Source: a virus. From it: a stretch of 64,000 bases of DNA. The translations under genes and the position numbers were made by a program. The notes below the pieces were generated by a model. The model did no database searches, was not told where the DNA came from, and was given only the letters and a program-made list of their open reading frames with translations. The stretch spans positions 8,139 through 72,138 of the IMG/VR virus record IMGVR_UViG_3300036781_000303, one strand, 5' to 3'. This document shows positions 1 to 64,000 of the stretch, piece after piece (the stretch's first letter is position 1; every line of letters begins with the position of its first letter).

Positions 1-2
1 GC

Positions 3-455
3 TACAATCTGACGCTTGCTCATACATTCGACTACAACGTCGACGAGGCGGCATTCAACAGCGCCAAAGCATCCGATTTCAAGAAATTGAAAATCGATCG
101 CGATGCACTGTTCGTCATGAAGCCAGCGCTGTCACTCAAGGCATATCGCAAGCTCACCGAAGAACAACGTGCTTTTGTCGACGAGCTGCTTGACATCAAG
201 CCGAACAGTCCGCAACTGCACATCGTGCCCAAGACGGTCGAGCCGGTCAGCGAAAACGCTACCGAGCTTAGCGAACCGCCTACAGTGGTCACGCGTCGTT
301 CGCCACGTGCGCCACGCAAGGGCAAGCCGATACCAGCACCCGCCAAGGCAACGGCCAAGAAAACTGCACCGCCGCCACCCAAACCGTCGCGTACACCGAA
401 GGCGCCACCGCCGCCAGTCAAGCGTGGTCGCGGTCGACCGCGTAAAAATCCGTAG
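3..455 (+). CDS. 5'-truncated conserved phage protein with Pro/Lys-rich tail ending in an AT-hook
   Basis: Frame is open from the window edge (YNLTLAHTFDY...). The C-terminus KRGRGRPRK is a canonical AT-hook. Confidence 0.7.
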   Translation, partial: YNLTLAHTFDYNVDEAAFNSAKASDFKKLKIDRDALFVMKPALSLKAYRKLTEEQRAFVDELLDIKPNSPQLHIVPKTVEPVSENATELSEPPTVVTRRSPRAPRKGKPIPAPAKATAKKTAPPPPKPSRTPKAPPPPVKRGRGRPRKNP

Positions 456-603
456 CCATAGCCGCTATCATCCAACGCTTGACACGGACGAGACTGATGC
501 CACCACGCAAAACGCTTTATATTGCCATCAGGGCCGCGATCTATGGCGGTGAATACCACTTCGACCTGGCCGAACGCTGGGGTCTCTACAAGTAGGCGAC
601 CCC

Positions 604-864
604 ATGCAAATGGCAGTAATCAAACCCGCAGTCGACAAGCACGGCGAGCCCAGTGCACATACCATGGGTACGCACGTCGAAATCGCACCTGGCGTGTACC
701 TTCACCATGTGACACGCATTGAACTGTTGGCACGCGTCGATTCGCTTTGGCAAGCCACGATTCAATGCGACGTTCGTCTGCAGCCCATCAAAGCGACGCT
801 GCGTTTGCGCTTACCGCGACCGGGTCGCTATTACAGGCGCGGCGGTCGCGCCATTTGGAAGTAA
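604..864 (+). CDS. hypothetical protein
   Basis: ATG ORF, co-oriented and closely packed with the next gene. Confidence 0.55.
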   Translation: MQMAVIKPAVDKHGEPSAHTMGTHVEIAPGVYLHHVTRIELLARVDSLWQATIQCDVRLQPIKATLRLRLPRPGRYYRRGGRAIWK

Positions 865-866
865 TC

Positions 867-1115
867 ATGGCACTTGATGTATTGAACCCCAACCATGCTA
901 TGTCGCAAGCAGCTGTTGAATACCATTTGCAGCTGCTTGCCGTCATGGTTCATATGCAAGGCGGTCATGTCGTGATGTCCAAAGACGACATCGTCAGTTT
1001 CCCACAAGGCATGTGTATCGCCTTCGAAGAAAAACCGGACGGCCTTCACTTGGACTTGGTGACCAGAGAAGCTGCCGTCGAGCTGGCGCGCAAGCACGGC
1101 GGGCTGCCCACATGA
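867..1115 (+). CDS. hypothetical protein
   Basis: ATG just after the previous stop; ATGA overlap with the next gene. Confidence 0.6.
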   Translation: MALDVLNPNHAMSQAAVEYHLQLLAVMVHMQGGHVVMSKDDIVSFPQGMCIAFEEKPDGLHLDLVTREAAVELARKHGGLPT

Positions 1116-1837
1116 CGCTCGCTTGGTCGACCACCGAACAAGTCTCAAGCAGTAGCGGCGTCAAACTATTGACCTATGGCGAACCAGGCGCCGGCAAGAC
1201 ACTCATGTGCGCCACGCTACCGAAACCTGTGATCATCAGCGCCGAAGCGGGCTTGCTGTCACTGCGCAAGAAAAACCTTGAACGTCAGTTCGGCGTTGGG
1301 CACCCGTATGTGCGCGATATTCCTGTGCTGCAAGTGACGACATGGGAACAATTCGTCGAAGCGTATATGCTGTTCGCTAACCCAGCCAATCGCATGCGTG
1401 AGCACGCCTGGTCGATAGCCATCGACAGCGTGACTGAGGTCGCCGAAACCATTTTGCAAAAGCTGAAAACGGGCGCCCGCGATCCGCGCCAAGCGTATGG
1501 CGAAATGGCTGATCGCATTATCGGCATGGTGAAAAACTTTCGCGATCTGGCGGGCTTCCATGTCTATATCTCAGCGAAGCTTACCTACGACAAGGACGGT
1601 GAGAGCAATGGCATGAAGTTTCAACCACTCATGCCGGGTAAGCAAAGCGGCCCCGCGTTGCCCTACCTGTTCGATGAAGTCTTTCGCTTGGGTATCGGTA
1701 CGCACAACGATAAGAAGTATCGCTTTCTGCAGACCGGTAACGATCAGCAGTACGTGGCTAAGGATAGATCGGGTGCCTTAGACCTTTTCGAACCACCCGA
1801 TTTAACGCATGTGATCAATAAAATACTTGGAGGTTAA
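1112..1837 (+). CDS. Sak4-like/AAA_24 P-loop ATPase (phage recombinase)
   Basis: Walker A GEPGAGKT, Walker B IAIDS, LPYLFDEV and AKDRSG motifs; lies directly upstream of an SSB-like gene. Confidence 0.85.
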   Translation: MTLAWSTTEQVSSSSGVKLLTYGEPGAGKTLMCATLPKPVIISAEAGLLSLRKKNLERQFGVGHPYVRDIPVLQVTTWEQFVEAYMLFANPANRMREHAWSIAIDSVTEVAETILQKLKTGARDPRQAYGEMADRIIGMVKNFRDLAGFHVYISAKLTYDKDGESNGMKFQPLMPGKQSGPALPYLFDEVFRLGIGTHNDKKYRFLQTGNDQQYVAKDRSGALDLFEPPDLTHVINKILGG

Positions 1838-1840
1838 CCC

Positions 1841-2779
1841 ATGGGCATCAACCTAAGCACCGTCGACCTGTCGAACGTTGAGGCGCGAAAGCCTTACGAG
1901 CCGATCCCCGACAGTTGGCAGAATGCGGTGATTGTCAACACCGAAATGAAGCCGACCGCCGACGGTACCGGCCAGTATATGCAGGTCGAATCCGAAGTGA
2001 TCGACGGCCAGTACAAGGGCAGCAAGCTGTACGACCGCCTCAACCTGGTGAACAACAGCGAGACAGCGCGCGAAATCGCGTACAAGACGCTGAAATCGAT
2101 TTACCTTGCGGTGGGCAAGGTGCGCGTCAATGACAGCGCCGAGCTGCACGGTATCCCGTTCAAGATCAAGGTCAAGTATCGCGCCGGCCGCGTCGAGAAA
2201 GACGCTATGGGCAATGTGATCAAAGAGTATTCGCCTGGCAACGAGGTCGGCGGCTATGACCACATCACCAGCGATCACGCTACGGGCGCAGGCAGCTCTC
2301 TGGCATCGGGTGTGGCAGGTGCACCGGGTGGCACCCCGGCATGGGCTGCAGGCGGCACAGGGGCGGCTACTAGCACCGGTCCCGCGCTATCGGGCCCCAC
2401 AAACACGGCACCGCAGCCAGGGGGCACGTTTCAGCCGCCAGCCGGTGGGCAGCCTTGGGACAAGGGTCCGGTCCCAGGCGTCGCCAGCGCGCCAGCGGCA
2501 CCAGGCGCAGCCGGGGGTGGCTCGCCGCCGCAACCGACGCTTGAGCTGACGCCTGCCGGCGCTGAGGGCGGCCTGACGCTGCAGGACTACTACGACAACA
2601 AGTGGACCAACGATCAGCTTGTTGAGTTTGGCAAGGCGCGCTGGGTCCAGCCTGCGACCTTGACCGCACCAGGTACGCAGACTGGCCCTGGTGCACCGCC
2701 ATCGCCACTGAGTAACACGGGTGCGCCGCCTGCTGCCACGGGCGCGGCGAATGCACCCACACCCCCTTGGGCGCGTTGA
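1841..2779 (+). CDS. DUF669-like single-stranded DNA-binding protein with long Pro/Gly/Ala-rich tail
   Basis: N-terminal OB-like region (PIPDSW...GQYKGSKLYDRLNL), low-complexity tail ending PPWAR, and Sak4-SSB synteny. Confidence 0.75.
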   Translation: MGINLSTVDLSNVEARKPYEPIPDSWQNAVIVNTEMKPTADGTGQYMQVESEVIDGQYKGSKLYDRLNLVNNSETAREIAYKTLKSIYLAVGKVRVNDSAELHGIPFKIKVKYRAGRVEKDAMGNVIKEYSPGNEVGGYDHITSDHATGAGSSLASGVAGAPGGTPAWAAGGTGAATSTGPALSGPTNTAPQPGGTFQPPAGGQPWDKGPVPGVASAPAAPGAAGGGSPPQPTLELTPAGAEGGLTLQDYYDNKWTNDQLVEFGKARWVQPATLTAPGTQTGPGAPPSPLSNTGAPPAATGAANAPTPPWAR

Positions 2780-2804
2780 CGGCCTCGTCAGCGGCAACAC
2801 GCCC

Positions 2805-2848
2805 CACGGTGCATTAGGTTCATGGGCCTGATGCACCGTGTCTTATTT
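2805..2848 (+). terminator. intrinsic terminator-like hairpin
   Basis: About 15-bp stem CACGGTGCATTAGGT/GCCTGATGCACCGTG followed by TCTTATTT. Confidence 0.6.
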
Positions 2849-2867
2849 AGCCCATAGTGAGGTACAT

Positions 2868-3137
2868 ATGATGGACGAGGGACATGCACAAAACAGCCCG
2901 ATTCTGGGTTATCGCGATCTGTCACAAGCTGAAATCGAGCTGATCAACCAAATCAAATCTCAAGGCAGCGCACTCGATGCGTTGCTGGGTGATGTGCGCA
3001 AGAACATCGCCGATACCAGTGCTGAATTCGGTACCGGCGATGCGGAGCACTACCGCTGGGTATCGATCGCGCACACGCATTTGCAACAGGGTCTGATGGC
3101 GCTCACGCGCGCCGTCGCCAAGCCGACCAGTTTCTAA
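2868..3137 (+). CDS. acb2: Acb2-family anti-CBASS cyclic-nucleotide sponge
   Basis: 89 aa. IxGYRDLSQxEIxLINxIK and RWxSIAxTxLQxGLMALxRAVAKPxSF match my recollection of Acb2/T4 Vs.4. GAGGT RBS upstream. Confidence 0.88.
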   Translation: MMDEGHAQNSPILGYRDLSQAEIELINQIKSQGSALDALLGDVRKNIADTSAEFGTGDAEHYRWVSIAHTHLQQGLMALTRAVAKPTSF

Positions 3138-3168
3138 GCGCCAAGTAACACGTAGGCGTATTGTTTAC

Positions 3169-3242
3169 TGGGGTGTCGTCTAACGGTAGGACAGCAGCCT
3201 TTGACGTTGCTTATTCAGGTTCGAATCCTGGCGCCCCTGCCA
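3169..3242 (+). tRNA. tRNA-Gln (anticodon UUG)
   Basis: Cloverleaf with anticodon stem GCAGC/GTTGC around CT-TTG-AC, T arm TCAGG-TTCGAAT-CCTGG, and encoded 3' CCA. Confidence 0.9.
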
Positions 3243-3269
3243 CTTCACATCCGTTATGAGGGTTATGCC

Positions 3270-3626
3270 ATGTCGTTTGAAGAAAAGATCAAAGCCGAAA
3301 TGAACACGCTGCGCACCAAGATCGCGACCGAGTTCGATCAGCTCGTGCTCGATATCGAAAAGGTGTTCGGCAAGAACAATCATGTGGCACCGCTTATTCA
3401 AGGCGCCAGCACGAACGCTGTGGGCCATGTCGACGCGCACGCGACGGTGCTGGCTGAGTCGGCAGTCAGCGGTGACCACACCATTCATGACACACCTGTG
3501 CCGCCCGCTAGCGTGGCTGACACGAGCCAGGCGCAGCCACCTTGGGACGGCGTGGCAAAGAGCGACGACGCCAACACGCAGTCCGATAGCAACGGCGACA
3601 AGGCCGCCGACGAATCCACCAAGTAA
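3270..3626 (+). CDS. hypothetical protein
   Basis: GAGGG RBS and ATG; followed by a terminator. Confidence 0.7.
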   Translation: MSFEEKIKAEMNTLRTKIATEFDQLVLDIEKVFGKNNHVAPLIQGASTNAVGHVDAHATVLAESAVSGDHTIHDTPVPPASVADTSQAQPPWDGVAKSDDANTQSDSNGDKAADESTK

Positions 3627-3645
3627 TAGCCTGGCAGCGGGCTTT

Positions 3646-3676
3646 AGGGCTGGCCTTGTGCCGGCCCTCTTTTTCT
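3646..3676 (+). terminator. intrinsic terminator
   Basis: AGGGCTGGC/GCCGGCCCT stem followed by CTTTTTCT. Confidence 0.75.
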
Positions 3677-3688
3677 CAAGGACGCGTT

Positions 3689-4147
3689 ATGAGCGAAGAC
3701 AAGAAAGAATTGTTTTGCGTGCGATGCTTCGCGAGTGAATCAGCGGGCTCGATGGGTGGCACGATAAGCCCCACCGATAAGCAAGGCGCGCTGTGCGGCA
3801 ATTGCGGCGCAATCAATGCAGCCGTCCCATTGTCACCTAAAGCCATCGAATCGATTCGTGAACAAGCCAGCTGGGTAGGCAAGCGCTTTTACCCGCATGG
3901 CGAAGATATCGATGCACGAGCAGAACGCAAGCGCCTGTTGAAGCAGGTCATGACCTACGCCGGCAGAACGGCCGTGCTTGCCCCTGAGCACGTGCATAAA
4001 GACGTGACCTGGTTTGTGTCGCAGCGTATCGGCCCGAACGCTAGCGTGTCGGTGTACGTGCAAGCAGACACAGCATTCACTGCCATGGCCACCGATCGCC
4101 TGCCCTTTTTCGATATCGATACCGTCGCCTCATGGGAGAAACCGTGA
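3689..4147 (+). CDS. hypothetical protein with two CxxC motifs
   Basis: CVRC and CGNC motifs; AAGGA RBS. Confidence 0.65.
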   Translation: MSEDKKELFCVRCFASESAGSMGGTISPTDKQGALCGNCGAINAAVPLSPKAIESIREQASWVGKRFYPHGEDIDARAERKRLLKQVMTYAGRTAVLAPEHVHKDVTWFVSQRIGPNASVSVYVQADTAFTAMATDRLPFFDIDTVASWEKP

Positions 4148-4641
4148 TGTTCTTTACTTTTGGCAAGTGGCTAGCGGATAAACTGTTTCTCAGGCTCGCT
4201 ATGCGCATGCTCAATAGCGAACCTGATTTCATCGTCGGTGGCAAAGAAACACCGTATATGCTGCGCTGGTTCGTGATACCGCGTAACCGTTTCTTCAACA
4301 TCTATCTGCATCGCTTTTTGCGCAGCGACGACGATCGCGCGCATCACGATCACCCGTGGCTTTTCAATGCGTCCTTTCTGTTGCAGGGGCGCTACATCGA
4401 GCACGTGATACATAAGGGTGGTACCGATGTGAAAACAGGCTATAGCACAGGCAACCTGCGCATACGCCTGGGTGCTGCACCCCATCGCATCGAGTTGATC
4501 GGCTCGTCGTGCGTGACGCTTTTCATCACAGGTCCTGTGGTTCGTGTCTGGCGTTTTCATTGCCCACATGGCTATGTGAACTGGAAAGATTTTGTCGATA
4601 GCCGCGATGCCGGCGCCATCGGCAAAGGGTGTGGTGATTGA
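4147..4641 (+). CDS. cupin-like conserved phage protein
   Basis: YLHRFLRSDDDRAHHDHPW...HRIEL His-rich cupin-like motif. Confidence 0.65.
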   Translation: MFFTFGKWLADKLFLRLAMRMLNSEPDFIVGGKETPYMLRWFVIPRNRFFNIYLHRFLRSDDDRAHHDHPWLFNASFLLQGRYIEHVIHKGGTDVKTGYSTGNLRIRLGAAPHRIELIGSSCVTLFITGPVVRVWRFHCPHGYVNWKDFVDSRDAGAIGKGCGD

Positions 4642-4642
4642 T

Positions 4643-5188
4643 ATGCTGCTATGGCATCAACCCATACGACCGCCTCGCGAGTTAGCCACTGAGCAAGTCT
4701 TCGCGCAGCTGTGGCATGAACGCATGAGGCGCAAGCGCGATGGCGAAAAACCCTTTGCAAGCATCATTCACGACTATACGTGTCGTGACACACGCATCGT
4801 GGCGTCCATCGTTACGTGGTTCGGCACAAATTGTGGCAACAGCTTCTTGCTTGAAGCGCGGCGCTTGAAGGACAAGGCTGTCCCCTGGGCCTACCTGGCG
4901 CAATGGGCTATCAACAATCGTCGGCAATCGAGTATCAACAGCGGTGTTCGCCTGTTGGAACATATTTGCGCCGACAGAATCGATGACAGCATCACGATTG
5001 CGCAACGCGTGTATTTCGAGTGCGAGCTTACTGTTGCCGACTACGAAGTTGCGGACAGCTTCATGGTCTGGCTTTCGTGCACTGACGCGCAACAATTCAT
5101 CAGCGACTGCGAATGCGAAATCGAAGCGCGCAGACTCAAGCTGTCCGACGAAAGCCGTCGCCTACTTCGCCTGAGAGGCACCTCATGA
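4643..5188 (+). CDS. hypothetical protein
   Basis: Tightly packed ORF. Confidence 0.6.
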   Translation: MLLWHQPIRPPRELATEQVFAQLWHERMRRKRDGEKPFASIIHDYTCRDTRIVASIVTWFGTNCGNSFLLEARRLKDKAVPWAYLAQWAINNRRQSSINSGVRLLEHICADRIDDSITIAQRVYFECELTVADYEVADSFMVWLSCTDAQQFISDCECEIEARRLKLSDESRRLLRLRGTS

Positions 5189-5763
5189 TTCGCTTGCCCA
5201 TCTATCTGCAGTTCGACCACGACAAGCTTGTTGGCATGGTCGACATCGACGAAACATCATTGCCCTCATTACCCAATTTTCACTTGGCCTTGGGTTATCA
5301 GGTACTAGCCATCGACAATAGCGGTCTTACTAAGGGATACAAGCTTAAAGCATTGGGCGTAGTGCCTGACAATAACTTCAAGGGCTGGCCCCAGAGTGTC
5401 AAAAGGATACGCCGGCTTTTGCCTACAGAGCATTTCGAAGGGTATTCGTTCATTGACCCACAGAATCAGGTCGTGGGGCCTTTCGAAACGCAAGAGCGCA
5501 TGGAATATGTTATTTCGAGTAGCTACTTCGAATGTGCGGTAAGCAATGAAGCTGACGCCAATGTCGCGCAAGAACCACAAAAACAAGTCAGCACTAACCC
5601 GTTGCTTGCTGAGTTTGGATCATTACTCGACACGATGGACCCGTGGAATAACGCGACACGGCGCTATGCTATAGAAAATGCTGATTGGATTCGTTGGCAC
5701 AAGCTTTTTTTGAGTGTTCGCTCAGTCGTGCTCGCACAGCAAACACCACCGGACAATGCGTAA
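5185..5763 (+). CDS. hypothetical protein
   Basis: GAGG RBS; ATGA overlap. Confidence 0.6.
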   Translation: MIRLPIYLQFDHDKLVGMVDIDETSLPSLPNFHLALGYQVLAIDNSGLTKGYKLKALGVVPDNNFKGWPQSVKRIRRLLPTEHFEGYSFIDPQNQVVGPFETQERMEYVISSSYFECAVSNEADANVAQEPQKQVSTNPLLAEFGSLLDTMDPWNNATRRYAIENADWIRWHKLFLSVRSVVLAQQTPPDNA

Positions 5764-6737
5764 TGGCTAATGTCTGGCTAGCTACAAAGACCAAGGCTGC
5801 AATCAACGCGGCCATCGCGGCCGACAATGGCAACGCTTACCGTGGCTGGCTCGGTAAGGTGCTGCCACATATGCACGACGCCTACGCGACAGGCGAAGAC
5901 AAAGTGCGTTCACACCTGGGCGCCAGCATCGTTGGTCAAGCCTGCGATCGCGCGCTAGCCTTCGCCTGGTTGTGGGTAAGCGCTGATGCACGGCCGCGCG
6001 GCAAGAAAGATGAAGACCCTACAGCGGCACACGGTCGCATGCTGCGCTTGTGGAATCGTGGTCATCTCGAAGAGGGGCGAATCATTGCGCAATTGCTTTG
6101 TGCCGGCGTGCAAATCTACCAACAGGATGCTAACGGTAAGCAATTTCGTATCAGCGACCTGGGCGGCCATTTCAGCGGCAGTTGCGATGGCGTAGCGATG
6201 GGCGTGCCTGATCTGCCGATGGGTATACCCTGTCTTACCGAGTACAAAACACACGGCGAGAAATCATTTCTCAAGCTGATTGAAGATGGCGTGCGGCTAT
6301 CAAAGCCTGAGCACTACATCCAAATGCAAATGTACATGAGCAAGTTAGGGCTGCAGTACGCGCTTTATTTTGCCAGCAACAAGAACGACGACGAAATCCA
6401 TCTAGAAATCGTCACCTATGACGGCGTGACAGACGCCACCTATCTTGAGCGTGCACGCAGCATCATATTCGCCGACCCGAAAATGTTGCCGCCACGTATC
6501 AACGGCGCCAGCCCGGCGTTCTTTCAATGCAAGTACATGTGTGATCACAAGCCGGTGTGCTTTCATACCGTGCAACCCATGCGTAGCTGCCGTTCATGCA
6601 AGGACAGCAAACCATTACCCGAAGGCGGTTGGGTCTGCCTGGACACAGGCGAGGTGCTTGATAAGGCAGCCCAGCTGCGTGCCTGTGGCAACTACCAGGT
6701 CAGCCCACGTTTCGCCGCAAAGAGAGCTCTTTCATAA
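5763..6737 (+). CDS. PD-(D/E)XK Cas4-like exonuclease
   Basis: HLGAS..G..C, SCDG, EYKT, HYIQMQMY motifs and a C-terminal Cys cluster. Confidence 0.85.
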   Translation: MANVWLATKTKAAINAAIAADNGNAYRGWLGKVLPHMHDAYATGEDKVRSHLGASIVGQACDRALAFAWLWVSADARPRGKKDEDPTAAHGRMLRLWNRGHLEEGRIIAQLLCAGVQIYQQDANGKQFRISDLGGHFSGSCDGVAMGVPDLPMGIPCLTEYKTHGEKSFLKLIEDGVRLSKPEHYIQMQMYMSKLGLQYALYFASNKNDDEIHLEIVTYDGVTDATYLERARSIIFADPKMLPPRINGASPAFFQCKYMCDHKPVCFHTVQPMRSCRSCKDSKPLPEGGWVCLDTGEVLDKAAQLRACGNYQVSPRFAAKRALS

Positions 6738-8384
6738 ATGGGCTTGATGCTACGCGACTATCAGAAAGCCGCCGTCGATGCGGTGTGGGGATACTTTAAC
6801 GGGAAAACAGGCAACCCGCTGGTAGCGCTGCCGACTGGCACAGGTAAGTCCTTGGTCATCGGCGGGTTTATTCATTCGGTCTTTCAGTCGTATAGCGGCA
6901 TCAACGTGTGGATGCTTACACACGTCAAGAAGCTCATACAACAGAACTTCACCAAGCTTCTTGAATACTGGCCCACGGCACCAGCCGGCATCTATAGCGC
7001 AGGGCTCAAGCGCCGCGAAACCAACAATCCTATTCTGTTCGGCGGCATCGGCAGCGTTATCAATGTAGCGCATTTGCTCGCTGCACCTGACTTGCTCGTC
7101 ATCGACGAGGCACATCTTGTTTCGCCTGAAAACGAAACGATGTATCGGCGTTTGATCGATGCGCTGTTGAAGCGCAACCCCAAAATGAAAGTCATTGGCT
7201 TGTCTGCCACGTGCTATCGCATGGGCCTGGGCAGCCTGACCGAAGGCGGTATCTTTACCGATATTTGCTTCGACATGACAGGCATGGAAGCCTTCAATTG
7301 GCTAGTGCAGCAAGGCCACTTAGCGCCATTGCACGCTATACGCGCGAACTATCGATACGACGTAGGAAATGTTCCTATTGTAAATGGCGACTACGTAAAG
7401 AGCGCCTTGCAAGAGGCTGCTAACCATCGCGACATCAACGAGATTGTACTCGATGAAATTGCGCAACACGCGTCGCAGCGCAATCGATGGATGATATTCG
7501 CCACAGGCATCAAGCATGTCGACGCTCTGACCGAGATACTGAACGTACATGGTATCGACACAGTAGGTATTCATAGCAAGCTGGACCCTGGCGAACACGA
7601 CGAGTTACTTGATGCCTTTACCAGAGGCCAGGTGCGTTGTGCCATCAGCATGGACGAATTGACGACTGGTGTGGACATCCCCGAAGTCGACTATATCGGC
7701 ATGTTGCGTACGACGCAGAGTACGAATCGTTGGGTGCAAATGTTGGGCCGTGGAACGCGACCTGCACCTTGGGTGCATAAACTCGATTGCTTGGTGGGCG
7801 ATTTCACGACGAACTCAAGCGAGCTGGGACCTATCAACGATCCTGTGCTACCGTGTCCACCGCGTGAGCGCAAGAAAGGCAGCGTGGCGCCGACGGCGCC
7901 TATCAAAGAATGCCCAGGTCGGCATAAGACCGGCGAACTGTGCAAGAGCTTTATTCATGCCAGCCTGGGTACATGTCCGCACTGCCAGCATATCTTTGCT
8001 ACACCTGTGCATCTGCTGACCACACCCAGTGGTGTAGAAGTCATGCGGCTCGATGACCCGATCGTCGAGCCGATCGATGTGATGCACGTAACATACAACG
8101 TTCACCACAAGCGTAACGGTATCGATAGCATGCTGGTGACATATCATTGTCGCGGTGAAGACAATGGCGACATACCGCGTCGATTCAAAGATTATGTCTG
8201 CTTCGAGCATGAAGGTAAGGCACGCATGCGCGCACACAACTGGTGGCGTGAGCGATGCGTAGACATACCGCCGCCAGACACTGTGCAGCGTGCCATCGAT
8301 TTGTCGCACAAGCTGCGTATACCCAAGCGCGTTTTAGTTTGGATCAATCGTTCTCAACCTGAGATACAAAGCTATGTCTACTGA
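6738..8384 (+). CDS. SF2 DEAH-box helicase (RadD/YejH-like) with Zn finger
   Basis: LRDYQ, PTGTGKS, DEAH, SAT and QMLGRGTR motifs; C-terminal CPHC. Confidence 0.92.
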   Translation: MGLMLRDYQKAAVDAVWGYFNGKTGNPLVALPTGTGKSLVIGGFIHSVFQSYSGINVWMLTHVKKLIQQNFTKLLEYWPTAPAGIYSAGLKRRETNNPILFGGIGSVINVAHLLAAPDLLVIDEAHLVSPENETMYRRLIDALLKRNPKMKVIGLSATCYRMGLGSLTEGGIFTDICFDMTGMEAFNWLVQQGHLAPLHAIRANYRYDVGNVPIVNGDYVKSALQEAANHRDINEIVLDEIAQHASQRNRWMIFATGIKHVDALTEILNVHGIDTVGIHSKLDPGEHDELLDAFTRGQVRCAISMDELTTGVDIPEVDYIGMLRTTQSTNRWVQMLGRGTRPAPWVHKLDCLVGDFTTNSSELGPINDPVLPCPPRERKKGSVAPTAPIKECPGRHKTGELCKSFIHASLGTCPHCQHIFATPVHLLTTPSGVEVMRLDDPIVEPIDVMHVTYNVHHKRNGIDSMLVTYHCRGEDNGDIPRRFKDYVCFEHEGKARMRAHNWWRERCVDIPPPDTVQRAIDLSHKLRIPKRVLVWINRSQPEIQSYVY

Positions 8385-8598
8385 AAAATACCCTGGTCTC
8401 GACCCTGACCTTGCTAATGGCCTGCACAACCTGGCCATGCGTGTTGCCGCGATCGTGCGTGAGAAGCGCAAGTGCTGCATTCACTGCGTTAACTGGCAGG
8501 CCGACACTGAGATATGCAAGCCAGCCGGCAAGCGACCACCGGCCAAGATCATCGCTTTTGGCTGCCAGTCGTACAACGAGGATGATATACCGTTTTAA
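8374..8598 (+). CDS. small Cys-rich protein
   Basis: CIHC...C...C; ends DDIPF. Confidence 0.65.
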   Translation: MSTEKYPGLDPDLANGLHNLAMRVAAIVREKRKCCIHCVNWQADTEICKPAGKRPPAKIIAFGCQSYNEDDIPF

Positions 8599-8647
8599 TT
8601 CTAACCTGAAAAGGGATTAAAAATATCAATCGCTCGTTCAGGTTGTT

Positions 8648-8691
8648 TGGATGTCAGTTCGGAGTAAAGCGAGTAGGCTTTGCGGCACGGG
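8648..8691 (+). promoter_or_regulatory. putative sigma70-like early promoter
   Basis: ATGTCA-N17-TAGGCT in an intergenic gap; motif is shared with 27326-27380. Confidence 0.5.
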
Positions 8692-8735
8692 CTAGCTCTG
8701 TGCTAGACCAGACTACCTGACGAGGAGCACTAGAC

Positions 8736-9950
8736 ATGTCTACACGTACGTTTGCTCGTACCACGAAACCTGCCATTCCCATGGTGTCGCTCAATAGCGC
8801 CAACGCACATAGCGTGCAGCTAGCTGCCAAGCATTATGGCCTTGACGCCAAGCATCAGACAGCCGTCGAAGCTGATCACCCCACCAAGAACGACTTGACC
8901 ACACTGCGTGACATCTTGTGGCGCATGGGTATCTACAATATTCCCAACTACCCGCGTCGCGCCAAGTGGTACCCGACCGCTGACTACATGCCTGTACCGC
9001 AACCCGTGACGGTCAACAAGACGAAGGCAGCGCACGCCAAAGTCAAGGCGCCTGCAGCTACGGTGTCCACACGAGTCGATGGCGATGCCGTCAAGACGCA
9101 GACCTACGGTACGAAGTCCAACGCCAAGCGCGGCGCTATGCGTAAGTTCGGCAGCTTGAACGGTTTGCAGCTGATGGGCACCGAAGGTGCCTGGTTCTAT
9201 GCCAAGACCGGTGAAGGCAAAGCACTTGTCGATATCACTACGCGTGTATTGGCAGACGACGAAGTAAGCGCCTTGAAAAAGGCACTGAGCAAACAAAGCA
9301 AGCCTGTCGAAGTGCTGCAGGTCGGTGACGAGCTCGTCGTGAGCGTGCAGAATATCGCCGGCTCGATGGATGAACAGACAACAGCACTGCGAGAAGCGCT
9401 CGACCAGGCCACCGCAACGAACGCCAGCAACGCCGAAGCCATCAAGCAGGTAAAGGCGCGTGTGAAGGCCACGACCAAGGCCATCAAAAAAGCGGTCAAG
9501 AAAGCCATCAAAAAGGTTGTCAAAAAAACTGTCGTCAAGAAAGCGACGGCCCCCTTGAAAACGGTCAAGGGCAAGCGCGAGAAAGCTAAGGCAGCCGTGA
9601 CCAAGGCGCGCAACCCGGTGGGCGGTTACCCCATGGGCGTGACGCCCAATGCCAACGCGGCCAAGGTCGCGGCTAGGCCGCGTGCTAAGACCAAATTCAC
9701 CCTCGTGCACGATCGTGAAGAGAAACACGGCCAGGTGTGGCCATGCCCTGGGACGACGTGCGATACGCTGTGGCGCTTGTATGACACCATGGCTAAGGCT
9801 GCAGGCGGTCCCGAGAAAGTCTCGATTGGCGCGGCACGCAAAGCAGCGGCAGCCAAGGACTTTCACCCCACCACGACGACCGTGCAATTTTATCGCTGGC
9901 GCCGCTTTCGCGGCGTGCGTGGTCGCGGTAGCAAGCAAAAGGTCGATTAG
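8736..9950 (+). CDS. basic Lys/Ala-rich (histone H1-like) putative DNA-binding protein
   Basis: GAGGAG RBS; KAIKKAVKKAIKKVVKK repeats; C-terminal domain paralogous to that of 13810..14697. Confidence 0.7.
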   Translation: MSTRTFARTTKPAIPMVSLNSANAHSVQLAAKHYGLDAKHQTAVEADHPTKNDLTTLRDILWRMGIYNIPNYPRRAKWYPTADYMPVPQPVTVNKTKAAHAKVKAPAATVSTRVDGDAVKTQTYGTKSNAKRGAMRKFGSLNGLQLMGTEGAWFYAKTGEGKALVDITTRVLADDEVSALKKALSKQSKPVEVLQVGDELVVSVQNIAGSMDEQTTALREALDQATATNASNAEAIKQVKARVKATTKAIKKAVKKAIKKVVKKTVVKKATAPLKTVKGKREKAKAAVTKARNPVGGYPMGVTPNANAAKVAARPRAKTKFTLVHDREEKHGQVWPCPGTTCDTLWRLYDTMAKAAGGPEKVSIGAARKAAAAKDFHPTTTTVQFYRWRRFRGVRGRGSKQKVD

Positions 9951-9952
9951 CT

Positions 9953-10333
9953 ATGACCATGCAAAAGTGGATTTCTCACGCGCAATGGCCTCTTCATGTG
10001 TATAGCGGCGACGTGTTCGGCACAGGCATTAGTACCGATACGCACGATAGCGAAAGCGAAGCAGTTGCCGTATGTCGTGGCCTAGAACGTGATGGGTTCG
10101 GCGGGCAGCGCAAAGAATTTCCCATTGCGACGTGGGTAACAATGCAGAAACCAAACGCTAAAGACGAACAAAGTATTGCAGGCATCGGTAGCCGTACGAA
10201 TGCACTGGGTAAGTTAGTCGAAGGTGCTAGGTTGCTCATTGCTTCTGAATCACCTAAGCAGTGTTTTCAGAGTCACAAGCAAGCAGCGGCTTACAAAATG
10301 ATACGTGAAGCACTTGCGCGTATAGACAACTAG
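9953..10333 (+). CDS. hypothetical protein
   Basis: Packed ORF. Confidence 0.6.
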   Translation: MTMQKWISHAQWPLHVYSGDVFGTGISTDTHDSESEAVAVCRGLERDGFGGQRKEFPIATWVTMQKPNAKDEQSIAGIGSRTNALGKLVEGARLLIASESPKQCFQSHKQAAAYKMIREALARIDN

Positions 10334-10347
10334 CAAGGTACAAACTT

Positions 10348-10611
10348 ATGCATGAGCGTGAATCATTCTGGCGCATCTCGGTCAACGGCTATGGCACATT
10401 TGCCTTTTTCGGGACTGAGCAACAGGCAGAAGAAATGCGCGCTCATAAGGCATGCTGGGAACGTGGCGTTGCAACGAAGCGACGCGTACCTGTTTCTTAT
10501 CATATGTGTGCGGAATTGATCGAACGCAACGCGCGTGAAGCTGATGCCGGCGCACAAAGTGCCATCGATCTTCGCCGTCGACTTGAAAACTATTTAGGGG
10601 TGTCGGTATGA
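10348..10611 (+). CDS. hypothetical protein
   Basis: AAGG RBS; ATGA overlap. Confidence 0.6.
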   Translation: MHERESFWRISVNGYGTFAFFGTEQQAEEMRAHKACWERGVATKRRVPVSYHMCAELIERNAREADAGAQSAIDLRRRLENYLGVSV

Positions 10612-11852
10612 ACAACGAACAGCTTGATACAGAACGGACGACGTTTGAAGCATGGTGGCATGCAAGTAAATACATGCAAGTCGTTCTATCGAAATATTCG
10701 ACGAAACAGACTGCGTGGGATGCATGGCAAGCCGCACGCTCTCAGCCTGCAAAGTCGCCAGAGACCAGATTCGAAGAATATGTTGCTTCGCTCATAGCGA
10801 AAAGCCCAGATGTGCGCGAGTTAGGTGAGCGATTGGCGCTTTGGCTCGATGACGATAAGTTCAATACGATAGAGCCAATACTCACAGGCATTGCTAAGAA
10901 GCTCTCGCAGCCTGCCGAAGCTAAAGATGATGATGTCTGCCGAAAATGTGGCGGACACCTAGATACAGGCTTTGAATGTAACGATTGCGGAAAACTGCAA
11001 AAGCCTGACGCGCTGAGGGTGACGAGTGACGAGGCAGTTGAACGTGCATGTATTGCCACCTTCAAGCATCTTAAGATGAACTGGAGCAATACCAGCGAAC
11101 CAAAGAAAATTGATTGGCGAGCAACGATGCGCGTCGCCATCGAGTCCATCTCGCCTGCGAAGCTTCCATGGCAACCAATAGATACGGCACCCAAGGACAA
11201 CAAGCGTCCTTTGTATTTGGCGCGCATCGTTGGAGACGAATTAAAAGAGCTAGACTTTAATGGTAGCTGGGAATCAGAAAGCGAAAGCTGGGAGATGCCC
11301 GAGATTTACCATTACTGGGCTAGCGAAAATGGTATCGAATATCCCACGCATTGGGCTTATCAAGATGACCCAGTGCCACTACTACAGCCTGTGCAGCAAG
11401 GCATCGAACTACCCGAAGGCTACGGACCGCCAGAAGGTTACGAGCTGAACGAGCATCTTGCCGGCATTTGGCAATATGAGCTTCAAGAAAATGGCCAACG
11501 ATTGGCTTCTGCGACGTCGTGGAACAGTCCTATTCTTGCTTGCATCGCGGCATGGCAAGACAAAGTAGCGTCGCTTGATCCAACAAAACCTGATCAACAG
11601 CCTGTGGCAACCGTATTGTTGCCCGACCCAGAAGACGAACGCGATGGTGTTCGCTTCTCTCTCGCTGACTGGGACCGACTGAACAAGCTGCCAGCTAAAA
11701 CTAAACTGTATGTGACGCCACAACCTTGGCAACGCGCCGTACCGGTAGAGACACTAGAATGTCTCATGCGCGTTGAATACCAAGATGTGTCGACAATCAC
11801 CAAAGAGCTGCAAAAATTGATCGCTTCGACCAATGGCAAGACGACCCCATGA
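10608..11852 (+). CDS. modular hypothetical protein with DUF551-like segment
   Basis: WQPIDTAPKD...PTHW motif and CxxC..CxxC. Confidence 0.7.
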   Translation: MNNEQLDTERTTFEAWWHASKYMQVVLSKYSTKQTAWDAWQAARSQPAKSPETRFEEYVASLIAKSPDVRELGERLALWLDDDKFNTIEPILTGIAKKLSQPAEAKDDDVCRKCGGHLDTGFECNDCGKLQKPDALRVTSDEAVERACIATFKHLKMNWSNTSEPKKIDWRATMRVAIESISPAKLPWQPIDTAPKDNKRPLYLARIVGDELKELDFNGSWESESESWEMPEIYHYWASENGIEYPTHWAYQDDPVPLLQPVQQGIELPEGYGPPEGYELNEHLAGIWQYELQENGQRLASATSWNSPILACIAAWQDKVASLDPTKPDQQPVATVLLPDPEDERDGVRFSLADWDRLNKLPAKTKLYVTPQPWQRAVPVETLECLMRVEYQDVSTITKELQKLIASTNGKTTP

Positions 11853-12181
11853 GCAATCCACCTAGAAAGAACCCATCATACAAAGCTAGCACACCATTGT
11901 TCGTAATGTTGAAAGATCAGTGGTCGCGCCAGCTTGCTATACCTCAGGTAATCGATGAATGCGCAGCCAGTGGGTACGTCGTTGACTGGCACTTCGTTGA
12001 GAATCTGTTCAAGCTTTTAAATTCCAAGATGGAACGTGACATGCACAATAATATTATTGCACAGCCTAGCGTGCCGGTAGAGGCGTTGATTGCGCTGCCT
12101 CGTAAGCGAACGTCGTTAGGAACAGTCGTGAAGCTCGCAGATATTCAGCAGCTCATAGCCGCGCACGATGGCAAAGGTTGA
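11849..12181 (+). CDS. hypothetical protein
   Basis: ATGA overlap. Confidence 0.6.
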   Translation: MSNPPRKNPSYKASTPLFVMLKDQWSRQLAIPQVIDECAASGYVVDWHFVENLFKLLNSKMERDMHNNIIAQPSVPVEALIALPRKRTSLGTVVKLADIQQLIAAHDGKG

Positions 12182-12187
12182 GGCAAC

Positions 12188-12502
12188 ATGAGTGCCCGGC
12201 TACGCATTTTGGTAGCACTACGCCATGAGGAAAAGACGCCTCGACAGCTGGCCGACGAATTGTTTATCAACATAGTTGACGTGAAAAAGCATCTATGCGA
12301 CTTGTGCGCAGATAAGCTTGTTCATCGCATGTTCTTTCACAACACGGTTACCAATAAGCCTGACTTCAAATATTCATCAGTGCGTTACCAGAAACGCTAT
12401 AGAGACGACAGCCCATCGAACGCAGTGCTGTCTGATGTGGTTGGTGCTTGGGACGTAATCGACATGCACAAGCAGGCAAAACGCGAAAGTAAGGGGAAGT
12501 GA
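12188..12502 (+). CDS. winged-HTH putative DNA-binding protein
   Basis: RILVALR..TPRQLADEL.I....VKKHL..L...LV pattern. Confidence 0.6.
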   Translation: MSARLRILVALRHEEKTPRQLADELFINIVDVKKHLCDLCADKLVHRMFFHNTVTNKPDFKYSSVRYQKRYRDDSPSNAVLSDVVGAWDVIDMHKQAKRESKGK

Positions 12503-12503
12503 G

Positions 12504-12638
12504 ATGACAATCTATTATTACTACAGGTACAGAGAGATGGACGGTTCATGGAGTGACTGGCAGCGTATCTCATACGACCGCTATCTAGAACTTCAAGATG
12601 CCAGAGATGTAGAAACAACTGAGCAACGCTACGAGTAA
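12504..12638 (+). CDS. small hypothetical protein (44 aa, not in ORF track)
   Basis: MTIYYYYRYREMDGSWSDW... begins right after the previous stop. Confidence 0.5.
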   Translation: MTIYYYYRYREMDGSWSDWQRISYDRYLELQDARDVETTEQRYE

Positions 12639-12712
12639 CACAATCGCTTCTTGACACACCGCGCACGCGTTATCAACGTCAACCGTAGTACTCGACGATA
12701 AGGGTTCAAACC

Positions 12713-13165
12713 ATGGCTAACTTTATTCTGATCAAAATGCCCGACTTCGACAAAGTCGGTAAGCGGCTATCTGCACACGATGCCGCGCTCGCTGTTGCAC
12801 GTAGCGGTGTGTGGCCACTGTGGTCACGTACGCCGTGCAAGGACCTGGTGAAAGCGGGCGACAAGGTAGCCATCTATACGGGTGGCGCCAAGGCACAGCG
12901 TGTGATTGCCAAAGCCGTCGTCGAAGGTCGACATGCATGGTCGAACACTGACACTGCTGCGTATCCATTGGCCATGAGCGGCATACCGCTTATCGCGCTG
13001 CAGTTGAAGGTAACCGAGCTAGCAGAAAGCATTCATCTACCTGACTATCTCGACTTGCTGGACCTCACCATAACGAACAAGAAAAAGTGGGGCGTTAAGC
13101 TCATGGGCGGCATGCGCTCGATGACCGACAACGACTATGCGCTACTCACAGGCCAGTATTTATGA
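12713..13165 (+). CDS. EVE/PUA-like domain protein
   Basis: VWPLW...VKAGDKVAIY...VIAKAVV...KKWG...GGMRSMTDNDY pattern. Confidence 0.6.
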   Translation: MANFILIKMPDFDKVGKRLSAHDAALAVARSGVWPLWSRTPCKDLVKAGDKVAIYTGGAKAQRVIAKAVVEGRHAWSNTDTAAYPLAMSGIPLIALQLKVTELAESIHLPDYLDLLDLTITNKKKWGVKLMGGMRSMTDNDYALLTGQYL

Positions 13166-13329
13166 ATCGTCTAGTCGTCGGGTTACAGCTTGCCATGGCG
13201 ATACTATTGCTTGCTGCAGTCTTTGTGCTGGGGTTCTGCTATGGCATGCATTTCAATGCAGACCTACTAGCCAAGATCATGGGGCAGAGTTAACTCGTTT
13301 CATCACATCGTCATTGATAAGGTGACCAC

Positions 13330-13755
13330 ATGCACATTCAACGTTTGACTGCTATCGCTCAGTGGCTCGAAGCCGGTGCACCTGAGAAAGCAGGCGTATC
13401 ACGCTTTCATATGACACGCTACATCGTGCAAGATCATCAACATTGCGGTACGCGCTGTTGCATCGCAGGTGCAGCTATACAGTTTGATCGTGCCGAAAAA
13501 GGCGAAAGACCCTACAGGCATGAAACTGAGATAACAGGCGTCAATACCTATGACTGCACAGCTGTTGTAACGGTAGCGGCACGCATTCTTGATTTACCGT
13601 TTAACACAGCTGCCAAGCTGTTCGTAGGTGAAAACACGCATCATAGTCCTGGCGCGATGTTAAGCGATGTCACACCGGCATGGGCTGCGCGTTGCATTCG
13701 AAAGCTCATGGCCACAGGCGAGGTCGATTGGTCAGGCACCGAGCAAGCGATTTGA
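13330..13755 (+). CDS. hypothetical protein
   Basis: TAAGGT RBS; CGTRCCIAG motif common in phage proteins. Confidence 0.7.
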   Translation: MHIQRLTAIAQWLEAGAPEKAGVSRFHMTRYIVQDHQHCGTRCCIAGAAIQFDRAEKGERPYRHETEITGVNTYDCTAVVTVAARILDLPFNTAAKLFVGENTHHSPGAMLSDVTPAWAARCIRKLMATGEVDWSGTEQAI

Positions 13756-13809
13756 GTCATTACACTAATCATTCGAAAGCAGACATTTAGCATCAACGGA
13801 CGCTACCCC

Positions 13810-14697
13810 ATGTTTATTCTGATCGATCGCACCAATAAGCAGGCCCTGGCACGCCACAGCAGCATGCGCGCTTTGATGGCATTGCACTACATTCAATTCG
13901 CCAACGTCGATGCTGCTATCTTGCGTGAAGGCGCCAACCGCGATTGGGCGCAGTTTGACCATGGGTTGCTAGTCGGTATCGCGCAAAGCTGTGGCTGCAA
14001 GGCCAAGCTACCCGAGCGCTATGGCGACGTGCTTAAAGTAGCGCGTCAGATTGCAGAAGCCGCCGATTGGCTCGTGCTGCCTTTCGAGCTGAAAGACTTG
14101 GATGCGCAAGCCTTTGCTATCGATCCCCGCGACGGCCGTCCCATGAAGTTCAACGCCCAGGCACCTACACCCATTGTGACCAGGTCATGGACAGCGTCAC
14201 CTCAGGTATTACGCGTGCGTGCTGATAGTACATACGGTTTGGAGTTCTCTGCAGGGACGGCCGGAGTTATCCCGCGCCTTTCATTGCAGACGCCTTCCCA
14301 TGTAGGTAAGGTCAAAGCCCCCATCGTGGGTTCTCAATCATCGAACGAGGTCAAGAGCATGGCAACCGCCAAGAAAGCTGCAACCAAAAAGGTAGCGGCT
14401 AAAAAGGCAGCAAAAAAGGCGCCGCGTGCGCCTGCCAAGAAAGTTGCTGCGAAGAAAGCGCCAGCCGCACCGAAGGCACCATCTGCGCCGCGCGCGGGTA
14501 ACGAAAAGCAGCACGGCATCACGCGGCCTCGTGCCGGTGGCATCACTGCGAAGGTGTGGGAAACCGCCGATAAGCTGCGCGAGAAGAAGCCAGGCCGTGC
14601 AGCCGTTGTCGAAGCATTGCCTGATATCTCGCAAGCAACCATCAGTACGCAGTATCAGCGCTGGCGTACGTTCAATGGGCTGATTGGCCGCGAGTAA
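13810..14697 (+). CDS. hypothetical protein with histone H1-like AKKA repeats and putative DNA-binding C-terminal domain
   Basis: AKKAATKKVAAKKAAKK; probable internal start at 14359. Confidence 0.7.
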   Translation: MFILIDRTNKQALARHSSMRALMALHYIQFANVDAAILREGANRDWAQFDHGLLVGIAQSCGCKAKLPERYGDVLKVARQIAEAADWLVLPFELKDLDAQAFAIDPRDGRPMKFNAQAPTPIVTRSWTASPQVLRVRADSTYGLEFSAGTAGVIPRLSLQTPSHVGKVKAPIVGSQSSNEVKSMATAKKAATKKVAAKKAAKKAPRAPAKKVAAKKAPAAPKAPSAPRAGNEKQHGITRPRAGGITAKVWETADKLREKKPGRAAVVEALPDISQATISTQYQRWRTFNGLIGRE

Positions 14698-14774
14698 GTC
14701 GAGCCGCTTCGTATAAACGAACATTATCGTTTCCAATGGCGCCTCTTTGGCGCCATTGCTTTCGGGACCCTACT

Positions 14775-15491
14775 ATGCAAAACCTTCAAAAGCCAGATAA
14801 GCCTGTTGTAGGCGATGGCTCATGGCTACAAGTCCATTCTGTCTTTCTGACCATTCAAGGCGAAGGCCCATTTGTCGGCGAACGCGCTGTGTTCATTCGC
14901 CTGGCAGGTTGCAATCTGCAATGCCCTCTCTGCGATACGGACTACACCAGCAATCGCGCCAGCTGGTCAGTCGATGAACTGATGCAAGTCGTAGCAGCGA
15001 GACATAACAAGCAAAAAGCCAATGCACTTGTGGTTATCACAGGTGGTGAACCGTTTCGTCAGCCCATTGGCTGCTTGGTCGAAGCGCTTGTCTATCAAGG
15101 CTATCGCGTTCAAATCGAAACCAACGGTACCTTGTATCAACCTGGCTGTTGGGGGCATGACTTAGTCACTATCGTGTGCAGCCCAAAGACCGGTAAGGTA
15201 CATCCATTGTTGCAAGATTTCATTGCAGCCTGGAAATACGTGGCTACGGCAGACAGTCTTAAAGATTCTTCCGATGGTCTGCCCACAAGTGCGTTAGGTC
15301 GCGCATCGCGCGCGCCTTTAGCGCGACCCAGCGCATATAGGTTGTTGCGTAAGCGAGCTATCTATCTGCAGCCCGCTGATGAAGGCAACGAAACAGCCAA
15401 TGCGGCTAATCTGTGGGCTGTGGTCAGTTCATGTCTTACACATGGCTACAAGCTGTGCCTGCAGATACACAAATTCGCCATGCTACCTTAA
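14775..15491 (+). CDS. queE: 7-carboxy-7-deazaguanine synthase (radical SAM)
   Basis: FLTIQGEG, CNLQCPLCDT, ITGGEP, IETNG and LQIHK motifs. Confidence 0.93.
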   Translation: MQNLQKPDKPVVGDGSWLQVHSVFLTIQGEGPFVGERAVFIRLAGCNLQCPLCDTDYTSNRASWSVDELMQVVAARHNKQKANALVVITGGEPFRQPIGCLVEALVYQGYRVQIETNGTLYQPGCWGHDLVTIVCSPKTGKVHPLLQDFIAAWKYVATADSLKDSSDGLPTSALGRASRAPLARPSAYRLLRKRAIYLQPADEGNETANAANLWAVVSSCLTHGYKLCLQIHKFAMLP

Positions 15492-15500
15492 GGACAACCC

Positions 15501-16334
15501 ATGAAGTCCGTCGCGTTAGTTGTCTTGTCGGGTGGACAAGACAGTACCACTTGCTTATTCGAAGCGCTCGATGCGCATGACGAAGTGCACGCCATCACGT
15601 TTGGCTATGGTCAATACCATGAGCGTGAGATTGCATGTGCCGAAATGGTTGCACGTTTCGCACGCGTGGCGTCGCACGAAGTGCTGCAGCTAGGTGACCA
15701 TATACTGCACAGTACGTCGCCGCTCTTGAAGTCAAACGACTATCAACCGTTTCCAGATTCTTTGGCGATGCAGCCGAACAAGCTGGCGAATACGTGGCCC
15801 ACTTTTGTGCCCATGCGCAATCAGTTGTTCTTGACTATCGCCGCCAATCGCGCTGTAGAGCTTAATGCGCGCTATATCTACATAGGCGCGTGCAAAGCGG
15901 ACTATGAAGGTTATCCGGATTGTCGCGATGCCTTTCTACATAGCATTGAGCGTGCTATCAATTGGAGTAACGGTGTCAGCTCTGATGGCACGCTAGTAGT
16001 AGCGCCGCTATTGCGGCTGTCCAAAGCGGACATCGTGCGTCGATCGCTCATGCTGCATGATTGCTGGGAAGCCCTGGCCATGACGCATACGTCGTACTCA
16101 GGCGAGTATCCGCCAGAGCTGAACGACCATGCAGCCATAGTGCGTGCGCATGGTTTCCAAGAAGCCGGCATACCAGACCCGCTTGTATTGCGCGCTGTCT
16201 GTGAAGGTCTCATGTGTACGCCAGAAACGGCCAACTACAGCCATGAGGCGGTGCGTCATTATCTGCCGCGACTCACGTACGCTATGAAAGTCATCAAACA
16301 GTTAAGCCAGGGGACAGCACATGCACACGATTGA
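15501..16334 (+). CDS. queC: 7-cyano-7-deazaguanine synthase
   Basis: LSGGQDS PP-loop, TFVPMRN and YPDCR motifs; the Zn-binding Cys motif is absent. Confidence 0.9.
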   Translation: MKSVALVVLSGGQDSTTCLFEALDAHDEVHAITFGYGQYHEREIACAEMVARFARVASHEVLQLGDHILHSTSPLLKSNDYQPFPDSLAMQPNKLANTWPTFVPMRNQLFLTIAANRAVELNARYIYIGACKADYEGYPDCRDAFLHSIERAINWSNGVSSDGTLVVAPLLRLSKADIVRRSLMLHDCWEALAMTHTSYSGEYPPELNDHAAIVRAHGFQEAGIPDPLVLRAVCEGLMCTPETANYSHEAVRHYLPRLTYAMKVIKQLSQGTAHAHD

Positions 16335-16797
16335 GCGGTATCACGACATGAGCTGTGGCCACAGGGTATGTGGCCACGAAGGCAAGTGTTCTAACTTGCA
16401 TGGCCACAATTACCGCGTGACTTTCGTTTGTGCAGCCGAAGAAGCTGGTACCAGTCGGCCCGAAGACGACTTGGACGATGTTGGCCGCGTGATCGATTTC
16501 GACGTTGTCAAAACACGGCTGTGCCAATGGCTCGAAGACAACTGGGATCACAAATTTTTGTGCTTTGAGCATGACCAGCTAATGCTGCATGCATATAACA
16601 ATGCGCCTTACCATTTTCATACGCTTTTTCACGAGTCGCTTGTATGGGTGCCGTTTAATCCAACGGCTGAACGCATGGCACAGTACCTGGTCGAAGTGCT
16701 TGGACCCCAGCAGCTCGACGGTACAGGTGTGCAGGTCATCGCCTGCAAGGTCGAAGAAACACGCAAATGCAGCGCTACGTTTTTCATTGATGCGTAA
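16321..16797 (+). CDS. queD: 6-carboxy-5,6,7,8-tetrahydropterin synthase
   Basis: GHRV, CSNLHGHNY, WDH, PTAE and EET motifs. Confidence 0.93.
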   Translation: MHTIERYHDMSCGHRVCGHEGKCSNLHGHNYRVTFVCAAEEAGTSRPEDDLDDVGRVIDFDVVKTRLCQWLEDNWDHKFLCFEHDQLMLHAYNNAPYHFHTLFHESLVWVPFNPTAERMAQYLVEVLGPQQLDGTGVQVIACKVEETRKCSATFFIDA

Positions 16798-16826
16798 GCT
16801 GCACTCACCACTACAAGAGGCAAGTC

Positions 16827-17315
16827 ATGAACAAGCTAAACGAAAATGACGACAACTTTTCACTCGCCGACGAAACCGAACAACTGCGTACGGCCATGCG
16901 ATCGTTAGAGCAACTAGACTACTCGCAGCGTGTCTTGATCAATGCTTACAAAGGTGTGACGTATATGCAGGCGCTGTGCTATGCATTGTCGTCGCGCAGT
17001 GGTTGGTGGAAACGTCCTGATGGGCGACCTATCGATCCCTTCAATTCCGAAACCTACGGCATGAAGATCGCGCTTATTCATAGCGAGGTGACAGAGGCGC
17101 TCGAAGGTGATCGCCGTGACGCCATGGACAAGCATTTGCCACATCGACGTATGGACGAGGTAGAGCTCGCCGACGCGGTTATCCGAATATTCGACCTGGC
17201 CGATGCTCGCCGTATGGACCTAGCCGGTGCCATCATCGAAAAGCTGGCATACAATCAAGCGCGTGCTGACCATCAGCTGAGTAATCGCGCTCAGCCTGGC
17301 GGCAAAGCTTACTGA
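16827..17315 (+). CDS. MazG-like nucleotide pyrophosphohydrolase
   Basis: IALIHSEVTEALEG...EVELADAVIRIFD. Confidence 0.85.
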   Translation: MNKLNENDDNFSLADETEQLRTAMRSLEQLDYSQRVLINAYKGVTYMQALCYALSSRSGWWKRPDGRPIDPFNSETYGMKIALIHSEVTEALEGDRRDAMDKHLPHRRMDEVELADAVIRIFDLADARRMDLAGAIIEKLAYNQARADHQLSNRAQPGGKAY

Positions 17316-17319
17316 TCCC

Positions 17320-17369
17320 GCGCAGCTACCGTTGCCACTGCAATCGCACATGGCAAACGCTGCGTTTTT
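17320..17369 (+). terminator. imperfect hairpin with T-tract
   Basis: CGCAGC..TTGCCA / TGGCAA..GCTGCG followed by TTTTT. Confidence 0.5.
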
Positions 17370-17429
17370 ACGGCTGGTGTAGCCCGAGCCAGTGGATGTA
17401 AATCGGGCGCCCTTTACTGAGGACTCGTT

Positions 17430-18086
17430 ATGATCATTTTTACATTTGCATGTGTGCTGTTCGTCGTCGCTGCGTTCGCTTGCTTGATCTGCCGTTATCT
17501 ATATCTGCACGCTCGCGCCAAGCGTCACGGCCTGAATTACACAAGCGTCATGGACAGCATCGTGTCGCCTAACGAAGCGCGCAAGCGTGAAGTGCCCAAA
17601 GCAACAAGCTTAGCGGATCAAGATTTCGCCGAACTTGAACAGCGTGTCCTAGCGCATAGCACTCGACCGCCTGGCAAATCGAAGTTACAGGCTTCGGATG
17701 CGGGTTTGTCGCCCACAGGTCGCAAGCCTGCACCGCTACGCGATTATCAGCTTAGAACGCTCAGGGACCTTTACGGCCACAGCCATACTACCCACGGACT
17801 GCGCTCGCCTGGGCCGCTTGTCCCCAAGGCATCGCACCGCCCGCTGCCGTGGGCCCCAACCGTACCCCCTGTGGCTGTACCTGCGGCCGCTGACAGCGGA
17901 CCTGACCTAGCCACCGTGGTCCTGGCAGCCGAAATGGGCGTGTTGCTGGCAGAAAGCGCGTCCGGCGCCCAGGACTGCAGTCAGGACAGCAGTCCCAGCT
18001 ATGACAGCGGGTCGTCCGACAGCTCATGCGACTTTAGTGGTGGCGGGGGTGATACGGGCGGCGGTGGCAGCAGCGACGGATTCTAA
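17430..18086 (+). CDS. membrane-anchored hypothetical protein with Ser/Gly-rich tail
   Basis: N-terminal hydrophobic helix; ends FSGGGGDTGGGGSSDGF; GAGGA RBS. Confidence 0.65.
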   Translation: MIIFTFACVLFVVAAFACLICRYLYLHARAKRHGLNYTSVMDSIVSPNEARKREVPKATSLADQDFAELEQRVLAHSTRPPGKSKLQASDAGLSPTGRKPAPLRDYQLRTLRDLYGHSHTTHGLRSPGPLVPKASHRPLPWAPTVPPVAVPAAADSGPDLATVVLAAEMGVLLAESASGAQDCSQDSSPSYDSGSSDSSCDFSGGGGDTGGGGSSDGF

Positions 18087-18089
18087 GCC

Positions 18090-18986
18090 ATGCGCTTGCA
18101 CCTGGCAGCTGCGTACTGGAATGAGATGCGGCCGGGGCAGAAGTTTTTCGAAATGCTGCCCCCGCATCAGAAAGCCCATGTCGACGCGCCTTACCTACTC
18201 GAATCCTATCACTACCTGGCGCAAGACAAGCTGCGTCGAATTCTGCGCGACAACAAGAAACGCATCTTTATCGATAGTGGCGCCTTCACAGCATTGACCA
18301 TGGGCGTCACGATCGACCTACCCGAGTACTGCCGCTTTATTCAAGAGTTCGCCGACGTCATCGAAGTTGCATCGGTGCTCGATGTCATTGGCAGCGCCGA
18401 AGGCACATGGGACAACCAGCAGCGCATGGAAAGATTGGGCGTCAAACCCATACCGTGCTTTCACTATGGCGAAGATATGCGCTGGTGTGACTACTACGCT
18501 GCTAACTACGAGTACATCGCGCTCGGGGGTGTGGCCATTGCCACACGGCCTGAGCTGCGTAGCTGGTTCGACGAGGTATGGGAAAAACACCTGACCGATG
18601 GTGCCGGGCGCCCTAAATGCAAGGTGCACGGGTTCGCGGTCACGTCGATACCGCTGATGCAACGCTACCCCTGGTATAGCGTTGATTCATCCGGCTGGGT
18701 CCAAATAAGTAGTGTAGGCTACGTGCGTCATCCGCTGCACGGACTGATAACTATTGGTAGCAATAGTTCCAATCGAAAGATTGAGGGGCAGCACTACGAT
18801 AATTTACCGCCCATCATGCAGTACCAGCTCACACAAGAATTCAACGCGCTAGGCTACGACTTAGACGATTTGCGCAACAACTATCACACACGTCGTGCGT
18901 ATTGCATGTGGGCGTATCAAGAGATAAACCGCAACATCGATCGCATAGGCAAAACATTCGTCAATCAGCAAACACCATTGTTCTAG
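18090..18986 (+). CDS. dpdA: DpdA/TGT-like DNA guanine transglycosylase (7-deazaguanine insertion)
   Basis: IFIDSGAFT, LDVIG, IALGG, VHGFA and WYSVDSSGW TIM-barrel motifs; lies next to queE/C/D. Confidence 0.78.
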   Translation: MRLHLAAAYWNEMRPGQKFFEMLPPHQKAHVDAPYLLESYHYLAQDKLRRILRDNKKRIFIDSGAFTALTMGVTIDLPEYCRFIQEFADVIEVASVLDVIGSAEGTWDNQQRMERLGVKPIPCFHYGEDMRWCDYYAANYEYIALGGVAIATRPELRSWFDEVWEKHLTDGAGRPKCKVHGFAVTSIPLMQRYPWYSVDSSGWVQISSVGYVRHPLHGLITIGSNSSNRKIEGQHYDNLPPIMQYQLTQEFNALGYDLDDLRNNYHTRRAYCMWAYQEINRNIDRIGKTFVNQQTPLF

Positions 18987-18994
18987 AGGTCGCC

Positions 18995-19186
18995 ATGAAA
19001 ATCAAAGTTTGGTTTCCGCGTACTGTCTCAGGCCAGACCATTGAAGTGTACGACGTGCAAGCCATACCGCACGTAGGTGAAAGCCTGTGCACGCACGAAG
19101 ACGACCAGGTGTATGACATTCGCACCGTAACGCACGTCATGCTGCCTGGTCTTGACGGTGTCATTGCTCACATCACTGTCAGCTAA
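18995..19186 (+). CDS. hypothetical protein
   Basis: GAGGT RBS. Confidence 0.55.
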   Translation: MKIKVWFPRTVSGQTIEVYDVQAIPHVGESLCTHEDDQVYDIRTVTHVMLPGLDGVIAHITVS

Positions 19187-19191
19187 CCGCT

Positions 19192-19383
19192 ATGGATCGC
19201 ATCTATTTTAATTGTCCTTGCGCACCCGATGGTAGCGATTCACTAGAGTGTGTTGTACGCAACACAAACAATGGCCTAGTGAGCGTCGATGCACCTGTGC
19301 ACCGTGATAGCTATCTAAAGAAGCGCATGGAATTCCCCATGACCAACGTGTACAGAATTGAGTATGGGACCCAAATCCGATAG
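19192..19383 (+). CDS. hypothetical protein
   Basis: Packed ORF. Confidence 0.5.
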   Translation: MDRIYFNCPCAPDGSDSLECVVRNTNNGLVSVDAPVHRDSYLKKRMEFPMTNVYRIEYGTQIR

Positions 19384-19388
19384 TGACC

Positions 19389-19556
19389 ATGCTGCTTCGC
19401 ATCGTCGCCCCGCATTTTGTAGCTGGTGTGATAGCCACGAACTATGTGGTGACCGAGGCTGCGCCGATCGTGCGCTACATGCTCAGGTGGCGGACCATGC
19501 GGGTGTGGACGTATTGCCAAAAGAAAGGCTGGCAAGTCGACTGCTTAGATGGTTAG
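19389..19556 (+). CDS. small hypothetical protein (55 aa, not in ORF track)
   Basis: MLLRIVAPHFVAG...AAPIVRYM...YCQKKGW starts just after the previous stop. Confidence 0.55.
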   Translation: MLLRIVAPHFVAGVIATNYVVTEAAPIVRYMLRWRTMRVWTYCQKKGWQVDCLDG

Positions 19557-19625
19557 CCGGTGGCTGCTGTGTGCAGCCTGGTGTTTATTGCCTGCCTAAC
19601 GGGCATATCGTAGTGGTGCCAGACA

Positions 19626-20024
19626 ATGTCCAATCCGATGTTGAATATTAAACCTGGCGATCGTGTGCGACGCACACTGGTTGGCACGGTAGGCAATGAT
19701 CTACCGAGCCTGGTGCGTCCTGGCGACACAGGCGTTGTCGATAACGTCAATGAAAAACACGTACGCGTGTTTTGGGACAACGCTTGCTGCAATATTCGCT
19801 ATGACGTGCGCTCGCAGTACCTTGAGAAAATTGTTCCTACACCTTTGCAACGATTGGGTATTGATCTGGTCGACCCCTACCCTGCATTAGACATGCTGCA
19901 TGTTGTGGCCACATCGCCTGATAGTGCAGAAAAGAACCGTGTGCTTTTACGCTTGCACGAACAGCTGCTGACGTTCGTGCAAGCTACGCTGGGACCGCGT
20001 GACACCGTAGGGCCGAGGGGTTAA
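19626..20024 (+). CDS. hypothetical protein with SH3-like N-terminus
   Basis: KPGDRVR...GDTGVV...VRVFWD. Confidence 0.6.
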   Translation: MSNPMLNIKPGDRVRRTLVGTVGNDLPSLVRPGDTGVVDNVNEKHVRVFWDNACCNIRYDVRSQYLEKIVPTPLQRLGIDLVDPYPALDMLHVVATSPDSAEKNRVLLRLHEQLLTFVQATLGPRDTVGPRG

Positions 20025-20026
20025 TC

Positions 20027-20455
20027 ATGGACTTCATTGCTGAATTTAAAGGCCCGTATCGCTTCTTGTCCAACTTCTACCCAGCGCGTATTAACTATTT
20101 GGGTATTATGTTCGATACGACCGAACACGCCTTTCAGGCCGCTAAGGCATGCACGCGTGCTGACGCCATTCGCATTGCATCGATTATCAAGCCAGGCGAC
20201 GCTAAGCGCGCCGGCAAGAAGCTTGAGCTCTTACGGCCTGATTGGGAACAAGTCAAAGAACTGGTCATGCTCGATGTGTTGAGACTTAAGTTCCAACATC
20301 CAGATTTACGTCGCAAGCTGCTAGAAACAGGCACCGCGCATTTGCAAGAGGGCAATACCTGGGATGATACCTATTGGGGTGTTTGCGATGGTCAAGGTCT
20401 CAACCGGCTTGGCGTTCTTTTGATGAAAGTACGCGACGAGGTGCGGCATGGCTAA
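20027..20455 (+). CDS. NADAR (YbiA-like) family protein
   Basis: FLSNFY, TEHAFQAAK, RPDWEQVK, KFQH, D.YWG and G.NRLG motifs. Confidence 0.92.
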   Translation: MDFIAEFKGPYRFLSNFYPARINYLGIMFDTTEHAFQAAKACTRADAIRIASIIKPGDAKRAGKKLELLRPDWEQVKELVMLDVLRLKFQHPDLRRKLLETGTAHLQEGNTWDDTYWGVCDGQGLNRLGVLLMKVRDEVRHG

Positions 20456-21479
20456 AGCAAAGCAACCAACGACTGCAGCAAAGGCTACGACGCGAAAAGA
20501 AAAGCCCGTACCGGGTGCGTCCATGCTTGACGTCTTGCGCTTCGTTAAAGGCGCTGTGAGCACCAAGGACTTTGTACCTGCACTGACGCACTTTCAAATC
20601 AAGCATTCTCGCATCACGGGGTTCAACGGCAAGATAAGCTTGTGCGCGCCTATCGCGCTCGATATCGATTGTGTGCCTAAAGCGCAACCGTTTGTCGATG
20701 CCATTGAAGCATGCACCGATACGGCGCAGCTCAACATGACCGTCAATGGCAAGCTGCATGTGCGCAGTGGCACGTTTCGCGCGCACGTCGAGTGCATCGA
20801 CCTTGATACATTCCCTGAGGTCAAACCCGAAGGTGTGACCATTGAGCTGACCGGGCCGATATTGCCGGCATTTAGAAAGCTCTACGACTTCACCGCCGAA
20901 GATGCCAGCCGACCATGGGCAACCGGCGTACTACTTGATGGCCACAGCGCCTTCGCTTCTAACAATGTGGTCATCATCGAGCACTGGCTCGGGTTTCATT
21001 TTCCTTTTCGTATCAATGTGCCGCGATCGACAATACGCGAAATGCTGCGCATCGACGAAGAGCCATTGGGTATGCAAGCGACTGAGGGCAGTGTCACTTT
21101 CCACTATAGCGGACAGCGCTGGCTGCGTAGTGCGCTCAACAGCGTTGAGTGGCCAGACATTGCAGGTCTGTTTGAAAAGGTAAGCCAGATTGATCAAGCG
21201 CTTATTCAACCCGTGCACGCTGAACTGTTCGATGCACTCGACAAGCTTAAGCCGTTTCTTGGCGAAGCCAATCGCGTGTGGGTCCAAGATGGCGCCCTGG
21301 TCACTGCCGAAGTCGATGGCGCCAGCGTCGAGCTACCCTGGATGCCCACATGTAGTTTTAACCACAAAATGTTGGGGCTGCTTCGTGGCATTGCTACAGA
21401 AGCAGCCTTTGCCGTCTGGCCTTCACCTGTCCCGTTCTACGGCGACAATGTGCGAGGCGTCATAGCATGTATGAGGTAA
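20448..21479 (+). CDS. DNA polymerase III beta-clamp-like protein
   Basis: 343 aa; PALTH, FPEV and DASRPWATGVLL segments resemble DnaN. Confidence 0.72.
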   Translation: MAKAKQPTTAAKATTRKEKPVPGASMLDVLRFVKGAVSTKDFVPALTHFQIKHSRITGFNGKISLCAPIALDIDCVPKAQPFVDAIEACTDTAQLNMTVNGKLHVRSGTFRAHVECIDLDTFPEVKPEGVTIELTGPILPAFRKLYDFTAEDASRPWATGVLLDGHSAFASNNVVIIEHWLGFHFPFRINVPRSTIREMLRIDEEPLGMQATEGSVTFHYSGQRWLRSALNSVEWPDIAGLFEKVSQIDQALIQPVHAELFDALDKLKPFLGEANRVWVQDGALVTAEVDGASVELPWMPTCSFNHKMLGLLRGIATEAAFAVWPSPVPFYGDNVRGVIACMR

Positions 21480-21483
21480 TCAC

Positions 21484-21810
21484 GTGACACCACAACAAGT
21501 CGAAGCAACATTGCACCAGGCCATCAAGCGCTTTCTAAATCGCACACAGCAAGGACGCGTCATGCGCGCTTATCGCGAATCGATCGCGCGTGCAACGCCT
21601 GCTGATGATAGCCACAGGCTGGACTTCGTCCTGAAACGTCAAGCGTTCTTGCTTCGCAAGAAATCTGACGCTGGCACATTCACCTATCAGCTGTTGGAAC
21701 AAGACGAGAACGAGAATTTTGTTGTCTTATCGGGCAACGGATGGTTTCGCGAGCCGCGCGACGCTATCGATGCAGCCATGAAATTCGAACTTGCAAAGGT
21801 GCAGTCATGA
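21484..21810 (+). CDS. hypothetical protein
   Basis: GAGGT RBS; GTG start. Confidence 0.6.
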   Translation: MTPQQVEATLHQAIKRFLNRTQQGRVMRAYRESIARATPADDSHRLDFVLKRQAFLLRKKSDAGTFTYQLLEQDENENFVVLSGNGWFREPRDAIDAAMKFELAKVQS

Positions 21811-22865
21811 ACACACAGCTGCTACGCGTCATCGCAAAAGAAATGGCCGAAGCTCGCTTGGCCGCACAGCAAGGTGACGCCGAGATAAAACTCGAAGCTA
21901 TCGATAACTGGGCGTCAAGGCTTAAACTACTTGCTGCAATAACCGAAGGCGAGTGGGTAAAAGCCGACGATAAAAAACCCGAACTGGCCTATACCGACGT
22001 CTATACGATTTCGCTATTGGCGGCACAAGACATCGCGAAGATGCTTGCTTGCGCGACCTCGCAAGATGTGGACAACATCCAGTGTTGTGTCATCGAAGCC
22101 ATGCGAAATATCCCTGTGCTTGAATGGGGTCATATCGATACGGCACCCAAGGACGGCACAACCGTGCTCACATGCTGGCGTGGTGCTGATTACAAGTTGA
22201 ACTACTTCAATACGATGGCCGATCTAGCAGACAGTTTTAAACTCGGCCGTGAACAGTGGTGGTACTCGGCCGCTGATAAACAGCCAACGCATTGGTTGCG
22301 CTTTCTACGTTTCGGTGAAGTCGGTCGCATCGCACAAATGCCCACCATCGATCTTGACTATGAAGCGTACAACGTCATTCATAACGAGTACCTCAAGGCA
22401 TACCCTGATTTACCGGTCGAGTACACAAGCAACGACATCGATTTTGATATCTGCGAGATAATCAAGAACAGTGCCTCTGTCAAAAGAATAGACGAAGGGG
22501 ACTGGGTCCGTGCTGATGACGTCAACAGGCTAGTGCGCGAGCTCGACGTTGCATTGAATGGCGAAGCGGGTGCCGCTGAGCAAGCAGCATTGTGCGATAT
22601 CGTTTCGCACGTCAAATCACAAGGCTGGAAGCTGGTTAATACTTCTACGGCCACACAAGACCAAGAAGCCTGGGTGAAGGCTAATGACGCGCATATTGCA
22701 TCAATGGCTTATAGCCATCTGCATAGTGTTGCCGAAAAGATAACGATCGAGCGTTCGCCAGAGATGTTTCCACAGGCTACCTACGACGTATGCACTGCAG
22801 GTCTGCGTAGCTTCTCGATGGCGCTTATCGATGCGTATAACCATGCATTGGCAGACAAGCCATGA
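21807..22865 (+). CDS. modular hypothetical protein with DUF551-like segment
   Basis: WGHIDTAPKDG...QPTHW. Confidence 0.7.
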   Translation: MNTQLLRVIAKEMAEARLAAQQGDAEIKLEAIDNWASRLKLLAAITEGEWVKADDKKPELAYTDVYTISLLAAQDIAKMLACATSQDVDNIQCCVIEAMRNIPVLEWGHIDTAPKDGTTVLTCWRGADYKLNYFNTMADLADSFKLGREQWWYSAADKQPTHWLRFLRFGEVGRIAQMPTIDLDYEAYNVIHNEYLKAYPDLPVEYTSNDIDFDICEIIKNSASVKRIDEGDWVRADDVNRLVRELDVALNGEAGAAEQAALCDIVSHVKSQGWKLVNTSTATQDQEAWVKANDAHIASMAYSHLHSVAEKITIERSPEMFPQATYDVCTAGLRSFSMALIDAYNHALADKP

Positions 22866-23284
22866 GTCGCGTGCATCATTACGATCTACCCGTTGCGCAA
22901 TGGGATAGATTTCTATTTTTCATGGCGACGACCAGGGGTATGCGCGCACACCAAGTTGCCGAAGTCATTGGCAAGCTTACGCCTGGTATCGATTGGACAG
23001 GCTGTTCAAAAAGCGACATGGCACGCGAGTTTGCTAGGACAGACGTTTCAGCATTTGAGCAAATTAGCGAGCTGACCAAAGACGCTCTTACTACTGCAGT
23101 TGCCTCACGCAAAGCTAAGGTTAACGCCACGAAGCCAACGCTCGACCAGGTACATGCATTCTTGCTGGGTAAAGCTGCAATCGATGGCTTCTGGTTTGGC
23201 GATGTACCACACGGCAAGTCGCGTTTCTGGTGGCGAACACACCTATATGAAGCATTGGCCGAAACCAACAAAAAGGATAAGTAG
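22862..23284 (+). CDS. hypothetical protein
   Basis: ATGA overlap. Confidence 0.6.
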   Translation: MSRVHHYDLPVAQWDRFLFFMATTRGMRAHQVAEVIGKLTPGIDWTGCSKSDMAREFARTDVSAFEQISELTKDALTTAVASRKAKVNATKPTLDQVHAFLLGKAAIDGFWFGDVPHGKSRFWWRTHLYEALAETNKKDK

Positions 23285-23286
23285 CC

Positions 23287-23691
23287 ATGGGCATTGTTGA
23301 GCTCATTCAAAATCTTGGCGACGAGAACATTAGCCTGCAAATGCTCGATCGTTCGATAACGCATGCCCAGGCTAAGCAAAACGGTGATGTACTTGTGACG
23401 TTCGGTTGCCAAGTACCTATTGCTGATCTGGGTATGCTGGGGCCACCCAAAAAGCGCGGCATGATTTTGTGGGTCACTACCGAAAAGCTCGATGCTGCGT
23501 TAAAGCAGCCATTAGCATCCACTACGCAAACGCTCTACGATGCGACGCCACTCGTCGAAGCTATCATTGATAAGCTGTGTGGTCGCAAGGGCTTCGATGA
23601 AGCTTTCGATGTAGACGATGACATACTCGACGAAATAAAAAGCGAGATGGCCACAACCATCGCTACGTTCTTGAAGTCGCCTAAGTCATGA
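23287..23691 (+). CDS. hypothetical protein
   Basis: Packed ORF. Confidence 0.6.
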   Translation: MGIVELIQNLGDENISLQMLDRSITHAQAKQNGDVLVTFGCQVPIADLGMLGPPKKRGMILWVTTEKLDAALKQPLASTTQTLYDATPLVEAIIDKLCGRKGFDEAFDVDDDILDEIKSEMATTIATFLKSPKS

Positions 23692-23835
23692 AACTACTCA
23701 GAGCACTGGGTCATTCACTGTGGCACTGGGCTGGCAGTCCAAACGTCACACGCGCCGAAGTCATCGAGCGCGACGAAGGCGGCTATGCCTGTAAGCACTG
23801 TGGCTATCACTATCATTGGACAAGGACATTCTAAG

Positions 23836-24042
23836 ATGGATCAGCCTATAAGATTGCGTGACTACGCCGATGAAGCCGCACGCATGTCACGTTTTCTTGC
23901 GCATAGCTACAGCACAGCCCGAACTAACGGCGGCTACTGGTACGCACCATCGCAATGGCTCGCTACGCGCGAGGGCCGCACCTACGTTGTGATCAATCGC
24001 GGCTACAACAACAGATACCGTTTACGGTGGATTACACTATGA
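23836..24042 (+). CDS. hypothetical protein
   Basis: AAGGA RBS. Confidence 0.5.
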   Translation: MDQPIRLRDYADEAARMSRFLAHSYSTARTNGGYWYAPSQWLATREGRTYVVINRGYNNRYRLRWITL

Positions 24043-24281
24043 CCGACGAAGCCAAACCTATCGATATGTTGTTGTGGTGCCCGAAATGCCAGACCCAGCA
24101 CATCGACGAGCCTGATCTTGCCCCAGTGCGCCATGAAGATGGTAGTGCGTCGCTTTGGGATAACCCGCCGCATAGATCGCATCTGTGCCACGTATGCGGC
24201 TGCATTTGGCGCCCCGCTGACGTGTATACGAATGGTGTCGAGCACATCCAAACCAGGGGTGCAAAGGACAACTGGCCATGA
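24039..24281 (+). CDS. small Zn-ribbon-like hypothetical protein
   Basis: CPKC...WDNPPHRSHLCHVCG. Confidence 0.65.
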   Translation: MTDEAKPIDMLLWCPKCQTQHIDEPDLAPVRHEDGSASLWDNPPHRSHLCHVCGCIWRPADVYTNGVEHIQTRGAKDNWP

Positions 24282-24499
24282 CGAATCGATTGTACGGCTG
24301 TGCACGACGCGCCCCTATCATTATAAAAATCGTAGCACCGCAAGGTAGCGGCAAAGAAGCTATCTGGAACATTTTGCGTGATGCTGTCGACGAAGCCAAT
24401 AAAGAGACCGTCGATTTCGATTATGTGCTTACCGCCATGCCCAATGATGGCTGGGGTCAAGAAAGCATGACACTAGCGCGCAGACCTAAAAAGTCATGA
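24278..24499 (+). CDS. hypothetical protein
   Basis: ATGA overlaps at both ends. Confidence 0.55.
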   Translation: MTNRLYGCARRAPIIIKIVAPQGSGKEAIWNILRDAVDEANKETVDFDYVLTAMPNDGWGQESMTLARRPKKS

Positions 24500-24861
24500 C
24501 CACGCGCACGCGGCCCATTATCGTTTTGGTCACAGGTGGTCGTAAGTATAACAACCGTGACCACATCTGGTCGGTGCTCGATAGCATCGCAACCTACTAC
24601 CCTGGCTTTTGTGTCGTCCAAGGTGGCGCGAAAGGTGCAGATGCGTGGGCCAAAGCGTGGGCAATCAAGCATGGGCACCCAAGCTTTACATGCGACGCTG
24701 CTTGGGACTTCTATGGCAACAACGCAGCTGGTCCTGTCAGTAATGGCTTCATGATTGAATTCATGACGGTTGACATGGTGATTCACTTTCCTGGCAACAC
24801 AGGCACAGCCAACATGGTTCGCCAGGCAAAAGCCAAAGGCATTACTTGTTACGAGGGTTGA
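24496..24861 (+). CDS. SLOG superfamily (YspA/DUF2493-like) protein
   Basis: VLVTGGR, VVQGGAKGAD, AAGP.SN and FPG..GTANM motifs. Confidence 0.8.
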   Translation: MTTRTRPIIVLVTGGRKYNNRDHIWSVLDSIATYYPGFCVVQGGAKGADAWAKAWAIKHGHPSFTCDAAWDFYGNNAAGPVSNGFMIEFMTVDMVIHFPGNTGTANMVRQAKAKGITCYEG

Positions 24862-24863
24862 CC

Positions 24864-25118
24864 ATGATCTATTTAATCGCACCAACACGTGTTATTGCCG
24901 AAGTCGCTGCTACTGAACTTAAATTAGTTGGCTCAGATATGCGTGTGTTCACAGAACCGCATTACATGGACGGCCTAGCACACAAGATCGGCGACATTTT
25001 TATTGTCATTAGAGCAGAACGCTTAGTCTTGTTTGGTTCGCGATTGACCAAATGGCGTCGTTGCCTCGATATGCTGCGCATCGCAGGTATCCCTTATATT
25101 GAGTACACAACGCCATGA
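24864..25118 (+). CDS. hypothetical protein
   Basis: GAGGG RBS. Confidence 0.55.
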   Translation: MIYLIAPTRVIAEVAATELKLVGSDMRVFTEPHYMDGLAHKIGDIFIVIRAERLVLFGSRLTKWRRCLDMLRIAGIPYIEYTTP

Positions 25119-25306
25119 GCTTACGACAGCGACTTCGCGCCTGGTGGCGCGGCAAGCAGTTCGATTTCAAATATCGCAACTTCATTGGCAACAAAGATAG
25201 CTGCATGTGTGGCGATAGCATCATTTCGCATGGCCCGTACACGCACAACCACACGCCTATGAGCATGTGGGACTACAACCGCTCGCTCTACGTCGACAAA
25301 AAGTAA
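25115..25306 (+). CDS. hypothetical protein
   Basis: Overlaps both neighbours. Confidence 0.55.
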   Translation: MSLRQRLRAWWRGKQFDFKYRNFIGNKDSCMCGDSIISHGPYTHNHTPMSMWDYNRSLYVDKK

Positions 25307-27303
25307 TGCGCGACGACTCGATAGGTTTGTTTTGGGAAGACTTGCCAACGAGCAAGGCAGCGCGTGCAAACTACCAGCGCCCTATGCCAGCCATACCCGA
25401 TACCGGTTGGCAGCCGCCGCGTGAGTTTCCCAATCTTGCTGCAGCGCGCGTGCTGTCGCTCGATACCGAAACCTATGATCCTGAGCTTGAAGACCACGGA
25501 CCAGGCTGGGGACGTGGCAAGGGCCATATCGTAGGTGTGTCGATCGGTGCTGATAACGACGGCGCCTGGTACTTCCCTGTTCGCCATACGGTTGAGCCCG
25601 AATACAACATGGACCCTGAAAAGGTCTTTGCTTGGCTACGCGACACGCTCGGCCGCGCCCATCAGCCCAAAGTAGGCGCCAATCTGGTCTACGACGTAGG
25701 CTGGTTGATGGAAGAAAACGTACAGGTCAAGGGTGAGCTCGTCGACGTGCAGCTTGCCGAAGCATTGCTATATGAGCGTGGCGTCGTCAATCTGGACTGG
25801 CTGGGTGAAAAGTATCTAGGCGAAGGCAAGCAAACCAGCATGCTTTACCAGTGGCTTGCCGACTTCTATGGTGGTGATGCCACAGGCAAGCAGCGCGCAA
25901 ACATATGGCGCAGCCCGCCACGCCTGGCTGGCCCCTATGCTGAGCAAGATGCCGCGTTACCTTTGCGCATTGCGAAGCTGCAATATATCGAGCTGGCTAA
26001 CCAGGGGTTGCTTGATGTGCTCAATGTCGAGAACGGGCTTATACCACTCATGGTCGCCATGCGGCGTGCCGGCGTCAGTGTGGCTGTGGACAAAGCCGAA
26101 GAGCTGCGCGACCGCCTCATAGGCATGCAACAGAAACAGCAGCAGAAGCTTGATCACATGGCAGGCATGGCTGTGTCAGTCGATAGCGCTGCGTCGCTGG
26201 CCAAGATGTTTGACGCCGTTGGCGTGGAATACCCTCGCACGAAGCCGACCGAGAAAAAGCCCACAGGATCACCCAGTTTTACGCGCACCTGGTTAGAGCA
26301 TTGTGACCATCCGCTAGCCGAGCTCGTTAAGGACATTCGTCGCGTCAGCAAGCTACGCGGCACCTTCGTCGAAAGCTACATCTTGAACAGCCATGTCAAT
26401 GGCAAGGTGTATGGCCAGTTTCACTTATTGCGCGGCGACGACAACGGTACGCGCAGCGGTCGCTTGTCATCGAGCACACCTAACCTGCAGAACATACCGA
26501 GCCGCGATAAAGAGTTGGCACCGCTCGTGCGTGGCATGTTCATACCTGACCCTGGCCATCATCAATGGCGTCGATTCGACTACAGTCAAATCGAGTACCG
26601 CTTTCTTGTGCATTTTGCGCAAGGACCAGGCGCGATGGATGCACAGCGCCGCTACCATCAGGACCCTGATACCGATTACCACGAATTCGTTATCAACATG
26701 ATTCATGAAATGACCGGGTTCACGCTCGATCGCAAGCCGGCCAAAAACATCAACTTCGGATTGATTTATGGCATGGGTATCCCCAAGCTGCTGCGCACGC
26801 TGGGACTCAGCAAAGCCGAAGGCAAGAAGCTATTCGACGCCTATCACAAGGCACTCCCCTATGTGAAAACAACCATGGACGCCGTATCACAAGAGGCCGC
26901 ACGAAGCGGCATCATCACAACCATCATGGGACGCCGTAGCCGCTTCGACCTGTGGCAGCCCCAGGGACGCGACCACGGGGGCATTGCGCTGCCCTACGAG
27001 GCCGCCATACGCCAATACGGCAGCGTGGCCAGGGCGCATACCCACAAAGCCCTGAATCGGCGCCTGCAGGGCAGCGCGGCCGACATGATGAAGGTAGCCA
27101 TGCTCAAGTGCTGGCGCGAAGGGGTCTTTGACGAGGTGGGCGTACCCCGCGTGACCGTCCATGACGAGCTGGGCCATAGCGACCCTGGCGGCAAGGACAC
27201 CGCCTTTGCCTACATGAAAAGGACACTGGAAACGGCTATACCGCTCAATATTCCTGTCCGGGTTGATGAAGAGTGCGGCCCGGACTGGGGGCACGTCGCG
27301 TAA
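25306..27303 (+). CDS. family A DNA polymerase with 3'-5' exonuclease domain
   Basis: LDTET exo I, TRSGRLSSSTPNLQNIP, DYSQIEYR (motif A), RKPAKNINFGLIYG (motif B), QGSAAD, VHDE (motif C). Confidence 0.96.
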   Translation: MRDDSIGLFWEDLPTSKAARANYQRPMPAIPDTGWQPPREFPNLAAARVLSLDTETYDPELEDHGPGWGRGKGHIVGVSIGADNDGAWYFPVRHTVEPEYNMDPEKVFAWLRDTLGRAHQPKVGANLVYDVGWLMEENVQVKGELVDVQLAEALLYERGVVNLDWLGEKYLGEGKQTSMLYQWLADFYGGDATGKQRANIWRSPPRLAGPYAEQDAALPLRIAKLQYIELANQGLLDVLNVENGLIPLMVAMRRAGVSVAVDKAEELRDRLIGMQQKQQQKLDHMAGMAVSVDSAASLAKMFDAVGVEYPRTKPTEKKPTGSPSFTRTWLEHCDHPLAELVKDIRRVSKLRGTFVESYILNSHVNGKVYGQFHLLRGDDNGTRSGRLSSSTPNLQNIPSRDKELAPLVRGMFIPDPGHHQWRRFDYSQIEYRFLVHFAQGPGAMDAQRRYHQDPDTDYHEFVINMIHEMTGFTLDRKPAKNINFGLIYGMGIPKLLRTLGLSKAEGKKLFDAYHKALPYVKTTMDAVSQEAARSGIITTIMGRRSRFDLWQPQGRDHGGIALPYEAAIRQYGSVARAHTHKALNRRLQGSAADMMKVAMLKCWREGVFDEVGVPRVTVHDELGHSDPGGKDTAFAYMKRTLETAIPLNIPVRVDEECGPDWGHVA

Positions 27304-27325
27304 AAATTACGTTATCAAATAAAAG

Positions 27326-27380
27326 TGGATGACATCATTCTTCCAATGGCGTTAGACTTGTTTACAGAGCGCGGCACGGG
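27326..27380 (+). promoter_or_regulatory. putative sigma70-like early promoter
   Basis: AT-rich upstream segment then ATGACA-N18-TAGACT; motif is shared with 8648-8691. Confidence 0.55.
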
Positions 27381-27400
27381 GCCGCGCAAGGGACAAGATC

Positions 27401-28051
27401 ATGGCTGCCAAGAACATCCAACTTCGCGGACATTGCCAGTGCTGCGGCCGTGTCCAGGCTGTAAAGAACGGTCGCATGTCGTTGCATGGCTACACGGTAC
27501 AAAATCACTGGTTCAACGGCGTGTGCAGTGGCCACACCGCGCGACCGATTGAACACGATCGTGAGGTAGCTGATCGGTTAGTTGCAACGGTCTATGCGCA
27601 GTGCGTTGATCTGGACAGAACTGCTAATCTTTACGAGTCGGGTGAGCTGGTCCCTGAAACGATTAGAAAGGGCTCGCATAAGCCTAACGAATCACCGACG
27701 AAGCCGTGGGCCGAAGGCAGCGATTACGAGCGCGAACGCGAAGTAAAAAGCCGCGTGTGGAATACTCGCAATCATGCCAGTGCTGGGCGTGACTTCGCAA
27801 AGACACTGCAGCAGATAACGAACACGTTTCACGGTAAAGAGCTGCAGCAGGTTGAACGCGCAGAAGCACCGGCACCCATTCTTTCTGGTGAACGTCGCGA
27901 GCTCAATACGGCTAGCGTGCCCAAGACGGTAGCCACTGTGACGCGTGTAGATCGCAGTCGTGTGTATTGGAAAGCTACCTTCGGCGACAGCGTCAGACAG
28001 GGTTGGACGGGCACGCAGGCGTGGCGCAAGCTCAACAAAGTAGAGAAGTGA
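27401..28051 (+). CDS. hypothetical protein with N-terminal Cys/His metal-binding motif
   Basis: GHCQCCGR...HGY...CSG. Confidence 0.75.
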   Translation: MAAKNIQLRGHCQCCGRVQAVKNGRMSLHGYTVQNHWFNGVCSGHTARPIEHDREVADRLVATVYAQCVDLDRTANLYESGELVPETIRKGSHKPNESPTKPWAEGSDYEREREVKSRVWNTRNHASAGRDFAKTLQQITNTFHGKELQQVERAEAPAPILSGERRELNTASVPKTVATVTRVDRSRVYWKATFGDSVRQGWTGTQAWRKLNKVEK

Positions 28052-28060
28052 TAGCTAGGT

Positions 28061-28089
28061 GTGGCGTTGTGTTCAACGACGCCACTTTT
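28061..28089 (+). terminator. intrinsic terminator
   Basis: GTGGCGT/ACGCCAC stem followed by TTTT. Confidence 0.6.
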
Positions 28090-28114
28090 ATCAACTACAG
28101 GGTAGGGGTTTCGT

Positions 28115-28396
28115 ATGAACGCTGATCGTCGCAAGCAACTTAAATTCGTGCGTGCCAAGCTCGCCGAAGCGTGCATTCTGATCGAAGCTGCGCGTGACAG
28201 TCTCGAAAGCGCTAAGGACGAAGAGCTAGAGGCTTTCGAAAACATGCCTGAGTCGCTGCAGAACGGCGATAAGGGCACAGCCATGAATGAAGGCATCGAT
28301 ACCATGGGTGAGCTGTGGGACACGTTGGACGACATGGCTACCGAGCTGGGCAACGCCGATGACGCCATCACCAATGACCTGTGCATCAAGGGGTAA
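28115..28396 (+). CDS. acidic helical hypothetical protein
   Basis: MNADRRKQL...ENMPESLQ..DKG motif common in phages. Confidence 0.75.
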   Translation: MNADRRKQLKFVRAKLAEACILIEAARDSLESAKDEELEAFENMPESLQNGDKGTAMNEGIDTMGELWDTLDDMATELGNADDAITNDLCIKG

Positions 28397-28399
28397 ACC

Positions 28400-28642
28400 A
28401 TGTCAGTCGAGCGAACGAACATCACTGTTGCTGAGCTGCGCGCGACACTTAAAAGCCATCGTGGAAAGATTTATCTGCACACAGGCTTCGGGTGCATCGC
28501 AACGTCGAAAACAAATATTTTAGAAACGATAAATATTACACAACAGTACAATGCTAGTTTGTTCGATAAAGGTCGCTTCTCGCTGACGCGCATCGGTGAT
28601 GTCCATTCGTCTTTATATATCGTTTTCAACAAAGAGGCTTGA
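28400..28642 (+). CDS. hypothetical protein
   Basis: Packed ORF. Confidence 0.55.
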   Translation: MSVERTNITVAELRATLKSHRGKIYLHTGFGCIATSKTNILETINITQQYNASLFDKGRFSLTRIGDVHSSLYIVFNKEA

Positions 28643-28644
28643 TC

Positions 28645-30123
28645 ATGGTACAGATACCTCAGCAACCAGGCGCACACGTTGAGCCCAAGCGCCAGTGGTC
28701 GGCACATCAACAGGCATTGTTCAACGATGCCGCGAATGGCACCGGCAACCGCATCGTGCGCGCCGTGGCTGGCAGCGGTAAGACGACCACAGGCGTCGAG
28801 ATGTGCGCACGCGTCAAGGGTAGCCACATCTATCTGGCCTTCAACAAGGCCATCGCTACCGAGCTTTCGCAGCGTGGCGTCAACGGCCGCACGTTTCATA
28901 GCTTGTGCTACAGCCTGGTAACTCAGCACGTCGGCGTGAAAGAAGTCACTTCTGACAAGCTGCGCAAGCTCTGCATGCAGATGCTCACAGGCGAAGACTT
29001 TTTGCTGTATGCCGCTTTCGCGCAACGCATGGTCGGCCTGGCGCGTAACGCCGGCATAGGCTGCTTGGTGGTAGACACTGAACTGGCGTGGGTTGAACTG
29101 TGCCTGCATCACGATATCGAGCTGGACAGCGACATGGCCGATTTCAATCGCGGTATCGAAATCTCGCGCATGCTGCTTGAACACTCGAATGCTTCTGACA
29201 TGGTCGATTTTGACGACCTGCTGTACATGGCTGTAAAGGACGGCCTGACGCTGCCGAAGTTCGACAACGTGTTCGTCGACGAAGCACAGGACACCAACGC
29301 CATTCAACGCGCCATCGTCCGTAAGATCATGAAGCCCACCTCGCGCTTGTTTGCTGTGGGCGACGAGGCCCAGGCGATCTACGGCTTTCGTGGGGCCGAC
29401 AGCGACAGCATGCAGCTGTTGAAGACTGAGTTTGATTGCACGGACATGCCCCTTACGGTCACATACCGCTGCCCTACCTCTGTAGTCGAGTACGCGCGCC
29501 AGTGGGTTCAGCACATCGAAGCCGCGCCTAATGCGCCAGCTGGCCAGGTGATCGATATTGGCGGCGCCTGGTTGCCCAGCAGCTTCATGGCCAATGACCT
29601 GGTCGTGTGCCGTACGACAGCCCCTGTGATTAACCTGGCCTATAAGCTGCTCAAGGCGCGTATCCCCGTTCGCGTCATGGGTCGCGAGATTGGTGAGGGT
29701 CTCAAGGCTCTGATCAAGAAAATAAATGCGCGCGATATCGACCATCTCGAAAGTCGTCTGCAGATGTGGCGCGACCGCGAGACCGAAAAGGCATTTGCCA
29801 AGCAGGCTGACGCCAAAGTGGAAGCCGTCAACGATCGTGCCGATGCGGTGTGCTGCCTGATCGAAAGTCTAGAAGAGAACAACCGCACCATAGCCAACTT
29901 GCTGGACGTGATCGATAAGCTGTTCGCCGACAAGGCCAACGCCGTCGTTTGCAGCACTATCCACAAGTCCAAGGGTCTCGAAGCTGATCGCGTGTTCTGG
30001 TTGAACAGCTCGGGCTGCCCGGCCAAGTGGGCCAAGCAGCCTTGGCAAATCCAGCAAGAACACAACCTGTGCTACGTGGCCACGACCCGTGCAAAGAAAT
30101 CCCTTTTCTTGATCGAAATGTAA
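28645..30123 (+). CDS. SF1 UvrD/Rep-like helicase
   Basis: AVAGSGKTT, LAFNK, VDEAQD, VGD..QAIYGFRGA, STIHKSKGLE and YVATTRA motifs. Confidence 0.93.
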   Translation: MVQIPQQPGAHVEPKRQWSAHQQALFNDAANGTGNRIVRAVAGSGKTTTGVEMCARVKGSHIYLAFNKAIATELSQRGVNGRTFHSLCYSLVTQHVGVKEVTSDKLRKLCMQMLTGEDFLLYAAFAQRMVGLARNAGIGCLVVDTELAWVELCLHHDIELDSDMADFNRGIEISRMLLEHSNASDMVDFDDLLYMAVKDGLTLPKFDNVFVDEAQDTNAIQRAIVRKIMKPTSRLFAVGDEAQAIYGFRGADSDSMQLLKTEFDCTDMPLTVTYRCPTSVVEYARQWVQHIEAAPNAPAGQVIDIGGAWLPSSFMANDLVVCRTTAPVINLAYKLLKARIPVRVMGREIGEGLKALIKKINARDIDHLESRLQMWRDRETEKAFAKQADAKVEAVNDRADAVCCLIESLEENNRTIANLLDVIDKLFADKANAVVCSTIHKSKGLEADRVFWLNSSGCPAKWAKQPWQIQQEHNLCYVATTRAKKSLFLIEM

Positions 30124-30164
30124 GTAGACCGCGCTATATTGCGCAAATACACAGAGGACTTGCC

Positions 30165-30344
30165 ATGAGCGATCTAGCCTACGAACTGACTATGCAGCAG
30201 TACCGTGCTGCCATCATGCGCGCGATCGCTCATTGCGACCTGGCCATTGCCGTCAAGGCGACCTGGCCGTTGAAAAACGCCAAGCGCGAAATCGAAGACG
30301 CCAAGATGTATTTGGCGCTGGCCAGGGCTGAGGCAGAACGCTAA
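30165..30344 (+). CDS. hypothetical protein
   Basis: GAGGA RBS. Confidence 0.55.
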   Translation: MSDLAYELTMQQYRAAIMRAIAHCDLAIAVKATWPLKNAKREIEDAKMYLALARAEAER

Positions 30345-30604
30345 TGACCTGGTCATGCTCTGACGAATATATGCAAGGACATATGCCACGCGAAGGTGAT
30401 ATACGCGTGTGGCATGCCGGCGAGCAAAGGTGGTCATTGTCAATGCGGGGCGATTCGGAACGTGACTTCGTATATTCGCAATGGCCACGCATGTCAGCTG
30501 AGATTTACAAACACGGTGAATGGCTGCCTTTCACCGAAGAGTGGGCTTACCGCGAAAAGCATTTCGTGCCAGACAACGTCGAAGTCAAAATCATAGACCG
30601 CTAG
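30344..30604 (+). CDS. hypothetical protein
   Basis: TAATG overlap. Confidence 0.55.
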   Translation: MTWSCSDEYMQGHMPREGDIRVWHAGEQRWSLSMRGDSERDFVYSQWPRMSAEIYKHGEWLPFTEEWAYREKHFVPDNVEVKIIDR

Positions 30605-30614
30605 AGGTGACACC

Positions 30615-31109
30615 ATGAGTACGCGTGACAGCCTGATTACCACTATCCCAGGTACGTACGACAAGAACGGTCGTTTTAAATTCGACGAACCGTTGTCGTT
30701 GCACCCTGACGAGCGCCTTACATTGAATGGGATGCTGCACGCCGATGGCACATTCACGTTCGGCAAGCCTCAGCTCGAAACACCGCTGTCGTTGCTTGAC
30801 GAAGATCGACCCGAAGCCCGGCGCCGCCAGGCCGCACAGCGCAGTGAGTGTGCGGCTAACTGGCAGCTCAAGGCGGGCAGCGTAGTGAAGCGCTCGCCTT
30901 ACGAGACGAGCCTATACGGCGGTACCCAGCAAGAGCACGGGACATCGAGCTTTCAGTCGGTCTATGAAGCGGCAGCGCGCAGCAAGCTCGATCGCCTGCA
31001 GATGCAGAAGCGACGCCAAACACGCGCACGTGTGATCAGTACGCTACTGGGTGCGTTTCTCGTCGGCTGCATCATCGGTGTCGCTGGTATCGGCCTGGGA
31101 ATATGGTGA
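30615..31109 (+). CDS. hypothetical protein with C-terminal TM helix
   Basis: GAGGT RBS; hydrophobic C-terminus. Confidence 0.65.
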   Translation: MSTRDSLITTIPGTYDKNGRFKFDEPLSLHPDERLTLNGMLHADGTFTFGKPQLETPLSLLDEDRPEARRRQAAQRSECAANWQLKAGSVVKRSPYETSLYGGTQQEHGTSSFQSVYEAAARSKLDRLQMQKRRQTRARVISTLLGAFLVGCIIGVAGIGLGIW

Positions 31110-31525
31110 TGTCGACAGAACTTACAGCTACGACAGGCGTTCAGCCGACAACGCTAACGCACCGCAAAGGTGAATACCTATTGCTGACGGCTGGCAGTTA
31201 TTCGAATTATGGGCCGCTTGCAATAGTGCGCGTCGAAAAAGACATCGACATGGGTTTGTTGGCAAAAGTCTATGCTTTATGTCTGCCGCCAAAAACTCGC
31301 AAAGAATGGTTTCAAAACAATGGTCGACCGTGTGTTGATTCGTTCAGGGAAGTTCCTGACGATAGCGTTGACAAGAATGCATTTCTCGCTTTCCTTATCG
31401 CACGTGGCTATGTAAGCGAAGTCCCTTACGAAGAAATCAATTTCGAAGATTACAACGCACATAAAATTGATTTCATAAGAGACGTTGAAAACCAAGTCAG
31501 TGGTCGACGTTGCAAGATCATCTGA
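31109..31525 (+). CDS. hypothetical protein
   Basis: TGATG overlap. Confidence 0.6.
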   Translation: MSTELTATTGVQPTTLTHRKGEYLLLTAGSYSNYGPLAIVRVEKDIDMGLLAKVYALCLPPKTRKEWFQNNGRPCVDSFREVPDDSVDKNAFLAFLIARGYVSEVPYEEINFEDYNAHKIDFIRDVENQVSGRRCKII

Positions 31526-31761
31526 GGTAATCGCCGTGGCCAAACTGAAACCTTTTTCGTCTGCTTTCATAGCCGAGCAACTGAGCATGCGTTCTGCGCT
31601 GGGTATGTTGTATTCGCCAGCGCGTGAGCTACAGCTATTATTTCTGTTCGGTGATAATCCTTGCACGCGCGGTAACAACCTCAAGCTTAAAACGCGCGGC
31701 CTTATCGAACATGACCGTCATTTGATAGGCGCCGTTGAGATGTTCACAAGGGGTATGAGCC

Positions 31762-31980
31762 ATGACAACGATGCAACGTAAGGTGTACGGCTGCTTTGTG
31801 CTGATGCTGCTGTTGGCCATTTATGGCCTAGTTGGCGAGATGGGCTACAAAGACGCCCAGGTCGAGCACAACCAGTACTGCAGCATGGTCGATGCCTATA
31901 AGCACGACCCTGATACAGGCTGGCCTGACTACAAGCATATCTACAAAGCCGAGTGCGGCCAGCAGGTAGCGCAGCCGTGA
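31762..31980 (+). CDS. small single-TM protein
   Basis: TM helix then YCSMV...GWPDYK...C. Confidence 0.6.
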   Translation: MTTMQRKVYGCFVLMLLLAIYGLVGEMGYKDAQVEHNQYCSMVDAYKHDPDTGWPDYKHIYKAECGQQVAQP

Positions 31981-32183
31981 TCAAACACAAACTTTCACAG
32001 TTTCGACGCCAAGTCATGGACGGCTATAAAATACGTCCTGGCGGTAATGAGTGGCAGGTCACGCTATGGTGTGGTCACACTGGCATCGCGAACGGTAGCT
32101 ATGGCAAACGTCCTAAAACGTCGGCCTGTTTCAAATGCTATAGCGAAGCCAAAGACAAGGCGGCTAACCATGAGCCTCACTGA
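31977..32183 (+). CDS. small Zn-ribbon-like protein
   Basis: LWCGH...CFKC; paralogue of 33039..33251. Confidence 0.6.
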   Translation: MIKHKLSQFRRQVMDGYKIRPGGNEWQVTLWCGHTGIANGSYGKRPKTSACFKCYSEAKDKAANHEPH

Positions 32184-32373
32184 CAAGTCCTATGTGCTGG
32201 CGCGTTACCCGCATGCCTACGCCTATCAGTGGGCTGGCACGAACGCCTGGTGCATCTATGCCACGCAGCCTGGTGACGCTGACCACAAGGGTGCGGTACT
32301 GGCATCGAATGCTGAAACCATGGCCGCTGCGTGGACCAAGGCAGCCATCTCACTACAACTCAAGGGCAAGTGA
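32170..32373 (+). CDS. hypothetical protein
   Basis: Overlapping packed ORF. Confidence 0.55.
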   Translation: MSLTDKSYVLARYPHAYAYQWAGTNAWCIYATQPGDADHKGAVLASNAETMAAAWTKAAISLQLKGK

Positions 32374-32375
32374 CT

Positions 32376-32783
32376 ATGCTTTCGACCTATCGTTTCATCA
32401 AGTCGGCACTGAGCACCGGCTACGCCTACATCGATCTTGATGGCTGCCTGCTAAGGCGCATGCGTGTGCCAGCGCATGTGGACCCGAAAGATGCTTTGAG
32501 TTGGTGGACAGACAATCTGTGCGTGACACCCATCGTCAAGCGTCGGCTTGCCCTGGTCTATCTACTGCATATGTGTGGTGTCGAATTGTTCATCTGGACA
32601 AACCGCGCGCATACCCATATCGATGTGACGCACAAGGCGCTGGGTAAGCACATGACGCTGTTCAAGTTCAGTTACTTTCTAGGGGGTCGAAAGCAGCTGA
32701 TCAATCGCTTAGGCCCTTGCATGGACGATCAGGCAAAGTACATCGGAAAAACGTATCACGATCTTTTGGTAAAGCAGCTATGA
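32376..32783 (+). CDS. HAD-superfamily-like protein
   Basis: YIDLDGCL, IWTNR and MDD motifs. Confidence 0.65.
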   Translation: MLSTYRFIKSALSTGYAYIDLDGCLLRRMRVPAHVDPKDALSWWTDNLCVTPIVKRRLALVYLLHMCGVELFIWTNRAHTHIDVTHKALGKHMTLFKFSYFLGGRKQLINRLGPCMDDQAKYIGKTYHDLLVKQL

Positions 32784-33028
32784 GCGATGGCTTGCTGAGT
32801 AACTCGGTACTAAGAGTCCTGAACCAAAAACGCGTGGCATGGCGTGCCAAAGACATTGCTGCAGCGATCTACCCAGGCGTTGAATTCAATCTGCGATCGA
32901 TAGTGATGGCACTTCGCTATCTCGAAGCGCATGGCAAAGTTCAACGCACGATCGTGATTCGCGGTAAGTCGTCTTATTGGTACGCTACGGCAAAAGGCGA
33001 TCAGCACAACGTTCCGTTTCATCACTAG
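32780..33028 (+). CDS. winged-HTH-like small protein
   Basis: VLRVL...RAKDIAAA...ALRYLEAHGKV. Confidence 0.55.
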   Translation: MSDGLLSNSVLRVLNQKRVAWRAKDIAAAIYPGVEFNLRSIVMALRYLEAHGKVQRTIVIRGKSSYWYATAKGDQHNVPFHH

Positions 33029-33038
33029 GGGTGCACGT

Positions 33039-33251
33039 ATGAAATACGACTCAAGCAAATTTAGACGCAAGGTCGTCAGTGGCTACCGCTCAGGTGCGTG
33101 GTCCAGCAACTACTACCGATGCACCTTAAGCTGTGGCCATACGCAACAGCTTACACAAGGGTACAAAGGTCACATGCCTAAGACGTCGTCTTGCTATGCA
33201 TGCTACGAAGAGGCCAGCGCAAGAGAGGCTGCAGCCAATGAGCACAACTAA
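33039..33251 (+). CDS. small Zn-ribbon-like protein
   Basis: LSCGH...CYAC. Confidence 0.6.
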   Translation: MKYDSSKFRRKVVSGYRSGAWSSNYYRCTLSCGHTQQLTQGYKGHMPKTSSCYACYEEASAREAAANEHN

Positions 33252-33561
33252 ATATCTCTTGCTTGGCGGCCCCTATCATGGTGAAGCGCTTGTGCTCGAC
33301 ACTGGTAGGCACGTTAGTGAGCTACGCAACATTGTCATGCCTGAGCGTGGGCTAGGTTTGAGTAACGACGCTGTTGATGATATCAACGCAATTCCATCGC
33401 CACGTGATACGTTTCATAAATTCACCTACGAGCCGAAAACCTACGTCTATCGGTGCAATAACTTCATTGTGTACACATGGGGCATATGGCGCTGGTCTGA
33501 CGCCGACGTGATGCAACTGTTGTACAAGAACAAAATCATATCGGGGTGCGTACTGTCATGA
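33238..33561 (+). CDS. hypothetical protein
   Basis: YLLLGGPYHG; paralogue of the next gene. Confidence 0.6.
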   Translation: MSTTKYLLLGGPYHGEALVLDTGRHVSELRNIVMPERGLGLSNDAVDDINAIPSPRDTFHKFTYEPKTYVYRCNNFIVYTWGIWRWSDADVMQLLYKNKIISGCVLS

Positions 33562-33890
33562 CTTTCAAGAGCTACCTGTTCTTAGGTGGACCGCTGCATG
33601 GCACAACTAAAAAGCTGCCGACGCGCAAAGACTGCGTAACCGGCCAGCTCTACCCAGCAAGCAATGAGCCGGTCGTTACAGAGCATAGTTCCACCGAATA
33701 CGTGGCTGAGACTTTCGAGCACGTGCTTTACGATGTGTTTAGCCCAAAAGATTCTAAGCGTGTCAGATTCACTATTTACGTTCACGGTGATAAGGCGCAG
33801 TACGAAGACTTCGATGTATTGATGTTGCTGGTCAAGAACGGTCTGTTGACCGAGCGATTCACGTTACCTGACGAGGAGAAAGAAGCATGA
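33558..33890 (+). CDS. hypothetical protein
   Basis: YLFLGGPLHG. Confidence 0.6.
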   Translation: MTFKSYLFLGGPLHGTTKKLPTRKDCVTGQLYPASNEPVVTEHSSTEYVAETFEHVLYDVFSPKDSKRVRFTIYVHGDKAQYEDFDVLMLLVKNGLLTERFTLPDEEKEA

Positions 33891-34522
33891 ACACTGCAAC
33901 ACAGTCGGTTAGTATTTATGTCGATAACGACTGGCCTGGTGCGTCGATCGCGATTCGCGAAGATGGCGCCGTAGCTTTTCTGATTGGTCGCTACGAAGAC
34001 AACCCCAATGGACTTGCACTAGCGTTGGCTACGGCACAGTTCACTCAACAGAAATTCAATGAAAGTCGTATCGGCGCTTATTACTACAGGGCCGATATCT
34101 CGAAGGTGCCGGCTACGGTCGACGTCATGACCGATGGTATCGATGCCGTTATAGCTGCCTTCCAAGAGGCACAGAAGCGTATGCCCAGCTATCTACAGGC
34201 TGTGGCTAAGGCGTCGTTGATCTTGTCCCGCGCCGATGAAACGCGACAGCAAATGCAGCTGGCCATCGATTCACCAGGTCTGCCGCCAGGTTTGAAACTG
34301 CTTATGCAGGTCATGCAGCTGCACCACAACGTCAACGTGGACGCGATGACCTCGTTGCTGAGCACCGGCAAGGACGTCGCTACCCAGCTTGAAGCCATCG
34401 TGCTGGGCGACCCTGCAGCGGCCAGGACCGGCGTCATGAGGCTACTCGAAACGATGGGTGTGCCGATCAATCTGGCGGCTGGGCAGCCAGGACAAGCGCC
34501 AGGGTCTGAACGAGTTAACTGA
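33887..34522 (+). CDS. hypothetical protein
   Basis: GAGGAG RBS; last gene of the + arm. Confidence 0.7.
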   Translation: MNTATQSVSIYVDNDWPGASIAIREDGAVAFLIGRYEDNPNGLALALATAQFTQQKFNESRIGAYYYRADISKVPATVDVMTDGIDAVIAAFQEAQKRMPSYLQAVAKASLILSRADETRQQMQLAIDSPGLPPGLKLLMQVMQLHHNVNVDAMTSLLSTGKDVATQLEAIVLGDPAAARTGVMRLLETMGVPINLAAGQPGQAPGSERVN

Positions 34523-34543
34523 ACTAGAATCGATTTAGCGTAT

Positions 34544-34576
34544 AAGAAAGGGCCGCGATTGCGGCCCTTTCATTTT
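34544..34576. terminator. bidirectional intrinsic terminator between the convergent arms
   Basis: GAAAGGGCCGC-GATT-GCGGCCCTTTC flanked by A/T tracts. Confidence 0.85.
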
Positions 34577-34624
34577 GCCCCTTATTTGGCTCATGTAGGC
34601 CAGCCCCAGCTAAGCGCTACTACC

Positions 34625-34966
34625 CTACCGGCCAGGGGGCGAAGCGGTGGCTGGCGCAGCAGGCGTTGGCGGTGCTGGCAACGATCGAATGCCATCGAGC
34701 GCCGCCTTGCAGGTCGCCAGCCAGTGGCTGTCGTGCGCCAGGGCCGTATACATGTCGCCGTTGGCCCAGACGTTCAGAAAGCCGATGGCGCTTTCAATGG
34801 CCGGCAGCAGACTGGGCGGGATGGGCTGGTATTCGACTTTTGTCACTATCACCGGGTCGGCTGCATGCACTTGGATAGGCTTTTGCGTCGATGCCGGGGT
34901 GCAGGCTTGCAAGCAAACTAGTAGGCAGGCAATGGCCAGCCCACTTATCAACCTTCGCGTCTTCAT
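34625..34966 (-). CDS. o-spanin (Rz1-like lipoprotein)
   Basis: Signal peptide with lipobox LQAC, Pro-rich, overlaps the i-spanin 3' end. Confidence 0.8.
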   Translation of the reverse strand: MKTRRLISGLAIACLLVCLQACTPASTQKPIQVHAADPVIVTKVEYQPIPPSLLPAIESAIGFLNVWANGDMYTALAHDSHWLATCKAALDGIRSLPAPPTPAAPATASPPGR

Positions 34967-35294
34967 GCTGTAGCCTCGTTAGATCGTTGTTGAGTGCATT
35001 GTTCTTTGCGGTAGCCTCGTCAGCCGTTTGCTGGGCCTTCGCGGCAGCCTGTTGCGCTGCAGCCATCATTCCCTTTAAATCATTGAGCTGTTGTAGATCG
35101 GCGTCGTGCTGGGCTTGACGTCCTTTCTGTTCAGCCTCGGTCTGTGCCTGCTGCACCTTCGCTTCATCATTGGCATGTGCTGTCACACAGGCCAGGTCAC
35201 TGGCGCTCGATGCGCGCATACCGCCAATCCAGTAAGCCAGACCGATGGCCACAAGGGCGCAAGCGCAAATAATCAGAATCACTTTAAGAGACAT
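34794..35294 (-). CDS. i-spanin (Rz-like)
   Basis: N-terminal TM followed by a long Ala/Gln coiled coil. Confidence 0.8.
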   Translation of the reverse strand: MSLKVILIICACALVAIGLAYWIGGMRASSASDLACVTAHANDEAKVQQAQTEAEQKGRQAQHDADLQQLNDLKGMMAAAQQAAAKAQQTADEATAKNNALNNDLTRLQHEDAKVDKWAGHCLPTSLLASLHPGIDAKAYPSACSRPGDSDKSRIPAHPAQSAAGH

Positions 35295-35306
35295 AGAAGC
35301 CTCGCG

Positions 35307-35714
35307 TTATTGAGATACCGGCGTAACACCCAACGCTTTGAGCTGCGCACAAAGACGTTCGGCGTAGAGGCCCAAGATATACAGGTCAGAACGTGCCTTG
35401 GCTGCATCTTGCTGTGCAAGCACTTTGTCCTGTATTGCCTTATCTACTGTTGCAGACATGTCCTTAAGCTTTTGCTCGACGTCTTTAAACTGCATCGTTA
35501 AATCGGCTATCTGAGTACGCAACGTGGTGACCACATCAGTCACCCCACCCAAGCCTGCTTGTGCTAAGTCATTTGATTGTTGTGCTATGCCGAAGCGCGC
35601 CGACAAAAAGTTCCATACCTTTGGTGCAATCCAATAAAGCGCTACAGCTAGGAAGGATGGGACGCCATATTTCGTGGCATAGCTGACCCAGTCAGCTTGG
35701 GTGGATGGCTCCAT
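35307..35714 (-). CDS. holin/antiholin-like protein (1 TM plus coiled coil)
   Basis: Position in the lysis cassette; hydrophobic N-terminus. Confidence 0.55.
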   Translation of the reverse strand: MEPSTQADWVSYATKYGVPSFLAVALYWIAPKVWNFLSARFGIAQQSNDLAQAGLGGVTDVVTTLRTQIADLTMQFKDVEQKLKDMSATVDKAIQDKVLAQQDAAKARSDLYILGLYAERLCAQLKALGVTPVSQ

Positions 35715-36148
35715 TACGCTGTCCCCTTATCGATGGCTGTAAGGTCCGTTCGTGTGAGTACGAACAGGGCAGTCAGGGTTAGCATAATTTCTCCAACGTT
35801 TTCTGACCATACTTCGTGGTAAATGAAAACGCTGGCCACCGTCACAGTTAGCCACAATCCTGCCGTCGTCAGGTTAATCACAGTAGCCCAGGCGACGCGG
35901 GCCGTGCGATCGAAGATGCGCCACCATAGACAGCCGGCATTGAGCCCGAAGACAGCCGCCGCTATCCACTTGTAATAGGGTGGCAGCACCAGGCTATGTG
36001 GCAAATGCGCTGCATCGCAGCCTGGTGCGAAGGTCGATAGATCAGGACCCAGTGCAGTGAAGATCGCATAGAGCGATGCGGCAAGGGCTAGAAAGGCACG
36101 TTGAAACATCGTACGCGCGTAGAACAGGGCTTGTGTTAGGTCACTCAT
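35714..36148 (-). CDS. putative holin (multi-TM membrane protein)
   Basis: About 4 hydrophobic segments; directly after the endolysin. Confidence 0.55.
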   Translation of the reverse strand: MSDLTQALFYARTMFQRAFLALAASLYAIFTALGPDLSTFAPGCDAAHLPHSLVLPPYYKWIAAAVFGLNAGCLWWRIFDRTARVAWATVINLTTAGLWLTVTVASVFIYHEVWSENVGEIMLTLTALFVLTRTDLTAIDKGTA

Positions 36149-36681
36149 GGCCAACCTCCGGCTAAGACATACGGCGGCTGCAAGCCGCGTTGCTTCTTCG
36201 CCAGCACGCGTGCAGCGGCTTCGGCCTTGGTGATCTGGCCATCGGTGTTGGCGTCCAATGCCGCATTTTGCCGGTAGGCCACTGTCCCGCTGGTAAATAG
36301 CGCGCTGAATTCGCTCTTACCGATCGCGCTGGGCAGCAGGATAGCCATATACATATCCGATAGTGTTTTGATGCGTGGTGCATACGGTGTGAAGTACTGT
36401 TGCACGATATCCAACTGGTCCTCGGCAGACATGCGCATGAGCTGCTGCACGGTCGTACCCAAATCGATCGCCGTCGACGGCATGAATTGAATGAGCCCTG
36501 TTGCACCACTGCCCGCACCATTGCGCACGTCGGGTTTAAATGTCTCGTCTGACTCGAAAGCCATGCACGACATAAAGTCATTGGGCGCATCGTCGTACCA
36601 ATGAAAGCCGCGACAGATAGCCACAGCTTTGTTGGCGAATGCGATGCTGACTTTATTTCCCCAGGCAAGTTGCGTGATCAT
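36145..36681 (-). CDS. endolysin, lysozyme-like/lytic transglycosylase fold
   Basis: MAFES catalytic Glu, GATGLIQFMPSTA, and EF-hand-like DANTDGQIT. Confidence 0.85.
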   Translation of the reverse strand: MITQLAWGNKVSIAFANKAVAICRGFHWYDDAPNDFMSCMAFESDETFKPDVRNGAGSGATGLIQFMPSTAIDLGTTVQQLMRMSAEDQLDIVQQYFTPYAPRIKTLSDMYMAILLPSAIGKSEFSALFTSGTVAYRQNAALDANTDGQITKAEAAARVLAKKQRGLQPPYVLAGGWP

Positions 36682-37991
36682 GGCGTGCTCTCCTCGTAGC
36701 TAAGACAAGTAACAATGATGTTTGACGACGCTGTTGCATTTTCAGGATCGGCATAAAAACCGACAGTGTCAGGCGTGACGAAATCGGTACGACCTACCGT
36801 ATGAAGCTGCAACCACGTGTAGCCATCTGCAGAAATATAAGAAATACGATTTGCGCCGTCGTCTTTAAATCGAAACCACAGTTCGTCCGGTCGCTCCCAA
36901 TTTACTGGTGCAAGGTAGTCAGAATTATACGTAGTAACGTTCGAGTACTTACCAACGCCTATTGTTTGTTCCAAAGCGTTAATTGAACCAGTAGCTGATC
37001 GACCTACAAAGGCAATAACGTGCATAAGGCCATTAGTTGCATTACGCAGGTAAATGCCACAGTTTGCAAAACTTGTATTCGGTCCTACCATGCGTAGTCG
37101 TATTGTCACCGTATAGTTGCTAGAAGCAGGAAGCGCTTTTTCATAACCGCGCACGTTGGCGGTAGCAAATGGTTGTGGTGTTATGGACCTGAAAGGTCCA
37201 AAGCTAGTCAATACAGACGTTCCTTGATTCATCCATGTTGTAAGTTGCGAAGGTAAGCCGATCTTTTGACCTTTATGAAAATAGACCCATGCACCAGATA
37301 AGCCGAGCATCGTTAGCGGGCAATCAGTGCATTGATACATGTCGCCGTCGCTTGCTGGTGTACTTGGCGCAGAAGCGTAAGCACCAACAACTATATGGCT
37401 ACTGCTGCCAGATGGTCTGCCGCCTAATTCATTCAAAGCGTCTTCGACATTAATTGACGTCAAGCCACTATGCGAATCAGCAACAAACGGAATAGAAGCT
37501 GCAGCAAGCTGGATGTCACCGCTTGAATCTGGTGTTGCGCCATTTACGCTTACAACACTGTGGGTAATATCTGGCATTTCTACCCAGGTTAATGACTTTC
37601 GACCATAGAGTCTGCCATCGTTCGGCGCTTCGCCGATGCCGGCAGCGAGCACCCAATCGCTACTGGTGATATCCCATTTGTAAAGGTTGCTATCCGCTTT
37701 ATTGAAGACAAGGAAAGCTTGCACACCGCCCGCAAAGTATTGCCAGAACGAACCGTCAGAAACCCACTGCGCAACAGCACCCACATGCGTTAACCACACG
37801 CCGGTTGCACCTGTGGGCACCACATACATATCGCCATTGCTCGGTGAACCTGGCGGTGCCGTGGTGGTCATATTGATGACGCGCGTGTTGAGCAACGCAT
37901 CTATGACGTTGAGTGCCAGGTTAAGACCGGCCGCTGGGTCAAGCGTGTTTTGTGGTACGTAGGGGATATTGTTGATCGGTGTGTTCGACAT
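36678..37991 (-). CDS. tail fibre/receptor-binding protein (DUF2793-like N-terminus, lectin-like C-terminus)
   Basis: NLALNVIDALL...PPGSPSNGDMYVVP.GATG.W pattern and a beta-rich C-terminal domain. Confidence 0.8.
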   Translation of the reverse strand: MSNTPINNIPYVPQNTLDPAAGLNLALNVIDALLNTRVINMTTTAPPGSPSNGDMYVVPTGATGVWLTHVGAVAQWVSDGSFWQYFAGGVQAFLVFNKADSNLYKWDITSSDWVLAAGIGEAPNDGRLYGRKSLTWVEMPDITHSVVSVNGATPDSSGDIQLAAASIPFVADSHSGLTSINVEDALNELGGRPSGSSSHIVVGAYASAPSTPASDGDMYQCTDCPLTMLGLSGAWVYFHKGQKIGLPSQLTTWMNQGTSVLTSFGPFRSITPQPFATANVRGYEKALPASSNYTVTIRLRMVGPNTSFANCGIYLRNATNGLMHVIAFVGRSATGSINALEQTIGVGKYSNVTTYNSDYLAPVNWERPDELWFRFKDDGANRISYISADGYTWLQLHTVGRTDFVTPDTVGFYADPENATASSNIIVTCLSYEESTP

Positions 37992-38000
37992 GGCGATGGC

Positions 38001-39164
38001 CTAAAGTAGATCGTCAATGGCAGCGGCAGCGACATGCGCGCCGCGAAACTCGTTGGCATGCTGGGCTAGCTGTTTAGCCACAACTTGTGCTGCATTCAAA
38101 CGGTTGTCATCGTCTTCGAGCATAAATTGCATGAAGTCGCGTTGCTGCTGATGACCTATCGCTTTGCTTACGCCGAGCTGCTGCAGCAAATAGGCATTCG
38201 TGATGTTCTCGACATGATAAGGCATGCACATTTGCGGTATGCCAGCGGACAAGGCAGCTTGCGCCATGCCAGCGCTACCATGATGCAGGACGAATGACGC
38301 TTGCTGCAGTTGCTCGCTAAGGTCGAAATCCGTGATGACCTGCATATTTCCGGTGCTCTTGTAGCTACCGTTGCGCACGTAAACCTTGAACGGTATGCCA
38401 CTCAGACGAATGGCTGACACCAAATCATTAACGGCAGGGTACGCTTGCTGCAGATAGGCAAAGCCACGCAAATCGTGCACAGGTTCTTGCCAAGGCATCG
38501 ACCAGATAGGTCCTACGCCACGATGGGTCAAGCTGCGATGTATACCGTAATGATCGAGCGCCGGGTAACAGAAAGGGATTAATCTCGTCGGTTGCAGCGC
38601 CTCAGCTGTGCTTGTGAAACGGCGATCGCTTAAGGCATGAATGGTTGCAAGCAACTTGGCATCTGTGAACAAAGGCGTATTAGGCCAATGGTCGAACTGT
38701 GCGTAAGGGGCGAAGCCTTCGCGCATCTCAGGCAAGCCGAAGCTCGTACCTATACCGATGCAAGGACGATTGGCCAGCTTAGCCGCCAGCATGGCCACAG
38801 GGGCGGTCTCGGCTACAACGACATCGATGGTGCGCTCGAAAATGATATCGGCAAGACGCTGCGCCAGCGGCTGCAGTCGTTGCGAATCATCGAAAGCATG
38901 CAGACCAAGTACATCCAAAAAGCTGTTGGCGCGATAAACCTGCATGGGTTGCAGGTATTGATTCAAGCTTGGATAGTGTGGCAGTACAAAGTGCTCGACT
39001 GCCCAGCCATGCTGTTGCACCAAGTGTGATGCTGTCGTTTGGCTGGCAGAAAGCGCGAATATCGCCGTATGTCCTGCTTCGCGTAGAAGCTCAGCCACGG
39101 CCATGAGATTGCGCACGTGGCCGTGGCCGTCCCCTATTTCCCAGCAGCATAGAATGCGTGCCAT
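38001..39164 (-). CDS. GT-B fold glycosyltransferase (GT1/GT28-like)
   Basis: RILCCWEIGDGHGHV N-terminal motif and VLHHGSAG...ALSAGIPQ..MP...E...NA nucleotide-sugar motif. Confidence 0.85.
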   Translation of the reverse strand: MARILCCWEIGDGHGHVRNLMAVAELLREAGHTAIFALSASQTTASHLVQQHGWAVEHFVLPHYPSLNQYLQPMQVYRANSFLDVLGLHAFDDSQRLQPLAQRLADIIFERTIDVVVAETAPVAMLAAKLANRPCIGIGTSFGLPEMREGFAPYAQFDHWPNTPLFTDAKLLATIHALSDRRFTSTAEALQPTRLIPFCYPALDHYGIHRSLTHRGVGPIWSMPWQEPVHDLRGFAYLQQAYPAVNDLVSAIRLSGIPFKVYVRNGSYKSTGNMQVITDFDLSEQLQQASFVLHHGSAGMAQAALSAGIPQMCMPYHVENITNAYLLQQLGVSKAIGHQQQRDFMQFMLEDDDNRLNAAQVVAKQLAQHANEFRGAHVAAAAIDDLL

Positions 39165-40864
39165 CAGAACGTTACCCCTGTGCCAGGACCGGCACCAGTC
39201 AAGCTGTTGAGGGCTGCGACAGTAGCTGTCACGGGCCCGACGAAGGTCGATAGATCAGCCATGTAGCTTTGTGTGGCCACAGTTACAACCTGGGTAGTCG
39301 TGCCATCTGTCAGTGTGACCTGGTAGCCAGCGAAGTATAGGCCCATCGCAATGCTGGCACCGGCACCTAGCTTACCCACACCTTGCCAGGTAAGGACCCC
39401 GGTCGTGCCATCGCGTCGAGCGGACAAGTAAGCTACTGGATACTCTACTTGCGCTTGACCCGTGTAGGTAAACGACGTCGTCGTGACGTCTGTATCCAAA
39501 CCATTCAACGAGGTAGCGCGTATTGTCAGCGTGCGGCCAAGATAAGAAAGCTGCATCGGCAGATAGGTCAAATCGCTGCGATCGAGCAACACGAAGCGCT
39601 CACCGATCGCGTGCGTTGTAGGCGCTGTTCCTTTACGGCCACGGAACCAATAGCCCAAATGCCATGTACCCGGTGTGCTAGTTTCTGTAGCGTCGCCGAA
39701 CTGCAGGACCTCATTACCAATGATGGCCAGGTTGGTGCCGTTCTGCATTTGTGTCTGGCTGGCTGCTTCTAAACCGTCGTTAGGGTTGAGCAAGTCGACC
39801 ATGCAGGTATTGATGTCATCGGGGTACTCAAGCGGATGCGTGCCCAAGCTCGATGCCAATGTGCCGCATACGGCCGGCGTCGTGACGTTGAAGCTTGAGA
39901 AGTACGACAAACCGCCATCAAGCGACACTTCGATAAGTGCACCTTGCCAACTATCGACAGAACGGCCCAAAGCCAAATAACAACCCAGGCTGTCGTCGAT
40001 GTCATTGATGATATGAATATCGATAGGTTCGATCGTAGTCAAACCTACAATAGCCGATGGCGGTGGCGTCGGAACGTACGTTGGGTATCCTTGTACGTTG
40101 CTCACATAGGCCGACTGGCGATCTGGCAACAGCTGGTAGTCTTGAGAGCCGTCGTTAGTGTCGACCTGCGTAATGCGCAAGCGCCACACCTTGCCGTTAT
40201 ATGGCAAGAAAATGTTGTCGCCACAAACCAACTGCAGCCATGTATCAGAAAGCGAGAAGTTGAATTGTGCTTTCGAGTTTTCGACCATCACTTGGTGATT
40301 GATCGTCACTACGCGTTTCGCTTCGTCAGCATTAAGAATAACGGCCGTCTGCAAGTCCTGGCTACCAGTAGCACGCGGGTCGCCGATACGCTGGCTGATC
40401 TGCAGCGATGTGGCCAGACCGCCGTCAACGTCGAAATAATTGAGATTCAATGTCTCAGGTATAGATACGGTGTCGCCACGACTGGTCTGCTCTTGCATGG
40501 GGTCGTCAACACCCGTGCTTTGCTCGACAAGAATAAAGTCGTCCTGAGTGACAGTAGCAACGACGTCTGCACCTCGCGCAACAAAGTGCACGATGCCATC
40601 ATAATTCGATGGGTCGAACATGAAGATTTGCGCCAGCGACTGCAGCGACCCGGTGCACGGGTATTGATTGATGACAGTAAAGCCACGGCACTGCAATGAG
40701 TGTAGCTGTGATGCATCGATCGTACGTGGGTCCATGCCCGCACGCTGCGCCAGTTCCATAATGATGCTCTGCACACTATAGGTGCAGTAGCCATCAATGG
40801 CTGTCGTGGCATTACCGCCGAAGCTGCCACCACCAGAACCAGGCAAGTCGATCGAAGCTGTCAT
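39164..40864 (-). CDS. tail tip/host-specificity protein, C-terminal part (GTA gp15/Phage-tail_3-like)
   Basis: NLAIIGNEVLQF and FRGRKGT...HAIGERFVLL motifs. Confidence 0.8.
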   Translation of the reverse strand: MTASIDLPGSGGGSFGGNATTAIDGYCTYSVQSIIMELAQRAGMDPRTIDASQLHSLQCRGFTVINQYPCTGSLQSLAQIFMFDPSNYDGIVHFVARGADVVATVTQDDFILVEQSTGVDDPMQEQTSRGDTVSIPETLNLNYFDVDGGLATSLQISQRIGDPRATGSQDLQTAVILNADEAKRVVTINHQVMVENSKAQFNFSLSDTWLQLVCGDNIFLPYNGKVWRLRITQVDTNDGSQDYQLLPDRQSAYVSNVQGYPTYVPTPPPSAIVGLTTIEPIDIHIINDIDDSLGCYLALGRSVDSWQGALIEVSLDGGLSYFSSFNVTTPAVCGTLASSLGTHPLEYPDDINTCMVDLLNPNDGLEAASQTQMQNGTNLAIIGNEVLQFGDATETSTPGTWHLGYWFRGRKGTAPTTHAIGERFVLLDRSDLTYLPMQLSYLGRTLTIRATSLNGLDTDVTTTSFTYTGQAQVEYPVAYLSARRDGTTGVLTWQGVGKLGAGASIAMGLYFAGYQVTLTDGTTTQVVTVATQSYMADLSTFVGPVTATVAALNSLTGAGPGTGVTF

Positions 40865-40865
40865 G

Positions 40866-41441
40866 TCAGTTGCTCACTTCCCATTGAAATCGATAGCCCA
40901 CTGAAAAACCAACACGTAACAGATGGCCGCCTACGTCGGTTTTGAGTACGTGCTCAGTCGCGAATCGCTCGCGTTGCTGGCGCATACACAAATTGCCACT
41001 ATTGATATACGACAATAGGATATCGCTGTTACCCAAGTTGAACTGACGTTTGTCGTCCAACGCGACTTTAGGTGTTGTGCACCCAGCAGGTAAATCAAGA
41101 ATGCTGAACTCACCGGCTACAGTGTCCCACCAGTAAAGGTGTGCGCCTGTAGCATCAACGAATGAAAACGATGGGCGCCCATTCTGATCGAATGTAATGG
41201 AAAGTTCGGTTACACCCGGTGTGCTGTAAACGACCACAGGTGCCACGCCAGGTGCGTCATAGACAATGTCGGCGTTATTGACGTAGCGACCACGCCACTG
41301 CTTAGCGAAGAGTCCCGCTGTTGTATCAGAGATAGCCACAGGTCCATTGTCATAGTCGACGAGCGCCTGCGGCGCAGCGTCCCGTGGCGACAGGAACGAT
41401 GTAGGTACTGCTACAGGCGATAGGACGTTATTCGGAATCAT
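40866..41441 (-). CDS. minor tail/virion protein
   Basis: ATGA-coupled within the tail module; SITFDQNGRP, LDDKR and QQRERF segments. Confidence 0.65.
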   Translation of the reverse strand: MIPNNVLSPVAVPTSFLSPRDAAPQALVDYDNGPVAISDTTAGLFAKQWRGRYVNNADIVYDAPGVAPVVVYSTPGVTELSITFDQNGRPSFSFVDATGAHLYWWDTVAGEFSILDLPAGCTTPKVALDDKRQFNLGNSDILLSYINSGNLCMRQQRERFATEHVLKTDVGGHLLRVGFSVGYRFQWEVSN

Positions 41442-42421
41442 ACAGCTGCCCAGCTGATCGTGATCGGCCAACTATACGTTTGCGTGGTCAAATAGGTTTG
41501 CGCTGACGCAAGCAGCAATTGGAATGAAAACCACGTAAAAGCAAACGTTGCATATTGAAAATTGACAGGGTGGCCGGTTGTGAGCGTGTGCGTGGCTACA
41601 ATCTGATGTGTACCGGCCGTGTAAGAACCGAGAACAGCAGTACCAGCCGGCTGCCACGTAGCAGAGCCGCTTACGTTGGGTTGCGATGTGACGGCGGCAA
41701 ATGACGATGCATTGCTTATGCCCGAAAACCACCCAGGAAACGAGCCACCTGTGTTGACAGCTATCTTTGGTCGTTGGTTTGAGAATGGCGACGCCGAGCC
41801 CGACGCCATGCCGATGGGGCGAATCGTATAGTTAACGGCTACTGACGCGCCATCTGTGATGACGTTCAATGTGCCAGTGATATCGGCAGTCATGATGGTT
41901 TGCAGCTGATACGTAACAATCAGCTGATCGGTCGACAACAGCGTTATCGTACCTGGCGAGCCGCCCACTTGAATAAGCGCACGGCTAAAGACACGACCTG
42001 TCGCATTTTCACTAGCCAGTAGCGCACCAATTTCTGCAATGTTGCCGACAGCGCCGCCTACAGAAAAAGTGAATACATAATTGTTCTGTACGACGTAAGG
42101 CGCGACTGTGCTTGGAAACGTCAGCGTGCTCGACGTGAGATTGGTAGTAAAGCCGATGCCGGCGCCTAGCGTCGTATTGCCTGCAGCTGGCGCGGTATTG
42201 CTCGTGCCGACCGCAATACCTGCAATGCAGTTGCCGTTGACATTCGATGGCGGTCCACTACCAATGGCATCGAGACCTTGATTGACCACAAGGTTTTTGG
42301 TCTTGTAGAAATCTCGCGTGCCATCAGCGTGCTTGACCTGCAAAAGAAAAATACCACGCAGCCCAAGCTTGATGTGCGGTGGACCGAATTGCTTTTTGAT
42401 TGATTCGCGATGGCGGGTCAT
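41438..42421 (-). CDS. minor tail/fibre-like virion protein (Thr/Ser/Gly-rich)
   Basis: NLVVNQGLD, AVGTSNTAP, NIAEIG and FSRAL motifs. Confidence 0.65.
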   Translation of the reverse strand: MTRHRESIKKQFGPPHIKLGLRGIFLLQVKHADGTRDFYKTKNLVVNQGLDAIGSGPPSNVNGNCIAGIAVGTSNTAPAAGNTTLGAGIGFTTNLTSSTLTFPSTVAPYVVQNNYVFTFSVGGAVGNIAEIGALLASENATGRVFSRALIQVGGSPGTITLLSTDQLIVTYQLQTIMTADITGTLNVITDGASVAVNYTIRPIGMASGSASPFSNQRPKIAVNTGGSFPGWFSGISNASSFAAVTSQPNVSGSATWQPAGTAVLGSYTAGTHQIVATHTLTTGHPVNFQYATFAFTWFSFQLLLASAQTYLTTQTYSWPITISWAAV

Positions 42422-42432
42422 GGCGATATTTC

Positions 42433-43446
42433 CTAGTGCGTGGTTATCGTGATGTTACCTGGCGTCATACCGAAGGTAAGCGCTTCTGTATCGGAATAAG
42501 GAATGACGATGGTGTTGATAGTGATATCACCAGGCGTCATGCCAAACGTCAGTTGTTCTGGCGGATCGGTGTAATTCTTTACAATGGTATGGATCGTAAT
42601 GTCGCCGGGTGCCATAGTGAAGCTAACTGACTCAAGCGGCGAGTACGGCACAACCGTAGAATGAATCGTGATGTCACCAGGCACCATGGCAAAGCGCATA
42701 CCCTCAGTCAATTCATAATTGACCTGTTGAGTATGAATCGTAATGTCGCCAGGAACCATGGCAAACGACAACGATTCAACGTTTTGCTGGTCGTACAATT
42801 CAGACGTGTAGATCGTCCCTTCGCAGCGCAGCACTTGAAAGGTGTATTGAGGAACTGCGCCACCTTGATTCGTCAGGTCGATGTCATGCCATGCGATGTA
42901 TGCTGTACCACGCATGGCGGGCACGTTGCCTACACCGAACAGCGCTTCTAGCTCAGCGCTAGGCATCTGATCGAACGTGCCAAGAAATATCTTGGCATTC
43001 TGCAAAAACTTCGGGTTGTTCGCATTCTCATGACCAGGTCGAACGTCATAGACCAGCTTGCCGTTGGTCCATACGCGCATCACTGCCGTGATAGGACCTT
43101 CGCAGATGCCCACAGCGTAGGTGCGCAGCACGCTCTGACTTGTGGTAACAGGACCGCCTTTACCCTGACTGTTGCGATGCGTGATGATCTTCGGTTCGCT
43201 GCACGCCACAATATTGCCGCTGATCGGTTGCGACAACGCGAACACGATCGGACGAGGTACACCCTCTTGCGATGTCTGTTGCGCAATATCACCGATCGAC
43301 GGACCGCGGATAACGAGCGGGTCAACCGCATTGCCGATGGCGCTACCAATCGCCCAGCCGATCTGTGCGCCCTGCGCCGTATTACCGGACATCGAGCCGA
43401 TATAAGCGCCAACAACTGCACCGACTACGGCGAAAACTTGGCGCAT
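42433..43446 (-). CDS. tail tip protein N-terminal part with five C-terminal repeats
   Basis: Gly/Ala-rich N-terminus, GKGGP, YAVGICEGPI...RVW.NGKL and VPAMRGTAY motifs. Confidence 0.75.
   Translation of the reverse strand: MRQVFAVVGAVVGAYIGSMSGNTAQGAQIGWAIGSAIGNAVDPLVIRGPSIGDIAQQTSQEGVPRPIVFALSQPISGNIVACSEPKIITHRNSQGKGGPVTTSQSVLRTYAVGICEGPITAVMRVWTNGKLVYDVRPGHENANNPKFLQNAKIFLGTFDQMPSAELEALFGVGNVPAMRGTAYIAWHDIDLTNQGGAVPQYTFQVLRCEGTIYTSELYDQQNVESLSFAMVPGDITIHTQQVNYELTEGMRFAMVPGDITIHSTVVPYSPLESVSFTMAPGDITIHTIVKNYTDPPEQLTFGMTPGDITINTIVIPYSDTEALTFGMTPGNITITTH
42436..42780 (-). repeat. five tandem ~24-aa repeats E-x-L-x-F-x-M-x-PG[DN]ITI
   Basis: ESLSFAMVPGDITI, EGMRFAMVPGDITI, ESVSFTMAPGDITI, EQLTFGMTPGDITI, EALTFGMTPGNITI. 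Confidence 0.9.
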
Positions 43447-43865
43447 GGCCTAAAAACCTCCACGATGCATTGCACGAATCGATCGTCAAGTGCGTGCTCG
43501 ACGCACCCATTTACATTCTCGCAATGTATCAGTGATAAGCCACCATACGGATAGTCACCCATGATGGCCACATGGGTAGGCTCGCCAGGACGCCAGCGAA
43601 CCAAAGCAACGTCACCTGGTTGCCATGGCTTGTCCACAGGCTCACCCAGACGGTCCACGAGGGCGGCGCGTAGCCGGCCCTCCCAAGGCTCACGCCCATA
43701 ATGCGCCTCGTCAGCAAACGGCCAGCCAGCTGCCCTGGCAGACAGCACGAGCAAGCCCACGCAATCGAGCGCCCAGGGCTTGCGCCCGCGATGACGCCAT
43801 CTGGCGCCCTTGAGGCTTCGCGCATGGGCAATGAAGATGCGCACCTGGCGCTCGGCGGGTGTCAT
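43425..43865 (-). CDS. NlpC/P60 tail-associated peptidase
   Basis: WRHRGR...LDCVGL, PGDV, HVAI and LIH motifs. Confidence 0.9.
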   Translation of the reverse strand: MTPAERQVRIFIAHARSLKGARWRHRGRKPWALDCVGLLVLSARAAGWPFADEAHYGREPWEGRLRAALVDRLGEPVDKPWQPGDVALVRWRPGEPTHVAIMGDYPYGGLSLIHCENVNGCVEHALDDRFVQCIVEVFRPCAKFSP

Positions 43866-44770
43866 AGCTGTGCACCTGGTATTTGAATCGATGCCGTGTC
43901 GCCTACTGGGATAAGGGTCTCGGCTTTCATATTGAGGAAGTTATCGTAGGCGTCGCAGTTGGTCTTGGTCTTGTCGCAATCAGGTCGAATACGACCCGTG
44001 TCACCAACGACAATTGGGTACGGAAGTGTTTCCATCATCGATACGGTCTGTGCACCACTACTGTCGATATCGAACGATTCAACAGCAACGAGCTTGCCGG
44101 CGCTGGCGCCTGTCAGCCATTGAATGCGGCCAGGATAAAAAGGGTGTGCAGAGTCATCTAAGCCAGCAGTGTCGAAGGTGCGGTCGTTCTCAGCGCCCAC
44201 GGCTGTCACAGTGAAGTTTTGCCACAATGCGTCAGCATTGATGCCGCAGCCACGCTGCTGTGCTGCATACGTGCCAAACTCTGCACGACATGTACGTGAG
44301 TAAACATCGCCTACGTTCTGCGTCAGGCGAACGATGTAAGAAAGCAGCTCAGGTATCCACAGCATGCCGTATTGGACGCGCACCTGGCCGACATCGCCGG
44401 CATCGAGAATGACGGCGCTTCCAGTGATGGGCGTGACGTAGTTAACATAGTAACAAATCCATTGCGCGCCATCGAGCGCACCCGCATTTACCATGGCTTG
44501 TGTAACACCCGGTATGTCGTTGCTGATCAACGCATAGCCTTCGGCGTTGTCAACGCTATAGCCGACGTCGGCGCTAAACGTGGTAGGGTCGAAACCGTTC
44601 GTGGCAACGTAGGTGACCGCACCGTCGCCATGATCATACGTGACGTCACGATTGGACATGCATATGCCGTAGCTCGTGCCATCGACAAGCAATATGCGCA
44701 ACACACGCGTTAGCGTCGACGCATTGCTACTGAGGTCGAGTCGAATCGGCGTGGGTATATTGCGGCTCAT
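43862..44770 (-). CDS. DUF2163/BR0599-like tail hub protein
   Basis: YSRTCRAEFG...CG and CDKTKTNC...N.LN motifs. Confidence 0.85.
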   Translation of the reverse strand: MSRNIPTPIRLDLSSNASTLTRVLRILLVDGTSYGICMSNRDVTYDHGDGAVTYVATNGFDPTTFSADVGYSVDNAEGYALISNDIPGVTQAMVNAGALDGAQWICYYVNYVTPITGSAVILDAGDVGQVRVQYGMLWIPELLSYIVRLTQNVGDVYSRTCRAEFGTYAAQQRGCGINADALWQNFTVTAVGAENDRTFDTAGLDDSAHPFYPGRIQWLTGASAGKLVAVESFDIDSSGAQTVSMMETLPYPIVVGDTGRIRPDCDKTKTNCDAYDNFLNMKAETLIPVGDTASIQIPGAQL

Positions 44771-45372
44771 TCGTCGAACACCTCAATAAGATCGACGCTA
44801 CCGTTGATAAGAAAATCGCCACCACCTGTCTTGTTGTCGATCGAGATATTCAGCATGTCGTTGTTGAAACGCACAGGCACCCAAAACGAACCAGACCAGC
44901 GACCGATGGCACCTATGGCAGGTGCCACGGCAAACGTCACCAGGCCGGTCGTTAGATCGATGGTAGGTGACGCTGCAACGTTGTTGACGGTAATAGCCAC
45001 ACCTGGCATGGGCTTGCGAATAAACCGCGTATACGAAGCTATTCCAAAAGAACTTATTTTCGCCAGCTGAAACACGGTACTTACGCCGTCACCTTCAAAG
45101 AACACCTCGTCGACAGCTTCGTTATCGCTGTAGTCCTTAACTTTGAAGCTGTGTAGCTGGCCGCGACATGCCATGAAGACTTGCTTAAGTTGAAGCAAAT
45201 AAGCGTCGTCCAGAATGTTCTGCAGTGGCAACGTGTAGCTATGCCGACACTCGATGTTGTTGGCGTTACGACGTTCAACCCATGCCTGCGTCGTGATGAC
45301 GCGTGTGTTGAACGATGGACCACCTTGCCAGCCGAAGCCGGGGCAAAGGTCTAATTCAGCGTCGATGAACAT
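44767..45372 (-). CDS. DUF2460 distal tail protein
   Basis: GGPSFNT...ERRNAN, F.ACRGQLHSFKVKD and F.VPVRF motifs. Confidence 0.88.
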   Translation of the reverse strand: MFIDAELDLCPGFGWQGGPSFNTRVITTQAWVERRNANNIECRHSYTLPLQNILDDAYLLQLKQVFMACRGQLHSFKVKDYSDNEAVDEVFFEGDGVSTVFQLAKISSFGIASYTRFIRKPMPGVAITVNNVAASPTIDLTTGLVTFAVAPAIGAIGRWSGSFWVPVRFNNDMLNISIDNKTGGGDFLINGSVDLIEVFDE

Positions 45373-47921
45373 TAGACCAGCCTCTGTGCAAGTCGCTGTT
45401 GATAAGAAAGCTTATTGGCGATTTGATTCTGCGTTTTCTGTGAGGTAGGTGCGGCCAAGTAGAAATTGTTGTTCTGCGATACACCAGCACGACTGATACG
45501 ATCGTTAGGCGTGATGCGGCCGTTCTGGCCACCCATCATGAGGTAATCCTTACCACCTACGGTAAGTAGCTCGGGACCGCGCTCATTGACGCGGCTGATG
45601 CTATTGGACGGCGCTAGGCCACCATTCGCATGGCCGAAAAAACTACCGCTACCACCGAAACCGCCACCACCTAGAAAATCACCTATGGCACCGAAGATGC
45701 CGCCACCACTGCCGCCCGACGAGTCGCCGATACTAAACAGTGACTTCAATAGCTGCTTACTCACAGCCTGGTCGATCTGCTGTTCAAAACTCTGCAAGAA
45801 GCTCTTCAATGCATCGGATGCTGATTTGGTACCCGATATGAAATCAGACAGCGAACTAGATGCACCGTTGAAAAAGTCTGTCGTCAGGTCGTTGGCAATT
45901 TTCGCAACATTGTTCTGCTGCGCCAAGAAATTATGCCACGCTTGCGTGACGCCATTCATCCAATCTGCTTGAGCATCAGCCACCGCAACCTGGCCGTCCT
46001 TAGTGGTCTGCAGAACATCGGCCCAATACTGCTTAAGGTCAGCCAGGCGCTTGGTCGTTTGCACGTCGCCTTCGCCAAGCAAAGCGCTATTTTGCTTTGT
46101 GTAGTCGGTAACCGCCTTAGCGCCTTGCGCGATGACGTTGTTTATCGCGGCTTGGTTGGCAGCTTCTTGCGTGCCTAGACCAATCGACTGCACTTGCAAG
46201 GCAATCTTGTCCTTTTGCGCATCGAGCTGTGCATTCAAGGCATCTTCGTAATCCTTGGTTGCCTTGATTGGTGCTGCAAGATCGTTGGCCAACTTCTGTT
46301 GTGCACTGCTAACGCCTTGCGCAACGAGGTTTTGTACTTGCACAACGTTCGCACCCGCCTTGATAGCTGCAGCACCGAGCTGATCGATTTGGCGCACGGT
46401 ATCGGCATACGCAGAATATGCTTTTTGTGTTGGGTCCGTTGATTCATTGACCTTGGCCACAGCGTCGCCCAGGCGTTGCATGGCGGCAGCAATCTTATCG
46501 GCTTGAGCTGCACCTTCGGGGTTCAGTGCAGCTTGAATACCTTTAAGCGTGTCGCGACCATTGAAATTCTGCGACAGCTTCGCGATGGCAGCAGAAATAA
46601 CGCTCTGCACTTGCCCGACGTCTTCGCCTGCTTTCACAGCAGCGCCACCCAAGGCAGCAATTTGTGCAGCAGTGGAAGAAAAGGCTTTACTCGATTTGAC
46701 GTTACCCGTGGCTAGATCGTTGACCTTTTGCGAAAGATCGACAACGCCTTTCGTCGCATTCTTGATCGGCGCAGTCAACGGGTCATTGAGGTTGTGTCCC
46801 ATGCGGTCAAACGCGGCATTCATCTTGTCGACGGCATCCGACCACGACTTTGCCACAGTGTCTGATGCAGCTTGCGCGTCTGTTGCGATGTTGTGGGTAT
46901 TAGACGCTGCAGCAGCCTGCGCTACTTTTAAAGCAGCGGCTGGGTTAGTCACAGCAAGACTCGCGATATCTGCGTAGTCTCTAAAGTGTTGGACGCCATT
47001 GGCGATAGCGACGGTCAATGTTTCGATGGTCGCTTGAATGAACGCAAAACCTGCCGCTACAGCATTAGCCACAAGTTCGAGACCGCGCAACGCGCCGGCC
47101 AGACCTGTAGCGATATTCTCTACGTCTTGCTGATTCTTGGCGATACCAACGAGTGAGTTAGTCCAATCGTTGAGGGTAGGCAGCAACGCCTGTACAAGCT
47201 GGTTCTTAAGACCTTGCGTAGCCAAGGTCAGTTCGTTCATGTTGTCGTCGAACTTCGCGGCTGCTTCGGCCGCTTGGCCGGCAAGCGCAGCACCTAAGGA
47301 GATAGCATCCTCTTCGGCTTCTTTCATACCCTCACTACCCTTTTCAAGAAAAGGAATAAGGTTCTGATAGTTTTTACCGAAGAGCTCGATGCCTGCTGCT
47401 GTCGTCGTACTGTTAACGCCCAGCTCTTTAAGCCTGTCGGCGTAGTCTGACATTACGTCCTGTGTGCTACGCAGATTACCGCTGACATCCGTAATACTGA
47501 TGCCCAATGCCTTAAACAGTTTGGCTTGCTCACTTGAGCCGTTAGTTGCTTTGCCCAGGGTTGCAGACAGGCGCGTTAGCGTGGTGGTCAGGTCGTCCGT
47601 GCTGACGTCAGACAGTTTAGCCGCGCCTGCCAGCGCGCTGAACTGTTCAACAGGCAAACCTACTTTCTGTGCTGACTTGCCTAGTTGATCCATCTGTTCG
47701 ATGGCTTCTTTGACGCCATCAATAAGTGCATCAACGCCGACTGTGATGCCGGCAAATTCGAGAAGCTTCGCTATGTTCTCAGAGAACTCGCCGACATCCT
47801 TTTCAATTTCATTCAAACTTTTTTGCGCAGCGCGGGAAGCTTTAGACATACCGTCTATAAAGCCGCCAATGTTGGCAATCAGGTCTAGCGTCAATGAACC
47901 TAGTGAGCGTGAGCTAGCCAT
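45372..47921 (-). CDS. tape measure protein
   Basis: 849 aa, Ala-rich, SLGSLTLDL start, HANGG...VNERGPEL C-terminus. Confidence 0.93.
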   Translation of the reverse strand: MASSRSLGSLTLDLIANIGGFIDGMSKASRAAQKSLNEIEKDVGEFSENIAKLLEFAGITVGVDALIDGVKEAIEQMDQLGKSAQKVGLPVEQFSALAGAAKLSDVSTDDLTTTLTRLSATLGKATNGSSEQAKLFKALGISITDVSGNLRSTQDVMSDYADRLKELGVNSTTTAAGIELFGKNYQNLIPFLEKGSEGMKEAEEDAISLGAALAGQAAEAAAKFDDNMNELTLATQGLKNQLVQALLPTLNDWTNSLVGIAKNQQDVENIATGLAGALRGLELVANAVAAGFAFIQATIETLTVAIANGVQHFRDYADIASLAVTNPAAALKVAQAAAASNTHNIATDAQAASDTVAKSWSDAVDKMNAAFDRMGHNLNDPLTAPIKNATKGVVDLSQKVNDLATGNVKSSKAFSSTAAQIAALGGAAVKAGEDVGQVQSVISAAIAKLSQNFNGRDTLKGIQAALNPEGAAQADKIAAAMQRLGDAVAKVNESTDPTQKAYSAYADTVRQIDQLGAAAIKAGANVVQVQNLVAQGVSSAQQKLANDLAAPIKATKDYEDALNAQLDAQKDKIALQVQSIGLGTQEAANQAAINNVIAQGAKAVTDYTKQNSALLGEGDVQTTKRLADLKQYWADVLQTTKDGQVAVADAQADWMNGVTQAWHNFLAQQNNVAKIANDLTTDFFNGASSSLSDFISGTKSASDALKSFLQSFEQQIDQAVSKQLLKSLFSIGDSSGGSGGGIFGAIGDFLGGGGFGGSGSFFGHANGGLAPSNSISRVNERGPELLTVGGKDYLMMGGQNGRITPNDRISRAGVSQNNNFYLAAPTSQKTQNQIANKLSYQQRLAQRLV

Positions 47922-48273
47922 CAGGACGTCCCTATACGCTTAAATGCTTTCAGTGCTGCGCTAAAGGCTATGCCTTCACCATCTTGTTCATCGCTCGCAG
48001 CGTCGTCACTTTTGCGAACATGTTGCGTAAAGTCGTCCATGGTGTAGAGCGACCTATCATCCTTGCGTAGACCAAAACCGCGTGCAAGAAGCCAAGCCAG
48101 CAAAGCAAAGCCAACTTCCATTCGAATGCCTAAATTGGATGAACCACGAGCGTTGAAATAGCTCGCCCAATCTTCGGCTTCATCAACTGTCAAATTAAAC
48201 TTTGCTTCTTCGATCGTTTTACCGCCGATGCCGTTCAACACTAATTCGTGCCAGAACTCGTCGGCGGCTGTGA
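47921..48273 (-). CDS. tail assembly chaperone C-terminal extension (gpGT-like), made by -1 frameshift
   Basis: The -1 frame reads LTAADEFWHELVLNGIGGKT after the slippery site. Confidence 0.85.
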
Positions 48274-48618
48274 GTTTTTTGCGGTGTTGTCCCGTGGCTT
48301 GTTGACCTTCATAAACGCATTGAACAAGGCAACAGACAGCGAGGGCTCAAGCGCATAGGCGTCGTCGTAAGTCATTACCTCTTCGCCGTGTTCGCCAAGC
48401 AAGACGCCACCGGCAATGATCGTCGCACTACGGCTACGATTTTCGCGGGCAGCTTGGTTGCCTAAGTCGATAAGGCCAAAGCTGTTCTTACGAATGAAAA
48501 CGTCGAAGGTAACCAAGTCTTCCTTGCCATCCTCGTCTATCTTTTTCCATTCCACAGGTGTCTTGACCAGTGTCGAATCGACGAGTCCACCACGTGCCCT
48601 CAATTCATCGAGTCTCAT
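48241..48618 (-). CDS. tail assembly chaperone (gpG-like)
   Basis: Lies between tail tube and tape measure genes; GAGGA RBS. Confidence 0.85.
   Translation of the reverse strand: MRLDELRARGGLVDSTLVKTPVEWKKIDEDGKEDLVTFDVFIRKNSFGLIDLGNQAARENRSRSATIIAGGVLLGEHGEEVMTYDDAYALEPSLSVALFNAFMKVNKPRDNTAKNSQPPTSSGTN
48274..48280 (-). other. programmed -1 ribosomal frameshift site A AAA AAC
   Basis: GCA AAA AAC near the end of the chaperone gene, upstream of the tape measure gene. Confidence 0.85.
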
Positions 48619-48658
48619 ACATCCTCACAATACAGTTAAAGAGTAGGACAACCGACGC

Positions 48659-49153
48659 TTATGGCGTCGGTGCCTTTGGCAATACGGTGGGCTCACCGCT
48701 GATCTGAATGCCGACCTTGCTTGTGACAAGCGCATTGATGGCAAACGTGAACGGGTAGCTGTTCATGAATCCTTGAAACGCAATCCACGAACGCGTCGAC
48801 GGCAACACGAATGCGCCCGACGAATCGACCGTAGGCTGTGGCAAGTTACCGCTGCTGTCGCGTATGCCGTCGCCAAAGCCGATAGCCCAGTTGAGCACGT
48901 CGCCTGCAACTTTCAGCTGATGCATGCGCACGTGGCTCGCGTCGGCTGGGTCGAAGTTGATGCCAAACGTCGCACTACCTGGTGTGGCCAAGCCACCCAC
49001 ATAGGTGCGTGCCAACGAATCGAGACAGGTAGTCTCTAGCTGATCGAGCGTCGTATCGATACCGTCGATGTCCGTCACGCAACCGACAACAAGAATGGTC
49101 TTGTTGGCCGGGTCAATGCAGTACATCTGCGTACCCTGTGTTTTAATTGACAT
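48659..49153 (-). CDS. major tail (tube) protein
   Basis: MSIKTQGT, ETTCLD...YVGGLATPG and F.GF...YPF motifs. Confidence 0.88.
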   Translation of the reverse strand: MSIKTQGTQMYCIDPANKTILVVGCVTDIDGIDTTLDQLETTCLDSLARTYVGGLATPGSATFGINFDPADASHVRMHQLKVAGDVLNWAIGFGDGIRDSSGNLPQPTVDSSGAFVLPSTRSWIAFQGFMNSYPFTFAINALVTSKVGIQISGEPTVLPKAPTP

Positions 49154-49164
49154 GGTCAAGCCCT

Positions 49165-49551
49165 CTAGTTGCTGTTGCGTTGAGTAAACCAATCCACTTG
49201 AAACGACACACGATACAAGCGCGTGTCAACTTCTTTGCTTTCACCAAGCCAGCCTGTGATGTAAGCAAAAATCTCGATAGCGTTGCGCACGGCTTTAACC
49301 ACAGCGCGTGCCTCGCTGAGCGTGCGTGCGTAAGCATCCATCTGGACGGTATGCGAATCTATATCAGGTACCTTATCCAAAACATTTTCTGGCAATCCGC
49401 TTACGATCTGCCAAGTGAGGTAAGGTCGTACGGTATCCTGATCGGCTTCGCCAGGAACATACACACGCAACGGATTGCTGCCCAATAGCGCAACCACGTC
49501 GGTGTTGTTCTTAAGCGTTTCGAATACAGGCGGATACACGCTAACCTCCAA
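49165..49551 (-). CDS. tail terminator (DUF3168-like)
   Basis: RVYVPGEA...PYLTWQIVSG.PEN and QMDAYA motifs. Confidence 0.85.
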   Translation of the reverse strand: MEVSVYPPVFETLKNNTDVVALLGSNPLRVYVPGEADQDTVRPYLTWQIVSGLPENVLDKVPDIDSHTVQMDAYARTLSEARAVVKAVRNAIEIFAYITGWLGESKEVDTRLYRVSFQVDWFTQRNSN

Positions 49552-50035
49552 CTATCTCGTCAATACCCTCATTGATCTGCGCCGTGATGGCGCTCGATGC
49601 GGTATCCACATTGTTCTGCAGGGCCGGACGCATGAAAGGCTGCGCTTTCATCTTGGACGTACCAAATTCCAAGAAGCGCCAATAGTAGACGTTGCCTGGG
49701 GTAACGTAGGTCTTGCCTGCTTTACGTGAACGACGATTGTTCTTAGTTTTTGCGTATTCTTTTGAAGCGCCACCGAGCACACCCACACTCAGTGCAACGC
49801 CCCCATTTTGTCGACCCAACTTTGTGTTGGTCCGGATAACGATGTCTTTCCACACCATGGCTGGTGTTTTTGGATCATCGAACTGTCGTGCTCTATCCTG
49901 TGCTGCTTTTTGTACGATCAAAGCGCCTTGTTGGAGCGCCTTGTTAAGGTACTTTTTCTCAAGTTTAGGCGCAAGCGTCTTAAGCTTGTTGATGACGCCG
50001 TCTTTGATGTTTAAGTCGAACTTATTGGCAGCCAT
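49541..50035 (-). CDS. HK97 gp10-like neck/tail-completion protein
   Basis: YYWRFLEFGTSKMKAQPFMRPAL. Confidence 0.9.
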   Translation of the reverse strand: MAANKFDLNIKDGVINKLKTLAPKLEKKYLNKALQQGALIVQKAAQDRARQFDDPKTPAMVWKDIVIRTNTKLGRQNGGVALSVGVLGGASKEYAKTKNNRRSRKAGKTYVTPGNVYYWRFLEFGTSKMKAQPFMRPALQNNVDTASSAITAQINEGIDEIVGG

Positions 50036-50721
50036 CGCTGTGCCTCCAACCATAGATCGTCGTGTGGCGCGCTATCCCATGTAGGCAGCCAGGGGCCGCC
50101 AAGCGTGAAATGCGCGATGCCTGGCTTATCCGGCTTGGGCGTTACGTTGACAAGCCAATTCCAACGCGCTGGCAGCTCACCAATCTCTGAGTCATGCAGC
50201 CAGTAGAAGCGATGCAGGTCTCGACCTGGTCGCTCGTTGATATCTTGGATAGTAAGCCTTTGATTGGCTGGATGATCGCAGTTGAAGAGCATAACACTCG
50301 ACCAGTTCTTACGAGCGTAACGCTGTTGCAGCTGGCCATCCATTTTTGTAGCGTCGTTCTCAAGCTGCTTATGCTTAACCACCATCACAGCTTTCGATTG
50401 ATCGGCATGTGCAAACAGCTTTTCGACGTCGTCAAGAAACACAACATCGCAGTCAACGAACAATGCCCAACCGCGCTGTTCAAGCATAGGTACAAAGAAG
50501 CGTGTCAGTGCAAAGTCAGTTGAGCAATAAGCATTACTTACAAGGTCATATGCACGGCCGCCACGACGATCGAGCACGCGATGGTAAAGACCGTAAGCGG
50601 CTAAACGCTCAGCATCGAGCTTGATAGGCTCAATAGCTAGGCGCGCTTGCGCCTTTAACGATTTAACAGCAACGTCGTATGCCGCTTGTTCTCGTGCGTC
50701 GTGGCCGATATAGACTCTCAT
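50011..50721 (-). CDS. GT-A fold glycosyltransferase (GT8-like)
   Basis: RVYIGHD, STDF..TRF, FVDCD (DxD), RKNWSSVMLFN, WNWL and HFTLGGPW motifs. Confidence 0.88.
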   Translation of the reverse strand: MRVYIGHDAREQAAYDVAVKSLKAQARLAIEPIKLDAERLAAYGLYHRVLDRRGGRAYDLVSNAYCSTDFALTRFFVPMLEQRGWALFVDCDVVFLDDVEKLFAHADQSKAVMVVKHKQLENDATKMDGQLQQRYARKNWSSVMLFNCDHPANQRLTIQDINERPGRDLHRFYWLHDSEIGELPARWNWLVNVTPKPDKPGIAHFTLGGPWLPTWDSAPHDDLWLEAQRWLPISST

Positions 50722-51254
50722 GGCTTTCTGGCCACAATGCGAAAATCGCGATCGAAGCGGCCGACCTTATGCCATTCCGGTATTTGCTCTTCAATGTCCA
50801 CAAACCCATGAGCTCTGAGAAAAGGCGCGAGTGTGTCGTAAGTCCAGCCCCAGCGATGACACATGTAGGGGTCGCGCAAGGTAGGATCGCCGTAAAGACC
50901 CCACATGCCCAACTGGTCTGGCTCTTTCTTACCCTGCTTGCCTTCAAGGATGTTAGCGCAGAACTTGAATAGGTCTGGCATTTCTAGAACAAGTCGACCT
51001 TTTTTGGCCAACAATCGAAACCACTCGTTGATGACGTCGTCGCATTCCCAACGGTAAAGATGTTCCCACAGATGAATCGCCATGATTTCACTGGCGCAGC
51101 CATTGGGCAAAGCGATTGAACGCACGTCGCTAAGCATATCGGGTGCGCGTTGTGCTTTTGGGTTAGCAGCGATGTCGATGTTGAACCAACCATCAAGCAC
51201 GTGGCGACCGCAACCTAGGTTCAGGCGCAGATTTGTTGCTGTAGAAAGGTCCAT
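50718..51254 (-). CDS. class I SAM-dependent methyltransferase
   Basis: LNLGCG...GWFNID, HLWEH and RLL..GRL...MPD motifs. Confidence 0.88.
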   Translation of the reverse strand: MDLSTATNLRLNLGCGRHVLDGWFNIDIAANPKAQRAPDMLSDVRSIALPNGCASEIMAIHLWEHLYRWECDDVINEWFRLLAKKGRLVLEMPDLFKFCANILEGKQGKKEPDQLGMWGLYGDPTLRDPYMCHRWGWTYDTLAPFLRAHGFVDIEEQIPEWHKVGRFDRDFRIVARKP

Positions 51255-52012
51255 GCGTGCTTGGCCTCTGTAGGTTTCCACTGCCACCAAGCGAGTCGCC
51301 GTAAGAATGCCAAGCGAGCTGCATGAGTGGGGTTATAGGGGTTTTTGATGCTGTTGTTGTACAAGCCTGCTGCAGCGCCGTCCTTGCACACTACAGGTAT
51401 GCCGGCCATGCAAGCGTCGATAGCTACGTTGCTGTGATGACACACAACCAGGCTGGCGCCGCGCAAGACATCTTCGATGGAACCTTCGCTATGATCACAA
51501 AACACGAAAGCTTCGGGGCGCTTTGGTCGATACACAATGCGCTTATCAGGGTAGGCATTACGCAATGCGTAGTAGGTTTGTTCTTCCCATTCGAGTCCGC
51601 GCAGGCCCAGCGCTTCGCGACTCTTTTTGCCAAAGCCTACCAAGATGATAGGTCCGTTGGCGTCGTAGTCATCGCGCAGTGCGATCGAGCAACGATCGAA
51701 ACGTAACGCCGGCATGTCAGGTAACAAGCAAGGCGGGTGATCGCGATCGATACTCAAGCGAAAATGGCAGTCACGTATCCAATAACCTAAGTCCCAGGCT
51801 ACAACGTGCCCGCCGTCGCGAATATGCCGTAGCATCGCTGGACGTCGTACAGGGTGGCCAAGTCCCCATGTCATGACGATTGGGCTGCTGCCTGTGTAAG
51901 TCGGCGATGTATGAACCGTGACACCGGCCGCTGCAGCACTATCGAGCATGGCGGCAAGCATGACGCGCTGACGCTGGCGCAAGTCCATAGGCATGACGAT
52001 TTCACAATCCAT
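51221..52012 (-). CDS. capsule-biosynthesis-like (KpsS/KpsC-type) glycosyltransferase
   Basis: DLGY, IVYRPK, VVCHHSNVAIDACMAGIPV and LAWWQW motifs. Confidence 0.7.
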   Translation of the reverse strand: MDCEIVMPMDLRQRQRVMLAAMLDSAAAAGVTVHTSPTYTGSSPIVMTWGLGHPVRRPAMLRHIRDGGHVVAWDLGYWIRDCHFRLSIDRDHPPCLLPDMPALRFDRCSIALRDDYDANGPIILVGFGKKSREALGLRGLEWEEQTYYALRNAYPDKRIVYRPKRPEAFVFCDHSEGSIEDVLRGASLVVCHHSNVAIDACMAGIPVVCKDGAAAGLYNNSIKNPYNPTHAARLAFLRRLAWWQWKPTEAKHAWTFLQQQICA

Positions 52013-52868
52013 GTAAAAACCCTCGCAAGTCCTTGGCAGCCTGATCGACTGAATATGTCTTCGTCACAGCTTTAGCCTGCATGGTTTGACGAAATTGCGC
52101 AGATGCGGCTACAAGTAGCGCGTCATGCACGTCATCCTTTGTTCGTACCCACAATTCGGCGCCGGCCGCTGTTTCTTTGTAACCGCATTCTGGCTGGCCG
52201 ATAAAGGTAGCGCCTATAGCATGTGCGTTGGCCAATTTTACGTTTGACTTCCAATGACTCTGGACGTAGCCGCAATAAGGCTCGTCGCGCATAGCAACGA
52301 CAGCGTCAGCCATGCACAGACTACGTGGGTTAACTTCAAAAACGATATCGCGTGCTTTACACACGTCACGTAGAACATTTGACCATTTGCCTAAATAAGC
52401 TGCAGCGCCTTCGTAGGCAAGTGTACGCATCGTCGGTGCGACTGAAATAGGTTGTAACCCTGGTCGATGGTGGTGGTAAAGCACAAAGCCAGGACGACCG
52501 TCGCTACAGTCAGACATCATGCACTGGTTTGGCCAAACGACGGCAGTAGGTTGTAACGCTGCGATCTGTGCTTTGACCCAAGCGATTGCTTCATTGCGTG
52601 ACCACACAGTACATGCAGGCTGCGGGTAAAAGTCTACGACATCGAACACCCACGTCTTGCGTTGTTGACGCAATTGCTGCAGCAACAACGGCGGCACTTT
52701 TTTGACGGCTATAACGATGTCGGCATCTGAAATAGCACGCTGTGACAGCGGGCTAAGTGGTGTGCTATTGCCTAAGGGCACTGCATTACTACCCATGGCA
52801 CGCGCCAGTTGCTCACCGCGAATCGTCCAAGACCCAGCGCCACCACGACCTGTAAAAAGAATGTTCAT
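52002..52868 (-). CDS. GT-B fold glycosyltransferase-like protein
   Basis: GSWTIRG, VFDVVD, LAYEG and KSNVKLANAHAIG (GT4-like KL..A..G) motifs. Confidence 0.7.
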   Translation of the reverse strand: MNILFTGRGGAGSWTIRGEQLARAMGSNAVPLGNSTPLSPLSQRAISDADIVIAVKKVPPLLLQQLRQQRKTWVFDVVDFYPQPACTVWSRNEAIAWVKAQIAALQPTAVVWPNQCMMSDCSDGRPGFVLYHHHRPGLQPISVAPTMRTLAYEGAAAYLGKWSNVLRDVCKARDIVFEVNPRSLCMADAVVAMRDEPYCGYVQSHWKSNVKLANAHAIGATFIGQPECGYKETAAGAELWVRTKDDVHDALLVAASAQFRQTMQAKAVTKTYSVDQAAKDLRGFLHGL

Positions 52869-53611
52869 AGTAAAATGTCGAAGGCGAAGCCACTTTCGAT
52901 TTCATTCAATCGCCACATCGCCCACGCCATACGACGGAACATCTGCAAGCGCGTGCGCTCGCAACGATTAGGCACGTCGCCCATAGTTGCCGATGCATCT
53001 TTTGCAATCCAATTGGGCATATCACTATAGACAGGAATGCCCCAAGCGAGCGCCTTGATGGCTGCACCGCTGCCCCAGGTGTACACAGCGTAAGCGTTCG
53101 CTAAATCATGCTGCAGTGGCGTGCATTTATTTGTACCGGGGTGACGGCGTACACGCGCGTCTTTGTGGCTTGCAGCGTTCGCTGTCCATGACAACGGCAT
53201 CGCTACGCCTGGTTCACCAATGCCACGCTGTGGCAAGACTATGAGCTCACGGCCATAGTCGCGAAACGGCAAAAGCTCTACGTTTAAATTGTCCCAACGC
53301 GCGGCACCGTAATTGTTCCAAATGCCAGCACCATTGTGATGACTACGACTTATCGCATACCAGCGATCACCCACGAAGTCGTTGCCCATGTACCCGTTCT
53401 CAGCGACGAGAACAGTAGCGCCTACACGTTCGAACGCTTTCGCGGCGTCGTCTGCAACGCCAAAACGGTTCCATATGATAAGCAAATCGGTCGGCTTGGG
53501 TGATTGCGTCATCGAAAAGCACGGCTCGAAACCCAGACGCTTGACGCCTACAGCAAAAGCATCACGACGATAGTGAGGCTGTTCACGAAGCCCAATGTAA
53601 GCGCGGCTCAT
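52865..53611 (-). CDS. capsule-biosynthesis-like (KpsS/KpsC-type) glycosyltransferase, paralogue of 51221..52012
   Basis: ENGY, VRRHP, TWGSGAAIKALAWGIPV and MAWAMW motifs. Confidence 0.7.
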   Translation of the reverse strand: MSRAYIGLREQPHYRRDAFAVGVKRLGFEPCFSMTQSPKPTDLLIIWNRFGVADDAAKAFERVGATVLVAENGYMGNDFVGDRWYAISRSHHNGAGIWNNYGAARWDNLNVELLPFRDYGRELIVLPQRGIGEPGVAMPLSWTANAASHKDARVRRHPGTNKCTPLQHDLANAYAVYTWGSGAAIKALAWGIPVYSDMPNWIAKDASATMGDVPNRCERTRLQMFRRMAWAMWRLNEIESGFAFDILL

Positions 53612-54117
53612 GACACCCCACTCGCAAAGCACGTCAATGCGCTACCGGGCGTCATATTGATGACGTCGACACCGGTATGGCGCCACATACGGAATTCATC
53701 GCGCATACCCTTGAAGCGGTTGGCGTCAGGGTTCTTTAAAGGGGCTTTGTGCAAACCGAAAAAATGATCACCATGCAAATCGAAGCCGTGCAGATAGATG
53801 CGCTTTGCGCCCATCCACTGAGCAACCATGCAAGCAAGCAGGCCGCTATTACAACCTGTACCGAAATGCTCATTGACCATGGCGGATGGCTCAAAACGTT
53901 CAACACCTTCAATGCGATTGGTCGAAAACTTGCGGCCGACGAACCTAAACGCGTCTGGGTGAGCTGTCCACCATGCAATATCCTGACTGACAAGAACATC
54001 GCCCCATGGCGCCAGTGTGTAGCAGTTGCTCACTACTGCGACGTGCTGGCCACGCAAACCATCTGCCACCGCTTGCGACATGCTTGGCCCACTGGCTATG
54101 ACATGCCACTCAGCCAT
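53608..54117 (-). CDS. Maf/DUF115/GT29-like (sialyltransferase-like Rossmann) protein
   Basis: VIASGPS, NSGLLA..VA..MGAKRIYLHGFDL and INMTPGSALTCF motifs. Confidence 0.7.
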   Translation of the reverse strand: MAEWHVIASGPSMSQAVADGLRGQHVAVVSNCYTLAPWGDVLVSQDIAWWTAHPDAFRFVGRKFSTNRIEGVERFEPSAMVNEHFGTGCNSGLLACMVAQWMGAKRIYLHGFDLHGDHFFGLHKAPLKNPDANRFKGMRDEFRMWRHTGVDVINMTPGSALTCFASGVS

Positions 54118-54481
54118 CGTAGATACCTGCCTCAACAGGCAGCGACAGCCATTCGAGCCCTGTATCAGGATCACGAATAGGATGACCCGCGATCTGGTAA
54201 TACGTGATTGTCCCGTGGTTGTCGTCATGCACGCAGCGCATCTTGGCTGTGACGCCTACGCGATAGCGCACCACGATAACGCCTGCAACGGTGCTCTGCA
54301 GTGCCGATGATTCAATAAATTCGCGTGCAGACAGCATACGTATTTCAGCCGGCACGTCCGACCATCGGGGTGTCCAACCTGTAATGACCATTTCGCCGGA
54401 CAATGCATCTTGCACAGCGATAGGCGCCTCAATATTGATGCGATGCTTGAGGCGACCTGCATAGAAAGTGGTCGTAGCCAT
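54110..54481 (-). CDS. head closure protein (SPP1 gp16-like)
   Basis: AGRLKHRINI, SAREF and RYR.GVTAKMR motifs. Confidence 0.9.
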   Translation of the reverse strand: MATTTFYAGRLKHRINIEAPIAVQDALSGEMVITGWTPRWSDVPAEIRMLSAREFIESSALQSTVAGVIVVRYRVGVTAKMRCVHDDNHGTITYYQIAGHPIRDPDTGLEWLSLPVEAGIYDG

Positions 54482-54849
54482 TAGCCTATTGTCGGGTCAC
54501 GCAGCATGTAGATAGGTGCCGTCACAAACCACGGCAGATAACCTTGCTGCCAGTTGTTGATTTCGAAACCGTCACGATCGCGCATCCACAAGCCTACAAG
54601 AAGCGCTGTCGACAGCATGACCTCAGGCGGTACACCGGGACCATCTTTGCGTGTCTGCGGTACAACGTCGCCATGGCTGTCCACAAGTACGTCGCCATGG
54701 CTATCTTGGTAGAGCGTCGGGCTCTTGAGATAGTTGAGCAACGCTGACGTCGCTGCTTGAATCACAAGCTGCAAATCGGCGTCGTCGGCTGTTCCGCTAT
54801 CAAGCTTCAAGCGCGCTTTCGCTTGTGCGAGCGACAAAAACATGCGCAT
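54481..54849 (-). CDS. head-tail connector (HK97 gp6-like)
   Basis: SLAQAKARLKLD...DDADL...I.AA and LRDP motifs. Confidence 0.88.
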   Translation of the reverse strand: MRMFLSLAQAKARLKLDSGTADDADLQLVIQAATSALLNYLKSPTLYQDSHGDVLVDSHGDVVPQTRKDGPGVPPEVMLSTALLVGLWMRDRDGFEINNWQQGYLPWFVTAPIYMLRDPTIG

Positions 54850-54850
54850 A

Positions 54851-56287
54851 TCAGCGGCCTCCCTTGGCGACACTGTCCTTGCCGTCCTTGCCATCCTGAC
54901 CGCGCTTTACGATCAACTGCCAGTCTGTGTTGGTCCCTGGTTGTGCGTTGGTGTCCTTTTTGGCGAGCCACGCGCTACCGCCCCAGGTCACTGCGTCGCC
55001 AACTTCATACAAGGCATCTTTCTTGAAGATGCCGCGATGAATCGGGTGACTAAGCTTTAATGAAAACTCTTTCGATTGATCGCCGCGCACGAACATGAAT
55101 TTGATAGTGCGTTCGCCGTCGAAGTTGACACTGAGGTCATCGAAGCCCAGACCGTCTGCACCGTCCTTGCCATTGGCAGGCTGCACAAACTTATCAAGCG
55201 TGCGATGCAGGACGTCCATGGCACGACGTTCAAAGTCGAGTGCCCATTGGGCATGCATGCTGGCCAATTGGATAGCCACATCGTCGAGTGTGACGCTCGT
55301 GCCGTCCTTGCCATCTCTGCCTGGCTCGCCGTTGCGGCCGGCTGGCGCAGGGTTGGCGTCCATAAATTCTTTGGTGATCTGCCGCACAACCTCAGGGTCA
55401 GCGTCCTTACCGGGTGCCGGTGGGTGCTCGCTCAACCAGGCGCTCACAGCAGACGCCAATAGGGCTGGCTGCGCCGCCAGGGCCGCCGCGACCGTGTCGG
55501 CAGTAGGTGGTGGCGCATCAGCGCCGTCCTGGCCAGGCGCGCCGTCCTGACCGGCTGGTACCGGGTTATCGGCCATATGCCTGGCGATCGCGCCTGCCAA
55601 CATATCGGGGTCAGCCCGCAATGCCTCTAGAACGACGTCAGCGGTCGGCGCGGGGGCGTCTTGACCAGGTGCACCCGGTGCGCCGTCTTCGCCGCGCTGA
55701 CCGTCCTGGCCAGGGGCTGGCGGGTTCTCTTCGAAATAGTTTTGAACGTTCTCGACGAGTAGCTGTTTAAAGCCCTCGTGACCCATCAGAGCATCGCCTA
55801 TATCGACAGGGTCAGGCGATACGCCATCTTGACCTGGTGCACCGTCTTTGCCTGCCGCTGGCGGGTTGCTCGTGATGAACGTTTGTATGTGCTCGCCTAC
55901 CAGACTCTTGAAAGCAGCATCAGCCACAAGTATGTGGCTGACATCTTCGGGCGAAGGCGACGTGCCATCGACACCGTCGTTGCCTGGTGGGCCAGCAGGT
56001 ATAGGGTTAGCGTTGAGATGACTTGCTACCGCTGCCTGCAGCAAATCATTCGAGTTAGCCAGAACGACATGCAATTGCTCGTTGGTCGCATCGGCGCCGT
56101 CTTTGCCCGGTTCGCCATCTTTACCTGGCGCACCATCCTTGCCGTCTTGCGGCATAGGACGATCTTCAAGCGCCTTGACACGGTTGGCGAGTGTTGCAAT
56201 TTGTCCCATGACTTCATCGATCGCCTTGGCGATCAAGCCACGGACAATCGTGCCTATCTGCTTGCCAAATTCAGTGGGCGTCGTCAT
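54851..56287 (-). CDS. collagen-like repeat virion protein downstream of the portal
   Basis: Interrupted Gly-X-Y blocks (GKDG, GQDG); C-terminal HRGIF...Y..GDAVTWGGS.W...W.L.VKRG domain. Confidence 0.8.
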   Translation of the reverse strand: MTTPTEFGKQIGTIVRGLIAKAIDEVMGQIATLANRVKALEDRPMPQDGKDGAPGKDGEPGKDGADATNEQLHVVLANSNDLLQAAVASHLNANPIPAGPPGNDGVDGTSPSPEDVSHILVADAAFKSLVGEHIQTFITSNPPAAGKDGAPGQDGVSPDPVDIGDALMGHEGFKQLLVENVQNYFEENPPAPGQDGQRGEDGAPGAPGQDAPAPTADVVLEALRADPDMLAGAIARHMADNPVPAGQDGAPGQDGADAPPPTADTVAAALAAQPALLASAVSAWLSEHPPAPGKDADPEVVRQITKEFMDANPAPAGRNGEPGRDGKDGTSVTLDDVAIQLASMHAQWALDFERRAMDVLHRTLDKFVQPANGKDGADGLGFDDLSVNFDGERTIKFMFVRGDQSKEFSLKLSHPIHRGIFKKDALYEVGDAVTWGGSAWLAKKDTNAQPGTNTDWQLIVKRGQDGKDGKDSVAKGGR

Positions 56288-57692
56288 GGGTCAATTCCAA
56301 TAGCAAAGCTTCAAAAGCACGTTTATTCCAGTCGGCAATATCTTTTGCAGCCTGGTCGGTTTCAGGCGATGACGGTGCGGGCAGCGCAGGCGTCGTTTCA
56401 GTAGCTGGGTCAGGCACGCGCGTTGGTGTGGTGATCACAAAGGGGTTGTCGCTTGCATCGCGTTTGGCGAGCGCCTCAAGACTGTAGTTCTGCTGTTGCG
56501 CCATAGGCGCATCGCCACCAGGTACAGGCTTCAAGCCCAGTTTTTTGCGACCTTCATTAGGCGCGACCAGACTATTCTTGATGCCCTCACCTTGAACCTG
56601 CATCGTGCTGAGTGGGTCCATGCGCAGCAAGCCGTCAAGATCGAGCTCGATGCCGATGTCATCGCTTAGCGACAAGCCTTCGTCCATCGCAAGCTCGATG
56701 CTTTCGATATGAATCTGCAGACACGTGTTGTAGTAGTCCTGTTGCATAGCGCCGTAGTTGCTATAGGTCGGCGCGCTTCCCACACCGATCTTGTAAGCAG
56801 GCATATGAAAAGCGCTGCAGACTTTTTCGTCTGAATAACGAAGCTGATCGATCACTTGCGCGTCGACAGCTGTCATCACCATTTGCTCGAATTTCAGACC
56901 GTCGCCAAGAACAGCAACGTTGCCTACATTGTGGCCACTGAAATTCTTGCGCCAGTCCTCTCTAAGGCGCGTCGCCGTGTCGTTCGTGATGCTGCCCGGC
57001 GCCGTAAGAATGCCGCCAGGGATAGCGGCATTATCAAAAAAGCGTGTGTAGTTCTTTAGGATGTTCAACGCCTGAATCGCGGGTAGACCACACGCGAAGA
57101 TCGGCGAAAGACCCATAAGCGGGTGAAACAAACAGTTCCATCTGTCGTGAATGATTTCGCTCGCCGGCACTAGCACAGTCTGTGTACCGATGCCTGCCAG
57201 ATTGTCAGTCGACAGCTGATAGAAAACGCTACCGTCATCGGCAACCATAGGAAACACGCGCGTGGGATCGAGAATGTACTGCGCGACGACTACATTGCGG
57301 TTGTCGCGCTCTTTCAATACGTAGGTATTGCCGCGCGACAGCTTGCTTATCATCCATTGCTCTAAAAACTGGATGCGATTCTGAAACCGGTTAGGTTTGG
57401 TCAGTACAGGGGTGTATGCCGCATTGGCGTAAGGTTCCCAAAAACCCTGTGCATTGCGCTTGGTTAGCTTCCAATTTAGCTTTGCGATGTCTGACGCAAT
57501 GGTCGTAATGCAAGCGAATACACTGGTATTGGCCAACACGGTGTCGTGCTTAATTTCGATGTTGCGCTGCCAAGCGCCTGGGAAAGCTTCTCGAATGATG
57601 CCCCACCAGCTCGACCCAGGAACACCCTGCAGCGACTTTTCAGCCTTAGTCTTGATGACCTTGTTCGTAGACAGGCTAAGAGAAAATCGCAT
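56271..57692 (-). CDS. HK97-family portal protein
   Basis: VFACITTIASDIAKL, PNRFQ, GNTY, GLSPI and PNEGR motifs. Confidence 0.93.
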   Translation of the reverse strand: MRFSLSLSTNKVIKTKAEKSLQGVPGSSWWGIIREAFPGAWQRNIEIKHDTVLANTSVFACITTIASDIAKLNWKLTKRNAQGFWEPYANAAYTPVLTKPNRFQNRIQFLEQWMISKLSRGNTYVLKERDNRNVVVAQYILDPTRVFPMVADDGSVFYQLSTDNLAGIGTQTVLVPASEIIHDRWNCLFHPLMGLSPIFACGLPAIQALNILKNYTRFFDNAAIPGGILTAPGSITNDTATRLREDWRKNFSGHNVGNVAVLGDGLKFEQMVMTAVDAQVIDQLRYSDEKVCSAFHMPAYKIGVGSAPTYSNYGAMQQDYYNTCLQIHIESIELAMDEGLSLSDDIGIELDLDGLLRMDPLSTMQVQGEGIKNSLVAPNEGRKKLGLKPVPGGDAPMAQQQNYSLEALAKRDASDNPFVITTPTRVPDPATETTPALPAPSSPETDQAAKDIADWNKRAFEALLLELTHDDAH

Positions 57693-57710
57693 GATGTTGG
57701 CCTTTGCTGG

Positions 57711-58034
57711 TTATCTACGACGACCGTTGTTGCCTGATCCATTACCCGACCCGTGGTTGTTTCTGCTGTTCGATCGCGAACCAGGCGACGAGGTAGACAC
57801 AGGGAGCTTGTTGGCCTCGCCTGTGTGACTATCGACGACAGGCGTTTGCGGCGCTGGCGCTTGCACGGGTGCAACAGCAGCGGTTGCGACTGGTTTCGTT
57901 TCTACGCTTTTTGCTGCAGGGTCTTCGACAATCTCACCATGACCGAGTCGCTGCAGAATGTTGGCAAACGCGTAGTCCATGACGACGGTATTGCGCGCAT
58001 GCTGGCCCGTGGTATAGCGAAACGGAACTTTCAT
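57711..58034 (-). CDS. small head-associated protein with low-complexity tail
   Basis: AGGAG RBS; lies between capsid and portal genes. Confidence 0.7.
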   Translation of the reverse strand: MKVPFRYTTGQHARNTVVMDYAFANILQRLGHGEIVEDPAAKSVETKPVATAAVAPVQAPAPQTPVVDSHTGEANKLPVSTSSPGSRSNSRNNHGSGNGSGNNGRRR

Positions 58035-58045
58035 GATGACTCCTA

Positions 58046-58083
58046 TAGAAAAGCTGCGCAGCACAAAAATGCACTGCGCAGCT
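58046..58083 (-). terminator. intrinsic terminator after the capsid gene
   Basis: AGCTGCGCAG/CTGCGCAGCT stem followed by TTTC on the - strand. Confidence 0.75.
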
Positions 58084-58100
58084 CGATAGGGCGCTACGAA

Positions 58101-60455
58101 TTAGCCGCCCCAGTTGACGCCTTCAAGCAGAGCAACAGCCGACGTGCGGCGGCGTGCCCAGTTAAGGGTACGCTCGCAGCGGAAAGCGACGCTGTTGGTC
58201 TGGAACATGCTCACCAGCTGTGCCGGCGTTGGCGTGGTGCTGTTGGCGGTCGGCGCGCCGTCCATCTGCAACGACGCTTCGGTGGACATCGCCAGGTCGA
58301 AACCGCCGTCATCGCCGTAGTAGATATCGCTGGCGTTGATCAGTGCCACGATGTGGCCAGCCGACGTGGTAGGCACGTACTGGCTGGTAATCACAGGCAG
58401 ACCTTGGAAGATACCGCCGTTCATGGTGATACCGGGGAACTCGGGCTGACCCAGCGGGTTCAGCATCAGCGACAACGCCAGGGCAATCACGTTATCCATC
58501 AGCCACACACCCGACGTCGGTGCGTTGTTCGCAGCGATGAACTGCTGGAATAGACGCTTGATATCGGTACGCACGTTGTCGGCCGTGTTGCCCGAGCTCG
58601 TGATAGGCGCGACGCCGTTGGTGATCGATGCCGGCGAGATGCCTGCCGAAGCGGTCTTGTTCGGGTCGACAAAGTCGACGTCCATACGCTCTTGCAGGGC
58701 AGCCAGCAGCGCATCGCGCACCAACACATCGGCAGACGGCGAGCTGTCGCGAATGACTTCTTGCGTCAGCACAGCGATGTTGGCGACCTTCAACGGGTCC
58801 AGCGTGGTGCGGTTGAAGTCGAACTTCGTCAGCGGCTTGGACTGACCTTCACCGACCCAGAAGCCGGCACCGCCGCTGGTCTGGCCAATCAAGGCCACAC
58901 GGAATGGGACACGACGCAGGCCCGGAATACCGCCCTGGCCGAACTTGCCCAGAATGGTCAGAGGGCGCAGAAACTCGACGAAGTCGGCATACACGCTCGA
59001 CTCTTCGCCCACCAGTGCGCCAGCCCAGGTCGAGTTACTCGTGTTACCCGCTGCGACAGCCGCCTTGAGCACAGGAATAACGCGCTTATCGATCCGCTTA
59101 CCCGATTCGGCATGGCCGATGGCCATCTGCAGGGCTTCGTAGTGTGCGCCCTTGGCCAGACCCAGGAAGCGAACCACCTGTGCGAGTGCCAGACCGTCTT
59201 TGGTCTCGACTTCGGCACGCACGACAGCCGGCGTTGCGGCGAGCGGTGTACGTGCATTCGCGGCACCAGCGCTGCCACCTTCGGCACCTGGTACTTGCTG
59301 CAGCGTGGTGAGATTGGCCTTTTCCAGATTGGTCAAGCGCACCAAATGCTGGTCGATGGCCTTTACTTCGCCTTCGAGACCATCGTATTCGACTTGCTCT
59401 TCCGCATTCAGGGTCAGACCTTCCTTGCTGGCCTTTTCCATGATTTCGACCATGCGCGCAGCCTTCGCTTGGCGCGTTGCTTCGAAACTCTTGATTTGAT
59501 CTTTGATGTTCATTGCACTGCCCTCCGGGGGCTTCGGTGTGATTGTCGTCTTGGTGCCCGAAGCGCCGGGCGAGGGTGTGCTACGTACGACCACATTCGT
59601 TTTGCCTGACGCGGCGTGATAGCGGTCGAAAGCTTTGACGGTTTGAATCGTTGAACTGGCATTTGCAGGAATGGTCACAGCGGATAGTTCGAGCCATTCC
59701 CACACGTTGAATTTGTAACCCCACGTGCCGTCGATCTGCGCGGACTCGATAGGGTTGAACCCGATGGACAAGCCGCGCACCAGCTTGTTGCTGATCGCGT
59801 CCCAGGCGAAATCGACCATATCCTTGAGCTGGCCGGCAGCGGCGATCGCTGCAATTTTGCATGTGACCGCGATGCCCTTGGCGGTAACCGTTGCATCCGT
59901 AACCCAACCGATAGGCTGGCAGCTGTCGTGTTGCCACAATAGCGGGATAGGCAATTTGAACTTCGCGCCCTCAGGCACCACGATATCGCCCATGCGATCG
60001 GTTTCAGGCGTGGTAGCAATGCCTTCGAAGATACGATCGCCGTTGGGGTCGGTACTTACTGCCTTGATTTCGAAAACAGCGTAGGCCCGTTTCATGGGAC
60101 CGGCTGACTTGTTGGCGACCTTGGCATCGATGCTGTCGATCAACGCGCCTGCGGCGTCATAGATGCTCTGCAGGTCCTGTTGCCCCGCGCGCTGTCGGAT
60201 AGCCGTTAAAGCGCTGCGATAGACCTTGCCGCCTTTACCGAAAGGATAGCCGTAGCGATCTTTTGTCTGAGAATCCGCACTCGTATCTTCGCCAAGAAAC
60301 CACCTGGCATAGTTGGTCCAGTCATCGCCGGCATCGCCCAAGAGCGCATTGCCGTCGTCTGCAGTAAAGGACCAATCGGATGTCGCGTCGTACGCGCCCT
60401 GGGATATAAGACTGGCTGCGTGCGCGCGGCCAGTGGAATTCAATTGCATCGACAT
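58101..60455 (-). CDS. fused N-terminal domain, HK97 prohead protease and major capsid protein
   Basis: Protease motifs FEGIAT...DRMGD, LLWQHD, GLSIGF, ELSAVTIPAN; capsid motifs WVGEG..KP and SMFQTNSVAFRCER. Confidence 0.93.
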   Translation of the reverse strand: MSMQLNSTGRAHAASLISQGAYDATSDWSFTADDGNALLGDAGDDWTNYARWFLGEDTSADSQTKDRYGYPFGKGGKVYRSALTAIRQRAGQQDLQSIYDAAGALIDSIDAKVANKSAGPMKRAYAVFEIKAVSTDPNGDRIFEGIATTPETDRMGDIVVPEGAKFKLPIPLLWQHDSCQPIGWVTDATVTAKGIAVTCKIAAIAAAGQLKDMVDFAWDAISNKLVRGLSIGFNPIESAQIDGTWGYKFNVWEWLELSAVTIPANASSTIQTVKAFDRYHAASGKTNVVVRSTPSPGASGTKTTITPKPPEGSAMNIKDQIKSFEATRQAKAARMVEIMEKASKEGLTLNAEEQVEYDGLEGEVKAIDQHLVRLTNLEKANLTTLQQVPGAEGGSAGAANARTPLAATPAVVRAEVETKDGLALAQVVRFLGLAKGAHYEALQMAIGHAESGKRIDKRVIPVLKAAVAAGNTSNSTWAGALVGEESSVYADFVEFLRPLTILGKFGQGGIPGLRRVPFRVALIGQTSGGAGFWVGEGQSKPLTKFDFNRTTLDPLKVANIAVLTQEVIRDSSPSADVLVRDALLAALQERMDVDFVDPNKTASAGISPASITNGVAPITSSGNTADNVRTDIKRLFQQFIAANNAPTSGVWLMDNVIALALSLMLNPLGQPEFPGITMNGGIFQGLPVITSQYVPTTSAGHIVALINASDIYYGDDGGFDLAMSTEASLQMDGAPTANSTTPTPAQLVSMFQTNSVAFRCERTLNWARRRTSAVALLEGVNWGG

Positions 60456-60466
60456 GACGGTAACCC

Positions 60467-62287
60467 CTACAGAAAGATGGCCTGATACTGTTTGGGCGCG
60501 TCTCCGGGGGCGAGTGATATACCTACTGCCATGATTAACGCAACTGCGCCATCGATTTTGTTTTCGGGCTTTTCCTTCCTTGGATACACATTCTCTTTGA
60601 CGTCCGTGTGGCAAACCACGTTACTTATCATCCATGCAAGTATTGGATCGCCATTGTGATGTATCCGCCTCTGTAAAACTAAACCCTCCAACTCTTTCAT
60701 TGGAAGGCTCATGTTTTGAATAGTTTGACGATACTCAAACACCGGTAGCTTTGCAACTTCCAACCGTTGCATCAAATAGCTTGCTTGCCACGGGTCAAAA
60801 CCCGCGTGTGTGATCTTAAAAACCCCGGCGTCGCGCTTTACGTGCTCTTCAACGGTGGCGAAATCCGTTACCTCGCCTGGTGTCACGGTAAGCAGCGCTC
60901 TTTCCGCCCAACCGCCATATTGGCTGTTTCGGCCGTCTTCGATCGCGGCTTTAGGCAAATAGTAATCCGCAAAAACGTAGTAGTGATCGGTTGTCTCCAA
61001 TGCACCGCGACTGTTGTAAGCCGTCACCGAGCGTTTAAACAGCTTGACGATCGGTAGCATATCCGTCTTGGTGGCCAAGTCGCCCACCAGCACGCAGTCC
61101 TGTCCTTTGAAATTATCCAATGAAAGTTCTGTGTCTGCGCATTGATCCCAAGCAGCCATGGACATCCAAGGTGCATCCGCATTAACCCAGACGTTCAGAT
61201 GCTTGGTCAGAAAGTTGGCTAATGCGCTGGGTGTTTGCTGAGCCTTGTGCGCCTTGCGCGCTAAATCATCCGGTTCTACCGATATACCGTAATTAGGATT
61301 AGCTTTCTGCCATATCTCAGGTCGGAAGTAATCCTTCTTCTTGATATCTTCTTTATCTAAGGTATAGATAATTCCGAAATAGGTTTCGTCGTCGAATATT
61401 TGCTGCAGCAGTTTGGTGACGTAATTGCGCTGTTCGTAGCAAATGCCCGCGCGATTGCTACCCGCTGTGGTGATTGCCCACAAAAGTGATTGCTCACGTG
61501 CGCCTGTTGCTGTTTCTAAGACGTCCCAAATACCGCGATCTTTGTGGCCATGCAGTTCGTCGATCAGACCGCAATGCACGTTGAGACCGTCTAGATTGCC
61601 TTGGCGATCGCGCGACAATGGCTTAAACACACTGTTGTTATTGCGCTTGTAGATCGTATGCGCTGACGAGCCGACGCCAAGGTAACGTCGAAGATCAGGG
61701 CAATGCGTGACCATCTGCTGTGCATCATTCCAGATGATCTTGGCTTGTTCGCGAGTTGTGGCGGCCGAATAGACTTCTGCGCCTAGTTCGCCATCGGCCG
61801 CCAGGCAGAACAAACCCACTGGTGCTGTCATCGTTGACTTGCCGTTTTTACGCGGCACTTCGATGTAGACCGTGCGAAAGCGGCGCTTCTGGTATTTATC
61901 CAGCCAGCCAAAGATGGTCGTTATGATGAAGCATTGCCAGTCCGACAAGATCAGCATTTTGCCCGCGAACTTCGAACCTTTGACCTGCGGCATGGCTTCC
62001 ATGAAAGCCACCACCGCGTTTGCGTGGTCGATGTCGAAGTGCCATGGCCAATCAGGCTGCCCCTCGTGTGTCAGGTCGCGTGCCTGGCGCGCTACAGCCA
62101 GCTTGACCCATTCGCAGGCCAAGATACTGCCATCGGCCACCTTGGCCATGTAGCGCTGCGCACGCTCAACGCCAGACAGCGGTTCGTCCGGCGTGATCGG
62201 CGGCGGCTTTCTCGGCTTGCGGGGTTTCTTTTCAGCGACCCTTGTTGGCGAAGTGGCCGAACGGGTTGCCCGTTTTTTCGTCGTCAC
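60467..62287 (-). CDS. terL: terminase large subunit
   Basis: VPRKNGKS, IDELH, ITTAG, FDPW and KIDGAVA motifs. Confidence 0.96.
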   Translation of the reverse strand: MTTKKRATRSATSPTRVAEKKPRKPRKPPPITPDEPLSGVERAQRYMAKVADGSILACEWVKLAVARQARDLTHEGQPDWPWHFDIDHANAVVAFMEAMPQVKGSKFAGKMLILSDWQCFIITTIFGWLDKYQKRRFRTVYIEVPRKNGKSTMTAPVGLFCLAADGELGAEVYSAATTREQAKIIWNDAQQMVTHCPDLRRYLGVGSSAHTIYKRNNNSVFKPLSRDRQGNLDGLNVHCGLIDELHGHKDRGIWDVLETATGAREQSLLWAITTAGSNRAGICYEQRNYVTKLLQQIFDDETYFGIIYTLDKEDIKKKDYFRPEIWQKANPNYGISVEPDDLARKAHKAQQTPSALANFLTKHLNVWVNADAPWMSMAAWDQCADTELSLDNFKGQDCVLVGDLATKTDMLPIVKLFKRSVTAYNSRGALETTDHYYVFADYYLPKAAIEDGRNSQYGGWAERALLTVTPGEVTDFATVEEHVKRDAGVFKITHAGFDPWQASYLMQRLEVAKLPVFEYRQTIQNMSLPMKELEGLVLQRRIHHNGDPILAWMISNVVCHTDVKENVYPRKEKPENKIDGAVALIMAVGISLAPGDAPKQYQAIFL

Positions 62288-62708
62288 TGTCGTCGCCTGG
62301 GTCTACGGTCACACGGCTGCGACTGCTTGGCGTAAAGCCGAGCTGTTCGGCCGCTTTCAGCATCAACTGCGCTGAACGAACTTGGATAGCCACAAGGGGT
62401 GTCGCTACGACGCTGCCCATGATGGATTCGGTCAGCAGCGTGCTGCAGCGAAGCTCTTCGACAGCGCGTCGATGCAGCACGTATGCGCAAACCCAGGCCG
62501 ACAAAGCCGATTCATCGAGCGAGCGCAGCAAGCCGGCCGGTGCCTCTTTGATCGCATAATCCCAAACCCGCTTGTGCTCGCCATCGAACCAGCTGGGCGC
62601 ATCCTTCAAGGCGTTGCGGACCTGCGGTTCTTTCTTGTTCAACGGCCGATGACCGGGGTTCCCGGCTATGACCTTCAACATCGTAGGCTTGGGTTTCGCG
62701 CCTCTCAC
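62232..62708 (-). CDS. terS: terminase small subunit (P27 family)
   Basis: KPKPT.LK...GNPG.RPLN..EP and LGFTPSSRSR motifs. Confidence 0.92.
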   Translation of the reverse strand: MRGAKPKPTMLKVIAGNPGHRPLNKKEPQVRNALKDAPSWFDGEHKRVWDYAIKEAPAGLLRSLDESALSAWVCAYVLHRRAVEELRCSTLLTESIMGSVVATPLVAIQVRSAQLMLKAAEQLGFTPSSRSRVTVDPGDDSDDEKTGNPFGHFANKGR

Positions 62709-62929
62709 TGCACCTGGTCCTTTGCGATGGTATAGGGCTTAGGAGCCCTAACAGCTAATTCACAAAATGCCCCAGTTGGCTTGCGCTTGTCAAATTGCGC
62801 CATGTTGTCGAGCCAGGTAGGCGCGGCATCGACGCATGCCTCAACCGTTGGATAGATACCATGCGCCCAATGCACTTCGCACACCGGGTTGCTCACAGTG
62901 CAATAGACCAGCATCAAAAAGGCACGCAT
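62705..62929 (-). CDS. hypothetical protein
   Basis: GTGA overlap with terS. Confidence 0.55.
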   Translation of the reverse strand: MRAFLMLVYCTVSNPVCEVHWAHGIYPTVEACVDAAPTWLDNMAQFDKRKPTGAFCELAVRAPKPYTIAKDQVQ

Positions 62930-62931
62930 GA

Positions 62932-63525
62932 TCAGTGGTCCTCGCTGAGCGCTTCGGCGACTAATCGCTTGGCTTCGTCGTGATCGTCTTCTTGTAAAGC
63001 GATATTGACAGCCTGCAGTACGTTGATCGATCGCGATACCAGGTTGCGCAGATGCTTGATCTTGTCATCGTGTACGACATCGATCATGGCTTTAGCCACG
63101 TCCATAACATCAACGTGCGCCTGTTCAAAAGGTTCAACGATAACAGTCAAGCCGTCGACACTGACATGGACGATGCGCACCTGGGCCAACGGCTCTTTGC
63201 CCGATTTCCACATGTTGTACACATGGCGATTGACGGTTTGCCACAAGCCCCATTCGCTGTCAGGCGTCAATTTGGTGCGTCCTTCGTAGCGCATGCCCAT
63301 GGACTGAGCTTCTTGCCAAGCTGCCCAGGCGTCGCGTGCATATGACGACAGATATTGACTGTTCTTATCGAAGCCCCAGCCGACAGTGGTGCCCTGCTTG
63401 GCCAGCAGTGATGTATAGAACGCTTCCATACGCAAATGCTCAGCAGTCTTGGGTAGTGCGTCGCGATGGCTCATGTTTTGAATCTCTGCAACGGTGGGTA
63501 AGTTGGGTGTCGATTTAGTAGTCAT
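62932..63525 (-). CDS. hypothetical protein
   Basis: Packed ORF. Confidence 0.65.
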   Translation of the reverse strand: MTTKSTPNLPTVAEIQNMSHRDALPKTAEHLRMEAFYTSLLAKQGTTVGWGFDKNSQYLSSYARDAWAAWQEAQSMGMRYEGRTKLTPDSEWGLWQTVNRHVYNMWKSGKEPLAQVRIVHVSVDGLTVIVEPFEQAHVDVMDVAKAMIDVVHDDKIKHLRNLVSRSINVLQAVNIALQEDDHDEAKRLVAEALSEDH

Positions 63526-63531
63526 GGCTAG

Positions 63532-63936
63532 TTATGACGGTGCTCGGGCGCCGATGGCAAGCGTCGCTAATTCGCGGGTGACATATGCGCCGCTAAGGAC
63601 ACCTTCGAAATCGTAGAAATACCAAAATCCATTGTTCATGACAAAGGGAGTCATGAAGCCGGTCGTTTCGGCATCGTACAAACCAATACCTTCCGATATA
63701 GCTGGCACGGGTCGGTGAAGTATCTGGCACGTCGTGCCGTTCGCTAGCACAACTACCTGTGGCCCTGGCTTCTCCACTATCTCAAGCATGGCTGACCTCA
63801 TGCGTTGGATTTGTTCGATCGTCATTGCAGCTGGAACCGTCAGCACCAGAATGGCGTTCGGCCCGAAGTCCACTTCCACTTTCGTACCGTCCTGCACGGG
63901 TTCTTCCAACCCGGTGGTCGCGCTTTCATCCGACAT
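63532..63936 (-). CDS. hypothetical protein
   Basis: AGAGGA RBS before MSDESATT. Confidence 0.65.
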   Translation of the reverse strand: MSDESATTGLEEPVQDGTKVEVDFGPNAILVLTVPAAMTIEQIQRMRSAMLEIVEKPGPQVVVLANGTTCQILHRPVPAISEGIGLYDAETTGFMTPFVMNNGFWYFYDFEGVLSGAYVTRELATLAIGARAPS

Positions 63937-64000
63937 GTCTAATCCTCTTTGTAGTTTGGATAAAACCAAGAATCCAATAGTGCGATCCTATGTAAAAAAG

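Follow-up and report, generated by a model that had tools for sequence, protein, structure and literature searches.

We propose that a six-gene cassette carried by a tailed phage of a Gram-negative bacterium directs glycosylation of a virion protein, which would take place late in infection and in the cytoplasm and would draw on a host CMP-ulosonic acid, probably CMP-Kdo, and on UDP/NDP sugars, a reading to which we assign a probability of about 0.5. The analysed window comprises 64,000 nt of IMGVR_UViG_3300036781_000303, and all coordinates are window positions. Six overlapping, co-oriented ORFs (G1-G6) occupy 50011-54117 on the minus strand, with the head closure gene Hc1 on one side and the Neck1/HK97-gp10 gene (Ne1) on the other, in agreement with the original prediction. 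These coupled genes are predicted to encode five enzymes that transfer sugars and one that methylates.

The cassette is tightly embedded in the structural operon, with an overlap at every junction. The stop codon of the upstream Hc1 gene (54110-54481, minus strand; Pfam Phage_HCP, E 6e-18; phrog_25) overlaps the start of G1 (8 nt shared), followed by overlaps of 4 nt (G1/G2), 4 nt (G2/G3), 11 nt (G3/G4) and 4 nt (G5/G6). G6 in turn overlaps the downstream tail completion gene Ne1 (49541-50053, minus strand; Pfam HK97-gp10_like, E 1e-7; phrog_5, E 3e-22) by 43 nt, given an Ne1 start at the ATG at 50053. The six genes have a GC content (0.52-0.55) like that of the flanks, and neither promoter-like sites (2 vs 7.5 expected) nor terminator-like sites (12 vs 11.6 expected) are enriched between 47.5 and 58.5 kb. 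None of the six proteins contains a TM-like segment (maximum 19-residue Kyte-Doolittle mean, 1.34), no Gtr-type, flippase or polymerase family was detected among 101 ORFs scanned with Pfam, and no export genes for the cassette were found. The lack of TM segments and of flippase, GtrA/B and polymerase genes had been described originally, and the spanins ascribed to the phage are likewise present as an Rz-like i-spanin (34794-35294; phrog_89, E 1e-5) paired with an embedded lipobox ORF (34625-34966). The absence of TM segments, the position in a late structural operon and the lack of a promoter belonging to the cassette fit the soluble, late, cytoplasmic pathway that had been envisaged.

G1 (53608-54117, minus strand, 169 aa) carries an MptE-like (DUF115) domain of the GT42/Maf/WaaZ-like, sialyl/ulosonic-acid transferase type and has the widest distribution of the six. 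It matches phrog_4603, 'alpha-2,3-sialyltransferase' (E 3.6e-27), and scores 18.2 bits against Pfam MptE-like, under the 34.6 cut-off; at E<=0.01, this model recognises 21 of the 35 family members, the best of them at 1.1e-7. The family profile matches chains of Cst-II (GT42) with an E of about 0.01, spanning the S-G and G-x-D motifs, and the ESM-Atlas structural neighbours include, as a lead only, a cluster with MptE-like (58%) and WaaZ_KDO_III (43%) members at a TM of 0.82. The residues conserved in the family (G-P-S near the N-terminus, S-G and G-x-D) fall on nucleotide-sugar-binding motifs aligning with Cst-II, which argues for a probable working active site.

G2 (52865-53611, minus strand; 248 aa from the ATG, or 255 aa from an upstream GTG at 53632) is a soluble protein with no match in Pfam, NCBIfam or PHROG, and G4 (51221-52012, minus strand, 263 aa) has at least 346 homologues, none of them named. 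Comparison of the two families with hhalign (probability 98.6%, E 1.2e-15, 223 columns) indicates that they are true paralogues. AF2 models cover G3 and G4. The G4 model (pLDDT 94.8) is a compact GT-B fold whose nearest solved structures are retaining beta-Kdo transferases; the top 15 VIA rows all belong to WbbB (Z 13.0), KpsC (12.2) and KrkA (10.0), with generic GT-B enzymes below them at Z<=9.6. This ranking and the hhalign result broadly bear out the KpsS/C-like assignment of the pair. Neither protein matches Pfam Capsule_synth; the nearest named ESM cluster of G2 has Capsule_synth (KpsS/C) in 17% of its members (score 0.94), which serves as a lead only. Across 44 G2 sequences, R162, H164, P165 and G166 are invariant and Q135, with no Asp at +4, nearly so, and the resulting R-x-H-P resembles the (K/R)xHP motif with which sialyl and Kdo transferases bind CMP. 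In the columns of the G2 Q...RxHP, G4 has G-F-G-K-K and R-P-K-R-P. Thus, the QxxxD with its Asp nucleophile is missing from both proteins (Q-R-G-I-G in G2) and G4 also has R-P for H-P, so that donor and mechanism are uncertain for this pair.

The remaining three proteins, like G1, also broadly agree with the families originally named. G3 (52002-52868, minus strand, 288 aa) has no family match by sequence and 736 homologues, none named; its AF2 model (pLDDT 95.9) is a compact GT-B fold of GT4 type, for which Gtf3/GtfC, PimA, BshA and other GT4-type enzymes are tied in VIA alignments (Z 20.9-20.4, rmsd 2.9-3.8 Å over 265-273 residues). G5 (50718-51254, minus strand; 178 aa from the ATG, or 190 aa from a TTG at 51290) is a class I SAM-dependent methyltransferase with a glycine-rich motif I, whose family profile matches the solved methyltransferases 1ve3 (E 1.3e-5) and 2yqz (3.4e-5); its matches to Pfam Methyltransf_11 (E 0.01) and to the oligosaccharide methyltransferase family MftM of NCBIfam (E 9e-4) are under and far under the respective cut-offs. 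G6 (50011-50721, minus strand, 236 aa) is a GT8-type (GT-A) glycosyltransferase that narrowly passes the Pfam Glyco_transf_8 cut-off (24.8 vs 24.3 bits), a model matched by 7 of 32 family members, and that matches phrog_28018 (E 1e-46); all 32 sequences compared keep its DxD residues, D90 and D92.

The six genes recur as a set. In viral contigs, 137 of 152 pattern matches encode G3 relatives, and among the best 80 loci, which constitute our cassette survey, all six genes are present in 58, while a contig end cuts the cassette in 20 and a same-strand G6 is missing in two. Forty-eight loci have the genes in the order G1-G6 and 10 in the order G2-G6-G1, and the relatives' proteins are 27-69% identical to those of the window. 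The survey of phages with glycosyltransferase clusters at this locus that had been suggested therefore does recover the set; 'inserted', the word originally used for the cassette, is misleading, because it is an old, conserved module common to a large phage group. The description of Hc1 and the gp10-like gene as normally adjacent is fair, since two cassette-free relatives (L119 and L166, of 15 annotated portal-relative loci), in which Ad1, Hc1, Ne1 and Tc1 are called in the neck block, have no glycosyltransferase among the neck genes. Throughout the surveyed loci the cassette lies within the head/neck genes at a shifting position, e.g., between Hc1 and Ne1 (25 loci), between a collagen-like gene and Hc1 (six) or between the major capsid protein (MCP) gene and Hc1 (three), among other placements, a pattern more suggestive of selection to be expressed together with virion genes than of a frozen accident. 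Unrelated genes, too, collect at the neck, e.g., an HNH endonuclease (L166) and anti-repressors (L167), and neck location alone is therefore weak evidence. In L166, the HNH gene follows Hc1, and Tc1 precedes Ne1.

A core of the cassette also occurs in the cultured Caulobacter phage CcrColossus, which belongs to a phage lineage unrelated to the window phage. Here, relatives of G1 (E 4e-31), G2 (9e-64), G4 (G4-like, 9e-16) and G6 (9e-55) appear in the same order directly after tail-protein genes, in a block that also has a methyltransferase and a GT9 enzyme (gp131); GT9 is present in another variant cassette (L130) as well, and G2 is found in 15 CcrColossus-type Caulobacter-phage records. A tyrosine integrase was detected in two of five records and in neither the window's genome nor a complete relative. 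QueC is absent from five of five cassette-bearing relatives, and neither thymidylate-synthase homologues (window's genome included) nor a CMP-sugar synthetase was found in any of five records. The cassette thus appears to be independent of both lifestyle and DNA modification.

G1-like genes are present in 65 cultured-phage records, including D3, PAJU2 and P1, and in these three phages, as in 8 of 15 annotated relatives, they stand alone or with unrelated partners; in D3, no collagen-like gene adjoins. Ten proteins are in-frame fusions in which G1 forms the N-terminal, particle-proximal domain ahead of a fibre-type protein with PKD domains and, in most cases, a collagen-like part. Such fusions occur in four loci (PKD in the three scanned, collagen by Pfam in two, lectin in one), and six of six long G1 homologues are fusions (PKD in six, collagen in four, lectin in one). 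A G1-fibre fusion protein can reach the outside only as a component of the particle. The G1 homologue of PAJU2, a phage 46-57% identical to the window phage in its capsid fusion, portal and tail tube and 34-40% in its collagen-like C-terminus, Ad1 and Hc1, is labelled 'structural protein' in the record annotation, alongside capsid and tail-tube proteins. The fusions, this label and the core cassette beside tail genes in an unrelated lineage all lend indirect support to the virion target of the original prediction; our analysis identified no acceptor. The collagen-like repeat protein encoded after the portal gene (54851-56287, minus strand, 478 aa; phrog_1289, phrog_2271, phrog_16748, phrog_5073) is a candidate acceptor or partner, with Scl2/SclB-type collagen repeats (E 2e-9) and a C-terminal domain common to phage tail-fibre proteins. 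Against the virion reading, it is encoded in most portal relatives, with or without downstream glycosyltransferases, including the seven of 15 annotated relatives that have none, the G1-like gene of D3 lacks a collagen-like neighbour, and no Ser/Thr-rich tail tracks the cassette at the capsid and tail-tube C-termini. The window further encodes a soluble GT1-family (EryCIII/MGT-like) glycosyltransferase (38001-39164, minus strand; Pfam EryCIII-like_C, E 4e-9, above cut-off; NCBIfam MJ1255/MGT subfamilies, under cut-offs) between a tail host-specificity gene and a DUF2793 fibre gene, for which a pattern scan found no relative in viral contigs.

The main rival, which we regard as unlikely, is remodelling of the host envelope: the enzymes would act on the cytoplasmic side of the inner membrane, with lipid A-core or some other lipid-linked glycan as substrate, on the model of WaaZ, GT8 Waa enzymes, GT9 heptosyltransferases and KpsS/KpsC, and the altered LPS core or Kdo-glycolipid would stop the infected cell and its debris from adsorbing this or other phages. 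The family set resembles LPS-core or capsule-linker enzymes, with a WaaZ_KDO_III cluster among the structural neighbours of G1, KpsC, WbbB and KrkA as the solved folds nearest to G4, Capsule_synth in the nearest named cluster of G2, a GT4-like G3, a GT8 enzyme in G6 and GT9 in the L130 and CcrColossus variants. Proteobacteria share a conserved Kdo2-lipid A inner core, so that one cassette could serve many hosts, and the window's tail genes include LPS/polysaccharide-type fibre genes. Passages in PMC10148158, PMC9587256 and PMC12887879 place characterised Kdo transferases in LPS, O-antigen or capsule synthesis. The missing TM segments fit this rival too, because such enzymes are soluble or peripheral, and the original step from the lack of TM segments to a virion target fails, since the families that build the LPS core on lipid-linked acceptors likewise lack them. 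However, the cassette lies in a late structural operon and lacks its own promoter, which implies poor timing for exclusion and no prophage expression, and the cassette is kept in the window's genome and the complete relative, the records without a detected tyrosine integrase. Moreover, G1 fused to PKD/collagen-like, in some cases lectin-bearing, fibre domains is hard to square with an enzyme of the inner-membrane face, two unrelated phage lineages both have the cassette downstream of structural genes, and no lipid-binding or export component is seen.

A second alternative, which we consider quite improbable, is that G1 is mainly a structural, virion-attached domain, i.e., a docking or glycan-binding module of glycosyltransferase-fold origin, in which case there would be no single linear six-step pathway and the other five proteins would modify G1 or the neighbouring fibre or have another late function. 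The particle-proximal place of G1 in the fusions, its occurrence alone or with unrelated partners and the PAJU2 label, which if correct might make G1 a structural domain rather than an enzyme, are in line with this possibility. However, the conserved residues fall on the Cst-II-aligned nucleotide-sugar-binding motifs, catalytic proteins can also ride in particles, and the PAJU2 label is annotation only. Glycosylation of a modified base in the phage DNA before packaging is highly improbable: multi-enzyme, late phage DNA glycosylation is described in passages of PMC13326640, and the window phage has QueC, QueD and QueE-like genes, from which it probably makes a 7-deazaguanine-type modification, but no thymidylate-synthase-type hydroxylase was found in five records including the window's genome, the lack of QueC in five of five relatives indicates that the cassette does not travel with DNA-modification genes, and the cassette sits among structural rather than replication genes, with G1 fused to fibre domains.

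Under virion glycosylation, the six genes would form one late, cytoplasmic glycan-assembly module of the virion-morphogenesis programme. G1 most probably either initiates the glycan or attaches an ulosonic acid taken from a CMP-sugar of the host, and CMP-Kdo would be the sole CMP-ulosonic donor expected in every host of the phage group; to our knowledge, there is no precedent for protein-linked Kdo. With CMP-, NDP- and UDP-sugars of the host as donors, G2, G4, G3 and G6 would lengthen the chain, and methylation of the glycan would fall to G5. We infer these donors and this order of action, together with any benefit to the phage and an acceptor that would be a phage-encoded particle protein, possibly a collagen-like fibre, a capsid or a tail protein. 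Masking from defences or antibodies, a benefit put forward originally, is speculative.

Among known systems, Gtr serotype-converting/O-antigen cassettes are likewise phage-encoded sugar-transfer genes. They use integral membrane proteins, are prophage-expressed and lie outside structural operons, whereas the window cassette lacks TM segments, lies inside a late operon and persists in records in which no tyrosine integrase was detected. The Kdo transferases KpsC (GT107), WbbB (GT99) and KrkA (GT140) share with the G4 model a compact modified GT-B architecture, their CMP-binding (K/R)xHP parallels the invariant R-x-H-P in the C-terminal domain of G2, and the G2/G4 pair recalls the two modules of KpsC. 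In contrast, their QxxxD nucleophile has no counterpart in G2 or G4, H-P is replaced by R-P in G4, and G4 superposes on these enzymes at an rmsd of 4-5 Å with 10-14% identity. Maf enzymes attach CMP-activated nonulosonic acids to a protein (flagellin) in the cytoplasm. G1 shares with Cst-II, Maf and WaaZ the MptE-like domain, the Cst-II-aligned S-G and G-x-D motifs and WaaZ/DUF115 structural neighbours; it differs in comprising the core domain only (169 aa), in scoring under curated cut-offs and in being fibre-fused in some phages, and we know of no activity for any phage member of its family. Passages in PMC12619734 and PMC12363180, citing Freeman et al. 2023, report virion glycosylation in mycobacteriophages Che8, Corndog and Myrna, with glycans on capsid and tail-tube subunits. 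As proposed there, and here for the window phage, soluble phage-encoded glycosyltransferases would act in the cytoplasm on proteins of the phage's own particle. The hosts differ (Proteobacteria for the window group, Actinobacteria for the mycobacteriophages), as do the cassette, with five glycosyltransferase-like proteins of which three are of CMP-ulosonic-acid-transferase type, and the particle proteins, with no Ser/Thr-rich capsid or tail-tube C-terminus in the window phage; searching 50,697 phage records with G3 and G4 by tblastn gave no match and hence no detected similarity to the mycobacteriophage enzymes. In the chlorovirus PBCV-1, capsid glycosylation, e.g., by A064R with its two glycosyltransferase domains and methyltransferase, yields an N-linked methylated glycan on a virion protein, shown experimentally and independent of host membrane machinery. 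PBCV-1 infects eukaryotic algae, and its enzymes are unrelated to those of the window; as in the system proposed here, cytoplasmic glycosyltransferases and a methyltransferase are encoded by the virus itself.

The source record is 72,138 bp long and 100% complete according to CheckV, and the window represents its final 64 kb. Its morphogenesis and lysis genes form a single block on the minus strand, running from ~63 kb down to 34.8 kb. The block starts with the small and large terminase subunits at ~63 kb, followed by an 837-aa fusion of prohead protease and major capsid protein (58101–60614), a small ORF, the portal (56271–57692), a 478-aa collagen-like repeat protein (54851–56287), the adaptor Ad1, and the head closure gene Hc1 (54110–54481). 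The cassette G1–G6 (50011–54117) lies directly between Hc1 and the HK97-gp10-like gene Neck1 (49541–50053), after which come the tail terminator, a lambda-like tail tube, chaperones and the tape measure, in that order, then RcGTA-like distal tail and fibre genes and, at the end of the block, an SLT-type lysin, holin-like proteins and an Rz-like spanin with an embedded lipoprotein ORF. The head-gene order is unusual in that the prohead protease is fused to the major capsid protein and encoded ahead of the portal; the same arrangement is found in most portal relatives and in Pseudomonas phage PAJU2, where the equivalent gene is annotated 'prohead protease fused capsid protein'.

The original prediction of six overlapping ORFs between head closure and neck genes, without an obvious transmembrane segment, was borne out: their positions are exactly as first given, all six overlap their neighbours, Hc1 and Neck1 included, and none of the six proteins has a TM-like segment. 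The predicted absence of GtrA/B-type genes was likewise seen in Pfam scans, where no such family appeared, and the diderm host proposed from the spanins follows from an Rz-like i-spanin (34794–35294, minus strand) and an overlapping, out-of-frame lipoprotein ORF (34625–34966) with a lipobox-like signal. A Gtr-type serotype-conversion cassette was rejected, as there is no integral membrane GtrA, GtrB or Gtr-specific protein and the six products are without TM-like segments. The base composition of the six ORFs is that of their flanks, the cassette region holds no excess of promoter-like or terminator-like sites, and a nucleotide search of 49000–55000 against cultured phages returned no match.

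Family searches, profiles and models of G3 and G4 show the six family labels first assigned to be essentially correct. G1 (169 aa; 53608–54117) matches PHROG 4603, annotated as sialyltransferase, with an E-value of 3.6e-27. Its score against Pfam MptE-like is 18.2 bits, below the 34.6 cut-off, and 21 of 35 G1 relatives match this model at E<=0.01 (best, 1.1e-7). The G1 family profile reaches chains of the GT42 sialyltransferase Cst-II at E ~0.01 over the S-G...G-x-D stretch. Motifs of nucleotide-sugar-binding type (an N-terminal G-x-G-P-S type, S-G and G-x-D) are conserved in the family and alignable to Cst-II, whose corresponding residues presumably bind the nucleotide sugar; G10, S12, S91, G92, G111 and D113 are invariant or nearly so. 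Neighbours of the G1 model in the ESM Atlas include clusters of DUF115 and one cluster in which both the MptE-like and WaaZ_KDO_III families occur, a predicted similarity that we treat as a lead, not proof. We thus describe G1 as a putative CMP-ulosonic-acid-transferase-type protein of the GT42/Maf/MptE-like (DUF115) kind. G5 (50718–51254) has a Rossmann-type methyltransferase domain with a glycine-rich motif I; its single-sequence Pfam matches fall below cut-off, and its family profile matches solved methyltransferases (E 1.3e-5 and 3.4e-5), identifying it at the profile level as a class I SAM methyltransferase. G6 (50011–50721) passes the GT8 model PF01501 by a narrow margin (24.8 bits; gathering cut-off, 24.3), which only 7 of 32 family members match, and its DxD (D90, D92) is invariant in the family. 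The model of G3 (288 aa; 52002–52868; pLDDT 95.9) is a compact two-Rossmann GT-B fold of GT4 type, aligning equally well with Gtf3/GtfC, PimA, BshA and others (all tied at Z 20.9–20.4; rmsd 2.9–3.8 Å over 265–273 of the 288 residues). G3 gave no glycosyltransferase match, e.g., Glycos_transf_1, in Pfam (E<=10) or NCBIfam (E<=1), and its family profile matched no PDB sequence; nothing significant came from PDB-sequence searches with single sequences and family profiles of G2, G3, G4 and G6. Kinship of G3 to the G4 family was rejected by comparison with the G4 profile.

G2 (248 aa; 52865–53611) and G4 (263 aa; 51221–52012) are paralogues whose similarity spans almost the whole of both proteins (hhalign probability 98.6%, E 1.2e-15), a kinship that BLASTP detects at the C-terminus only. 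Searches of Pfam, NCBIfam and PHROG gave no family for either, and Pfam Capsule_synth (KpsS/KpsC, PF05159) matched neither even at E<=10; the same domain is carried by 17% of the members of an ESM cluster neighbouring G2, which is a lead only. The G4 model built from a deep alignment (pLDDT 94.8) gave the retaining beta-Kdo transferases WbbB, KpsC and KrkA as the top 15 VIA-align rows (Z 13.0–10.0), with generic GT-B enzymes behind them at Z <=9.6. Through its homology to the modelled G4, G2 would adopt the same compact, modified GT-B fold.

The cassette is widely distributed. G4 homologues number at least 346 and G3 homologues 736 in a collection of 5.8 billion proteins; those listed carry no Pfam domain, and their sole name is 'hypothetical protein'. 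A pattern scan of IMG/VR based on the G3 alignment produced 152 matches, 137 of them encoding relatives, and the best 80 loci were fetched for counts of gene content. All six genes stand on one strand in 58 of these 80; a partial set with a contig end within 1.5 kb accounts for 20, and the remaining two have no same-strand G6. Thus, what the original prediction took to be an inserted cassette is instead a conserved, portable unit. The order among the 58 complete loci is G1–G6 in 48 and G2–G6–G1 in 10, and the identity of the proteins to those of the window is only 27–69%. The unit always lies within the head/neck region, and its exact place varies: the closest flanking genes that could be recognised are Hc1 and Neck1 (25/58), the collagen-like gene and Hc1 (6/58) or the capsid gene and Hc1 (3/58), with other pairs, an unrecognised flank or a contig edge in 24/58. 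G4 relatives also occur in eight loci of named prokaryote genomes, including the Dokdonella sp. MW10 chromosome, a Variovorax contig and gammaproteobacterial MAGs. Five larger records, namely those of four relatives and of the window's phage itself, were searched in full. Two of the five have a tyrosine integrase, which was found neither in the window's genome nor in a relative that is complete and bears terminal repeats; phages therefore retain the cassette whether or not they have an obvious lysogeny gene.

Several other genes of this genome were recorded. The replication arm contains a 7-deazaguanine-type DNA-modification set (14736–16797, plus strand) comprising a radical-SAM QueE-like gene (14736–15491), QueC (15501–16334; E 4e-45) and a PTPS/QueD-like gene (16321–16797). 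A 99-aa Acb2/Tad1 hairpin-domain protein (2838–3137, plus strand; E 9e-16), adjoined by a tRNA-Gln gene (3169–3242), is a candidate anti-CBASS/Thoeris nucleotide sponge, and a NADAR-domain protein (20027–20455, plus strand; E 2e-24), of a family linked to reversal of ADP-ribosylation, may be a counter-defence product. A seventh soluble glycosyltransferase, of the GT1 family and EryCIII/MGT-like (38001–39164, minus strand), sits between a tail host-specificity gene and a DUF2793 fibre gene; a pattern scan of viral contigs revealed no relatives of it. The record bases upstream of the window (locus L004) encode a 925-aa NrS-1-polymerase helix-bundle protein, probably a primase-polymerase (2407–5184, minus strand), and an HNH/P-loop kinase fusion (62–787), while a family A DNA polymerase lies within the window (25267–27303).

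We compared the 80 closest portal relatives (46–60% portal identity), most of which have the capsid fusion, the portal and the collagen-like protein in this same order. A G1 match is present in only 22 of them, and none has all six genes. Annotation of 15 of these loci with long flanks (125 proteins) revealed no glycosyltransferase near the neck genes in seven. In two of these seven (L119 and L166), gene calls cover Ad1, Hc1, Neck1 and the terminator alike; the neck site of L166 holds an HNH endonuclease gene (12772–13338), and that of cassette-free L167 holds two anti-repressor genes (13456–15413). The neck site is a general hot spot for accessory genes, and therefore position alone proves little. 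The PHROG 4603 protein, i.e., the G1 family, occurs in 8 of the 15 annotated loci, either alone (L132) or with variable partners, among which are methyltransferases (FkbM-type and others), a GT9-like protein, a hexapeptide acyltransferase, a P-loop protein resembling kinases and proteins of unknown function. In this, the locus behaves as an island of glycan diversity whose common denominator is G1. The constancy of G1 beside variable partners fits a model in which G1 would be the enzyme contacting the acceptor, with a variable extender set joining a constant G1-like starter.

G1-like genes are present in 65 cultured-phage records, among them the Pseudomonas phages D3 (orf7), PAJU2 and PMG1, the pmgO/pmgP region of P1, P7, and giant Caulobacter and Brevundimonas phages. 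Protein identities make PAJU2 a genuine relative of the window's phage in its structural genes (capsid fusion 57%, tail tube 52%, portal 46%, Ad1 and Hc1 ~40% each). Its Hc1–Neck1 interval contains a G1-like gene, a gene for a 275-aa protein of unknown function and a Methyltransf_23 gene; this set recurs in D3, where it is split in two. In PAJU2, the label that the depositors gave to the G1 homologue is 'structural protein', as for the capsid and tail-tube proteins of that phage. No kinship of PAJU2 ORF011 and ORF012 to the G2, G3, G6 and G5 profiles was detected in a comparison of single sequence with profile, which has weak power. Caulobacter phage CcrColossus belongs to a lineage of giant siphophages unrelated to the window's phage, and its block gp126–gp131 is found directly past the tail-protein genes and ahead of the lysis genes. 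By profile, gp126 matches G1 (E 4e-31), gp127 matches G2 (E 9e-64), gp128 is G4-like (E 9e-16) and gp129 matches G6 (E 9e-55), and by annotation only, gp130 is a methyltransferase and gp131 a GT9 protein. Relatives of G2 occur in 15 CcrColossus-type Caulobacter-phage records and those of G6 in 19 cultured-phage records, mostly the same Caulobacter phages; tblastn of G3 and G4 proper against 50,697 phage records gave no match.

In four fetched loci (L032, L034, L035 and L084), a G1 domain 45–50% identical to that of the window forms an in-frame fusion with a larger protein, in the layout G1 domain, Pro/Glu-rich linker, collagen-like G-x-y stretch and PKD, in some with an additional concanavalin-type lectin domain. 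Among the three of these fusions scanned with Pfam, every one shows PKD, two show collagen and one shows the lectin domain. Six longer G1 homologues (574–646 aa) have PKD (6/6), collagen (4/6) and lectin (1/6) domains, one of them (P0246, 598 aa, on a contig of 8,094 bp) being a possible duplicate of the L084 fusion with equal protein length and contig size. Stalks of collagen that end in PKD or lectin heads are characteristic of fibres of phages and of other extracellular proteins. A fusion-type protein made in the infected cytoplasm can get outside only within a particle, and G1 is therefore physically tied to a virion-type fibre; in such fusions, G1 may be either an enzyme anchored to its own substrate or a domain that docks onto the particle.

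Candidate acceptors were also considered. The collagen-like protein of the window has about six repeats, each made up of a short run of G-x-y, a linker rich in Pro and a segment resembling a helix, as well as a C-terminal domain common to tail-fibre proteins. The C-terminal half of PHROG 2271, an 859-position 'portal protein' family, matches it, so the collagen-like protein may be fused to the portal in some phages. As an obligate partner of the cassette, it was rejected: it occurs in cassette-free relatives and is missing beside the D3 G1-like gene. No Ser/Thr-rich or cassette-specific C-terminus was found on capsid or tail-tube proteins. A capsid ending F-P-[TS]-[AS]-C, absent from the window, recurs in many cassette-bearing relatives and looks like a lineage marker. 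Many cassette-bearing relatives also show a conserved W-I-D-G-[FM]-P-x-x-C capsid end with a terminal Cys (L003, L008, L011, L017, L024, L032, L033, L040, L048, L049, L051, L053, L069 and L082), which the window capsid does not have.

Taken together, we consider virion glycosylation the best explanation for the cassette, with a probability of about 50%, because the cassette is embedded in the late operon, is joined to structural genes in two unrelated lineages, is independent of lysogeny and DNA-modification genes, and comes with no export or membrane components that we could find. The G1–fibre fusions and the PAJU2 label also point, indirectly, toward a virion target. A CMP-sugar synthetase was found in 0/5 searched, and donors must therefore come from the host. 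CMP-Kdo is the sole CMP-activated ulosonic acid expected in all hosts of cassette phages, and host CMP-Kdo would be the probable ulosonic-acid donor. Against a virion target, the search for an acceptor gave none, there being no cassette-linked Ser/Thr tail on capsid or tail tube, and the collagen-like protein occurs irrespective of glycosyltransferases. The serious rival, to which we give a little under half that weight, is late-expressed remodelling of the LPS core or of a glycolipid: the family set (WaaZ-like, KpsC-like, GT8, GT4-like and, in variants, GT9) is just that of LPS-core assembly, whose enzymes are likewise without TM segments, and the characterised Kdo transferases described in PMC10148158, PMC9587256 and PMC12887879 act in LPS, O-antigen or capsule synthesis. 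Still less probable is a chiefly structural G1, for which the PAJU2 label and the docking-domain interpretation of the fusions speak. Glycosylation of DNA by the cassette is highly improbable, since the thymidylate-synthase homologue (PF00303) that makes the hydroxylated base of a DNA-glycosylating system is present in 0/5 records, the window's genome included, and QueC in 0/5 cassette-bearing relatives, so that the cassette does not depend on DNA-modification genes.

Extended beyond this phage, virion glycosylation by the cassette would mean that phages of Proteobacteria commonly place a short, methyl-capped glycan, started with or built from Kdo or another ulosonic acid, on a particle protein such as the collagen-like fibre, a capsid or a tail protein, a generalisation that we regard as rather unlikely. 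The starter would be the G1 family (PHROG 4603), common to D3, PAJU2, P1 and giant Caulobacter phages. If true, this would be a widespread modular trait of Alpha-, Beta- and Gammaproteobacteria phages, combining a constant G1-like starter with variable extenders; it would assign a function to the unannotated families G2, G3 and G4, with hundreds of members, and a role to the long-unexplained 'pmg'/orf7-type genes of model phages, and would bear on adsorption, on recognition by host defences and antibodies, and on engineered phages. To our knowledge, no protein-linked Kdo-type glycan has been known before, and this would be the first. If the target is instead the LPS core, the cassette would constitute a new kind of late-expressed receptor-remodelling module. 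The interest lies mainly in its wide occurrence, in its three unannotated enzyme families and in its being directly testable, since carriers are in culture (CcrColossus-type phages and, with a minimal version, PAJU2 and D3).

Virion glycosylation is known from chloroviruses. By phage enzymes, it is established for mycobacteriophages, as described in two citing papers (PMC12619734 and PMC12363180). In full-text searches directed at virion glycosylation and phage glycosyltransferases, we found no description of the cassette or of a function for PHROG 4603, and no virion glycosylation for phages of Gram-negative bacteria; the present system, if confirmed, would be the first for the latter and would show that virion glycosylation is not limited to actinobacteriophages. 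Among enzymes, the closest comparison is with the retaining beta-Kdo transferases, whose C-terminal domain, as described in PMC12887879, holds both a QxxxD motif with the Asp nucleophile and a (K/R)xHP motif that binds CMP. Compared with the solved enzymes by fold position and spacing rather than by residue-level structural alignment, G2 has the (K/R)xHP motif, with R162, H164 and P165 invariant among 44 sequences, while G4 is without it, having R-P-K-R-P at the aligned columns. About 30 residues before R-x-H-P, G2 has a nearly invariant Gln (Q135-R-G-I-G, with a variable residue next) and no Asp at +4; G4 also has no QxxxD, the aligned columns reading G-F-G-K-K. From these motifs, at least one of the two proteins probably uses a CMP-sugar. 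Their architecture is like that of WbbB, KpsC and KrkA, but the QxxxD of those enzymes is missing in both and R-x-H-P is kept in G2; we therefore regard the two proteins as a new family of Kdo-transferase-like architecture, and they are not members of GT99, GT107 or GT140.
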